DNA of 61,779 nucleotides, counting the filler, from Rhabdomonas costata (taxonomy: Eukaryota), in assembly GCA_019059605.1 (NCBI GenBank). It is 26 parts of 26 records of this genome, joined end to end, with 100 filler letters (N's around TTAATTAATTAA, not from the genome) between each part and the next. Parts side by side here need not be neighbours in the genome. Positions count along the whole stretch, not along the records: positions 4,766 to 7,047 come from JAHMHO010004307.1; 25 more parts are not named here. One strand, written 5' to 3'. Made by a program: the position numbers and the translations under genes. The notes below the pieces were generated by a model. The model had not been told where the DNA came from, made no database searches, and saw only the letters and a list, made by a program, of their open reading frames with translations. Positions within the stretch are counted from its first letter, which is position 1. Each line of letters begins with the position of its first letter. This document shows positions 1 to 61,779 of the stretch, in pieces.

Positions 1-19
1 AGGGGCACCGTCACCGGCC

Positions 20-117
20 GAGGGTGAAAGGTCGGGACTCTCCTGACCCCAAGGACCGGCCACGCAGCGTTTCGTGAGGCCTGCTGTATATACAAAAGAC
101 CCCAGGCCTGCTTCGGC
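20..117 (-). mobile_element. Short remnant of RLE-type non-LTR retrotransposon (shared repeat)
   Basis: AAGGACCGGCCAC.CAGCGTTTC..GAGGCC..TGTATATACAAAAGACCCCAGG.CCTGCTTCGG is shared with 55968-56042. The minus strand reads SRPG-, like the RPGD motif of the restriction-like endonuclease. Confidence 0.55.
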
Positions 118-274
118 TTGCCCTCTCTAAGGCATCCTTCAGTGTCAGATACTTTCTTTTTTCGTCATTTTTTCTTTCAACAAACACATCTCTTTTCTGC
201 CGTCTCTGTCCCCTTCACCTGCTGCAGGTTTCGGTTTCCAACCAAACTGCGATTTCCTTCTGCTCCCATCTCAG

Positions 275-619
275 GTGATGCTCGTGATCTTTGCCACCTT
301 GCTGCAGCTGTGTCTCGGCATTGTTATCTTCGTTGGCGGGGTATTTATCACCATCGCCCGCTTTGTGTTTCTTCCCCCCTTGTGCGTTCTGCTGCTGGGG
401 CTTGGGGTGATGCTCGTGCTGGTCTTTGGGCTTGCCGGGATACTCTACGGCTCGCCCTTCTTGGGAACTCTGATCAAGGCTGTCACGGCGATTGCCACCT
501 GTGGGATAGTGCGGACGAACTTTGACAAGTGGGGGCTCTCGGCGATGTGGGAGTACGCCGTGGAGTTTTCGGACGTTCCCATTGAAATGATCCGCAGCAT
601 GGTCCTTACCCTGTGGGAG
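275..619 (+). CDS. Exon of a multi-pass membrane protein of unknown function
   Basis: CAG acceptor at 272-274 and GT donor at 620 bracket a 115-codon open frame with long hydrophobic segments. Confidence 0.5.
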
Positions 620-2283
620 GTCCGCACCTTGCCGCCCTGTCTCTCTTCCCTCTGCTGCAAATGATTCACACAGCTTGTTTTTCAATTCCTGCGAGGCCTG
701 GGGCATCATTTGGGGGATGGGATAAACTGACGACGCTGTGTTTTGCAGCCAATTTTGCCAGAACCTTTTTTTCTGTGCCAGAAGTTGGTTTTAGTTTTAA
801 GAATCTTGTCCACATGTATCTGCAATTCTAGCCTTTGGTTGCAGACCACTTTGCGGAATCGCCAGGGCCACACGCCTTCTCCTTTTGTGGTTATTACATG
901 TGACAACACACCTCGTGGAAGTTATTAGGGGCAGGAAAGAGAACAAAGTAATTGGATTGGAGATCGAAATGGCGTGTGATTCCAAACATCGAGTGCTTCC
1001 ATTGCAACATTTTCCTCCTCCAATCTCGAAGCCACCAGCGCTCATAAAAATTGTTTGCCAAGAATTCACTCACCGCACAGTGCAAGAAAGTGCTGTTACG
1101 AGCAGCGGTCCCACACCGTCCCCATTGACAACAGTTGGCTGGAGTAAGGACACTGACGGCAAAAATATTGCAACCCACGGCAACAGTAAAGGAAAGGCTC
1201 GGTAGCGATTTCGAATCGCTGGGAAACTTTCTCGTACCTTGTTTTACTGACATATGCGGTTGTTAACTGTGATGACGCTCCTGTTGGGTTGGGCCTTTGT
1301 GTTCAGCGGGTGCTGGACATTCTGCCTGGTCCATGTTCACAAGTTTAAAGGAGATCATCCTCTTTGTGAGAGGCGAAATGGTAACGATGGCAGCAACTGA
1401 TTCAGCGTTTGCACTGTTGTGTTCAGGTTGTCACTGGAACCCCGGAGTTTTTCGTCACTACCATGAAGCAGGCTGGCGAGACTTTCTCCACCGCGTTTAC
1501 CTCGGAGGTTTTTGGAGCGCAAGTATGGCGGTGTGGGTGGTCGATGACCTCCGGCCTGAACGAGGGTCTGACCGCAGTGGCGAAGGCCATTCGGGGGTGC
1601 CTGCAGCGGGTCTGGAATCCACTTCTGGACCGTGAGGACGGCGGAGTGTGGGTGATTGAGGAGCACAACACAAGCTACAGCCGGTGCATCAGCGTGGACC
1701 AGAAGTGTGCTGGGAGAGAGGAAAGGAGGCTACAAGGATTCCTCTGCGTTTGTTTGTGTGTTTGACGAAATTACTTGGTAGCCTCGAGGCACTCATTCAT
1801 CTTCAGTGACCCTCGGGAGCGGAGGGTAAAGAAAAGCCTTTGAGGATGTCTCTCTCGCTGCTTGTTTGTCACGTCAAAATAAAACCCCGGAAGATCAGTC
1901 GCAACTGGGGGCAGTCGCAACTGGGGGCAGTCGATGACCTCCGGTCTGAGCGAGGACCTGACAGTGAGCGCAAATTGGCGGCATTGGGCTATAGCACTGA
2001 ACAAGCGGGAGACTTGCGGAAAACATGAACCTATTGTGTTTCATCTTTTCCACGCCAACGTTTGTTTGGCAAAACGTGCGAAAAATCAACTTGGGTTCTT
2101 TTGGACGTTTCGAAATCCTCGAGGATGGCGTTGTTCTCATCCTCCTGATGCAATCACTGCAATCTGCAGGTACCTGGTGCGTGAGGACCCGGCGGGCCCC
2201 TTGCTCTCCACGCCTCTCCTGCTGGTTAACCCCGGCGGAACCATGCAACTGATGCGCCCCATGCAGCCCACCTCTCTTCCACG

Positions 2284-2383
2284 NNNNNNNNNNNNNNNNN
2301 NNNNNNNNNNNNNNNNNNNNNNNNNNNTTAATTAATTAANNNNNNNNNNNNNNNNNNNNNNNNNNNNNNNNNNNNNNNNNNNN
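2284..2383. other. Artificial contig-joining spacer (first of 25): N44-TTAATTAATTAA-N44
   Basis: The identical 100-nt block recurs about every 2.38 kb; TTAATTAATTAA has stops in all six frames. It splits the window into 26 independent contigs. Confidence 0.99.
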
Positions 2384-2589
2384 TGTTTTGTTGTCTTTGT
2401 TTGTTGCGCACCTTCTTGCCTTCCAACTCACGTCCCAGATTCTGTGCGTGGTGCCGTTTCTATTCTATTTCTATTTCACAGAACGCAAATCATCTGTGTG
2501 AACGTGCGCCTGCTTTTCAGCGGAGTGACGGAAGACTGATTCCATGATTCCAGGTGGGGGTTGTTTGCTGGGGTCGCACAAGGACACAC

Positions 2590-3923
2590 CACAGCCGCTC
2601 CATGTCCTTCCAGCTGATAACCTCCCCGTCCCGCACGGGAACAGACACGGAGAGGCACCCACGCTTCTCCTGCGCCAGGTCCCCGACGTAGAACTCCTGA
2701 GCATACGGAGGGTGAGCAGATGCCATCCGGTACGCTGGAGAGATGTCGGGATGAGGGGGGGGGGGAAAACTCATACAATGCATGTGCTAGATAGTTTTCA
2801 TTGCTTTTCATTGCAGGGTGTGACCCCGAATGTTGAAGCACCAAACCCGTTCCGATTGCATTTAATTTTCCTTATACTGATGAGGTAAGGGGATTTTCGT
2901 CAGAAAATTAGATGGGGGTTGCCCTGCTTCAACCTACTTACTACTACCCCTACCGTTCCACAAAAAAACTGCTGGACGTCACGTTCACCCAACCCGGATA
3001 TGTCGCCAAGGTGCAAAAGTGTTGTCCATGTCACCTCCAAAGTCACAGCCGAAAAATAGGCACTTAAAATGAGACTTACAAACTAAAAAGGGGTGGTGAA
3101 AAAACTGGATATTTCCTGCCTCTCTGACTGAACCAGAAATGGACCAGGGAAAGGGTGCTGGGAAAAAATGGAAACCTTTTGCGGTTTGGCGGCATGATAT
3201 CAACCCCTTCCATACACACACAGACGCAAACATAGAGTGCCGCAGGATATTAGGGACATCGGAGAGCGCGTGTGGACGTAGGAGGCGTTCTGATAACTTG
3301 AAACAAAAGTACGTTACAAAGTAAACTCAGAACTGCACCCCAACACATGACTGGGTTTAAACTGGGCCTTACGTGGCCTTCTCAGGATACAGCTGGTGGC
3401 ACAATCCACAATTCGCTTCAAAAATGAACACAACCACGGAATCACCCGAAAAAATCGCCTTCGGCACACTCGTCTCTTCGAAGTTCCCCGCGTCTAACTG
3501 TTTCTAGGCCCAGCACCAAGAAAACTTTCTGCGTTCACCACTCAACACGTCCCCAGAGAACGGCATTTCTATAGGCTAAAAAGACTGACGAATGGAATAC
3601 CATTTTCTGAGTTTCCGGGTGTCATTTACCTCACATCATCATCAAACCACTGCATTTCATGACATCAAGCTTCCAGGTGGAATAATTAGCACATTCGGTT
3701 GACCCCATTCCCTCTCTGGGGTGGGTAGCGTCTGGACCCTGTCTCCGGTTGCCATCACCACGCCCATGTTGCGGGGCTCCCCGACGACGCACGGGAACAC
3801 CGCCCGCGGGGCGTGGTCTCCGGCGTACCCCGCCTTCACCATGTGCCCCCCGTTGTCGATCACCACCACGCGGGCGGAGCCCCCCGCCCCCACGGCAGGA
3901 GACAGAGGACTGGCCATGGCCAT
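2590..3923 (-). CDS. Divergent actin / actin-related protein, 5' part (exons 3923-3738, 2696-2590)
   Basis: Spliced translation [33 protein letters not shown]...[38 protein letters not shown] follows the actin N-terminus across a GT-AG intron. DNGSG>DNGGH suggests an Arp rather than conventional actin. Confidence 0.9.
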
Positions 3924-5339
3924 CCCTCAGAATTTGATACTCGAGCTGGGGGACGGAGCCGAAGTTGGGAGAAAAGAAGAACGCAAAAGCGGGAGCTGAG
4001 AAGGACAACACCTTTGCCTTTCGTTGCTCATTTCCCCCACACAAATACCGTTTCATACCACTGCGTGAAGTGCAGTACAGTGTTATGGTTGGGAAGGAAG
4101 GATTGCATCTATGGAGGATTTTGGCACTAGGAGCCTTCAACCATCCCAGTCCATCAGATAATAATGGAGATGCAAGAAATGGAAATCTGAGGCGGGCCAG
4201 AAGCTAGTGGCTAAGGAGCAAGGACTGCAATGCACGCTTAGGTGCCTGGTCCGTGCCTGGTCCTGGAAATGGCTCTTATGAGCTCGGACAAAATACAGGC
4301 AAGGGGTTGTGACACCTTCAACACAGCAGAGCTAGAACGAAAAGAAAAATCCTGCCTTTTCCCAAAATTCGCGGTGCAAGACGCGGAGGGACCCAGCATG
4401 TTCTCGCCACGGGTCACGGTGTTGGGAAGAGCAACACACCAACCTTTCTGGGGGTTCTCTCCCTCGACGCTCAGGCACACAAAACAAGAAAGGGATTTGC
4501 GCCTCTACCCTACAAAAGACTATACAAGTAACTTAAAACAAGCGATTGATGCACTGGGTGCAAAGGACAATTCTGGATGTCTCGTCAAGCGGCACGCGGC
4601 CCCGCTTGGGGTCAGTAATTGGGGGCGATGTAGGGGTTGATCGGAGGCGGGCGGTACCCAACCACNNNNNNNNNNNNNNNNNNNNNNNNNNNNNNNNNNN
4701 NNNNNNNNNTTAATTAATTAANNNNNNNNNNNNNNNNNNNNNNNNNNNNNNNNNNNNNNNNNNNNGGTTTTGGTGAAACTTTAATATAAAGAACTCCTAC
4801 AAATATAGTTGTGGTAGCTTTACGGTTTTCTAGCAAGTGTACACGTGCATCCATATGCGTGCGTGTAATTCCGTGAGAGTATGCTGGTGCATGTAATTAT
4901 AATGAGTCAGACTGCGATGCAAAGACGTCTGGAGTAGAATCTTGTGCTATGAACCGGGAAGTTTCCAGCGATAGGCCTCAAAAAAAGGTAGATATGCAAC
5001 AGTGTGAAGTGCATTTTGATCCGAAGCGAGACTTTTTTTTGGAAGCGAGAAGTGGACTGTCCGTCGCGAAAAGTGACAACCCAAATGTGCACATTAAATG
5101 AGACATTTTCGGAAGCTAAAAAGGAGTGGTGCATAAAACTGGTCCCACTGTGGAGGTGCTTTTGCTTCTTGTCGGCCTGTTCTTTGTGTACAGGGGCCTC
5201 AAACGCGGGGCATATTACTGTCGGAAAGTGCGGGCAACACCACTTCGGGTGACCCGCACCAGTGTAGACACTCATCACACTTGCGGCGTCTCGTGAGGAA
5301 GAAAACAGAGGGGGAAAGAGTTTGGGAATTTGGGCAATT

Positions 5340-5658
5340 GTCACGATACTGCACCCCCCCCCTCAGGCGAAGTGAAACGGCAGCTCCCCTCCGGCGAGAA
5401 GTGATGACACTACATGTGCACGTGTATCGCCACCTAACCTGAAGAAAGTTGCTGGGGGGCTCCGCCCCCAGACCCCTCGCACGTGCTTCGCCTTCCAGCC
5501 TAGGCATCGCCACCTACCTCCCTGCCTTTGCATTACCTTTTTCATTTTTAGCGTGCACCGCAATCTGGCGATGGAGGGAGGTGCAATATCTTTACTTCTG
5601 CACAAAGGGGGGGGGTGCAGTATTGTGACTCCTGGGGGAGTGGGAGCAGTATCGTGAC
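5340..5658. mobile_element. MITE-like element with terminal inverted repeats, inside the intron 3' of the last visible phzE-like exon
   Basis: GTCACGATACTGCACCCCCCCC (5340-5361) is inverted at 5607-5629 (1 mismatch), with a second partial inverted copy at 5646-5658. The interior is non-coding and contains GGGGGCTCCGCCCCC. Confidence 0.5.
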
Positions 5659-5743
5659 GAGAACCGAGTTTTCTCTTTGCACCCTCGACAACGTGAAGCA
5701 TCCTTGCGCTTTTGATGGAGGGAGGGAGGGAGCAGAGGCCCAC

Positions 5744-7008
5744 CCGTGACAGTGGGCGCAAACATAGAGTTCCGGAACAGGTCGATGACATCTGCACCGT
5801 CGTGAAAGCCGCTGAGGAGGTACTCCGTGTGCACCAGGGCGCCCATTTCCTTCACCAAAGGCCCCAGCACACTATTGTTTTGTTTTCGTTTTTTTTTGGT
5901 TCAGGTGTCAAAGGCTCTGGGTTTTCTGAGTGGACCAGAAAACCCACGCTTGATCTGCAGGAGCAAAGCAAAGGGTTGCCGCACATAAGTTGATGGGTGT
6001 TCGTCGGAAACTCACACAGCAGCAAATAGTATGCCGACGACGGTCAGTTCTTTTTCCAAGCAGCGATGCCCTTCAGTTCTCTTCTGCCCGTCAGCTCTGC
6101 CAGAATACTGGCATATACACATACCGACAGCTAAAGCAAAACAACAGTTCCCTGAAGAATGCGTGTTCGCCGCTTGGGCGCGTGAATGTGTGCATGCACG
6201 TGCATGTGCGCGTGCGTGCGCGTGCGTTGGCACCATTGTGCGCGGTTGCGGGGAAGGGGCCGGCCGCAGTGCACGTGTTGGGTGAGCCACCCATAGATGA
6301 ACTTTCCCCTTTCGCGTCGATGCATGGGACAGTTGTTTGACTGGCTACGTGAACTGAAGCCGATGCCCCGATGCCCTGGATGGAAGGTGGGTTTCTTTTC
6401 GTGCGCCATATACCTTCGCACTAGTCAGAGACAGAGTTTCCGTCTTTTGTTGTTCCCCTTCTTGGAGAGACTAAAAATTGGGATAATGGCCATGAAAGGG
6501 AAAAGGGAAAAGCAAGGCGGCGCTGGGAGCGGCGAGAAGGGGAGGGAGCGAGGAAGGAGGGCTGGGCCTCGTACTCTCCGCCTGTGCTGCACATCGCAGC
6601 CATCATCTTCAGCTCCTCGTCGGCGACCATCCACAACTCGTCGATCTCCTTCTCGTCCCTCAGGAAGGCCAGTAGGGCGGCCTTGGCCTCCGCCCTAGCG
6701 CGATGCACCCCACCCCCTTCGCATGCGTCCCAGCCATGCACAACCACGAAACCGCTGAAGGGCAGCTTGACAACAAACCAACTGACAAGCAACAAAGTAG
6801 AAGACATGATAGGCCACCTACACTGAGTGGGGGAGAGGGGGCACAGATTTATTGGCAACACAGTGGCAGCAAAAGCAAAAGCTCATCACATCAAAGGAAA
6901 AGGAAGAAGAGCGCGCTCTCCTCTCCTGAAATAGCATTTTCGCAGACCTACACTTACTTTCCATTGCCGCTGATTGAGTTGGTGGAGGACGCGGGCGCGA
7001 GCCCAGTC
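5744..7008 (-). CDS. phzE: PhzE/TrpE(G)-type anthranilate/ADIC synthase, internal exons (7008-6958, 6694-6575, 5871-5744)
   Basis: Spliced translation ...KAALLAFLRDEKEIDELWMVADEELKMMAAMCSTGG|DVLGPLVKEMGALVHTEYLLSGFHDGADVIDLFRNSMFAPTVTG carries the PhzE-family signatures KE.DEL.MV.DEELKMM, GP.LKEM..L.HTEY and FAPTVTG. Both GT-AG introns are phase-compatible. Confidence 0.9.
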
Positions 7009-7247
7009 CTGACACGGTGAAAGGGTGTGGGGCGGGGCACAACAACCNNNNNNNNNNNNNNNNNNNNNNNNNNNNNNNNNNNNNNNNNNNNTTAATTAAT
7101 TAANNNNNNNNNNNNNNNNNNNNNNNNNNNNNNNNNNNNNNNNNNNNTAGGGCTGAGGTCGCCTTCCTCTTTTCTTTTTGCCGGATTTTCGCTTGGGGAC
7201 AAGGGGGACAAGGGGACAAAGCGGAGCGGGAAGAGCAACGCAAGCAC

Positions 7248-9065
7248 CTTTCGGTAGATTTCCGTCTCCAGGGTGTACATGTGCACCGCGGCCACCTTGC
7301 CCTCGTCCAAGCCCTCCAGCTCCTCCTGCCCGCTCCGAAGGACCTCCGCGGCGAAGGCCCTGACCTGCCGGCGCACACTCTCCCCAGTAGGATGCACTAG
7401 AGCACAGCCCAGCGCCCGCAGCCACTCCAGGAAGGCCGCCTTCTCCTCCTTCTCCGCTGCCGCCTTTGCCTCCGCTCCGGATGTCTCTCTCTGCTGCGGA
7501 GTGGTGGACGCGTAGTCCACAGCGAAGTCAGCAGAGACCTGGCCCTCTGCTGCCTGGGAGTCCCTGTCTGTCCCTATTTGCTGGCCGGCACCACAGGCTT
7601 TGGCCCGCGGGCCGTGCACCTGCTGGAAGTGCCTCCACAGACTGAAGGAGCGCTTCCCCAGGAGAGTAGGGCTGCCCGGGGGCAGCGCAGAACCGCCCTG
7701 AGGCTCCAACTCGGCTTCCCCCGGAGTGGTGGTGTCGATGTCGGGGGAGTGACAGATGGAGCAGGCGGAGTCCAGGCACCGCTGAGGGTGCTCCAGGATG
7801 TCTTCCGTGCAGTGCATCGCCAGGTCACTTTTTTGACGAAAAAGAGCAAATAATGGCAGTGACACCCTCAAGAAAGAAACGCGTCACTGTTCTTTTCTTC
7901 TTTTCTTTTTGAATACTTCACTCGAGAAGTGCTCCGTTGCAAATTCCGTGATAGCATGTGTCATACCGTGAAAAATGAATACCGTGAAAAAACCCTCGAA
8001 CTTCCCCTAACGCGAAAACACGGGACACGCAGGGACACGCAAACCCAATCGAAAGTGCACGGTTAGATCATTTTTCAGGTACCAAGCCAAGTTGAGCGGC
8101 TGCCAGGACGAAACGCAAATTTTCAGGGAGTCGCTGGAAGCCCGGAGAGCCGTCCGGATTCGGCACAGGGACGAGATGGAGAAGAAATGGAAATCATGGA
8201 GCAACGGTTAGGTCTTCGTCGCGGTCTAGTCCGCGGTAGACGTGGAAAAGCTTATGTGCCCAGCGTCACCATGTTTCTCTACACATGGGTGCATGGTCGC
8301 GCATTCCTGGTAAAACATAGATGGTAAAATACAGTAGTTCGTCTTATGGAGCTCTCAGGTTGACATGCGCCATGCGCAAACGAAAAAGCTTTTGGACTTG
8401 TCACCTTAAAGGAGAGGAAGTAAGGCGACATTTTAGAGGGGAAGGAGGGTGCACTTGGTGATTCGGTCGCAGAAAGGGCAGTGGAAGTGCTCCGAGGTGT
8501 CCGTCAGTGCCAGCTCGCACAGCACCTCCTCCATGGTCTGCTCGGGGATGTCCGTGCTCTCCAGCGGGGCTTTGTTCTGCTTCTCGTTCACACCCTCGCC
8601 GAACTTCTCCGTGTTCGAAAGCACCGCCTTGGCGGGCCGGGCCTTCTCCAGCTCCGCGGCCAACCGAAGCCGATCTGCCCGCAGCCTTGCGATCTGAGAA
8701 GATGCCATATATTCAGACACTCTAACCAAAAGAACGGTCAGGGGAGCTACGGAACAACAACCGCCCAGTCTGTGTCCCCACCCTCCCTTATTTTGACTTT
8801 ACTAATTTCCTTTTTACAAACAACAACAAACGACAACGTCCAGTGCCCAAACCCCACAACGCCCTGCAGCACAAGTGCGACAGAAAGAATGACACAAATG
8901 AGAGAGGAGGTGACAATTGGAAAAGAACAACACGAAACATGTGCTCAGACCTCCATCAACTTCTCCCATTCGTCCAGCTGCGATTGCAGAAGATGCTCCC
9001 GTGGAGTCACCTCAACCGTGGTGAAGTACCGGGAAAGCGCGGTGACAAACCGTGGCGGAAGAACC
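7248..9065 (-). CDS. Multi-exon protein with a Cys/His cluster and the probable start of a mono-ADP-ribosyltransferase domain
   Basis: GC-rich exons at about 9065-8952, 8725-8454 and 7830-7248. HFHCPFC..CLDSACSICH cluster; the last exon ends AAVHMYTLETEIYRK|GT, resembling the A.x.YT.E..Y..LN..LR helix of ART domains. Confidence 0.5.
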
Positions 9066-9985
9066 TGAGAGACCACAGCCACCTATAACGACAAACTAAA
9101 CTCTTATCTCTGCCCTCAATCCCAAGGGGAAACCGACGAAAACACTCGCGAATCATCGCCTCGCCTCGCAGGGAAAGTAGCCAGGGCATTCCTGCCCATA
9201 ATTTGGGGAGCTCAAACCCTAAGTTCTCTTCAGGGATTCGCCTCTATGCATTATTGAAGAAACAGGAAGGGATGGCCACGGTTCGTATGAAAGAGGGTAT
9301 CAACTTCAACCTCAACCTCAACATCAACCGGTGGTCCACTATCCAAGCACGTTGACGATGCCAAGGCAATGACTTCCACGTCACCCTGGACTCCCGGACA
9401 ATTGAAAAAGCGATGACAAAACACCCACANNNNNNNNNNNNNNNNNNNNNNNNNNNNNNNNNNNNNNNNNNNNTTAATTAATTAANNNNNNNNNNNNNNN
9501 NNNNNNNNNNNNNNNNNNNNNNNNNNNNNTCGTGATCCACGCGGAGCACGTAAAAACCACGAAGACAAGACTGGCGCCACAGCTCAGCAGAAAGTTGAAG
9601 GAGTACAAAGCGCTGCGAGGAGCAAAAGAGGTATACGAAGGATCCATCCCACCGTCCGATCGGAAAAATGCAGAATACGCCAACCCCTCACCCATCGTCT
9701 CTCCACAGTCGAGTGCAAAGCAACACTTAAAAAACGTGGGATATCAAAGACCTACACATCGCAATCAGGATGAGAAAACTCTCTTGAAAGTAGTGCCTCT
9801 TCATTAGTTTCTGTCCTTTTCACGGCACGGTGGGTCATTTGTGACAATTAAATACACACCCCTCGGACACATAAAGGAATCTCGGATCTCAATCCATTTC
9901 AGAGGAGCAGAAATACATAACAAAAATCAATAGATGCTGCAAAAAATACAGACATCACAAACATTCCAAAACTCCCAAAGCACAC

Positions 9986-11805
9986 CGCAGGGTACTGGCC
10001 GTGTTGGGTAGGCAGAAGGCATAAGTGCTGCTGCCGTTTCCAGCCAGAGTGACGTTGGTCGGCTTCGATGCGGGGCTCCACGCGCCCCACTCCACGGTGC
10101 TGGGCCGCAAGGCCTCGCTGTAGTCACACCAAAAAGGCGCAAAGTACTCCACGAAGTTCACCTGAGACAGAGGGAGACCAAGAACCTTCTGGGGAGGAAG
10201 AAAAGGAGGGGGCGAATGTGTACCAGAAGGAACAAAGCTTTTTGAACGAAGCCAGGTCTCACTTTTTTCTGATCTCTTGGAATTTCCTCTGCCCATCACT
10301 GTGGTGGTGAGTCCACTAAGGAACTCATTTTTCTTTGTCACTGGCTCTGAGCCGGCAGCCATGAGAAAGAGAAAGAGAGAGAGAGAGAGAGAGCGGTCCT
10401 GCTCCGGCCGAGGCCACACTGGAACCTCCCGTACTTACCGGGAGTCTCAAAATTCGGAGCTGAGAGAACTCTGCACAACAACAATCCAAGCCGCAGCCTT
10501 GCGGTGGGGGGTGGGGGCTCCCCCAGAGAAAGCCCCATCGTGGAGGAGTAAAGGACCGTAACCAAATATCTCTTTGGAAGGGGGATTCAGGTTGCAGCTT
10601 TTTCAACAGTGGACTCAATTTATAAATTATGTGCAGGACGTATGAGTTCAATGTGTTCAAAAACCTGCACAAAAAGGAGCAAAACACAACACAACACAAC
10701 ACAACACAACACAACACAACACAACACAACACAACACAACACAACACAACACAACACAGCACAACACACACGCAAAGGGTCCCCTGCTATTTATGTACAA
10801 CGCAACAATAGCCCCTATTCAAGACCATAGTAGAATAAAACAGCTGGGCCCATTGGCTCTGACAGCGCACATGGCGGCTGGGGAACAGCGACACGGAGAA
10901 AAAACAGAGCAGGACCATTAACAACGAGTCTGCAGCCGATTTCGATTGACACGATTACCATGAAAACAAAACAGAATCAGCGAAAGCAGCATCGCAACGG
11001 ACCTCGTGTCGTACAAAAACACTCCCCATTGGTCCAGCTTGTTTGCTTCCCTTCGTATACACAACGGCGGATGGAATGGGGTGACGAAAAAAGAGCAGAG
11101 GAAAGGCTTCTTAAATGGCGTCTTTTCACCTTTTCAATCGTAATCTAATCAATCATGTTTCAATCATAATTGATGAAATTCAAACATGAACGCATCATTC
11201 GGGGGGATCTCGCCCGCAGAGGCGGGCGTGTGCTTGCAAAAAAAGAGGAAGAAAAGTGCCATTACGGAAGAATAAGTGCAGAGCAGGCGCAGCAGCATCC
11301 ACAGCAGCGGGGTGCCTTTCGGGCCTTTGCCCGCCTCAAGGGGCCTACAGGCCCCCATTTTGCGAAAAGAAGATCACAACTACAACACCAGCCGTCACCT
11401 CATCAGCACGCCATTAGCATCCATTGGGTGGGCCATCCTGCTGCTGATGCTGATGAAATGAGTGCTCGAGCTGTTCACGCTCCTTTCGGGCGTACAGGCC
11501 CACTCGTGCCTGCTCTAGCGTAGGTGTGGATCTGCTCTACCCGCCCTCCCCCTCCACCATGAACGGCATCCGGAAGAACAAAAACGACAACGCAAAGAAG
11601 TAGAAGAGCCATTACGGAAGAAGAAGCACACCGTGCCGAAGACAAGAACGCAACCCACGGTGATCACAAGGGCCCCCGTGAGCAGGGCAAGAAGAAGCAC
11701 CCCGCGCCGGGCCTGCTTCCATCCAGGAAGCGAGCGGAGCTCCGTGAAGCTAGAGGTGATCCGGCTGCGCGTCGCCGAGACTACCTCCGTGGGAAACCGC
11801 TCCAC
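9986..11805 (-). CDS. Exons of a probable type II membrane / surface protein of unknown function
   Basis: TM segment GVLLLALLTGALVITVGCVLVFG (about 11700-11635) and an AG/GT-bounded exon at about 10161-9986 (VNFVEYFAPFWCDY...). Confidence 0.35.
10684..10768. repeat. (ACAAC)n pentanucleotide microsatellite
   Basis: Directly visible tandem array of about 16 units. There is also a (GA)n tract at about 10363-10393. Confidence 0.95.
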
Positions 11806-12849
11806 AACACCNNNNNNNNNNNNNNNNNNNNNNNNNNNNNNNNNNNNNNNNNNNNTTAATTAATTAANNNNNNNNNNNNNNNNNNNNNNNNNNNNNNNNN
11901 NNNNNNNNNNNAAATATTTTCTCCTTATCGCTGGATCCGTCCAAGGAGGGATTGAGACGTAGAAGGTTCAGCGCTCGGTTTATTCGAAGCCTTGCTCAAC
12001 CTTCAATCAGGTTTCGCATCAGTTTCGTTATCTACCAACCACCCATGCGATGGAATTTCAAAAAAAAATGTCGAAATTAGTGTTTCATTCAATTAACCTT
12101 GGCCGCTTCGTTATCACACTGCCAATGAACATGTCACTGACAAGTTGCGCTCGGATTTGTTGTCTGTCACGTCTCAAGAATTGCGCTGATATATGCGTGC
12201 AACCGTTGTATTCAGTTCTCCGAGTTTTGGTCTGTTGGGTGCCTTGTCAAAAATTTGAGGTAAACTTCACAAAGAAACGGGGGGGCTTCACCTGACTTCG
12301 GTGGGGCTAAACGACGATCGAGTGTAAAAGCGTTTCCCGACAGCAGGGGTTGATATTTTGGCTGGATGCGATCATGGACATTTTGCCTTAAAAATATTCG
12401 GGGTTCCAGAAAAACGCTTTTAGGCTTTTCAGGGACTCCATAACAAAAGATGAATGCGTACACGTCTTCCAAAATCTGAGAATGGCCCATTCCCAAGAGA
12501 TTCACCCCAAGATAGCCAGTAGCGTGGTTCCCGAACCTGCTCGATCCTTTCGTTGCTTTGTAAAAGCTCACCCTCATTTCATGTCAGATTCATCACGTTA
12601 CTTTAGGTCAGGTTCACTTGTGTTCATGTCAGATTCTCCTCCAATATTATCTGCTAACTAACAATGGCGTTGGGCACCTTACCACTGCGCAATAATGTCA
12701 CAATAGCGATTTCAATGAACGTTTCCTGGTCTTTGTTATGACGGCAACTGGAGAAGGATGGAAGATTAATCCCATAACCTTTTGTAACCCCCTGCAGTTT
12801 ATCTGCTTCGTAACCAAACTGAAACAGCACTGAAAAAGGGAAGTGTTAC

Positions 12850-13802
12850 CTTGCCCTCCACGGAGCGCTCGGGGATCAGTGGATCCATGTACACCGGCAG
12901 GTGCTTTTTCTGAAGCGTTGAGTATGCCACCCGATCCATTGCAAGGAACAGCATGGCTCTGGGAGGCGCGCCACTCGTCGCCTTTCTCAAGGAGCACCAC
13001 AAATTAAGACCGAGGTCATGCCAACCCCCATTCACAGGTATTATAAGCACGGTGTCCCCTCCGATTCCCTTCGAAGTTGCCAGAAGACCCGTCACTGCCT
13101 CAAAACCTGAAAAACAGTGCCGGCAGCGATGCATTTTTACTCTAGGAGGAGGGAGGGTTCGGAAAGGACGTTAAATTGTTGCGCCAGTCTATCAGCTTCG
13201 GAGGGTACAGTGACGGCTGCATGTCTGGCACAACGCTAGACCAAGGTTTTCGTATGGGCAAAAATGTCCTGCAGACATGAGGGGTGATGAAATGTGGTCC
13301 AGAGATTACATATTTATCACGGGGAAAAAGCATTCCCCGTGAGGCCAAGCGCAAAACGAATTTTTGCAAAAAAAAAAAGCCTCGAACAGAAGGTATGGCA
13401 AAAGTCAGATACTGATGATGTGCCGGGCTGCCGCAGACGTTTTCGTGGACAGGAGAGGAACTACGTGCACAGAAGGGCGAACACATGCACAAGAAGTCAT
13501 GCATGCATTCATAGAAATGCTTAGTCAGAAACGAAAATGCACGGCACACCAGCCACTGGGCCTTCGAAGTTGCTTGCACCACCGCTTGAATTGCGGTGTT
13601 CCGAATCAGTAGGGGAGGGTAAAACAGGTAACGGGAGCTGGTCACTTTCCAGTTGTCTGCTTGGTGCCACATCCACTTGGTCAACGCCCACTCGTTGGTG
13701 GAGAATGCGGGACAACGTGGATGACCACCAGTACCCAAGAACACCAACCACTGTCAATGCCAGCAGCCACACCCCAAGGGACAGCCGAGGTCGTCTTGCC
13801 AT
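12850..13802 (-). CDS. Putative GT77-like nucleotide-diphospho-sugar transferase, 5' exons
   Basis: Type II anchor MARRPRLSLGVWLLALTVVGVLGYWW, then an exon VLIIPVNGGWHDLGLNLWCSLRK...MLFLAMDRVAYSTLQKKHLPVY, matching the N.G..L..NW.CS...L..A.D pattern of the PF03407 family. The DxD exon was not identified. Confidence 0.5.
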
Positions 13803-14812
13803 TCAAAACCCTCCACCACTTTCACAAAGGCATGAACATGAAGGAAAAGGCACCAGCTGTAAGCAGGGATGCACAAACAAGTGCTGTCGGCCACTGACGA
13901 AATTACTTTACGTTCCTCATTGTTGGAGTTTTTGTGCGCAGAGGTTAAAATAGAGGCAACAACGAGCTTTTTTTTTGTGTTGTGAGCTTTTCTTCGTCAA
14001 GTGGCAGCGCTTCTAACCGGGGCTGCAAGAGGCGGCACCTACATACATGTGGCCTCTGTTGGTCTCTAGGTGGTGCTCAAGGAGATTCTTTATTGCATGA
14101 TTTTCAAATCGTCAAAGTATACTTTGCGAAGGCCAATGATTACATCACACAAAAATGTCAGGTGTTCAGCTTCAGAGAACGAGAAACACANNNNNNNNNN
14201 NNNNNNNNNNNNNNNNNNNNNNNNNNNNNNNNNNTTAATTAATTAANNNNNNNNNNNNNNNNNNNNNNNNNNNNNNNNNNNNNNNNNNNNGTTGGTTGGG
14301 TATTTAGCCCCCCCCCCTCTCCCGCACTCTTCCAACTTTCGCCTTTCGCCGCCTCGGCAAATGAGTTCTGGTGTCTGAGGATTTCCGAAAATTATTGAGA
14401 CGTAGCTGTTGCATTTTCTGTGAGCTGTTGTCGTTTCATTGCCTATTGCGCGCCCGTCCCACCTTCTTGTGGACGAGTAATGGGTCTGCGCCTTGTTCGG
14501 GATGCGGTATTTTTTGTGCTTTTCTTCCCTTATGGTTTTTCTATCAGTGCCAGCGGCGTGCGGATGTTGCCCCCCCCCCACTGTCAACCCTCCCGCAGAG
14601 TGTCGGTATTATTTTCGGTCCTGAGGTGTGTGTATGCGCATCATTTTGTATTTTGCGTTGTGTGTATCTCCGTTGTGTCTGCCTGTGTCTATGTTGTTTC
14701 CTCATTACTTAGCTTTGTTTTCTCTCCCCATCTCTCTCGGTGCTCCGTGGGTTGGTGAGTCCGCTTCGCCTGTTTCGCACAATCACGCTCGTACTCACAC
14801 TCACACACGCAG

Positions 14813-15670
14813 GTGGAGCTTTGACGACGCCGCGCTGGTGACCCACTCCCCTCACTCCATGAATGGACTGTTTGCCAGCATGACCATTCCTCCGATCGCG
14901 ACGAACGTCAAGCTGGATGTGGATAACCCGTTCTACAATCTCTTTCAGCGGCAGCTCATCGTCCCTGTCCAAACCGCCACTGGGAACCTTACTCTGGGGC
15001 TACTGGTCATTCAGGACTGGACTCGGACATTGTATCCCGTGGTGCGTGCTGATCTCTGATGCAAGCCCCATCCCCACCGCCGGATCATTTCGCTAATCAA
15101 GAATCTTCTGTATTTAGTCCATTCTCTATGAGTCACTGCCGCTCTGCAGTTCGCAGCCACGATTCACAGTGACTGTCGCCCACAAAAAATGCTTTGGGTC
15201 CCTTCATCCAGTATGGTTACGTTTTCTTCACATGGATGTATCCTATGCATGTGAGGAGACATTGGGTCGCCAGCAGCTGGTCTAAATGGTTGGAAGGCGG
15301 AGGGGGCACAGACCTAAAACGGAGGAGAGGTCGACAACTGAGCCCCCACCCCTTACAAGGTTTCCGTATGGGGCCCAGTCTTTGATGCCAAGTTTCTCCT
15401 CCTTGTGCTATGCGTTTTTTCTTTGGGCACGTTGCGTTGTCATCGTTTTGGTGGGGTCTGTATGGGCATAGTTCAACGCAGTCCCGCTGCTGGCGGTGGT
15501 GCTGAGTCAGCTGAGGGAGTTCTACCACGTCGACCTCACCGTTGTAATGATGGGGAGCACCTTCAACCCGGAGTGGGATGTGCTGGTCGGGCTGGACATT
15601 GATGTGCTGGTCACGGGAACGTCCAACAATTACAGCCTTCTGCAACCTCCTCCAACACAATACGTCAACG
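14813..15670 (+). CDS. Degenerate 5'-nucleotidase-like (calcineurin-like phosphoesterase fold) domain, exons 14813-15041 and 15472-15670
   Basis: IPPIATNV..., NLTLGLLVIQD, QLREFYHVDLTVVMMGS and LDIDVLVTGTS align in order with the P.L.AN, KIG.IG, VD.II.LSH and IDVIVGGHSH motifs of 5'-nucleotidases. Phase-0 GT-AG intron. Confidence 0.55.
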
Positions 15671-17264
15671 GTTAGTCCCCTTGGCTTCCCCATTTCCCTC
15701 CCTTTTCTCTCAGCTGTTTTTCTTTAGAGGGTATGTCCGCGGTGTCTCCAATAAATTTCTGGCAGGGGAGTTGGAATTCCGGGGGCATTGCCCGCGCCCC
15801 ATGGGAATCGAATAGAAGCTTTCGCAGGGGTTTTCGGAGGCGGTACGATTTACATATCGGCGGTAATGACTTGCGCCGCAGCGGAATCGCTCAGTATCCT
15901 ATGTCTCACATAAATCCCGTTTCCAAGGGGTTGGGAGTGAGTCGTTACACCCCCCTTCCCCCCTCCCAAAAAAATTACTATTGTCCCAAACACACCCACA
16001 GAGTGCTGCGAGTGCTTAGTGGTGAAGGTGCCATTTTACTTTTGAAGTGGCTGCAGGGTTGTTGTGAAAAATCAATATTTCATCTCTCCCACCTCAGCGT
16101 TATTACAAATCCTCGGAAATGTAGTGCTGCAATCCCATGACCATCTTTCATATCCTCTGTGCATTTCTACTCGCAATGGATATGGCCAGTGCACCCTAAG
16201 CTTAGAGCCTTGATTTTCTGTTCTCCGAGGCCGCTCGCATTTCCCGCAGTCGGATGGTAGTCAAACCTGAGACACAACAACAATTTCAAATGTTTGAAGC
16301 GCCATATTCATCAGCCATGGAGGGATGGGAAAAGGTTAAGGATTCTCAACTGGCTTTCTATGTATTAGTATTTTTCGTTTGGCTTTCTTTCTGTCCAGAT
16401 GCGAGCATGCCTACCGCGGTGCACCCTTCGGGAGGGATCCCCTGTGACCTCCAGAGTGCCCCCACTGGCGGCAGAGTTCTCCAGCGAGCCTTTGCTGGCC
16501 TTCAAGGCTGGCGCCCTGGCCTCAGCGCTGTGCAGTCTGCCTGCGCTTGAGAGGTGCCCTTCCCCAACACCCNNNNNNNNNNNNNNNNNNNNNNNNNNNN
16601 NNNNNNNNNNNNNNNNTTAATTAATTAANNNNNNNNNNNNNNNNNNNNNNNNNNNNNNNNNNNNNNNNNNNNAGCCGCACGAAGGGCCACCGCCACGGGA
16701 TCCAAGGACGGCCTGGCAAACACACAAAAATCAAGACCCGAGGTGCTTCGGCCCCAAAGAGAGAACTCATTTCTGCAATATTTCAATTGAGGCCTTGACG
16801 ATACCCTGGGAGTGAGAGAAAATGAAAAGGAATATTAGAGGAAGTTCTTATACCTGCCAAGACGTGGCGTGGAGTGACAAGCGTTTGTTTAAGCCGTTCG
16901 CGAACTGTTGAGGTAGGGGATTGGGTTTTTTCTCGGAGAACTTTTTGTGCAGCACGTTTTCCCCTTTCCCTTTTCGGAGAAGATGGACGGGATAGAAGCC
17001 AAAGCGATGCTTGAATGTTTATCCTTCTCCCGGCCGGCACTGCTGCCAATGTGTATGGCTTTGCTGTTGGTTGTAGCATCGCTATTTAACTTCCTTAATC
17101 CAAAGTATCTCTGGTTGTGAATTGCGAACCTGGTGGCTGGACAATGCTTGCTTGCACCTTTCCTGCGACTATGGAGGGTTTTACTGTATGTATCGCCATC
17201 TGAAAGTGTTATTGCCTTCCACCGCTCGTTCTTATAAGATGCCTTTCGTTTCGTTTTCTTCCAG

Positions 17265-18945
17265 GTGATCACCTACAACATTCCTAACATGACCAGCCCG
17301 CTAAACCTCTCCAGAAGTCTTCTAGTGGATATCTGGGCTGGTATGGTGTTGGTGGGTTTTTCTTATATGGGTTCCGTGATGGGGAGTGGTGGCTCTCCGC
17401 ATCGATTTGTTCTTCTTGTCCTCCTCTCCTCTTCGGTGTGTGCAGCTGTGCTTCATTTCTGCCCCCCTACCCTGCTCCTCTATCTTCCTTTTCTTCCTTT
17501 TCTCCTCTTCTATTTCCCACATTTTCTGCGTCCCTCCCCGCTCATTTGAACAGACCCCTGGAAGTTCTCGTTTTATGGCGACATCAAAGAGGTTTCCTGA
17601 GCAAACGTCTGTTTCCTTGCCCTTGAGCCTGCCCATACGATGGAACAAACAGGTTTTGCAGTCTCTCCAAAGGGGTGTTTGCAGACACTCAAAGTCCAGC
17701 CTGGTCGGGCGTATGGGTTGACCGACCCCAGAGTCAGTCTGCAGCTCTGTTACAATCTGAGTGGAGTCGAGCGCATCCAAAAAAAATCACAGGAAGAGTA
17801 ACCACTCTGTCCGACCCGACCTTGAAAGCCCTTAACCCTGGCCTCTCCGCGACCTCTCCGATCACGGTGGTGGTCCCTCCGGTGTGTATGGCTGGATGAG
17901 TTGGTGGGTTTTCGCGCGTGTTTAGCATTGATTTGACATGTGGTCTTCTGACTCTAACGCGCTGGCTTCCTCCGTTTTCACGCCTGTCGGCAGTTCGTGT
18001 GGGGGATTCGTCTCGGTTAGGTTTTGAAGGATTTTACTGTCTGCATCGCCACAGAGATCCCACTGACTCGATGTTCTGTGGGTTCTGTGTGTGTTCCTTG
18101 GTCACAAGGCCCAGGCTGCTTGCTGGGGAGCTTTGGAAGAGATTCGAATCTGGGGGGGGGTTCGCGCATGGCAGACTTTGGGGCGTGTTGTGAGAATGAC
18201 CGAATTTTTTGACCAACAACAGCATCCCGTTTGCTTTCCTTGCCTTGAGCATGGTGAAGTAATTCCCTTATAACAACAAAAATTTCGAGACGTAGAAGAT
18301 TAGGATTACAGATAATTTGTGGTCTTTTGGGCCAGGCCTGCAGTTTGTACCTCAGCACAGGACAACATGCCCTGCTTTGCACGCACGCACGTACAGGGAA
18401 GCTCCGCTCTGACCCAGGCCTTCACCTCGGCGCTGTCGACCTTCAGTTCATCGTGGAAGGCACAGTTTGGGACCTTTATGGACAGCTCAGGGTTCGCCGC
18501 CTCCGCGGCGACCATTGTGTATTCATCCTCGGTATGCATGTGGGTATTGCGTGCTTGCGCGCCGCTCCTTCCCAGAGAACTGGCATTTGTATGCGTATCG
18601 GTGGTGACAGTCGTGTCTAGCAGCTGCAACCTCAACGGGGATTCCTCGCGAATCTTACAGGGGAAGGTGGCCGAGCCTTCCTCCTTACAAGACTTCTTTT
18701 GCTTACCGTTTGAGCATTTCACGCGAACTGCCCTCGGAGCTATGCAATGATTACTCCCCCCCTGGACTGTCGAGTCCATTCTTTCTTTTCTTTGGCGCAG
18801 TGCCACAAAAAGACAACAAGAGCCGTCGTCCCGGAAGAAAGAACCCGGCATAGTGTTTTCCGGCTTCCGCAGGTTGCCGGCATTCCCTATGCCGTGTCCT
18901 ATGTCCCCTTGCTCGAGGTGGTGACACAGGCTCTGCCCTTCACCA
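17265..18945 (+). CDS. PstS-like periplasmic binding protein (PBP type 2) domain, exons 17265-17340, 17793-17881, 18397-18531, 18873-end
   Basis: Spliced VITYNIPNMTSPLNLSRSLLVDIWAG RVTTLSDPTLKALNPGLSATSPITVVVPP GSSALTQAFTSALSTFSSSWKAQFG...VAGIPYAVSYV matches PstS YNLPG..L.L....L..IF.G.I..W.DP.I..LNP...I.VV and GAIGYV. Three phase-compatible GT-AG introns. Confidence 0.8.
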
Positions 18946-19934
18946 CCCAACAANNNNNNNNNNNNNNNNNNNNNNNNNNNNNNNNNNNNNNNNNNNNTTA
19001 ATTAATTAANNNNNNNNNNNNNNNNNNNNNNNNNNNNNNNNNNNNNNNNNNNNAACGTGTTGGAACGTGATGGAAATGTTTTTTGTAACTCTTGTCTTGC
19101 CTCCCGCACACACACACCTTCTACTGAAGGTGACTGCGCACTTTTTGGCTGGAGCTTTGGCACCAGTCAGATACGCGCTTTGGCCCACGGGGGATATACA
19201 ACCCGTCAAGCAAGCTGTTATTGGGGATAATAAGCAACGTTCTGGGCAAGTTCTTAGCAAACATAATTTCAAAAGGGCACACGTTTTTTTTCTGCATATT
19301 ACGTGCACTTCTTGAAACATTGCACATCCGTCGTTGCAAGCTCAATTCTTTCATTCCGGCTTCTGAAGGGTTCTTTTCGTCTTATTATTCTTTATGGTTT
19401 TGCAGCAGGCGAATGACCACGCACGCCACCTCCTCCTTCAGCCCCATTTGTGATACCTTGCGTAGACTGGTCCAGCGATGCCCTGCAATAGGTTGTTGTG
19501 GCTCTTCCTGCATTTTCCTCCACTCAATAGTGATGTTGTCGTTCACTTCGTTGTATGTCCTTGTTCACAAGTTATGTGGGTGTTAGCACTTACTGCTTTG
19601 ACTTGAGACCTCTGGCACCCTCTCCAGGTCCGAAAATGTGGGAGGGAGTCGTCCTGAAAAACCAGTCCAATACACGAACCAGGTATTTTCAGGGTGTCTG
19701 AAAATTTTCGCAGTTTATATTTTTTATAAAAAGTATTTCAGCTGGGTTCTGGGGCATTATGTTCCGCAGGTGCAGCTGCACAGGTTATAAACACTTGCGA
19801 ACCGCGCTCAAAGATATTGTGGTGGCACAACTGGTGGCACTCTCAAAGTATGAAGGAGATGTTAGTCATCACCTCACTTACCAAGTGTAATCTTGATGCC
19901 GGGTTGAATGCATCGCTTCAGCTGAGCGATGGAC

Positions 19935-20145
19935 ATCAATGGCTGCGTTATTCTATGATTTTCCACCAGAGAAAAAGGTCGGACGGGCATCCTGGGAAAA
20001 ATGGTAGCTTCATCAGAGATAAGCTTGTTTGGGAACGTCTTGTGCAACCCTTGCGGCACAGCCTATGCAGTACGTCTTGTGTAAAGTGATCCCATCGTGC
20101 TGGAATGCTTCTCTGCTGGCCAACACCAAAAGCTACCATAAACTA
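19935..20145 (+). mobile_element. Decayed LTR-retrotransposon integrase N-terminal (H2C2 zinc-binding) fragment
   Basis: WLRYSMIFHQRKRSDGHPGKNGSFIRDKLVWERL...C...C then, after a stop, AGMLLCWPTPKA. This resembles the H...GHPG...W...C..C...GLL.PLP.P pattern of Ty3/gypsy integrases. Confidence 0.5.
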
Positions 20146-20599
20146 TAAGGCACCATGTTTTTGCAGTATTTGGTTCCTGGTCTGGTGTTCCTTCCAATGT
20201 GCTCTGTACACTTCCCCTTCTGCTCCTTCTGCTGTCCTCAACTAAACTCTTTTCAGGGCCCTTTGTATGGTCCCTCGGGTTTTATTCTCTCTACGCCAAC
20301 GTCCTTCCCTCAACTTCCGCACTTCTCCCTTGCACCCTCCTCTCGCCAAGTCTATCCCTTTCACCGCGGCCTCCCTCTCTGCTTTTGAGTCCTATCTTCT
20401 CACCCTTTCTTGCCCCCAAGTCCCAACACCGCGCGCATTTGTGTTTCGGCGTGGGCGCACCTGCACATGCTCTCAGCCCTCTTGCGAGGCACCCTGGCGA
20501 GGGCTGTCCGCAGGGCAGTCCATCCTCGCCAGGGTGGCTGGACAATGGCAGCCTGGTGGCCGAACTGAAAAGCGTGCATCTATCTCATCTATCTCACTC

Positions 20600-21297
20600 T
20601 TCAACGGATGGCGCGGTGCAGTCGTTGCAGCCTCATCCTATCGAAGCGGCGGGGAGGAGGGGCGCCAGCTCAGCCGGCAGAGAGCCCGCCGCCGCGAGGT
20701 TGACAAACAAGCGCACGGCGCACAGAAGTCGTGCTTCATCGTCGGGTGCCCCACAGAAGCATGCTTCTCTTAAGTGTGAGGGACTCAGCTGAGAAGGACC
20801 TCCAGCACTCGCATCGGAAAGATCTTTAACCAGTTTGAGAAGCGTCGATTCGTCACCTTCGGTGAGCTGCACCCAGGCGCTGGGGTCGGACGCAGGCGAC
20901 TGGAGAGGCATGTCACCGCTAGGGTGTAGGTCCCGTATCTTTTGCAGCACCTCTGCCGTCAAGTCGTGGACTTCCGCCGATGCGAGCTCTCTCGCGGCTT
21001 TGGAGCAACCCCGGTTAGCCAAAGTACGGCAGCGTCGGCTTTGGCTTCAATCCACAGGGACTCCCAATCACCATCGGCCCATCTCTGTAGTCGAGAGAGG
21101 ATGACGTTGAACTGACGTTTCCCCGATGTCCCTTCCTTCTCATCACGTTCCCAGACATTCTCTTTTCTTTTGCCGGCCCCCTTCTTTCTTTTTTCCTCCC
21201 TTCCTGTCACTGAATCCATGAGCTCCAACGCTTCGGGCCCTCCATCGAAGGCCGCCCGAGTCGACGGGAACCCCTCCACCGATATCCTGGCGGCCAT
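20600..21297 (-). mobile_element. Decayed CRE/SLACS-like (RLE-class) non-LTR retrotransposon, pre-RT and RT N-terminal region
   Basis: Two frameshifted ORFs: ILSRLQRWADGDWESLWIEAKA, then SKAARELAS...KIRDLHP...SAGGPSQLSPSHLREA...LLCAVRLFVNLAAAGSLP. These motifs typically precede and open the RT domain in CRE-type elements. Confidence 0.8.
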
Positions 21298-22420
21298 TCA
21301 AGCTGTGGGAGCCTGATATCATCCCCCAACCACCCNNNNNNNNNNNNNNNNNNNNNNNNNNNNNNNNNNNNNNNNNNNNTTAATTAATTAANNNNNNNNN
21401 NNNNNNNNNNNNNNNNNNNNNNNNNNNNNNNNNNNTTGGGGGAAACAGCGAAAACAGGCCCCCGGGGATTCCCGTAGGGAGCGGGTCCGCAACAAAAACC
21501 GAGGGGGCACCGGCAATTTGGTGGCAAAGCATGCGCTTGAAAAAGTGACCCCCTGTAATGCCCAGAGTTGCCCTGCACTAAAAGTGGAGCATTGGGTCGT
21601 TCGCGGCCTCGGTCGGGGCACGACTAAATGTAGGATCCGGGTGGAATCGGTTCCTTCGGTTACGTAAGTTTTAAGTAAGTTTTGTTGTACGTAAGTTTGT
21701 ATGTTTTGTGTGTTTAGTTTCAAGGAGTGAACGGAAACCAATGAACGTTTAGCGTCCATTTTCGTCATTGTCAACAGTGGCGCATGGACCTTCCGCAAAA
21801 AAATACGATTACTAATTGCACCGGGACAAAAGAGCAGGGGTTTTGTGGGCGAAAGTGTGGAAGCGCAAAGCACCCGAGGGCACCGGCCGCCTTGGGCTCC
21901 TGCCCTCCAAAATGGCAAAAAAAAAGCTGGGCCCACCCAATTCAATATTGATCAACCAAAAACAACTAAAAACCCATTTGCCACATTGGTCTTGTGGCAA
22001 AAGGGCTGGGAAGCTATTTTTTTTTTGCGAAAAATACGGCTAGCTTAAACAACCGCATCCGACGCCAACGATTCCATTGATACGCAATCACAAGAGAACG
22101 TTTGCATACTTTCTTGCAAGGATTCAAAATCCTTTTCATTTCTTGTTCTCAACACTTCCTTAGGCCAACCTGGCGGGGCCCAGGCTATACGCTCTACGCT
22201 GTTCGACTCTGGAGTGTTTCTTCCCGCTTTGCACTTGATTGCGATACGTAACCATGTGTTTTGCATCCCCCCAACGAGCCAAAGCGTGGGTACGCATTCG
22301 TTTGCTTTCGGACCGGGGGTATAGAAGGCGCAACTGATCCGAGACATTCTGTCAGTTCGCTTCGGAAACAATCGACTCAAACAATGTACAGCGTCCACAA
22401 GCAAATGGTCTTACAGGAAC

Positions 22421-22452
22421 CTTACAAACTTACAAACTTACAAACTTACAAA
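22421..22452. repeat. (CTTACAAA)4 short tandem repeat
   Basis: Directly visible. Confidence 0.85.
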
Positions 22453-23065
22453 CACCATGTCACAACTCAAGCCATCGGAGCCAGGCGGTTCTTGCACCGA
22501 AGCCAAAGGCTAGTTATGCTGAGAGGGATGCCCAAATGCTCGGCTCGCAGCATTGTCCATAATAACCTGTGATTTGGATAAAGTGGGACAAACAATGCGG
22601 GACGAACACATGCAAGAAGGAAAATCGAGGAACCAACCGAAGACATAGCGAACATAAAACATATTGAGTCATGATGTCGAGAGAAGGTGAGATGGAAAAT
22701 GAAAGGAAACCAAGAGAAGGACTGGCTACCAGACCGCAGATACATCAGTTGTTGCAGGCAGTGGGCACGAACGTTCGTTCCAAAATGCATGTGATAAGAC
22801 GGAATTCGATCATCCGGCCGATGAATTCTCTCACTCAAACTGAAACATGTGCTTCGGAATGAATTCCAATTTCCTGATTCTCGAAGTGGGCACCTACACC
22901 GGCGACTTGTCAGACAGTGTCAAGGGCACGTAATCAAATGCGCGCGTGCCGACTGCGGGAAAGAGTCCCTGTTCTTCACGAGGGTGACTTTCCCCTCACC
23001 TCTTTATTTCCCGTGACTACACAGCAGCACCGTGCAAAAAATATATGAAGAAAGGCCAGGCACAC

Positions 23066-23716
23066 CAGGAAGATGTTCATTATACTGTAAATGGAGAGCG
23101 TGACGTAGGAGTAAAGATACAGATGAGCAATGACGGTAGCCCACGATGCAGACCCAGGCTGTGGGCCTGTTGCCGCGCTAAAAATGGCGTATACCTGTGC
23201 AAATTAGAGGAGGAGGCAGAACCGAGTGAGAAACTAGCAATCAAGAAATCAGAGCAAAACGAACTATTGCGCAGGCAAACTTATGCAGATACTCGGTACA
23301 GACAAACGAACAGAGGCTGCGGGTGTGCGCATTAATCACACGGTGAGCATTAATCACGCGGGCGGTCTATGCAAATCAAGGAACTTTCCATAGGTTTGCC
23401 AAAGGAGAGACCAGACAGATCAGACCAGACAGATCAGACCGTTCGAAGTCGATGCAATCTGCCAATTGCACCCCCTCCCCCCTCCTCAACAACAACGCAA
23501 ACTACCCCACAGTTTGCTGCGCGGCATACCATATCGCCATTGATGAGCGCGAACAGAGTCACCGCTGACTGCTCGATGGAGCTGAAGTGCCACGTAACGG
23601 CACCTGTGTGTGTGTGCGCGCACAAACCCCTCACAAGTGCACAAGTGCATCGAGAGGAATAGGACCAAACGAGGGGCTGTCATACCCAGCACGATCGTCC
23701 CAAAGAGACAGTACCC
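23066..23716 (-). CDS. Mucolipin (TRPML)/polycystin-type cation channel, S5-pore-S6 exons (23716-23686, 23603-23530, 23194-23066)
   Basis: Spliced GYCLFGTIVLG AVTWHFSSIEQSAVTLFALINGDM VYAIFSAATG...WATVIAHLYLYSYVTLSIYSIMNIFL matches mucolipin GYCFCGWIVLG, LFSLINGDDM and LYLYSFISLFIY. Confidence 0.88.
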
Positions 23717-23825
23717 NNNNNNNNNNNNNNNNNNNNNNNNNNNNNNNNNNNNNNNNNNNNTTAATTAATTAANNNNNNNNNNNNNNNNNNNNNNNNNNNN
23801 NNNNNNNNNNNNNNNNGGGGGGGGT

Positions 23826-25387
23826 GTTCTGCACGACATCGATCACATGGGCCTGAACAACTCGTATGCGCGCCGTGTCAATGTGATATTTTGATATTTT
23901 GTGTGATATCACATTGGTTTCTGCGCGGCGCCACCATCCTCCTCTGTGGCCGCGGAGAACTCCATTCTTGATGAGATCTGTGGTACGACCCAGTGGGCAT
24001 TCGTCATTTCTTTGATGTTTTTGGGAGGGTTCGCGTGCCTTCACGCAGGTTTCATTTTCGGGCGGAGACCCCGCTGGGCGTGCTCTCAGCCGCATCCGGA
24101 ACGAAATCCGTCCTTGAGGTGTGCTTCCAGCAGCTCCCTGTTGAACGAGCACTGAGAATATGGGACCAGCATTTTGTTATCTCGCGATCTCTCTTAGCAA
24201 CTGGGTTCCAATGTGCTTTAGAAAGAATGCATTTTTCTTCCTTTTGAGAATCTGCGATCATGAAATTTTTGGAAATGCATTGTTAGCGGGCCGAAGCAGG
24301 GGAGAAGTTTCGTGGCCCGAAGGATTCTAAACTGTTGGAAACAAAAACTCGCGACTTTTGGCACGCGTATTCATTGAAATGAAGAGAGCAAGTTTAGATG
24401 GTGGCTGCCGTTCAAGTTGCCAAATGTTGAATGCAGACGCTGTGTGATCCGCAGGTTCACCACTGCAACCTCTCCATTGAGCTGCTGTCGCTGCCCGAGT
24501 GCAACATCTTTTCGGGGCTCACGGAAGACCAGGTCAAGGCCGCCTTCAAAAACCTGATCAACAACATCCTCGCCACGGACATGGCCAGGCACAAGGTCGG
24601 CCTGAGTCTCTTATTCTGCTGGAGCTTGGAAAAGAATAGCAGCCTAATCGCTTCTGAATTTTTTCTGTATCGCTGTTGACTTTTCAGAAACACCGTAGTG
24701 ATGGTTTCGAATGGATTCGAATGGAAAAATGTTGCAGGAATGAATCCAAATTGCGCAGTAATACGTCAGACATAAGGTCTCAGAACACTGAGGTCAGTAA
24801 CTGTGCTTCTGCTTTTTCCTGTCGATATTTTGGGTCACCACGCAATGCTTGCATTTTCCCGAAGCAGACGTGTACTATTTTCGGAATGCAATGCACAAAA
24901 ATATCACAAACACCAATGCTCAGTGGCGCATTGAAGTGTTGCCATTTCAAAGGACATATGCGGAGTCGCAATGAAGCAAAAGTGATATCTAATAATATTT
25001 GCTTGAGGACTCACGTTTTGGCGGCGCCTTGCGGGAGGGGAGAGGTCGATGGTTGGGATGTTGGGGGGTTTTTGTGCAGGAGTTTCTGGAGGAGTTCAGT
25101 CGGGTTGCGGACTCGGGATACACTAAGGTACGCGTGCGGAATGAAGAGCTTAGGGTGGGTGGCTGAAGGGTCCTCTAGAAGACATCGCTGGCAAACCTAC
25201 CGGTGAGAACTCTACGTTGGGCTCGTCGCGCTCGAGCTGTTGCTTTCATCGGTTCCGTATTTTTTTTTTGCTCGCTTATCACTGTGGTTTCCGAAAAGGG
25301 CAACCCTGAACACCACCGGCTCGCCTCCGCGATGCTCCTGAAGTGCGCGGACATCAGCAACGTCAGCAAGCCCTTCGCCATTTCCAA
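23826..25387 (+). CDS. Class I cyclic nucleotide phosphodiesterase, kinetoplastid PDEB-like catalytic domain (exons ~23826-23863, 24049-24118, 24455-24595, 25080-25127, 25299-25387)
   Basis: Spliced HDIDHMGLNNSFHFRAETPLGVLSAASGTKSVLEVHHCNLSIELLS...ILATDMARHK...LLKCADISNVSKPFAISK has the HD, LExHH, ATDM and ADISN motifs. The PLG.LS.ASG..SVLEVHHCNL stretch is PDEB-like. Confidence 0.95.
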
Positions 25388-26708
25388 GTACCCCACCCCA
25401 CTCCAGCGCTCTTGCTGTTTTGAACGTGTGGGTTTCGCTTTTTTTTTTCCGTCTTTGCGTCTTTTTTAAAACTGAGTCATAACTGACCGCAGGGCATGCC
25501 CACACAAACCAGGGGTGCCAGTGTCCATTCAGGAGTAAATTGCGGCCTTTGCTGTCTTTCTCGGTTGGTCCCGTGAAAGTCCACTGAGGGTAGATGCTTG
25601 TCCGCTCGAATTTCCTCGCGGGATTGAATTACTTTCTCTTGGGAGTGTGGCGAAAGCAACTCCTGCCCTGTATGCAATCCTGTAAATCGTCAGTGCGGTC
25701 GATCGGTCGATGTCGAGGGAAATGGTCATTGATCGCCCGGGCCAGTCTCATCATCCTTACCCGCGTTTGCGTGCTCACAGGAGCTGGGGAGTTATGATGA
25801 CAGGTGTGCTCCTATTCAGCTTCTTGTCATTGATCAATGTCCGGTGTTCAGCAGCATGAAACGATGCGAGAGAAACGGTGCATCTTATGAAACGAAGAAA
25901 GCAACCCAAAGTCATGTTTTTGGCATTCGTGATGTCATTCGTGATTTCGGGACACCATATTCTTCGTCATCTTTTGCGCGCAGCCCTCTCAGTGGCTCGA
26001 TATCTCCATCTCTATGACGCACTTCTGCCCCTAGTATTGGAAAGTATGGTATGTAAAGTATGCATCAGCGGAAAGCATGTACCCTCAACACAAAAAANNN
26101 NNNNNNNNNNNNNNNNNNNNNNNNNNNNNNNNNNNNNNNNNTTAATTAATTAANNNNNNNNNNNNNNNNNNNNNNNNNNNNNNNNNNNNNNNNNNNNTGG
26201 GGTGCACGAAAGCACCCCAAGCGTGAGAACCAAGGCTAGATGGGAAACAGGGGTTTAAAGTTTTTTTTCCAGGTTTTCGCATCAGGTGGCAGTGGCACGG
26301 GCACAGGCATTGTTTTGGTGATCTGCACAGATGCTCTACTGCACACAGAGATGAGATCTTGGCTTCCGAAGCCTCATGATACCACTCATGTGGAGGACAA
26401 GTGAGATTTGCTGTTGGCAATGCTTTTTCTTCCCTGCCATGAATTCTGTTTTGGATAAGACTCCCCTTCTCCAGGAGAGTCTCCTCAGCAGAAAAGAGCG
26501 GTTCAATGCAGGCAAGGTGAGAGTGAAGATTTTAGTGCCCATGAGAAGCTGGCCCGAAGGGATGGTAGGTCGTAGGACGTGTCCTGTGCGCTTGCTTGGC
26601 TTGCGCCTCAAGGGCTGAGCTGTGTGGTCCTTTCCCAACAAAATGGGAAGGAGTTTGGTTGGGGGTGGGGGGTGCGGAGTGCATGTGTGTGTGTGTGGGA
26701 TCCCTCAG

Positions 26709-26854
26709 TGTGACGTGGACCAGTGCCCAGAGATCTCCGGGGCGTGCGGCATCGCCTCGATGCCGACGTTCGTTTTGTTTGCGAAGGGGAGAGAGGTGGC
26801 CAGGGCGACCGGCGCGGACGCTTCGAAGCTGAGGGACGTGCTTCAACGCGCGAC
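26709..26854 (+). CDS. Thioredoxin-domain exon (C-terminal half)
   Basis: CDVDQCPEISGACGIASMPTFVLFAKGREVARATGADASKLRDVL (DVD...MPTF...G...GA) bounded by AG/GT. The active-site exon was not seen. Confidence 0.85.
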
Positions 26855-29377
26855 GTATGTGGGCGTGTCTTTTGTCTTGGGAAAGATACTATCTCCGCAG
26901 TGAAAAGCGGAGCGTTTTCTATTTCTGCTCCACATTCGCGTCCATTGGAGTGCTTGCGGGAGGAGCGGCGTGCCCGATGCGTGTATGGGGGCTGACTTGG
27001 TGTTCCACTCGCTGGTGGTGTTGTGGCGGGTCAGGTCGGCGGCGGCTTCCGTCCCGATGGCCGCGGGGTACGTCCCCAGCACCGTGCGGAGCGTGGTCGG
27101 GACTCATCTGGGCATGGCTGCCTCGACGAGCAGGTGTGGCTACTGGTGTCCGTGTACCCTGAGGCTTCTTTTTGTATAGGAAGGGAGATGGACCTTGGTG
27201 GGTGAGCGTCTAATGTGGGAAATGTGGTGCTGCATTTCAAACGCGCGGCTTACATGTGGTGTCGATAACGGAGGTGGGCTTTTTCCTTCTCCTCCCCTCT
27301 CTCACACTCTTTCTCTCGCATCTCAGGTTCTCCACGATTGCAACTCAGCTGAAGTGGTGAACGTCGACGTGTTGCCGGAACCACTTTTCTATAGACGAAG
27401 GGACGTGAGAAAGGTCGCGAGTGGATGGGGTATATTGCCACCCCATCCATTCGCGTCCGCCTTCGCCCCTCCCCCATTTCCCTCCCTTAGCTCCGACACT
27501 TTTCTCCGATTTCCCCTGAGAGAGAAAATCCATCCTTGGCTGAGGCTCCCCTGCCTCGTTCTGTAGTATGTGTTTACGTTTCGCTCATGTAGTGTGACGA
27601 ACTGTGTGATGTGTTGTCCTCTACATCTTGGTTGAGCTGCGTACGTTTCTCTAGAGTCCAAGACCTCTTGAGGGCTTTCTCCGGCTTTGCTTCGGGTGCC
27701 CCTGTGCCCGTTTTTCTGGCATAATGAGGCTATCTGTGTGCCCGTTTTCGTTGTCAAAGCTGGCTCCTCTTTTCTGCAGCTTTGACCTGCGGAGAAGACC
27801 ATCTTTGGTTATGTCAATTGATACTCAAGCTGGTGTGATCACTGGGATGTGGGCGAAGCTGTTGTGTTTTTGCTTCTCATCCGTACTTTTCCGGTGTTCG
27901 CGCACCGACATGCAGGATGCCTCAGCCAAAAGTGTGCATGGGTGGAAGGCCGAGACCGCGTATGGGGTAAAGAGGAAACATCGGCACATCACGAATGCCT
28001 TATCCTTGTCCTTGTGATGTGAAGGCTGCTGTTAGGTAATTAGTGCTCTTTGAAAAAGGCCCGTGCGTCATGCGCAACCCCGTCATCTCCATCCTGTGCT
28101 TCATCCTCGTTCTCGGCTCGAGGAGCGGTGTATCCGGAAGGGGGAAGGGGAGGGTGGATAAATTCTGCAGCCCGTGGCGCCGATCATCCGATCATCCGGC
28201 ACGGAGCAGCCTCTGGGTAAGTTACCACCGCCTCGGGTCGCTCTCCCGCCCCACTCACCATCCGTTCTGCACAGGGCCCCTGCTCCCCCCTCTTTTTCCC
28301 TTCGCTCGGCTTCCAGCCGTAAAATGGACTGTTGCATTTGAGTTTTGCCTTTTACATTGATTTTTCCGTTTTTGTTCTTCTGATTGTTCTGGTTGTTTTT
28401 TTTTGGGGATTTTTTGAGCCGCGATTCCCGGAAAGCAGTGTCCAATTTCCAAGGTCGCAACACCACCCCCCCNNNNNNNNNNNNNNNNNNNNNNNNNNNN
28501 NNNNNNNNNNNNNNNNTTAATTAATTAANNNNNNNNNNNNNNNNNNNNNNNNNNNNNNNNNNNNNNNNNNNNTGTTGGTTTGGCAAGCAGAATTGGGATA
28601 ATAGTGGGGAAGAAACACAGAGGTGGAATAGGAGTGATATGGGAAGACACAACACCATAAAACTTGGCGTTTGTGCGCAACCAGAAAAAACACGGCGTAA
28701 TGGTGGCGCACAACTGAGGGTAACGAACAGGAAAGCACGGATAAGGGAGAATGAGCACGGGTGTGTTTCGAATCAACTGCGTATAAGTAGGTGTGTGCGC
28801 GTGCGCGAGCGCGTGCCCTGTATGTCGCGTATTCTGCCCCAACAGCAGTTTTATATACCAGAAAAACGGAAAAGCGGCTGTGCATATACATCCACAAAGA
28901 AGACGACGAACGAATGCACGCTGACAAAAGCATAGGGTGACAGGAAAGTGCCATACCCGCACGGAATATGCAGCACAGCAATGACAAATTGTAAACACAG
29001 AGGAAAAAAAAGGTAGAGAAGAGGGAGCAAACCAAAAAGCCCAAGGAGAAAAACCGAGTGATGTGGTCCATGCCAAGTCAAAGTGAGAAGCAAGAGAGCA
29101 GCTGCTAAGCTCGACCCTACATCAGGAAAACTTTGTTTAATCCCAGACAAGGTGATCTGAACTTAGAGGGTCGAGGAGGGTCGAGAGCATACTCATACCT
29201 TATGCTGACACAGTTTACAACGGGAGAGATTTTCGCGCTCTCCCTTTAGTACAACGTGGGTTTTTGTGTCCTCCTGCCTTTTAAGGTTGCAGGGCAAATA
29301 TCAGAGTGGAAAAACGTGGTTTTACAAGCGACCTGGAAACCATCTCGCGCAGAAACTCCCACCACATACAAGCACAC

Positions 29378-29602
29378 CTCCATGTACTCCACAACATAGT
29401 TCAGCACCTTGCCACTGACCTTCGAGAGGGGTATCACCGTGGCATCCGGATGAACCTCCAGAAGGTCCTTGAGCATACCCGACATCATGGCAGCCGCTCG
29501 GGAAATAGGGAACTCCATTGGAGGCGTATCATTCGAATGGAGCACAATGTGAGTCTTAAAGTCAACAGCTGCAGAACTTCCGGCCGGAAGCGACACCGCC
29601 AT
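29378..29602 (-). CDS. SKP1: Skp1-family protein, first exon (BTB/POZ part)
   Basis: IVLHSNDTPPMEFPISRAAAMMSGMLKDLLE...VIPLSKVSGKVLNYVVEYME|GT follows Skp1 I.L.SSD...F.V...A..S..IK..LE..IPL.NV...L..VI.W. Confidence 0.85.
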
Positions 29603-30989
29603 GGCAACGAGAAAGCACTGAAAGCCAGAACAAAGCTGCGGGAATAAAAGAGAACACACTTTCTTGGCACCCTTCTTCACCCATCATCACCAAGATTGGC
29701 GACCCCCCCCCCCAGTGCTTAAATGACATTGTAATACAAGGGTTTGCAGGGGATCTGGTATGGTAGCCAAATAAGCATTCCCTTGGGATTTCCAGGGAAG
29801 CCTTTGAACGGTAAACGGAAGGCAACGCACCTGGCCCTGGGATTCCTGTACGTAAGATTTCGCAGTGGAAATCAACAGAAGGGGAAGAAGGGCTCTTCGA
29901 AGACTGAAAGTTTGAAAAAAGAAAACCCAAGCCCATTAAGACATTACAGCAGAAAAAGATCATTTTCGTCATTTCCTTGACAATACTGGACACACCCGGG
30001 GACTCTTCGGTGAGCAGAGTGTCATTAGTTCCGCAAGAGGTGTGTTAGAACGGACCAGTGCAATATCCGTGTAGGTGATACCCGCTGCTATCACTGCCAC
30101 GACTCCACTTCAGTCAAACCATTTGGTTTGGGTGACTGAAACAGTTTGGGACAGCAACGGTTACGGCTAGACCAAGACTGGAAAACAACACATACGTCGG
30201 GTATAATCTTCATCTCAAAGTCACATGGGTCCCATCGGAAACACATGGGTATCATAACCGGAGCTAGACTCATGGCTTGGGTATCATGCTTGCTGGCGTC
30301 CTGGAAAGAATGAAAAACTCTCCACTGGTTAATATAGCGCATACTCTTCATTGAAGACACCTGCTATCTGGCCCAGCATCAAATATCCAACCTTGGGAAA
30401 ATCCCGCCTAACTCGAGAAATATAGTTTTTCCTATTAATGTTAATGTTGCAGAAGGAACCGGGACTTCGGGCCAAAGTATGGGATTAAAAAAAACCACGG
30501 CACAGCAGCGGCAAATGAGTGAAGCAGCGCGGTCCCAATGGGCGAATCGGAGACGCGAGGGGAAAAGGCAGTGCGCGAAACGCCGTCACAAGAATGGCGT
30601 CAACCAACAACATCTCCCTTGGAGCGGGAAACGACAACCCGCTGAAACAGCAAAAAGGGGTGAAGTCGCAGGAAACGCGACAGCTTAGGATTCCTCGCAC
30701 CAGCGGTTTTCCTCGCGAATCCGCTCCTCTTCTTCAGGGGTGAAGTCGTTTTCAATATTGAACAACTGCCGTATCTGCTCCGGAGTCTTTCCTGAAGAAA
30801 GCAAAAAGGCGAGCAAGTTCTGAGGGATGCTATGGAAAGTAAGCAACCACACCNNNNNNNNNNNNNNNNNNNNNNNNNNNNNNNNNNNNNNNNNNNNTTA
30901 ATTAATTAANNNNNNNNNNNNNNNNNNNNNNNNNNNNNNNNNNNNNNNNNNNNTGTGTGGGGTTGCACTGGGCTGCAAGGGCTGAGGGG

Positions 30990-33040
30990 GGCAGTCGTGG
31001 TACCCCATTCGAAGAGCCTCACAGCATTGCAACAAAACGGCGATGGCGACTGCCTCGGAGCGGAGGGAGACTGCTGTGCATGTCCGCACCATTGCGTGGG
31101 CCACCTGCGACCACCCATCCAGCAAAATTTGCACCCAAAATATACACACACCCAACAACTCCTTGGCCACACTATAAGTTTACCACATCCTTTGAAAGCG
31201 TTATCGATAGTTGCACTCTTGGCGACCTTTGACCAGACAAAGAAAAAAAGAGAGCAACCTCTTCCGGTCCATCCTCGGAATCGAAGCTCAGCTCCGAGAG
31301 GTCATCATCCAAACCGTCACTCTCACTCTCGTCATCTTCCTCCACCTCCTCATCTCCGCTAGCTTCCTGATCGGAGCCATTGACGCACTCACCATCCGCA
31401 TCGGACTCCGCTCGCTCGACAACACCGCTCACCTCGTCTTCATTGTAAACCCCTGGTCCGGGTGACGAATCTGGACAGTAAGTTCCGCAGTCATCGCCTT
31501 TGGAAGAGGTGCATGATAAACAATGGAGACCATGACGTGGATCGAGCTCCACCACCGGCAAGGTTCTGCGAAAGTTTTGGGAACTGCTCCACAGGCCCCT
31601 GAGCCTTGCAAGGACTAGTAGACCGCGGTTGAGCAAAGGAAACCCAGCACGAAGGGTTACCCAGCCGAAGAACCCACCTGAACGTATACAAAGAAGCCCA
31701 TATTGAACTCGCGTGTATCTTTTTGGTCTCTCGTAGACCTTCCTCATTCCTCTGAAAGGCTTTCGGGAATCTACTGCACAACAAACCACCAGGGGAAATA
31801 ACAGGGGTTTCGCAAACGAAACATCGTTAAATTGTACAAAAGCGCGCAATTAAACGAGAGCGGGTGAAGGAAAGTTGAAAGGAAAAGCCTACCAAGCCCT
31901 AAACGCTGAGGTAACTGACTCCGAGGGTCCCCAGGGTGAAAACAAACCCACTGCCCACAAACCTTTCTCCTTTCCGGGTCGATCCACTCGCCGACCCATG
32001 TGTGCCAAGAAGAATGCCGTCGCGGGGTCAACGGGCTTTTCGGCCGGAGCGAAAGGAAAGCGAAGCCTGCACCCCCTGTCGCCCCTTCCCCACGGCTCCA
32101 CAAAGCCGTACCGTGTCAGCAGAGCGAAGGTGCTCAGCCCCCGCCCGTAGCACAGAGTCAGCTCCTCCCCTACGCAGATGTCAGCCCTTGCCCTCAGGCG
32201 AGCCTCCACACCCATCTCTCCGCTGCCGGGCTCCAATGCATCACTCAACCACACCACCGTAAGCTCACAGTTGGCCTCCCTCCAGCTGCGATGGTTCAAG
32301 TTATCCACCATCGGGATCATCAACCACACCCCAGAGTCCTGCGTCAGGCAACCCTTCTCAGTAGGACGTATGCGGACGGTGTGTTTGGTGGCGCTCCTCT
32401 CCATTATCGTACAGGCATACCGACTTCACAGCACACTGGTCAAAACTGTTTCTTCTTTGATGATAAAAAGCAACTAGTACCGGAGCCGTTGAAGCCAAGG
32501 TGGGGGTTGCTAAAACACAAAAGCCCAAAGGAATCGAATTTCGAACTCACTAACCACAATTTGTAACTTCTGTTTGTTGCACCGACGTTGATTCCTGGAG
32601 GGGGTAGGCTGCTACGGTATAGTCATATGCCCAAACACATCGTCAAACAGCCCCTCCTCTGGACTCACAGCATCACCCTTGGAAGGGGCCAGAAAGCAGC
32701 GGGTGCGGATCACCGAGACGGCCCACACCCACTGCGCTTCTGACGGGGCAGCGCACACCCGCCCGCTACCCACGGGAATTACGTTTGCTTTCAGAGACAC
32801 CAGCCGGAGCCATAGCGGGATGAGTATCTCCCGGTGCCACCGCAGTACACGCTCCCGCCTCCTCAGGCTGCTCTCCAAGGCAGGGGAACCCGAGAGGTGC
32901 GCAACCAGCTCAGCAGAGGTCCACGTCGGGGGTCTCCTCAGGCAGGTCCCTCAACAGTGCAGAAAGCGAGCCGCACTCCCCACAGGAGCCAACCCCGAAG
33001 GCCCTCAACCACAGCAGGGTCACGGCCAGCACAGCCCACG
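30990..33040 (-). CDS. SET-domain protein-lysine methyltransferase (Rubisco-LSMT/SETD3-like), several exons, one apparent frameshift
   Basis: WTSAELVAHLSGS, WVWAVSVIRTRCF, IPMVDNLNH, GEELTLCYG...LLTRYGFV and a C-terminal VSLRSEAVAIAVLLQCCEAL; acidic linker at about 31440-31260. Confidence 0.8.
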
Positions 33041-33333
33041 GCTTAGCTCAGGAAAAAAGAGGGGCACAAAGGTAACCAACACCACATACCAAAAAGCAAT
33101 TCATATTAGCATTCATTCATGAAATTAAGGTCCATATGAAATTAGTCGAGCTGACGTCAAGCATGTTCGACGTTCAGCATTGCAGACGCTTTACCAAATT
33201 GGAAAATTAGGTAAGGTAAATTACCAAACAACANNNNNNNNNNNNNNNNNNNNNNNNNNNNNNNNNNNNNNNNNNNNTTAATTAATTAANNNNNNNNNNN
33301 NNNNNNNNNNNNNNNNNNNNNNNNNNNNNNNNN

Positions 33334-35613
33334 GTGGGTTGGTGCGGAGCTCGGCTGAGCACAACTCATGGCAAAGAATACATCAGAGTGTAGATTTTCA
33401 GGGTGAGGGGGAGGGAGCTGGTGTAGGGTGTGTGGGTGTCGTTGCGTGCATGGTGAGGGTGGGTTCAGAACTTTTCGTGGAGGTTTTTACGGTGGGTGTC
33501 CTGTGGTGCGTCATGGAGTGGATACGGGATCATTGGTGTGTCTAGTGGAATGGGTGTGGCTGTCTGGATGGTGGGCTTGATTTGTTTTCGTGTGGATTTT
33601 GTTGTAGCGGGTGGGGTTGTGGGTGTAGTGAATAGGTGGGCTGTGAAGTGGGTCGGGAGTGGTATTGTCATGCTTGTGGGTTTTGCGTGAGTTCGTTTTT
33701 TGGGTCCCAGGTTCGAGCGTGGGTTTGGTGTGTGTGTGGTTGGCGGTGGGGTGGGGTGTCGTTGTAGGTTTTTAGTGCTAGGCGGACTCCGTTTTGCGTG
33801 TCTGGGTTGTGGGTTGTGTATGTGGAGGTTGGGTGCAGTCTTGGGTGTGTTATGGTCTTGGGTCATGAATTCGAAGTTAGGTTCATGCGTGTTTGTCACC
33901 GGGCGGAATTTTCGCGTGGGTGTAGGTTTTACGATTCGTTATTCGTGATTAGGCATTTGGCATTGTAACACAGGCTCTCTATGTATCGCCTATCATCAGT
34001 TTATATTAGAAATATAAAAATGAATTTGAGAGATGACATACAAGAACTTGCTTGGTGGTGTAAATTAGTCTCGCGTGTATAATAATATCAGCGGGTATAT
34101 TTTGAAATGCATCCGATACATGTGCTGTATCATATTTGTGGCACTGAGTCCTGAGTATTGCAAATTTAAGCTTTGTTTTGACGATTCTTTGAAGACTATG
34201 TATCGGTTAGGTCAACTCAGAGCCTCTGGTATTTTGATATGATATGAACGATATTGGCATGCGCAGTATTGCTACCGTGGACATTGTACACAAAACTGTG
34301 TCGGATACATTTGTGCCATTAAATTCTAGCACTTTAGTGACTTCTTAATGCACTTGATTAATTTTTTGTTTCTCCAACTTGTACATGTAATCATTGGATT
34401 ATGTACACAATGCACGGTATATCTACAAATATTTGTTGCCTTCAACTTGAAAGCGTCTTGTCTTGTTGTACAGTGCTGTATTCTTTGGTATTCGACTTCA
34501 CTCCGTTAACTCGAGGTGAATGGTATTCTTGGTATTCCTCAAACACAGATGCAAACGGATTTGATAATTTGTGTTATGTTTTCTTATCATCTGTTGGTTT
34601 TGGAACCAAGATAACTTCAGACATACTCACAACGATTTTTTCTCTAACATTTTGATCACTCCTGCGCTAATTTCTTCTGAGTAATATTTCTTGCCTTTCT
34701 GAGGTGTCATTTGTGCTACTCCTTACAAGGCTTCTTGTATTGCAGTCAGGACTCTGTTGGTTGTGTGCTTATTATGGTTACTTATGGTGCTAGTGTTGAT
34801 GTTGCCATGAGTGAGTCTTGTGTTTCTGTGGGTTATGGTGCTAATGGTATTTATGATGTGTTTTATGTGTCAAGAGTTGTGTTTCTTGGTTATATGAGTC
34901 ATGTTATGAATCTGCACGTGCGGTTCTGTGTTACTGCGCTGCTGTTTTGTTATTTTTGGGTCAAGTGGTGTCATGGTTAGTTTGGTTTCGTAGTTTATGG
35001 TAGTGCTTCTTAATCTATGCGTGTATTCATGGTTCTTGCACTTGTGGTGCTATGTTGGGTTGTAGATCCAGTGGTTTATGTGGTGATTTGTGTGTTTATA
35101 CGGTGTATGTGTCTATTCTGTTGTGTTTTGTCTTCTCTATGTAATAATATGGCATTGGTGCATGACCACAGTGTAATTTTTTGTGGTCAGATCAATGGTT
35201 TTTAATTCATCATATCGAGAGGAGTGTAACTCTTGAAGCACCTTAATTACACTACGAGGCCACAAGGCTATGAGAGCTGCATTTAGAAAGTAGTAATCAG
35301 ATAACCGCAATCTGCGTACAAGGGCTACATGTCACGCAATTAGGGACGGTGGAGAAGCGGTGACTAGGATCACGATTGCAGAAGTGAGGCAATCTTTATG
35401 ACAACCACATCATGTGGCTATGTCCACCCAGCATCCAGCTAGGTCCAGACATCACATCGCAGGCATCCACGGTAACCGTGTTATCCCACATTTCAGTATG
35501 TGATATGTATCCAAAACCGATCAACTGTAGCTGTTGAGACTGCTAGCTTGGTGGTTTCGCGCATAACGACAACAATAATAGGAGATTACTGTAAGCAATA
35601 CGTACCAACCAAC
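33334..35613 (+). other. Compositionally anomalous contig (strong G+T skew, C-poor), possibly mitochondrial or a NUMT
   Basis: 33400-33950 and 34750-35200 are dominated by G and T, with no splice-bounded GC-rich exons. Hydrophobic frames extend if TGA is read as Trp. Confidence 0.35.
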
Positions 35614-38600
35614 NNNNNNNNNNNNNNNNNNNNNNNNNNNNNNNNNNNNNNNNNNNNTTAATTAATTAANNNNNNNNNNNNNNNNNNNNNNNNNNNNNNN
35701 NNNNNNNNNNNNNGGTTGTTGGGTAAAAAAAACAGAGGGACTTAGCCTTAAAAAGGGTTCGTAAAACTGTGCCAACACCCTCCCGATACGAGTGTTTTAG
35801 TGTTTTTTGTCTGTCGCCCGAAAACTACGCTCGGCTGGGAACTTGCACGTGGCTTGAATTCGGGTTTGGGCACATGAGGGGAACAGCGGAGAGGGGCAAC
35901 ATTCGGAAGCCTTTTAGGATTTTCTAATTGGAAAGGGAAAAAATTGAAAGAATTTCCATTAGATTGTAACCACTGGTTTTTGACTTGGAACAGAAGGTAG
36001 GTGAAAGGATGGAAGGAACCAGGCGTGAATGAAACTCTGAAAGCTCCCCCTCCCTCCAACTTCATGAGCTGCACTCCACAAAATAATCACACGTAATTCA
36101 GAACTCTTTCGTCATGCTCTGTCTCACACAATCTTGAGAAACTGTCCAAATTGCCTCGATCACAATCGACTCTTTCCATAGCACTGCCGCCGTAATTTGA
36201 CTCTTGAGTTACAATGGTGGAGCAGGGCAGTGGCAGACCTCCCTCCCGCTGACACACCATTCATCCCAAGGATAAGGTGGGAGTGAGGTAGCTCGCGAAT
36301 CCGACCCATTCCATGGGGGCCTGAATGGCGTACTTATCACAGCATTGAGCGCTGCGCTTTGGTGGTCCCGCTCGGCAACCAAATACTCGTGCTGCTTGCT
36401 TCATTCTGTTGCCCCCTCGAGCACGCTTCATTGATGTCAGCCGAAAGGGTTCTCTATCAGCTTTGGCGGGGACGGGGGGGGGGTGAGAAGACGATTCAAC
36501 CAAAAGTTGAACTCCGCAGAAGCAGCACGGTACAGGGTAGCACTATTACAAATGGCAATGTTCGGGATTCCAAAGGAACCCCTTCAACCCTTCACCCCGC
36601 ATCGCCACCCGCAAGCCCAGCTCAGACTGGCATCGGGCTGGAACCCACGCCCTACAGAACGAGTGGCTGGGGGAAGAGAATAGACGAGCCCATGGCGAGG
36701 AATCCCCTCAACAAGCCCACCGAACAAAAATTCCACCGCGGTGCATGCAGGAGGAGCGCTATTTGGCTCCTTTAGCCGCAGGCCCACCTCCCGCAGGAAA
36801 GGGCTGCTTCCGCACCGAGGCGGACATGGACATGGGGGTCATTTTCACGCTGTGTGTAAATGTGAGTTTCAGCTAGAGAGGGGGGGGGGTCATACTGGCT
36901 TTGTAGTCAAAGGGGACTGGCATTTCACTCATCAACTCCTTTAACATTTTTCCTTTTGAGGACACCAACAACAGTTGCGGTGTGTTGTGCCGATCCCTAT
37001 AAACTGTAGTTCCGGAAGTTCCTGAAACTGCCTCACAGGGTTCCTACACGTTATGGCAATAGAGCACACAGCTGACACCTCAAGTTTTCCTTTCCAAAAA
37101 CCCATGAGATGAAAGGCTTGCGAACCACCTTCCGCGCCTATGTCTCACTCAGAGAATGTCGCAAACACCTTTCAGATTCGACAAAGGCGAAGGAGGCAGT
37201 GAGGATATCGGGAACGGCTTGCACGTTGTGGCCGCCCGGAGAATCCGCGCCAGGGCTGGGAGTCACCGTTATCACCGTGCTGGATAACATGTCCGTGTTC
37301 ACTGCGCAGCACGTATAGCATCCATACAGCATCTGAAAGCAAAGCCAGTTTGCTCGCATTGCGCTCTCACTCTCTCGTTCTCGGCCTCCTCCCCCAATGC
37401 ATGAAGGCATGTGAGTGCAGACACTCTACTGCAGGAGTGATGGAAATCATGGAAAAGGGTGCCCAGATCAGGCACTTTCCACAGACACTTCAAACGCAGC
37501 CACCAGCATCCCTCCAACATTTGACGCCGATGCCTACAAACCTTCTCTCATTTCTTTTGCAATTATTTTGCCAATCGTCACCAAAAGCATCAGTGCAGCT
37601 TTTCGCGAAGAAAAAGCAAGGCACTTTTTGGGACGTCAAATGCAACAACACCCAAAACTAGTCCAAGCCATAACCACAGAAAAATGAGAGATCATGCCAT
37701 TTGGAAATGTGCAAAGGTGCCTGGTTTTAAATCTCATGTCATCACCAGAGAGAAACGCGCAAACATATGAGCAATGGGCAATATGGGGACAAAGCCTCAT
37801 TGCAATTTCTTGCGAAAACAGGGGAGGGCAATTTCGGCATCTTTTTTCAATCAGTTTTCTTCTTTCAAACTACCTGTGCGATAACAAAAAAAGAAAAAAA
37901 CGCCGGCCCTGCGGAGACATTTTCATAAGTGCAAACACTTTTGCAGAGAGAAAAGAGGAGGCAAGCAACCAATCCCTCGTTGGTCCCCCACGGNNNNNNN
38001 NNNNNNNNNNNNNNNNNNNNNNNNNNNNNNNNNNNNNTTAATTAATTAANNNNNNNNNNNNNNNNNNNNNNNNNNNNNNNNNNNNNNNNNNNNGGTGGTG
38101 GTGGGAGCAATCCGCCTTTCAAGGCATCATAGAAATTAGCGCGCCGCTCGCATGTCAAAATCGTGGACTGGTAAATTTTTGGTGGAGAGAGCGCCCCAAT
38201 GGGAATGAAAGGAAAGCAAAGAGATGAAAAGGCAAGATCTCGAGAATGAGGAGCAGGAGGTTATTTTTTAAAGATTGATTTCCCGAACGTTTGCCGAGCA
38301 GCGCCGTAGGGCAACCCGGACCCCATGGGCATCTTAAAGACGAGCCGATGAATGGTGAATAATGAATGATGCGTCGGGGCGTCCTAGAATAACGTAGCGT
38401 TTCAGTCATTTTGGCCCTGTCCGACACCCTCAGTCTTCAGGTCGCAGAAGATAAAAAGTTCGCCTAAAAGCTTGCTCAATGGTAACTGGTACCCGGCCGC
38501 GATGGGAACCAATAACACAGGCCGACCCTGCCATCCAACTAGCCACTTTCCACCCGGCAAAAACGAGCATTACCCTCAGTTACAAACAGGACACCAAAAA

Positions 38601-39632
38601 ACCGTGTCGCTGGTTAAGTGCTTCATGGACAAGGCGAAGAGTGGCATCGTCCACGCAGACTCGAACAAGCGCATACACCAACTCATACAAACCCACATGT
38701 CACATACACTCGGGAATCAGGACAACATCTCACACAATAAAAAAGCTCAGGAACTGCGCTGCTCTCACGGTGGGAAGGGCAGCTGGAAAGTTGGAAGGGC
38801 CCGACAAACCCACGCCAATACCCAGAAGGGCTCAACATCACCAATGGAGCTGTTCTGAGCACCACGGTGAAACTTGGTTCTGAGCACCACGGTGTTACTT
38901 GTGACCGTGTGTGGGAAAGGGTCACGCCAATCTGTCCATTTATGTGTGTGACCGTATTTGTATGTATTTAGGTCTGCTTGGAGCGTGCTGCAGTCTGCAG
39001 AGCACGGGTGTGAAATAGTATGGATGTGTGTTATTTGCCTGCTCGTCTTGTGCTGCGAGGGTAAAAATTGCCCGCTGTGCATCAACAATGCAGTGCACTT
39101 GCGGAGGTGTGTGTGAACAGAGGAAGCATCTGGGATTGGTTTGTGGTCTGGGATTGAAATGCCGGGGTCTAAATCCGAACGAAAAAAATGGACCACACTC
39201 TCTGAGTGAGAGGTGAGAAGGGAGAGGTAGCCGCAAAAAAAAGAACCGACAGAGGAGAGAAAAGCGCCTCCGAAAGAGAATACCTCCACCTCCGCTGCGG
39301 TAAGGTCTACGTGCGGAGACACCTTACCAAGCCGCAGAAGCGGACGCCGGGGGAATGACCACACGCTCCCACGCCAAGGAGAGAGAAAGCGCGCGCATCG
39401 CCGGCTTTTGCGCAAGTTCATACCAAGGAAGCTACCACATACTAATTACAAAAAGAAAACCGAATAAGCCCCATCTTCACACCACAAAAACACACGAAAG
39501 AACGAACGAAAGTGGAAGCAATGAACGCTGCCCTGCGTCTGTGTGGTCGGTTGGTCAGTTTCCAGGAATCTTATAGGAGCTGATCACCTGCGGGGTGGAT
39601 CCTCCCGCAACCGTCAACCTTTTCGGCTGGTT

Positions 39633-40373
39633 TCATGGAGTGGTGGGAAACTCCAAGTCGCCCGATAGGAGAGCCTGGGCCATCCTAAGCCTCTTTAGCC
39701 GACCTCGCCGCGCCGTGGTGGTAATGTGCCGGTGATGGTGCTGCTTCTGCCGCGGGGAGGCCGCCCCACTGCATCCCGGGGAGCCTCCGCTGAGCTCCAT
39801 GTTCGACCGCACCCCCACCTCCACACCGACGCACACTGAGGTTCGGCCCAGAAACGGCCCCAGGTCCAGCCCCACGTTGACATCCACCCCGACATCCACG
39901 TCGACATCGGACTTGCCCTGCATGCCATTTCCAGCACTGCCCCCGCAGCCCTTCGAGGGAAGGCTGACCGCAATCTTCCCGAAAATGGGAGAGTGCGCCA
40001 TCCACCGCCTCAGCAACGCAGCACACACCCGAGCAGCGGTGGCAACAGAAGCCGAAGCATTTGAGGGTCCCAAGGGAGACTTCTCGGGAGGCTTCTCCGA
40101 GGGCAGGGAAGGTTCCGGCAGCGATGGAGACGGCGACGGCGACGCGGATGGCGAGGACAGAGGCGGGGGAGTGGTTTGGGAGGAAGTGGTGGTGGAGCAG
40201 GGGAATGACTGATGGCAGTCAGGTGGTGCTCGCGCGGCGAACGGCCGGTGGTTACCAAATGTGCAGGAGCGAGGGCGGTGGGCGGTGGTTACCAACGCGC
40301 CGCTGAAGGGGGGGCCCTCTGGCCCAGCGCTGGGATCCGTTTCAAACCCATTGGGGTCGGCCGCAGTGACCAA
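39633..40373 (-). CDS. Low-complexity Pro/Ser-rich hypothetical coding segment (strand uncertain)
   Basis: 246-codon GC-rich open frame running off the contig end. No recognisable domain; an overlapping + strand ORF is equally plausible. Confidence 0.25.
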   Translation of the reverse strand: MVTAADPNGFETDPSAGPEGPPFSGALVTTAHRPRSCTFGNHRPFAARAPPDCHQSFPCSTTTSSQTTPPPLSSPSASPSPSPSLPEPSLPSEKPPEKSPLGPSNASASVATAARVCAALLRRWMAHSPIFGKIAVSLPSKGCGGSAGNGMQGKSDVDVDVGVDVNVGLDLGPFLGRTSVCVGVEVGVRSNMELSGGSPGCSGAASPRQKQHHHRHITTTARRGRLKRLRMAQALLSGDLEFPTTP

Positions 40374-40475
40374 NNNNNNNNNNNNNNNNNNNNNNNNNNN
40401 NNNNNNNNNNNNNNNNNTTAATTAATTAANNNNNNNNNNNNNNNNNNNNNNNNNNNNNNNNNNNNNNNNNNNNTC

Positions 40476-41735
40476 GCCGGAGGCCCGGTGCGGGTGGTGG
40501 AGGTCGCCGAGGGCACGGACCGCAGCCTTTGCTGCGGCACCCATGTTGCCAACACGGCCGAGATTCAGGCGCGCTTCTCTTGGCTGCCCCACCTTGGGGG
40601 CCTTTGATTCCATTGGGAATGGATTATCTTGCATCCAGGCTTTTTATCGGAGGGATTGTTTCGAACTGGTGTGTCCAGCACTGGGTTTTCGGGTCAGTTG
40701 GGTCTGCGACTAGTTTGGAACATAGTTAGAAGGGATAGAAAGGCACCTTTGTATCTCTTGCTCAGGTTGTGAGGCTGTTTCCCCAAACGGAAGTTAAGCG
40801 TGGCAGCGTGCTGCTATTCTTCCTGGCCGGCCAGCGGGTGCTGCAGTCGCACGCGAAGCTGTGGGACGCCGACCGGGGCATTGCGAAGGTGCTGTCTGGG
40901 CTAACTGGTGAGAAGCAGGTCGCCGCAGTGGCCGCCCTTCAGAAGGAAGGCATCTTATATTTCGTGCCTGTCTTTGTGTGTGTGTGCAGGGGATTAATTC
41001 CTCGGTAGTTCTGGGGGATACCCAGCAATACCCTGCAGCCTAATTAGCCCTCCTCGGCACGCGCAATAGTCATTAGGGATACGCACATACTGGCCTCTTC
41101 CAGCAGTTTTGACACTTTGAAGGGTGCATCATTCGAGGGTTTCACCTGTTGCTTAAAAAGGCGCAGTTTCCATTCACCAAACCCGGCCTGTAGTTATCCG
41201 GGCTGATTAGGACGCATGACGGTATAGTACCCATTGGATTGTCATTGACAAGCTGCGGCACCTTCACTTCACCACTTTTCTTTCCCTCGTTGTGACCGCT
41301 TCTGCGCTTCTGCGCTCGCGGCACTATTGGCATGCCTTGTTGGAAGGAATGTCGGGTCCAGCATTCAAACGTGCCGAATTTTCGAGCATTCCTAATTTGT
41401 TTATGAAAACTTTACCCCAAAGTGCTTGGACTGCTTTCTTGGTCTCTGCTGACGAGTCTCAAGGCAGACCATTCGAGGAAGCAGACAACGTCATACGAAA
41501 CCCGAAACTTTGTCTAACACCCTTGTGCTGAAATGGTGACTCACACGGCGAATCATCCGCCACCATTCCGGATTCCTGGGGGGGTCCGCGTTTTCCCTTG
41601 CAATGACGCAGTGACCCGCTTGCTGAAAGTGAACAAAGGCGTGTTTCAGGAGCTAGCCCAGCTGCTGGCTCGGGACTGTTCGGCGACTCTCTCTCCTGAG
41701 GTTGAGGGCCAGCCAAAGGCCTTTTGGTTTCACAG
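40476..41735 (+). CDS. AARSD1: AlaX / AARSD1-type alanyl-tRNA editing protein (exons ~40476-40568, 40766-40949, 41612-41735)
   Basis: Spliced GPVRVVEVAEGTDRSLCCGTHVANTAEIQ VVRL...LFFLAGQRVL...QVAAVAALQKE VTRLLKVNKGVFQELAQ...WFHR carries the CCGTHV editing motif and is collinear with the AARSD1 C-terminus. Both introns are GC-AG. Confidence 0.88.
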
Positions 41736-42627
41736 GTGGGATTCTTTTTTTTTCTGCGCTGTACCCTGTGCTGCTGTAGCTGCTTCTGCTGCCGCTGAGG
41801 CTGAATGCATTTTGCGGAAACGATCGAAAATCATCGCCACCCCTTTTGTATATGGTTGGTATGGTCGGTGTTGGGAACTCGGAAGTTGGCGCAAGCCAAC
41901 AATACTATTTCATTGCACACAAAGCGGTCATTCACTCACCGATTCGTTCAGTTCCCCAAAGCCCCTGTGGTTCAAGAAGGCATCAGGTACCACGGAGACG
42001 GAGAGACAACAGAGCGAAGCGCAGTCCCCCCCCCCCCCCGAGCGAGCGCGGGTGTGCACCCCCTTTACAACGGAGGGGAGGGAGAGAGAACAGATGTTGT
42101 GGCATCTCCCGAAGCCCTCTATTGTGAGTATTTTCAACCAAGTCCGGTGAGTGTGCTGAAGTCTTTTGCTTAGCCCATAACTAAATTGCCCAAGCCACCC
42201 GAGATGTCAAAGACTCCCGTATTCGTCATGGACAATGGACCATGCTCACAAACTTATTGTTAGTTTTAGTGACTGTTTTGTTGCAACCCTCTGTGCAACT
42301 TCGTCTGTGTCACCTTTAAGGGCGGCGTAAAGCTCGGCTTCGTTCTTTGTTCCATCCTCATCAGGCGCTGTGTGTAACTAACAAACGCGAACAAAGTAAC
42401 ACAACTGTCCCTAAGAAAGCAAATCCCACACAAACCTAACTCGGGGGAAGGAGTGTCTCCCACGACGGAACAGCAAAACAGTATTTCAGAGTGGCAAGCG
42501 TATGGGGCAATATTTCCGTTCGTTCCTGATTAACTGGTTTCAGGCAAAAGCATTCTCCTTTGTCTGGTGTCACTCTCTACATCGCTAGGGCACGCGTGTG
42601 CATGTGATTCCTTTGTTGACCAAAAAC

Positions 42628-42753
42628 CCGCAGTTCTTGGTGACTACCTCCTCAATTCAATGGTTCAAGTGCCTCTTACTTCTGACTTCCGGAAGTCAGA
42701 AGTAAGAGGCACTTGAACCATTGAATTGAGGATGTAGTCACCAAGAACTGCGG
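42628..42753. repeat. 126-bp loopless palindrome at contig end (probable amplification fold-back)
   Basis: Arms 42628-42690 and 42691-42753 are reverse complements with one mismatch. Confidence 0.9.
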
Positions 42754-42983
42754 NNNNNNNNNNNNNNNNNNNNNNNNNNNNNNNNNNNNNNNNNNNNTTA
42801 ATTAATTAANNNNNNNNNNNNNNNNNNNNNNNNNNNNNNNNNNNNNNNNNNNNGTGTTGGGTGTGGTTGGTGGTGGGGGGCGAATTTTAAAGGTGTTAAA
42901 CGTTTTTAGACGTCAATGCTGACACTTAAAGCTTGTATGGACACATGCACTCACTCACTCTCTTTCATACTTTTCCCTCGCAG

Positions 42984-45110
<2,127 letters not shown>

Positions 45111-46184
45111 AACCCCAACCACACCCACCACANNNNNNNNNNNNNNNNNNNNNNNNNNNNNNNNNNNNNNNNNNNNTTAATTAATTAANNNNNNNNNNNN
45201 NNNNNNNNNNNNNNNNNNNNNNNNNNNNNNNNGGGTTTTGTTATTCTGCATCATGACAGAGGCTTGCCGTGGAAATGCCCGAGGACCCCTTGTCCCACAC
45301 GATTGAGTTTCTGAAGGGGCAGCCCTCAACCTAGTCCCCGCAGGGAATGGCGGGCGGATGCCTCTGTGCTGTGGTGTGCTGTGGGAAGCCGAAGGAAATT
45401 GGCCATGTTGAATGCATGCGTGAACTGTCTGTCTCGATTATGTAAACTCTCATGGGGGATTCTGAATGTGTTGTGGTGCTATTGATTCTGGAACGCGTCT
45501 CGGAAGCAAAGCGCAAAGAAGTAAGCGGTCTACCTTTAATACGTGTCACCAAACGTGTTTCTCGCACCGTAAACACACACATCCTCCTTTTTTTTTGCAT
45601 TGTTTTTTTGCAATTGCGTTGTGTAGGTATTGACGGAAGAATTGCCTTGGCACAACTGCCAATGGAATCACCAGCGAAGGGTGCACTTGCCCGAAAAGCG
45701 GGACGATAACCCGGAAGGTTTGTGGAATAACTAAGGCGAAGAATGCTATGTCCGGTAGGTGTCTGTTCGGCATCCCAGGTTGTTGGCAGGTCCCTGCTAA
45801 ACATGCCGTCGAATGACCAAGAAGGACAAACCACAAAGCACCCAAGGCTAAAAACTGGCTGTTAAAAACAAAAAGCCGACCGAGGATGAAAATGCGACGC
45901 CGGGCGGGGCTTTGCAAACCTATCGAACTCACGCTATCAACTCGCTTTGTCCCTTGGATGCGCGTTCCATTTCCGAATTTTCCGTCCCCCGTGCGTCCGC
46001 CGTGGCTGTTCCCCGTTAGAACCCGATCCCTTTCCTTCAGCGTTACGGCGCTGTCGTTGCCCTTTCGTGGGCCACCGTCTTTTGGACGCTGTTTTTTTCT
46101 TGATTCCGCCGACTTGCCGGGAAACAAAAGCACCGATGGGGACGAATTCTACTTTCCGATTGCCTTCGAATGAGGGGGGAGGGG

Positions 46185-46186
<2 letters not shown>

Positions 46187-46220
<34 letters not shown>
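46187..46220. repeat. (GA)n microsatellite
   Basis: Directly visible. Confidence 0.95.
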
Positions 46221-46222
<2 letters not shown>

Positions 46223-47181
46223 AGAATTTCCGAATGTCCAGGGTTTCATCAAAAGAGGGCGCTTTGTTTAAAAATGCGCCCGTACAGGATCAATCATGGA
46301 AATGAAGCGCGTGAACCCATAAGTCGGTATGTCCTTTCTGATCCCCGTGGCTACCCAAACCCAATTAAGACGAAAAAACAACCATTTTGCTTAAATCAAC
46401 GTTCCTCCGGGGTTAAAGGGCCTGCAAGATGTTCGGCTATGCCAGGTTCTACCACGCAATGAATTTTAACGTGATTAAAGCGCGGCACTAGTATCTCGAG
46501 CACAAGTTGGTGAAAGATTCCAAAAAAGCCAACAAGAGGCCAAGAGCATGCATCAGAGGCTTTTGCGCAATGAATCCGCATTCGCAAATGTCTGCGCACG
46601 TTGTGCGTTGCTGTTTGTGACGCCTCCAGGGACGCATTATTTGTAACCAATGCAACCGGACGTGGTGAGGCACACTTCGTTGCACAATCACAATCTTGCC
46701 TCATGGCAAAGATCGCCAACGCGTTACAACGCGTTTCCAGTGGGCCCGTTGACAAGGCGTTCGTCTGGAGCCATCATCCTCTCTACGCGTCTGCGCAGGT
46801 CAACAGTACGACTGGAGACTCATCTCGTGATGCGGAACTGAGGATCATTTGGAGGCTGAGTGTCCAAACTAGAGCGATGACGAGCAAATTGACAGCAAGG
46901 ACAGACGTGAGAAAGCCACTCAGCGTTCGACTTATTCTTCTTCCATGAAGTTGGGGAAAGTGGGCGGTCGTTGATTTTGGCTTCACAATGTGCCACCCAC
47001 ACAACCATGTCAGTGCGGTAGAGTACCATCCTTGATTGAGCAAGTTGCTTGCGCAGATGATTTTAGGAAAGCTGGGAAAGTAGTATAGAAAGTAGTATAC
47101 CACAACGCATACGGAAGAGTGGTTTTTGGCGTGTGGAGCGTCAAAGCCATCCCCTCCGAAATAGCAACTGTTGATTGAGGA

Positions 47182-47508
47182 GGTCAACGTGTTCAATCGG
47201 ATAGTTCAGTACAACTGGTACACATGCAGAGCAAGCCCAACCTGCAACCACAGTTGCCAGTGCACAGGCGCATAGTGCACAGCCATAAAGAGCGTTTAAA
47301 GACCATCAGTTATGCTCCAGCGACAGCTATGGAGTTCAATCCTGCTCATAGCAATCCAATTTCTCTCTGTGGCATGCGGAGTGCTGTCTGCTCTGGAGTT
47401 CGTGTCAGAGGCGTGCGGAGCTCCAGGACTGGTGACATGAGGTTGCAGGTTGGGCTTGCTCTGCATGTGTACCAGTTGTACTGAACTATCCGATTGAACA
47501 CGTTGACC
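47182..47508. repeat. 68-bp inverted repeat at contig end (probable amplification chimera)
   Basis: 47182-47249 is the reverse complement of 47441-47508, followed immediately by the C/A tail and the contig end. Confidence 0.9.
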
Positions 47509-47915
47509 CACACAANNNNNNNNNNNNNNNNNNNNNNNNNNNNNNNNNNNNNNNNNNNNTTAATTAATTAANNNNNNNNNNNNNNNNNNNNNNNNNNNNN
47601 NNNNNNNNNNNNNNNGTGGTTGGTATGCTCCCCGGGGGTGTAGGGGCGTATGTATCTGGTGTTTTTTTGGGTTCTGATTTCAAGGTTGCCACTAGAGGCC
47701 TGCTGTGTTTTGGGAAGTATGCGCGGGTAAATCCTACATCGAAAGTTTGCCAGGGTTCAAGGCAATTGGCAGCAGCGGACGCACACAAGCACAAAAGGGC
47801 CCAATCTAAGTGGGGGTAGACTTCTAGGAAAGGGGCGCGCGGAGCTGGTTACTGGCAACTGAAAGAAGTCTCAGCTGGAGGTGGAATGCCGCTGGATTCG
47901 GCTGGCTCCAGCTGA

Positions 47916-49833
47916 TCATGCATTGCAGCATGCTGTCAGACGGCACGGCGGGCTCGGCAGGTCAACCGCCACGTTCACCACCGTCTTCTCGGAACGAGTG
48001 AGTGAAACCTGCGGCACCCACGGCTCAATCAATCTCACCTGCACAAGCTCTGCGTCTGGTGCGAACCTGGTTTCCTTCAGTACCGAACCCCAGAGTTTGG
48101 CTGAACTTGCTTTCGAGTCGACCACACACAGTGCCTGCGCTGATGATGTCTCTTCCAAGTCTTGCCTCTGCTCTGGGTTTACGTCCTGATTTCGCGCTTG
48201 CACCTGATGGAAGTCCGAGCGTGTCCTCGACCCACCCAGTGTTGGCTGACTCGCTGCTCGCGGGGTCTGCACTGGAGTGGTCTTTCCACTGCTTAGCTTT
48301 TCTTCCAGGTCACCTTTTTCACTTTCTTCGACCGCATACTTGTTCACCACACAACATTCCTCCTTGTATCTCTTGCCTACCGCTTGATCCAAAAACCACG
48401 GCAAGGCCAAATTGCCCAAACACTCTCCTTCTTGCTCGACTGAAAGCAACCTTGCAACACTCTCGGGCACAAACTCTTGGTCAATACTCTTGGGCTCAAT
48501 GTAGGTGGTTGGGGTCGCCCCCCTTCCAATCCTCTTCCGTTTGAGTTTTCCTTCTTGACAGGGACAGTTCACCCGTCATGAAACTGTGTACTTCCTTACA
48601 ATGTCGTTGGTTAGGACTGCCCCGCTCTCGACCTGATTTCCTGGCAATTCTTCATGAAATGGCCTGGTGACCCGCAGTAAAAACACCCCTCGCTGCACCG
48701 CGTCGTCCAAGGGTGATTGTGCAAACGGGATTCTCCCTTCCAACCTAAGGGTATTTGTTGTCGCCGGTGATCTCGGCGAGAAATACCTCTGTCCCATCAC
48801 CGGTCTACCCCCTACTCTTGGTCTGTCTCCAACCGGTGAAACGGTTCTGGGGAATCCTCCTCTTCCTCTACCCAAAAACCTTCCACCTCTGGGGTACACT
48901 CTGGTCGTTGGGGATGGGGGTCTTGGTGACGGGGTCCTAACTGCGTTGGCTTGCGCCTCTCCACGTTCCACAAACAGCACCCATATGGTAGGCGACGCGA
49001 TCGCCCCCAGCAACGTTCCTGACGTCATGGCGTCCCAACCCCCGTCAACCGACATCCCACTCAGGCCCCTCGAGCTTGCACTGACCACCCCCGCACTCTC
49101 TGAACCATGTGATTGAATTCGAGCGGGTGGCTGGTCAAAGTACCGCGCCCCTCCAAACGGCGAGTTGCCGTACCTCAATGAATCCAGCTCCATTCCTGTC
49201 GGTTTCGCTGTCGCTTTCTCTGCTGGCGGCGCGACAACAATGACATTGGGTGGCGCTCTGGGTTTCCTGTGGAACTCCCAGGCCGCTTCAACGTTTTCCT
49301 GCAAACTAAAAGCTTTTTAGTCATCAGCTCTTCCTGCATGTCTGTCTCCAACCCTTGAATGAAAATGTACCTCAAGTGTAAGTCATGAACAAAAGGACAA
49401 CCTCTCAGTAGCTTGGCTCCCAGTGTGAACTGAGACACGAAAAACTGAACGTTTCCGTCAACTACCAGCTTATCCAATCTCCACAAAATGTTGTACTCAA
49501 AAGTGTCCGAACAGAACCTGGTCTTCAAGTAAGCTACAAACGCTTCCCACGTCTCAAACGTCTGAGCGTCCCACACTGTGCCTCTGGCGTGCGGTCCCAT
49601 TGCTCCGACAGCAAGGTGATTGCAACCTGGTCAAGAAGACGCCGGTTCATCTTTTTCTCCTCCACCGTGATTATCCACGGCAAGAAATTGTCTGGGTTAT
49701 TATCGTATGGTGGGAACTCTGGGACCCGTTTCTGCAATTTCCTCAGCGCTACTGTCTCTCGACCTGCACCCTCTGGGTTCGTAATCTCTGTCAACTTGTC
49801 AAGAGCTCTTGTCATCACTTGGGTTGTCGCCAC
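47916..49833 (-). mobile_element. Decayed retrotransposon gag-like region (frameshifted), possibly running into a protease-like segment
   Basis: Consecutive intronless ORFs in shifting frames: PEFPPYDNNPDNFLPWIITVEE, then TWEAFVAYLKTRF...FFVSQF...LRYIFIQGLETDMQEEL (retrotransposon gag W..F...L..RF...F..GL pattern), then an R/G/P-rich tail. Confidence 0.75.
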
Positions 49834-50342
49834 CTAATTCTGATTCATTAACCGCAAGGCCTCTGCCAACTGCACCAACAATTCTCCCCCACCAACNNNN
49901 NNNNNNNNNNNNNNNNNNNNNNNNNNNNNNNNNNNNNNNNTTAATTAATTAANNNNNNNNNNNNNNNNNNNNNNNNNNNNNNNNNNNNNNNNNNNNGTGG
50001 TGGGTGTGTTTGGGTGGGGGGGTGAATGTGCGCCAAACCCGACACGCGTTCTCAGACCACACACACACAAACAAGCACCACACATGGTCTTCCTTTCGCG
50101 TATGCCTCCCTTACCACTCAGACATTTCCATCTCACACAAATGTGTGCAAGACAAAACCTACCAACAGCAACCACTTGGAGCGCATAGAACTTCACATCC
50201 ATACGAGAAGCGATTACTGATGTGTGTCATGACAGATATCTCTGACCAACCAACCATGGCAACCTATCTCTTACGCCGGTGCTGCGTCAATTCGGCAATG
50301 ACAGTGGAAAGAGGGCGAGTGAACGCGCAGGTAGCAACACGA

Positions 50343-52216
50343 ACCAGCGATCTCCTCATTGTTCAGCATCTTCGAGACCAGGGCGTGGATGGAGTTCAGC
50401 GGAAGCTCGTAGCGCTCCGCCAAGGCGGTGATGGAGACGCTCTCGAAGAACTGCGAGTACTGCAGCAGGTACACCCGCAGTGCCTCCTCCTTCACCCTGA
50501 ATATGCCAATCGAGGTGGAAATACATACATCAAACAGGTCAGGGGATACAATGAAGTCTAAGAGAGGAGGGCCGAAAACGTGTCGCTCAGTGTGTTTTTA
50601 AAACGTTGTCAGGAGCTGCCTCTCGCCTCTTGACAACCTGTAACTTATCTTCTCAATTGCTGGGTGAAGCTCGTCCAAAACATTCAACTGCGCATACATA
50701 GAAACGACTGCCCTTTGGAGCCTGAATAAAACTGAAAAACACGAAATCCCCTGCCTCAACTGGCAAATGGTAAGAAAACCGGTTCACGGAGTTCGCGCGC
50801 GCACACTATGTGCACGAGGACTGGCGTTGCTGGAGGTCTTTTCTGCCTCCAGAGGGTTTTCAAATTCCCATTCGCTGCTTGGCCGCTTCTCGGGGGGGGG
50901 GGGGGTGAATCACCTCTGTTGCTTGGCGCGCGCGCACAGACACACACACACACATGAAACTGGTGCCTGGCGGTATCTGAAAATCCTACAACCCACACCC
51001 ACCCACACACAAGCACACAGAAGTAACACAGTTCTGCGTGTTTCTTCTGCCAGGCTTCCTGGCCGTACGTTCTCCAGAAAAGAGGTAGGGTCAGGTGAAA
51101 AATGAAGCAGCGCACGCACTTCTGGCGAATCATTGACTTGATCTGCTCCGCGGTGGGCTGCAGGTCCCACGCCGGCAGCTTCAGCACCAGTGTGGCGGCC
51201 TCGCGCCACTCCCCCCGCAGCAGGGCCCGGCTGGCGGCAAAGATGTGGTCTCGGGTGTTCTCCGGCGGCCCCAGGAAGATCTGGGCCTCGTAGTGCTGCA
51301 GCAACTTGTGGTAGGCCTTCGAAAGCACCCTTCGCCGGGTGTCGTGGATGTTCGCCGCCGCCGCCGGGGTCTGAATCCCAACCAACCCACACCATACTGC
51401 GTGGACACAAACACATACGGACGTAGAAAAAATATAACATAGATGGATTGGCGTCCTTTCGCCGAGTTGAACAGGGGGACGTTTTGATGCGATAGTCCAG
51501 CGTGCTCTACCGCCTCGCAGCTGGTGGCGCGCGTGGCCCCGCACGGGGCTATACAGCTACCCCAGCTCGCGAACCCCCCTTACCCAGACTAATTTAGCTT
51601 CTAGACACAGCTTCTTGACACACAGAGCGTGAAAATCCCAACCAACATCCAAACGCTACGTCCCTCTGCTTCATCTCTGCATCGCGTTTGATGACTGCAA
51701 AAGCAACATTACTCGAAACGCCGGCCAACACACCGTACAGCTTCAAAAGGCAAATGCAAACACATGGAACTGGGTGGAGGTGGCACTCGCAAGCACGCGT
51801 TCAAAGGAAGCATTCGAAAAGAGATGCGATCAAACAGGTGGAGAGATAGGGACTGAGTTCTGAGTAAACCTACCCAAGACAAGAGGCTGGGGCAATTCGG
51901 AAATAAAAACTTCCACACGATGCACACGAGGCTGGGGCTTCTGCCATTGTTGCCAGCCTCGCCACTGACCGGACTGCTGGAAGGGATGTGGAGGAGAGTA
52001 CAGGGCACCATGAAATGGAAACCGCACCAAAGGTTCTAAAAGCGACCAGGGAGTCGGAAGGGCGGGAGAGTTAAACCTCCAGCAGCATAGCGGAGACGAG
52101 GTTGACGGACTCCAGCAGGTCCAGATTGATGTGCATGTGGTAGGGAATGAGCTTGAGCTTCTCAATCTTCTCCTGCTCCGGTCTACGGTCCTGCTGGAAC
52201 TTGAGCGGCTGGTACC
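50343..52216 (-). CDS. EIF3C: Translation initiation factor 3 subunit C, C-terminal (PCI) exons (52216-52077, 51370-51120, 50496-~50343)
   Basis: EQEKIEK...[45 protein letters not shown] and [16 protein letters not shown] are diagnostic eIF3c motifs. Phase-compatible GT-AG introns. Confidence 0.96.
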
Positions 52217-53954
52217 CTGCAAAACCGGTAAGGAGCAGAAAGAAGATTGAGAAGCTCAAGCTCATTCCCAACCCCCNNNNNNNNNNNNNNNNNNNNNNNN
52301 NNNNNNNNNNNNNNNNNNNNTTAATTAATTAANNNNNNNNNNNNNNNNNNNNNNNNNNNNNNNNNNNNNNNNNNNNGTGTGTGGGTTGATACGCCGTCCT
52401 AGATTCGTTCGATTCCTCGAATTCGCTGAGGACTCTCATTCTGGCGATGAAGTACGCATTGGTCATCGCCATGGGTCATTGTAGCGTCAGAGTGAGGCAT
52501 CATAGCAGAATTATCGGCATCTCCTTTCACCCTGAGACCTGTTTCCCTTCTGTCTTACATCCTTCCGTTTTTGTTTTTGGTATAAAAAAAGTCGATAAAA
52601 TCCTCTGTATTTTTCAAATTAGAAGCTGCGTGTGGTGCATTTCCAGGGCGAAAAGTGGAGGAAAACTAATATTCTGCTCATCGGATAACGCGACTCTGAA
52701 ACTCCTTTTTAGTTTTTTTTTTCTGTTTCGGAGGTAATTATGTATTTCCTGAGTCTGACCTTTGCTAGGTCTGTGTTCTGTCATTTATTTTAATGAATAA
52801 ATGCATTAGAGGAATCAGGCATACAATTTGCACAAGTTGTTTTGTGAGCTTACGTATTTGTATAAAAATTGCAGGACAAAGAGTGGGTCATGAATTTTTA
52901 GTGTTCGAAGGCGGTGGTGGTGGTGGAAGTTTGGCTGCAGAAGGCCAGTGGTTTTTAAGTACGGTTCGTTTTCTTTTGGGGATATCTTGGAACGGTATCA
53001 TGGTGTCACAGTTTATTCTCCAGACTGTGCCCCTGGGCGGGCGTTTGGTACCAGAGCGTTGTTTCGATGTCACCGAAAAAAACGCGAGGAAAGAAGGGCA
53101 AGAAAAGCAAGCATTCCAAAAAGGAAAAAAGTGCTGGGGAAGGAGAAGGGTTTGGGCAGGCACCGACAGGCACCGAAACCCCGGGGAAGGAATGTGGAAT
53201 GTGGTCAAGGAATTACCGCTGTTGGGTTGTGTCAAGGGTCGTGCAAGCTGGTGTGAAAGAGGTTGTCGTTCTATTCCTTACTGTACTTAACTGTCCTGGG
53301 GTTTGGACAGCTCGTGGTGGCTTTCCCATTTTGCATCCTTGCAAAACGCCTTGAGCGTGGCAAACGACGCAGCGCAGCACACGACGAGTGGAAGAAGGGC
53401 TGCACAGTAACACAGAGCGAATGTTTCAATGTTTTTTTCGACAACAAACCACTCACTACAGTGGTTCCTCCTGCTTTTGCAAACTGACCGAGGTTGGTGG
53501 GGGAGCTGTACATGGTCCCCCAAAGGCTCTACCCATAAGTCCTGGTACGTGCTTATTGAAACCTTTTCATAAAATCATTTATGCAGTTTCTGAGGCCCAA
53601 TTTTCTACTGCAATGTTTTCATCATTTTGCAATTTTTTAGCCCTTTATTTGGAATGATGAACTTTAGGTTTTTAGGTTTTTTCCTGACCGACCTAATCTA
53701 CTGAGTTGAGGCTCCAGTTCTGTATCTGCTTGCTGGGCCGTGGCCAGGCTGCGATTGTCTTGCATTTTAGATTTTGGTGGTCAAGAAGCGCGTTTCTGGT
53801 TCTGAGGACTTTTGGCAGAACTTTTGCTGGTGCAGACGCGTGTGAAAGGACCGTGCTGAGGAAATGAAGGCTCCGCCTTCCCTCTGCATCGCCTTGTAAA
53901 AATGCCCAGTGATGTAGACAAGTTCTTTTTTTTTTTTTGCATTTTCGTTTTGTA

Positions 53955-54395
53955 TTATGCATCGCTTTTTTTTGGGTCGACCGGTTGCATATTTCGCCCC
54001 CCGTCCTCCCGATTTATGTCAACCGTACGTTTGATCTCGCGAGTGATTGGGGTTGATTGCGTTCGGTTGGGTTGGTTACGGTCAGGTCGTGTGTTGTAGG
54101 TTATGTCTGCCAATCTCTCTGTACGTAGAGACATGCCTGCCATTGTAGCCGCTTGGATTAATGGACGGGGTGTACTTATGCTCAAGCTTGCATTTCTGTG
54201 TTCTGCTAGCGTACGGCGCGGAATGCCAGCAGGAGTGGCTGGCGGTGGCTCCACTGGCGGGGCCCCTGGTAACGTGAAATCGTTGCTTGCGCCACTTGCT
54301 GCTTGTCGGTATTTCTCGGCTCTCTCACGCGCGAAGTCCAGGTCGCCTCTCCGGGGCGTCAGACTTGCTGTGCCTGGCCGCTTCCGCAACAGCAT
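53955..54395 (-). CDS. Intronless hypothetical ORF (146 aa)
   Basis: GCGCCATG start context and an uninterrupted frame with no recognisable domain, followed by an A-rich tract. Confidence 0.25.
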   Translation of the reverse strand: MLLRKRPGTASLTPRRGDLDFARERAEKYRQAASGASNDFTLPGAPPVEPPPATPAGIPRRTLAEHRNASLSISTPRPLIQAATMAGMSLRTERLADITYNTRPDRNQPNRTQSTPITREIKRTVDINREDGGRNMQPVDPKKSDA

Positions 54396-54835
54396 GGCGC
54401 GTTTTCCAGGGGTGGGACAAGTTCAAACTGTGAATAAATGTTGCAGGTAAGGAAATTTCCTCAAAGTGGAAGCTCAATCACCGATTTCCGCCATTTAGCT
54501 GCCCGTTAAAAGTTGTATACGAGTAATAACACGGAAAATTGACGGAAAATTTCGATTACTCGCTTCGATTACCAATTACCACGAAGCGCGAATTCAAAAA
54601 ATAGGGGACTTCTTTTTACTTTTTGAAAGCTCGCTTCGAGTTGATGAGCCACCNNNNNNNNNNNNNNNNNNNNNNNNNNNNNNNNNNNNNNNNNNNNTTA
54701 ATTAATTAANNNNNNNNNNNNNNNNNNNNNNNNNNNNNNNNNNNNNNNNNNNNGGTGGGTTGTGCTTTATAAGCGATGCTAGTGTGCGTTTGGATGGGGG
54801 TTTATGTTCCTGTTCTCTATGACGTTGTGCTTTAG

Positions 54836-57000
54836 TTCATTGGGGACTGCATCATGGCGCTGTGGAACGCCCCGCGCACGCTGCCTGGGCACCAGTTGGC
54901 TGCCTGCCACGCCGCCCTGAAGATGCAGGTGGAGCTGCTGCGGCTGTGCAGCACGCTGTAAAACGAGCCCGGAGTTCCGAAGATCCGGTGCGCATGCCCC
55001 TAGATCGCACAGTACTGATTACCAGGTTGGGGGTAAGTTGCTTTCGAGTTTATTCGCTTAGAGCTCACTTTTGCTTCTATTTCTTTTTTTTGTAGGTATG
55101 CTTTGATTTTGCGTTGTGTGTGTGTTGCAAGGATTTTTTTGCTTCTTCTTTGAGTCCTTCGAAACTCGTATCTCTTTTGATTGAATCTTCTTGGTTTGTT
55201 CGCTCCGCAAGGAGCCAGTGTCTTGGCTTCTTTTTTACCTGAACTTGGACACTTCTCTGCGCACATTCTAATCCCTCTCCCTTCGTTGGCTGTGCTCTTT
55301 CTGCATAGGCGTACCTTGTGGTGTCACATCCCTCCCCCTCCCCCTCACAGGTTCCGCTGTGGCGTCAACACGGCGCGGGTGATGGTGGGGAACTTCGGTT
55401 GTGACTACCGCATCTCCTACACCGTGATGGGTATGCCTGGGTTATCCCTCGGCTTGCTTGTCATTGCATACAGACTTTTCTGAACGGGCGAAATTAGAGT
55501 CTTTGTATCTTCAGCCTGGCAGCGCGTGTTCGAACCTCGGAGGGGGGGTATTCTTTTATTAAGCAGCAAGCAAAGCAAAGAGCATCCCATCACTTTGACA
55601 ATATAATTCTCATTCCATAGCCGGCAGTTATGGGGAACCCCGATGGGATTAACCGGCTGCACCACTCCGGGCCCTGATGAGCTGGCAGCTCACACGGGCG
55701 ATAGCCGAGGACAAGATTCCAGGACGCCGCAGCGAGGTCTGCGGGATCATGACCCGAGTGCAGAGCCTCGTGCCGGACCAGCTTCCGCACGCACCAGGTG
55801 CTGCCCGCCATGTTCACAACACTGTTAGTGGCCATAACGAAGGCGGTGAACGACCAGCACCTGACCTGACAGGCAGACTCGTTGAACGCCAGCCGAGGCT
55901 CGCGCTTCCTCCGCGGCAATTGTTACCACCGTCGCTGGAGCTTGCGCTGATGGGTGCAACGCCGCCTGAGGGTGCAAGGACCGGCCACACAGCGTTTCCG
56001 GAGGCCCAGTGTATATACAAAAGACCCCAGGGCCTGCTTCGGGCGGTTGACTGCGACGTCGAGAGCAGCTGGGAAGATGTCGGCAAAAATTGGGACGAAC
56101 AAATCTGCATCTGCTGGTATCAGGATAGATGCAACTTATTGTGCAAGAGCTACCAGTTGATCGCGGCTGACGTTCAGCCGTGGAAGGCGGAAGGTCATCA
56201 AGTACCGAAGAAAGGTCCAACGCGCCCAGATCATCCAAATGGTCCATCCACTGCTGTTCCCAACAGGGGTGCAACGACCACAGCCCACCTCCACTTCAGG
56301 AGGGTGCCCTCTATTTTCAGCCCCTGGGGCCTTGACAGTTTCCGGGTACAAGGGTACCCTGGCATTTTGTTCCTTTGCTAATAGGCTGGCCTATTGGGCC
56401 TATAGCCTATAGGCCAGACGGGGGGGCGTGTATGGATATTGTGCTTCACAGGAGATGGTGTGAACCTGGCCAGCCGCCTGGAAGCCGCTAACAAGGTGCG
56501 CTGATCTGTTGTGAGTGCTGTGCACCTGGACGTCTTTGATGTGCTAGACTCTTGCAAATTTTGTTTTTCTTCGTGCAACCCTGCTATTCTTCTGAAAATG
56601 ACGTGGGGACGAGCGGCCGAGAATATGGAGTTCACGCAACAGTTTTGCATTTTCTGGCGCACCACACCATCAATGTGCAGTGGATCATCTCTTATTTCGA
56701 GGTCTCTCTTGAACATTTACGGGAATATAAACATCTAACCGTTCAAACGGAAAATGCATCGTTCACGCAATCGCACCGTTTTGTTTGCATTTTATCGATT
56801 TCCGTTCAACATGGTGGTTTTGGGGCCCTGTTTTTGGATTGTGTAGGCATTTGGCACGGTGACCTTGGTGTCGGAGAGCACTTACTTGGGGGCCTGCTCT
56901 TCGAACGCGGCCTGTGTAGGCAGCGGAGAGGCTGTGGAGTTCCGGAAGCTGGGTAAGTTGGCCGTTCCAGGCAAGGCCGAGGTGGTGACGGTGTACGAGC
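54836..57000 (+). CDS. Class III adenylate cyclase catalytic domain (exons 54836-54987, 55351-55430, 56452-56495, 56847-~57000), with an in-frame TAA at 54959-54961
   Basis: Spliced FIGDCIMALWNAP...HAALKMQ...STL*NEPGVPKIRFRCGVNTARVMVGNFGCDYRISYTVMGDGVNLASRLEAANKAFGTVTLVSESTY...VPGKAEVVTVYE has the GD, YT..GD and NLASR motifs. Confidence 0.92.
55660..56300 (-). mobile_element. 3' fragment of an RLE-class non-LTR retrotransposon inside the cyclase intron 55431-56451
   Basis: Across frameshifts it reads RSRPWGLLYIHWASG (RPGD-like), WSFTAFVMATNSVV...VRKLVRHEALHSG.DP.DLAA.SW and LSSAIARVSCQLIRA, which matches the C-terminal endonuclease region of CRE-like elements. Confidence 0.65.
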
Positions 57001-57514
57001 CAACTTACCCAGCTTTCGGAACCCCACACCCNNNNNNNNNNNNNNNNNNNNNNNNNNNNNNNNNNNNNNNNNNNNTTAATTAATTAANNNNNNNNNNNNN
57101 NNNNNNNNNNNNNNNNNNNNNNNNNNNNNNNGTTTTGTGCCACCGAGCACATCACCGAGGGCCAAGAACATTTGAATGCACGAGCACGGACGTGAAAGTA
57201 TTGGGAGTTCTGGATGCACCGACCTCAAAGATCAAGGTGAGGTAAAGTATCAACTGTTCAAAGCTCAATTCAAAGGTCAATGCAACCCTGTTCCTACTAA
57301 TAAAAGTATCTTTTCCTTTTCAAGCAACATGGCTCCGGAAATTCCTCGGATGCCGCTGATCACTGCACTCATCTTCTGGACCCGACACGATGCGGAGGCT
57401 CAAGCCGAGAGGGTGAAGAGCCCGAAAGACGACAACTGCTCTGAAGTTCCATTGCTTATCGTACACAGCAGGGAAAGCTAGAGAGAGTCAGTGAAGCAGA
57501 GCGTGCCGGCGCAC

Positions 57515-58682
57515 CCGAGCTGTCCCTGAGGGAGGCCGTGAGCTCCGAGGGTCGGCCAATGGGAAGCTGCGCCAGGTCCAGCGTGGCTGAGCCCAGCGGG
57601 GTGCCGTCTGGTTTGTGAATCGCCGTCACCTCCATCGCGCTGACCGGGGCCTGGTGCTGCCCCGGGCCCACGGGGCGGATCCGCACGTAGAAGGTGTAGG
57701 CCTCGTTGAACTCCGGCTCTCCGGTATGCTATTATTCGGAGAGTTTGCAGGAACCTCGTAGGACAAGCAGCGAAAGGTTTGCACAACACACAGTACAGTA
57801 GAGATTAATAGAGATTGAAGGGGAGGGGAGGGGAGCATTTGCTCGACCGCCTGCTTGATGCTTGTGGGAATGGTTGTGTAAAAATAGGGACGCGGAGGAT
57901 GGGCGATGCAGAAACAGCGAATCGAATTAGCCGGATGCGGAACGCGTGAATTTCGAGAGGGAAAAGAAAAGTTCAGATTCTTTTTCTGCGGGTTTTTTTT
58001 TCGAAGGGGGGGCTTCTTTTTCTTACAAAAGCTTGGGTTGTCTTACTCGTACTCGGCCCTTCATCACCGCGAGCTTTGTTCAAAACGAACGGCAACACAA
58101 ACAAGGACGGACCCCAGCTGAAAACTTCAGCTCATTCACCGAAATCACCTAGACATTCAACATTCAGTTGCTTCCATGCAGAGTCCATCTCAACCGCCAA
58201 CCCTCCGGGAGCAACCTCAACCTCACTTAGACCTGCAACTAAGACGCAGACTGCCATTGCGAGACGGCGAGCAGAGAAAACGGCCAGAATCTCCAGGGAC
58301 GCACGTGAATCGGCGCACTCGTTCCCAACTGAGTTGCTGCCAGCCAGTTGATCAGCAGGGAGTGCTCAAAAAATAAGAAAGGAGGGGTCCCGTCTGTTTT
58401 TCTTTTTTTTGCGGGGGGGGGGGCGTTAAATGGCATAACGCCGTTATATGCTATGCCGCATGAGGTTTACAACGGCAACCCTGAAGGCTAGGAGGTGGCC
58501 ACCCAACAAGTCGTCACTGAATTCAGGGCCGTTCCAAAAAAAAAAGGGCAACGTGTACACCTGCTTGGCAGCCGTTTCGATCGCCTTCTCGCCGATCCTC
58601 ACCCTCACCAAGGGACTGGGCACTGCCCCGCCGCCAGGGCGGCACAAGCCCGCGCCCCTCAACACCTTGATCTTCATCGTGC
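57515..58682 (-). CDS. C2-domain protein (exons 58682-58561, 57728-57515)
   Basis: Spliced GTMKIKVLRGAGL...PSPLVRVRIGEKAIETAAKQ HTGEPEFNEAYTFYV...MEVTAIH...LGSATLDLAQL matches the C2 pattern (P.FNE.F.F, LG...I.L). Confidence 0.85.
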
Positions 58683-59515
58683 CTGAAGGCAGGGCGAAAG
58701 AGAGAGAAAGAAAGAGAGAAAGAGGGCAGAAACACCATAGCGACCCCGCTCACAGTTGCAGAGAGGTTTTCGAAACACCTTCGGTCAGCAGCAACAAAAG
58801 AAGACAACGACAAGGAATAGTCAGCCCCCCCCCCCAAAAAAAAAGAACAGAGACCGTGAAAGCTCAGCGAATTCTCATTCTTTCCGAATGTTTCCCATAG
58901 GTTTGCTTGGGCTGCGCTGTTATTGGGTCTGAGAAAGGGTATCTGCGTACCGATGCATGTTTGCGGCTGGCCCAGTGATGTGCGCTTTGCAGTGTTTCCC
59001 TTGGCTCCACCGCCTTTCCAGTTCGCTTACTTTTGTACCTTTTTTTTTCGCTGCCTTTTCAGTTTGGTTGTGCTTCTTCTTCTGGCGCCCCGTTCCTCAC
59101 CACACAGCAGCACACAGCAGCCACTGTACCCCACGGAAGGGAGTGTATTACATATCTGGTGTGCGTGTGTCTGCCCTCCACTACAGCACACCAAAGGGAC
59201 CTTTTCAGAGCCAAAACCCCTCCGAACACGCGCAGAAAACAGAAAAGGAGCTATACCGACGCCGTGGGCAGGGGAAACGTTTGGAGCCCGGTGCGCTGCA
59301 TGACGCCTGGGAAGAGCAAAAAAAAAAGAAGAAGGGATGAACCTAAAGTGCGGCTAAAATCCCTCCCTCCCAAGAGAAATCATAAGCTACTGATATTGCT
59401 GAAAAACANNNNNNNNNNNNNNNNNNNNNNNNNNNNNNNNNNNNNNNNNNNNTTAATTAATTAANNNNNNNNNNNNNNNNNNNNNNNNNNNNNNNNNNNN
59501 NNNNNNNNGTTGGTT

Positions 59516-61530
59516 GGTGACATTTCCTTGGCGTATCCTCCCGTGCCCTCGCCCTCCTCCTTGACAGTGACCTGTGTGCGTGGCACCCAGAACCATTGTT
59601 AGCCGTTCGCCTCTGCGCTGATATCTTAGCATCCTCTCGAACGGTCCACACTGCTGCTCAAGTGTCGGAAGTGTCACGCTCACACGTCCCTTTGCGTATC
59701 AGCTAACAGGGGTTTGGTGAGAAATCCAAATTTAAACCACCCCTCATTCTCACTCTTTGACCCGAACGAATGGACAATCACTCAAAACCACACAACCACA
59801 CACAGCGAGAGAGTTGGTTAGAAGAGCTGAGGCTTGCCCCCCCCTCCCCCCATTTTATGGAAAAAGAGCACAAGTGGAGTGTGCACAAACAAAGGCAGAG
59901 AACAAAAAAAATCAAACAAAGGTGTGCGAAGGTGTGCGGGCGTGTGAAGGGTAGAAGCTCCCGTGGCGGTGGTGTGGTACAACTGAGGACCGGGTGGACA
60001 CACACACACAACGCGCCAACAAACCGTAAGGAACTCTGCGCCGAGAGATTCGACTTGCTCCTTCACCGCCGCACGGGTATCAAAGGCCCGGACGATAGCT
60101 CCCATTCCCACTGCCGTACCCACAGCAGAAAGGCCAGCCACTCCAGCACCGACAATGACGACCTGTGGGTGTGAGGGAGGAAGTAGAATGCCGAAGAGCA
60201 GGAAGTGGTTCCTCTCGGTGGGTGCGAACGAGGTCAGACCTTGGCTGCGGGCATGCGGCCCGCGGCAGTAATCTGCATCCCAAAAAACCTCTCGAAAACG
60301 TTCGCGGCCTCGATCACGGCCCGGTAGCCAGCGATGTTGGCCATGGAGGACAGCGCGTCAAAGACCTGTAAAGCAAAGCAGGGAAGCCGGCAGTGTGAAC
60401 CTCTTGAGCTTCAATGCCAGTTCTCCAACTGCGGGTTAGGGCCGAGGCAAACCTGGGAACGGCTGATGCGAGGGATGCAGTCCATAGCGAGCACGGTGCA
60501 CTTTCGGGCCTTCAGCAGGTCCACCACAGCGGAGTTCTGAGCGGGCTGGACGAAGCTGATCAGAGTGCCGCCCTCCTTTACCAGAGTGGCCTCGTGCGCG
60601 CCGACGGCCTTGTCCTCTTCGGGCACACGGACCTAGTTGACAACAGAAGGAAAGACAGCGACGGTGATGTGGGCTCTTTGGAGGACGAGCATTAAACGTC
60701 TAACGGTGACTATACGGTTCTGATCGGCAGACAAAAATTCTTGGGCAGAGTAGAGTCCGAGCAATGCACGAGCAATGAGAGGCAGGCCTGGGGTCTTTTG
60801 CACACACCTGAGTCCTGAGTCCGACCCACTTCCTACCACAAAACCCGAAGCCCGAAATGCCCCATCCCTACCCGAAAGATTATAGCTGTCCCGTGATTCG
60901 GAGCGTTAAAGTGAAAGCATGTTGGTGTGTTTTCAAAGCACGAAACAAAAAATAAACAATGAGCGAAAGACCAAAAAGCAACGGAAAAGACACAAGATTA
61001 GAGAATAGAATTAGAGAATGCCTTCAGAAGGATATCAGATGACCCCCAGAGCTCTTTCTTGTCTTCCACAATCTTCGCCCCAGCCTTGACGTACAACTCA
61101 TCAGAGAATTTGGCCAAGGCCCCGGCACCCTTCTGCACCCAGACCACCAAGCCCTTCTCGCACAGTGACTTCACCCCATCAGGGGTAACCCCGACTCGCT
61201 TCTCCCCTTTGTGGATTTCCTGTGAAACGAGAATGGCAAAAAGCGAAGAGCAGCAAAGGAAATTTCCTGCTTCTCGATGGGTTGGCAACCCGCTGCACGT
61301 GACCCGCTCCTCGTCCTCCCCGTCCTCCAAAAACGTTGGTGGCACAATTTGCTCAATGGCAGTGCTTGGCAGTGTGACAAAGAAGCGAAACCTGAATTGC
61401 ATACCCTGGGAACTCCCAGCACAAGACCCCTCAGCAGGACCCCCTTGCCGTCGTCGGGGGAGGCAGCTTTGCCGTCAAATGTGCTGTAGCCGCCAGGTTT
61501 TGGGGTGATCTTGGTCTTCTCTTCGGCCAT
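59516..61530 (-). CDS. NNT: NAD(P) transhydrogenase, alpha/domain I exons (61530-61405, ~61219-61022, 60632-60453, 60365-60240, 60162-60025, 59571-end)
   Basis: [83 protein letters not shown] and [10 protein letters not shown]. Five phase-0 introns, one of them GC-AG. Confidence 0.97.
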
Positions 61531-61752
61531 TGTCAAGAAAGGTCTGCTCGCAGGAACAAAGCCCCCTATCCCTGAACTCGTCTCGACCACCCGCCCAAAT
61601 ATTGGCGCTTTTCTTCCGCAGCTTTCACTTTGACTGTCTGGAATCCCTGGGGACAACGGGAGAGGGCCCAGCTGCTCTGCTCGTTTGGTTATTTGACCAC
61701 GGGGAGGCTTCACTGTTCGAAAATTCGCACACAAGGATCACAACCACAGTTT

Positions 61753-61779
61753 CCACACAACCCCAAACACACCCACCAC
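61753..61779 (-). other. G/T-only whole-genome-amplification primer remnant
   Basis: Reverse complement GTGGTGGGTGTGTTTGG..., identical to the start of the contig at 49997. Most contigs begin G/T-only and end A/C-only. Confidence 0.8.

What the first reader, a model, noticed from the sequence alone, without database searches (positions are those of the whole stretch)
5744..7008. Bacterial PhzE-type chorismate enzyme domesticated with spliceosomal introns in a protist
Seen: three exons joined by phase-compatible GT-AG introns give LLAFLRDEKEIDELWMVADEELKMMAAMC..GGDVLGPLVKEMGALVHTEYLLSG...SMFAPTVTG. Known: DEELKMM and HTEY mark the PhzE/fused TrpE(G) subfamily (ADIC synthase of phenazine biosynthesis and related actinobacterial anthranilate synthases). 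Canonical TrpE and the usual eukaryotic anthranilate synthase alpha have KE.AEH.MLVDL.RND instead. Inference: horizontal transfer into the nuclear genome, with the introns arguing against contamination. It either replaces the normal Trp-pathway enzyme (a single-chain anthranilate synthase was described biochemically in Euglena) or feeds an ADIC/phenazine-like secondary pathway not described in protists. The six-frame ORF track splits and hides it.
Basis: partly seen in the sequence, partly recalled or inferred. Interest (0 to 1): 0.8.

Follow-up and report, generated by a model that had tools for sequence, protein, structure and literature searches.

The report
Euglenid gene fragment, PhzE-like anthranilate synthase
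Two intron-separated exons on a small unplaced contig belong to a euglenid nuclear gene for a single-chain, bacterial-type (PhzE-like) chorismate enzyme that most likely starts tryptophan synthesis and whose relatives are already present in public Euglena and diplonemid data.

Summary
The core observation holds. On the minus strand of a 2,282-base contig (4766-7047), two exons (about 6694/6754-6575 and 5871-5744) are split by a 703-base GT-AG intron. Joined, they give 85 residues with no stop, keep 31 of 31 family-invariant positions, and are 77-78% identical to transcript-derived proteins of Euglena gracilis, E. longa and Chasmostoma.

The family call is right. Full-length relatives (about 620-660 aa, chorismate-binding domain followed by a glutamine amidotransferase) match the PhzE crystal structure at E 1e-112, against 2e-14 for TrpE.

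The gene is not a phenazine PhzE orthologue. Euglenid, diplonemid, chromerid and one dinoflagellate sequence form their own clade, separate from the clade of bacterial genes that sit next to phzD. The window carries 0 of 5 signature residues of that clade. Some bacterial members lie beside trp genes or are the only anthranilate synthase candidate in their genome.

Best reading: the single-chain anthranilate synthase of Euglenozoa, of bacterial origin and inherited vertically. This is a new member of a known kind, of moderate interest. There is no RNA evidence from this organism, and the product (anthranilate or ADIC) cannot be read from sequence.

The parts
6575..6702 (-). Conserved part of exon B (profile positions 221-263 of the PhzE-like family; carries the K-E-I-D-E-L and DEELKMM motifs). 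It ends in phase 2 before donor GT at 6574-6573. The true 5' end is open: the exon starts at 6754 (acceptor AG 6756-6755, good pyrimidine tract) or at 6694 (acceptor AG 6696-6695).
5872..6574 (-). 703-base GT-AG intron (donor GTACGA, acceptor ...AACAATAG). It has stops in all frames and shifts the reading frame between the two exons.
5744..5871 (-). Exon C (profile positions 263-308; carries HTEY and F-A-P-T-V-T-G). It ends in phase 1 before donor GT at 5743-5742. No further exon is detectable in the remaining 978 bases of the contig.
6958..7008 (-). It is phase-compatible but has no homology support, so it is probably not the real N-P-I-S-G-T exon.
4766..7047 (.). The whole contig that holds the gene fragment. 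It is bounded by artificial N44-TTAATTAATTAA-N44 linkers, and the neighbouring contigs are not genomic neighbours.

Best explanation
The contig carries two internal exons (about 13%) of a nuclear, intron-containing euglenid gene. The gene encodes a single-chain enzyme of the PhzE-like subfamily of chorismate-utilising enzymes: an N-terminal chorismate-binding domain fused to a C-terminal class-I glutamine amidotransferase. The glutaminase domain would pass ammonia to the chorismate site, which makes 2-amino-2-deoxyisochorismate and, most likely, also eliminates pyruvate to give anthranilate, the first step of tryptophan synthesis. The gene came from bacteria before euglenids and diplonemids diverged and has been inherited vertically since. 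Shown: the exons, the intron, subfamily membership, the placement inside Euglenida, and the separation from phzD-linked PhzE genes. Inferred: the fused amidotransferase in this organism, anthranilate as the product, and the direction and age of the transfer.
For: Exons and splice; 31 of 31 family-invariant columns are kept. Subfamily: exon B alone finds 31 proteins at E<=1, and 29 of the 31 carry both PF00425 and PF00117 (one has PF00425 alone, one has no domain on record). PhzE 3R74 matches at E 1e-112 against TrpE at 2e-14. In P0001 and P0003 the chorismate domain is at about 100-400 and the amidotransferase at about 447-640. Host and vertical descent: the fragment is 77-78% identical to Euglena gracilis, E. 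longa, Chasmostoma and an environmental sequence, 68% to Entosiphon and 58-64% to diplonemids. In the 31-row tree it lies in Euglenida (99), Diplonemea is 100, and the gene tree follows the organismal order with Entosiphon basal. Not phenazine-type: 33 of 80 bacterial loci have phzD directly upstream. All 11 of those used in the 67-row tree form one clade (100), apart from the eukaryotic clade (95). The window has 0 of 5 signature residues of that clade. Anthranilate synthase role in the subfamily: 4 of 80 loci lie next to trpD/C/F/B/A genes (L005, L017, L019, L028). In 3 of 5 genomes checked no canonical TrpE reaches its cut-off and the PhzE-like gene is the only candidate; Aestuariimicrobium has only this gene plus an isochorismate synthase. 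Euglena has a complete downstream Trp pathway on one polypeptide (passage in PMC2395257), and diplonemids and euglenids keep the shikimate pathway (passage in PMC7052976). A single-chain Euglena anthranilate synthase (Hankins and Mills 1976) is recalled only and was not seen in any call.
Against: The join therefore rests on homology and on transcript-derived orthologues of other species. Only 85 codons are visible, so the amidotransferase domain, the rest of the active site and the intactness of the gene are unseen. The expected N-P-I-S-G-T exon was not found on the contig. Sequence cannot distinguish anthranilate from ADIC as the product: a passage in PMC5958127 states that the sequences give no indication why anthranilate synthase eliminates pyruvate and PhzE does not. 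Two of the 5 bacterial genomes (Desulfopila G001, UASB14 G004) have a canonical TrpE as well as the PhzE-like gene, and the Desulfopila copy sits among acyl-CoA genes, not trp genes, so the subfamily is not uniformly the primary enzyme. G002 and G005 are metagenome bins of unstated completeness. Whether this euglenid also has a canonical TrpE/TrpG was not testable. The sister group of the eukaryotic clade is unresolved (open forks), so no donor can be named.
Confidence: 0.7

Rival explanations
1. It is a true ADIC synthase (PhzE/SgcD-like function) that feeds an undescribed secondary pathway in euglenozoans, while tryptophan synthesis uses another enzyme.
For: The closest solved structure is the ADIC synthase PhzE. 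Sequence gives no rule that separates ADIC synthases from anthranilate synthases (passage in PMC5958127). Two of 5 bacterial genomes keep a canonical TrpE beside the PhzE-like gene.
Against: The eukaryotic clade is outside the phzD-linked clade, and the window has 0 of 5 of its signature residues. Members outside that clade are trp-linked or the sole anthranilate synthase candidate. The gene is kept in phototrophic, osmotrophic and phagotrophic euglenids and in diplonemids, as expected of a housekeeping step. No paper with both PhzE and Euglena was found.
Confidence: 0.08
2. The contig holds a decayed or partial paralogous copy (a pseudogene fragment), not the working gene.
For: The upstream region shows a degenerate look-alike of the N-P-I-S-G-T motif with four invariant residues changed. 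No further exons were found in 978 bases downstream or 345 bases upstream. The database search with exon B returned no identical protein (best hit 78%).
Against: Both exons are free of stops and frameshifts, keep 31 of 31 invariant positions and have intact GT and AG sites that restore the conserved GGD. Introns longer than the remaining flanks would explain the missing exons equally well.
Confidence: 0.12
3. The contig is bacterial contamination of the assembly.
For: The subfamily is overwhelmingly bacterial.
Against: A 703-base insert with stops in all frames and GT-AG ends splits a stretch that is continuous in every bacterial homologue. The fragment is 77-78% identical to euglenid transcripts against at most 65% to any bacterial row, and it nests in Euglenida.
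Confidence: 0.02

Closest known systems
PhzE, ADIC synthase of phenazine biosynthesis (Burkholderia lata structure 3R74; Pseudomonas phz operon, locus L074)
   Same: Same subfamily and architecture (chorismate-binding domain followed by glutamine amidotransferase, about 630 aa). Shares the DEELKMM and HTEY motifs. P0001 aligns over residues 12-633 at E 1e-112.
   Different: Not in the phzD-linked clade. The fragment is only 45-56% identical to phzD-linked members and lacks all 5 clade signature residues that fall in it. It is a eukaryotic, intron-bearing gene with no operon context.
Bacterial 'anthranilate synthase family protein' genes of the same subfamily that are linked to trp genes (L005 Rhizobiaceae bin, L017 Aestuariimicrobium ganziense, L019, L028)
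   Same: Same fused architecture and motifs. They lie beside trpD/C/F/B/A, or are the only anthranilate synthase candidate in the genome. This is the function proposed here.
   Different: About 52-60% identical over the fragment. They are bacterial, intronless, and fall in other clades of the tree.
Transcript-derived orthologues in Euglenozoa (Euglena gracilis EG_transcript_5314 = P0003, E. longa P0036, Chasmostoma P0001, Entosiphon P0005; Diplonema papillatum 'Anthranilate synthase' P0044)
   Same: The same gene. The two exon-encoded segments are contiguous in these proteins with GGD at the junction, and identity reaches 78%.
   Different: The window's sequence is identical to none of them, so it comes from another euglenid lineage (outside the Euglena clade, weakly with Chasmostoma, support 80). 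It shows genomic exon-intron structure, which those transcript-derived records do not.
Canonical TrpE/TrpG anthranilate synthase (E. coli TrpE, locus L081; NCBIfam TIGR00564)
   Same: Same superfamily fold and presumably the same overall reaction.
   Different: Separate subunits. A different motif form at the same alignment columns. P0001 and P0003 score 86-103 bits against a cut-off of 517.7.

Membership tests
PhzE-like fused chorismate-binding/amidotransferase subfamily ('anthranilate synthase family protein') | Homology to the chorismate-binding domain, with the subfamily's invariant residues | tested here: met
   The family profile hits the two exons at E 1.2e-20 and 2.4e-21. 31 of 31 invariant columns in range are kept. 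Pfam PF00425 on exon B alone is weak (E 0.097).
PhzE-like fused chorismate-binding/amidotransferase subfamily ('anthranilate synthase family protein') | Closer to PhzE-type proteins than to canonical TrpE, PabB or isochorismate synthases | tested here: met
   29 of the 31 hits of exon B carry both domains; they are about 600-710 aa. The closest relative P0001 matches 3R74 at 1e-112 against TrpE at 2e-14.
PhzE-like fused chorismate-binding/amidotransferase subfamily ('anthranilate synthase family protein') | C-terminal glutamine amidotransferase on the same polypeptide | not testable with these tools
   The contig ends before that part of the gene, and no genome or reads are available. The domain is present in all euglenozoan orthologues retrieved.
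PhzE in the strict sense (ADIC synthase of phenazine/DHHA pathways) | Belongs to the clade of genes that sit next to phzD (isochorismatase) | tested here: not met
   The phzD-linked rows form a separate clade with support 100, and the window lies in the eukaryotic clade. The window has 0 of 5 signature residues.
PhzE in the strict sense (ADIC synthase of phenazine/DHHA pathways) | Releases ADIC without eliminating pyruvate | not testable with these tools
   This needs an enzyme assay. A passage in PMC5958127 says sequence gives no indication.
Canonical anthranilate synthase component I (TIGR00564, TIGR00565, TIGR01820) | Score above the curated cut-off of the model | tested here: not met
   Orthologues P0001 and P0003 score 86 and 103 bits against 517.7 for TIGR00564, and are likewise far below the cut-off for every other TrpE model.
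Eukaryotic fused aminodeoxychorismate synthase (PabA-PabB, TIGR01823) | Amidotransferase N-terminal to the chorismate-binding domain, and score above the cut-off | tested here: not met
   Scores are 55-73 bits against 442.55. The two matched stretches are in the opposite order to the model.
Conventional spliceosomal intron | GT...AG ends whose removal restores an open, homologous reading frame | tested here: met
   GT at 6574-6573 and AG at 5873-5872. The join gives 85 codons with no stop and the conserved GGD.
Conventional spliceosomal intron | Removal seen in RNA of this organism | not testable with these tools

The most novel reading that the evidence does not exclude
The euglenozoan enzyme is an ADIC synthase like PhzE and feeds an undescribed aminated-chorismate secondary pathway in protists. 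That pathway would be shared with chromerids and a dinoflagellate, and would be distinct from tryptophan synthesis.
Probability: 0.08. Interest if true: 0.75.

Novelty: new member of a known kind. Interest (0 to 1): 0.42.

Why it matters
The fragment gives genomic, intron-level evidence that a bacterial-type, PhzE-like single-chain enzyme is a resident nuclear gene of euglenids. The trees show it is shared by euglenids and diplonemids and related to copies in chromerids and one dinoflagellate. If it is the anthranilate synthase, it would supply the gene behind the single-polypeptide Euglena enzyme that I recall from 1970s biochemistry. It would also mean that Euglenozoa run the first step of tryptophan synthesis with an enzyme from a different subfamily than plants, fungi and most bacteria. 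It would be a natural anthranilate-forming relative to compare with PhzE, for the open question of why PhzE stops at ADIC. My searches of the held library found no paper making this link, although database annotations already call some orthologues anthranilate synthase.

Tried and rejected
1. Searching the window's own genome for the remaining exons, a canonical TrpE or PhzD/PhzF: no genome is held.
3. Rfam scan of the whole window for host markers: 0 matches.
4. NCBIfam naming: no model reaches its cut-off for P0001, P0003 or P0006. The best is the fused Rhizobium-type NF010081 at 148-163 bits against 645, so there is no curated equivalog for this subfamily.
5. My first guess, an apicomplexan fused PabA-PabB, was rejected by the hits and the domain order.
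6. The first tree contained a window row that I had spliced one base out of frame in exon B (3 stops, long branch). I corrected the coordinates and rebuilt a 31-row tree. The relations among the other rows are still used. It held 38 of the 80 loci, which I picked to represent each gene context.
7. Papers on PhzE structure and on the fused Streptomyces venezuelae enzyme (PMC3093893, PMC4268259, PMC4303589) are not held.
8. The 1976 Euglena enzyme paper was not found.
9. Earlier notes of this scan: none.
10. Pfam on 9 other long open frames of the window: no hits.
11. Supplements of Butenko et al. 2020 (PMC7052976), which tabulate amino-acid pathway genes per species, could not be seen. They may already list this gene or a canonical TrpE.

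Full report
What the window is. The 61,779 bases are a chain of about 26 contigs of roughly 2,280 bases each, in roughly descending length, joined by identical artificial linkers (44 N, TTAATTAATTAA, 44 N). The finding lies on the contig at 4766-7047. The stretches to either side are other contigs and say nothing about its genomic neighbourhood.

The observation. Translating the minus strand in three frames shows the quoted peptide segments in two different frames. tblastn with six family proteins finds exactly two significant pieces in the whole window, 6574-6711 and 5733-5885 (E from 2e-9 to 1.5e-18). Every other match has E 0.048 or worse. A profile built from 16 family members (alignment A1) was run against all 93 stop-to-stop pieces of the contig. 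It hits only these two pieces (E 1.2e-20, profile 221-263; E 2.4e-21, profile 263-308), and the next best piece has E 5.

The exact boundaries are: exon B ends at 6575 before GT at 6574-6573; exon C starts at 5871 after AG at 5873-5872; exon C ends at 5744 before GT at 5743-5742. Removing the 703-base intron gives 85 codons with no stop. It also recreates the G-G-D that stands at this point in the Chasmostoma and Euglena proteins. All 31 family-invariant columns that fall within the fragment are kept.

It is phase-compatible with both possible acceptors of exon B (AG at 6756-6755 or 6696-6695). But neither tblastn nor the profile detects it. It would alter M209, P211, T215 and R217, which never vary in A1. 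A second N-x-I-S-G look-alike lies about 20 codons further on in the same frame. I treat the third exon as unconfirmed and note the two look-alikes as unexplained. No downstream exon is detectable in 4766-5743.

What family it is. Pfam on exon B alone gives only a weak chorismate-binding hit (E 0.097). A database search with exon B finds 31 proteins at E<=1, and 29 of the 31 combine PF00425 with PF00117. The best are eukaryotic transcript-derived proteins, JGI records auto-named 'phenazine biosynthesis protein phzE', and actinobacterial 'anthranilate synthase family protein'. The closest relative, P0001, matches the crystal structure of PhzE (3R74) over residues 12-633 at E 1e-112; the best TrpE, PabB and salicylate or isochorismate synthases reach only 2e-14 or weaker. 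In P0001 and P0003 the chorismate-binding part lies at about 100-400 and the TrpG-like amidotransferase at about 447-640. No NCBIfam model reaches its cut-off, and the fungal PabA-PabB model matches in the opposite domain order. E. coli TrpE shows the ...E-H-L-M-L-V-D-L-A-R-N-D... form where this family has ...D-E-L-x-M-V-x-D-E-E-L-K-M-M.... The statement about eukaryotic anthranilate synthase alpha subunits was not checked.

Whose gene it is. Cluster look-ups name the eukaryotic hits:
- Euglenids: Chasmostoma nieuportense, Euglena gracilis (EG_transcript_5314), E. longa, Entosiphon sulcatum.
- Diplonemids: Namystynia, Artemidia, Lacrimia, Diplonema japonicum, D. papillatum (named 'Anthranilate synthase'), Rhynchopus.
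- Chromerids: Vitrella and Chromera.
- One dinoflagellate transcriptome: Gymnodinium smaydae.

The correctly spliced fragment is 77-78% identical to the two Euglena species, Chasmostoma and one environmental sequence. It is 68% identical to Entosiphon, 58-64% to diplonemids, at most 65% to any bacterial row and 45-56% to phzD-linked PhzE genes. In a 31-row maximum-likelihood tree (quick search, SH-aLRT only) it lies inside Euglenida (99), in a group with Chasmostoma and Euglena (95), but outside the Euglena clade (100). Diplonemea is 100, Euglenozoa 91, and all eukaryotic rows together 95. The window therefore comes from a euglenid other than E. gracilis or E. longa. The window's GC of about 0.5 and its very fragmented assembly are in line with draft euglenid genomes as described for Rhabdomonas costata (passages of PMC8219788), but I do not assign a species. 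The gene tree follows organismal relationships, which fits one acquisition before euglenids and diplonemids split. Kinetoplastids are reported to have lost aromatic amino-acid synthesis (passage of PMC7052976).

What it most likely does. I fetched 80 bacterial loci with 10-kb flanks and labelled their context.
- 33 of 80 have a PhzD-type isochorismatase directly upstream, several with PhzF and PhzG as well. The reference operon L074 was checked with Pfam.
- 4 of 80 lie next to trp genes. L005 is divergent from trpD-C-F-B-A, L017 is divergent from trpC-B-A, and L019 and L028 are near trpB-A.
- 27 of 80 have a second TrpG-like plus TrpE/PabB-like pair nearby.

In a 67-row tree rooted on E. coli TrpE, all 11 phzD-linked rows that I included form one clade (100), nested among actinobacterial sequences and well apart from the eukaryotic clade (95). 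The trp-linked rows fall in three other clades. That tree used 38 of the 80 loci, chosen by me, and its window row was partly mis-framed (see Tried and rejected).

Eighteen alignment columns separate the 33 phzD-linked sequences from 52 other bacterial and 17 eukaryotic-clade sequences. Five of these columns fall in the window's fragment, and the window has the phzD-type residue at none of them. This is a clade signature, not proof of chemistry.

In five bacterial genomes, all chorismate-binding genes were classified with Pfam and three NCBIfam models.
- Aestuariimicrobium (G003) has only the PhzE-like gene and an isochorismate synthase.
- Two metagenome bins (G002, G005) have it plus a PabB-like gene.
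- Desulfopila (G001) and UASB14 (G004) also have a canonical TrpE above the cut-off.

So the subfamily includes enzymes that must be the organism's anthranilate synthase, and also extra copies of unknown role. Euglena is known to carry the later tryptophan steps on one polypeptide (passage of PMC2395257 citing Schwarz et al. 1997). I recall, but could not retrieve, the 1976 report of a single-polypeptide anthranilate synthase-amidotransferase in Euglena (one search found nothing). The E. gracilis protein aligns with bacterial homologues from about residue 20, so it shows no long targeting presequence (inference). Together these points favour a single-chain anthranilate synthase. The caveat is firm: a passage in PMC5958127 states that sequences give no indication why anthranilate synthase eliminates pyruvate and PhzE does not, and that a PhzE homologue made a little anthranilate in vitro. 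Only an assay can settle the product.

Origin. The subfamily is otherwise bacterial (Actinomycetota, Pseudomonadota, Thermodesulfobacteriota, Myxococcota, Peregrinibacteria). Its eukaryotic members are confined to Euglenozoa and myzozoan alveolates, so transfer from bacteria is the economical reading. The nearest named bacteria by score are Desulfobulbales (42-44% identity to P0001), but the sister group of the eukaryotic clade is unresolved in both trees. Three unnamed proteins fall inside the eukaryotic clade: P0042 with Rhynchopus, P0047 with Gymnodinium, and P0037 alone. Their nature is open. The intron, the frame shift between exons and the euglenid placement exclude bacterial contamination for practical purposes.

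Novelty and score. The gene family, its architecture and eukaryotic orthologues are already in public databases, and one orthologue is annotated as anthranilate synthase. What this contig adds is the exon-intron structure in a further euglenid. I found no paper in the held library that links PhzE-type enzymes with Euglena or other euglenozoans: 0 papers hold both 'PhzE' and 'Euglena', and nothing relevant turned up. The supplements that might tabulate the gene were closed. I rate this a new member of a known kind, with moderate interest.

Noticed in passing
window 1-61779 (linkers at 2284-2383, 4666-4765, 7048-7147 and so on): The window is a chain of ~2.28-kb contigs in roughly descending length, joined by N44-TTAATTAATTAA-N44 linkers. 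Any apparent synteny across linkers is artificial.
   Followed up: yes
window 6915-7008, minus strand: Two look-alikes of the family's N-P-I-S-G-T motif (N-S-I-S-G-N and N-A-I-S-G-E) lie about 20 codons apart in one frame upstream of exon B. They use different codons, and neither is supported by the family profile. They could be chance, or remnants of a decayed exon.
   Followed up: partly
window 3657-3926, minus strand (a different contig): An open stretch matches the N-terminus of the actin family (PF00022, E 5e-11, profile 4-49). It is probably the first exon of an actin or actin-related gene.
   Followed up: partly
window 10683-10768: An (AACAC)n microsatellite with 17 copies and 97% matches. 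It produces long artificial open frames on both strands.
   Followed up: no
window 7150-7883, 18306-18953, 31172-31849, 38765-39445, 39633-40373, 47916-48575, 48576-49316, 50756-51556, 55653-56381: Nine open frames of 215-266 codons on other contigs have no Pfam match at E 0.001. Whether they are coding was not examined.
   Followed up: no
L070 (Desulfopila sp. IMCC35008) 4316-15576: In this genome the PhzE-like gene sits after thiolase-like, acyl-CoA synthetase and acyl-CoA dehydrogenase genes, and before glycosyltransferase and radical-SAM/methyltransferase genes. The genome also has a canonical TrpE and a PabB. This copy may serve something other than tryptophan synthesis.
   Followed up: partly
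27 of 80 bacterial loci, e.g. L010 12083-15144, L016, L021, L031: In many Nocardioidaceae and other actinobacterial loci the PhzE-like gene is followed, or in a few preceded, by a TrpG-like gene and a second TrpE/PabB-like gene. The role of this three-gene arrangement was not pursued.
   Followed up: no
protein P0037 (unnamed record, 232-kb contig): This 623-residue protein is 48% identical to the Chasmostoma protein and falls inside the otherwise eukaryotic clade, unresolved next to chromerids and Euglenozoa. If it is bacterial it could mark the donor lineage.
   Followed up: partly
proteins P0040, P0073, P0041: Chromerids (Vitrella, Chromera) and a dinoflagellate transcriptome (Gymnodinium smaydae) carry the same PhzE-like enzyme in one clade with Euglenozoa (support 95). 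This suggests a shared or secondary transfer between eukaryotes. The Chromera protein is longer (737 aa).
   Followed up: partly
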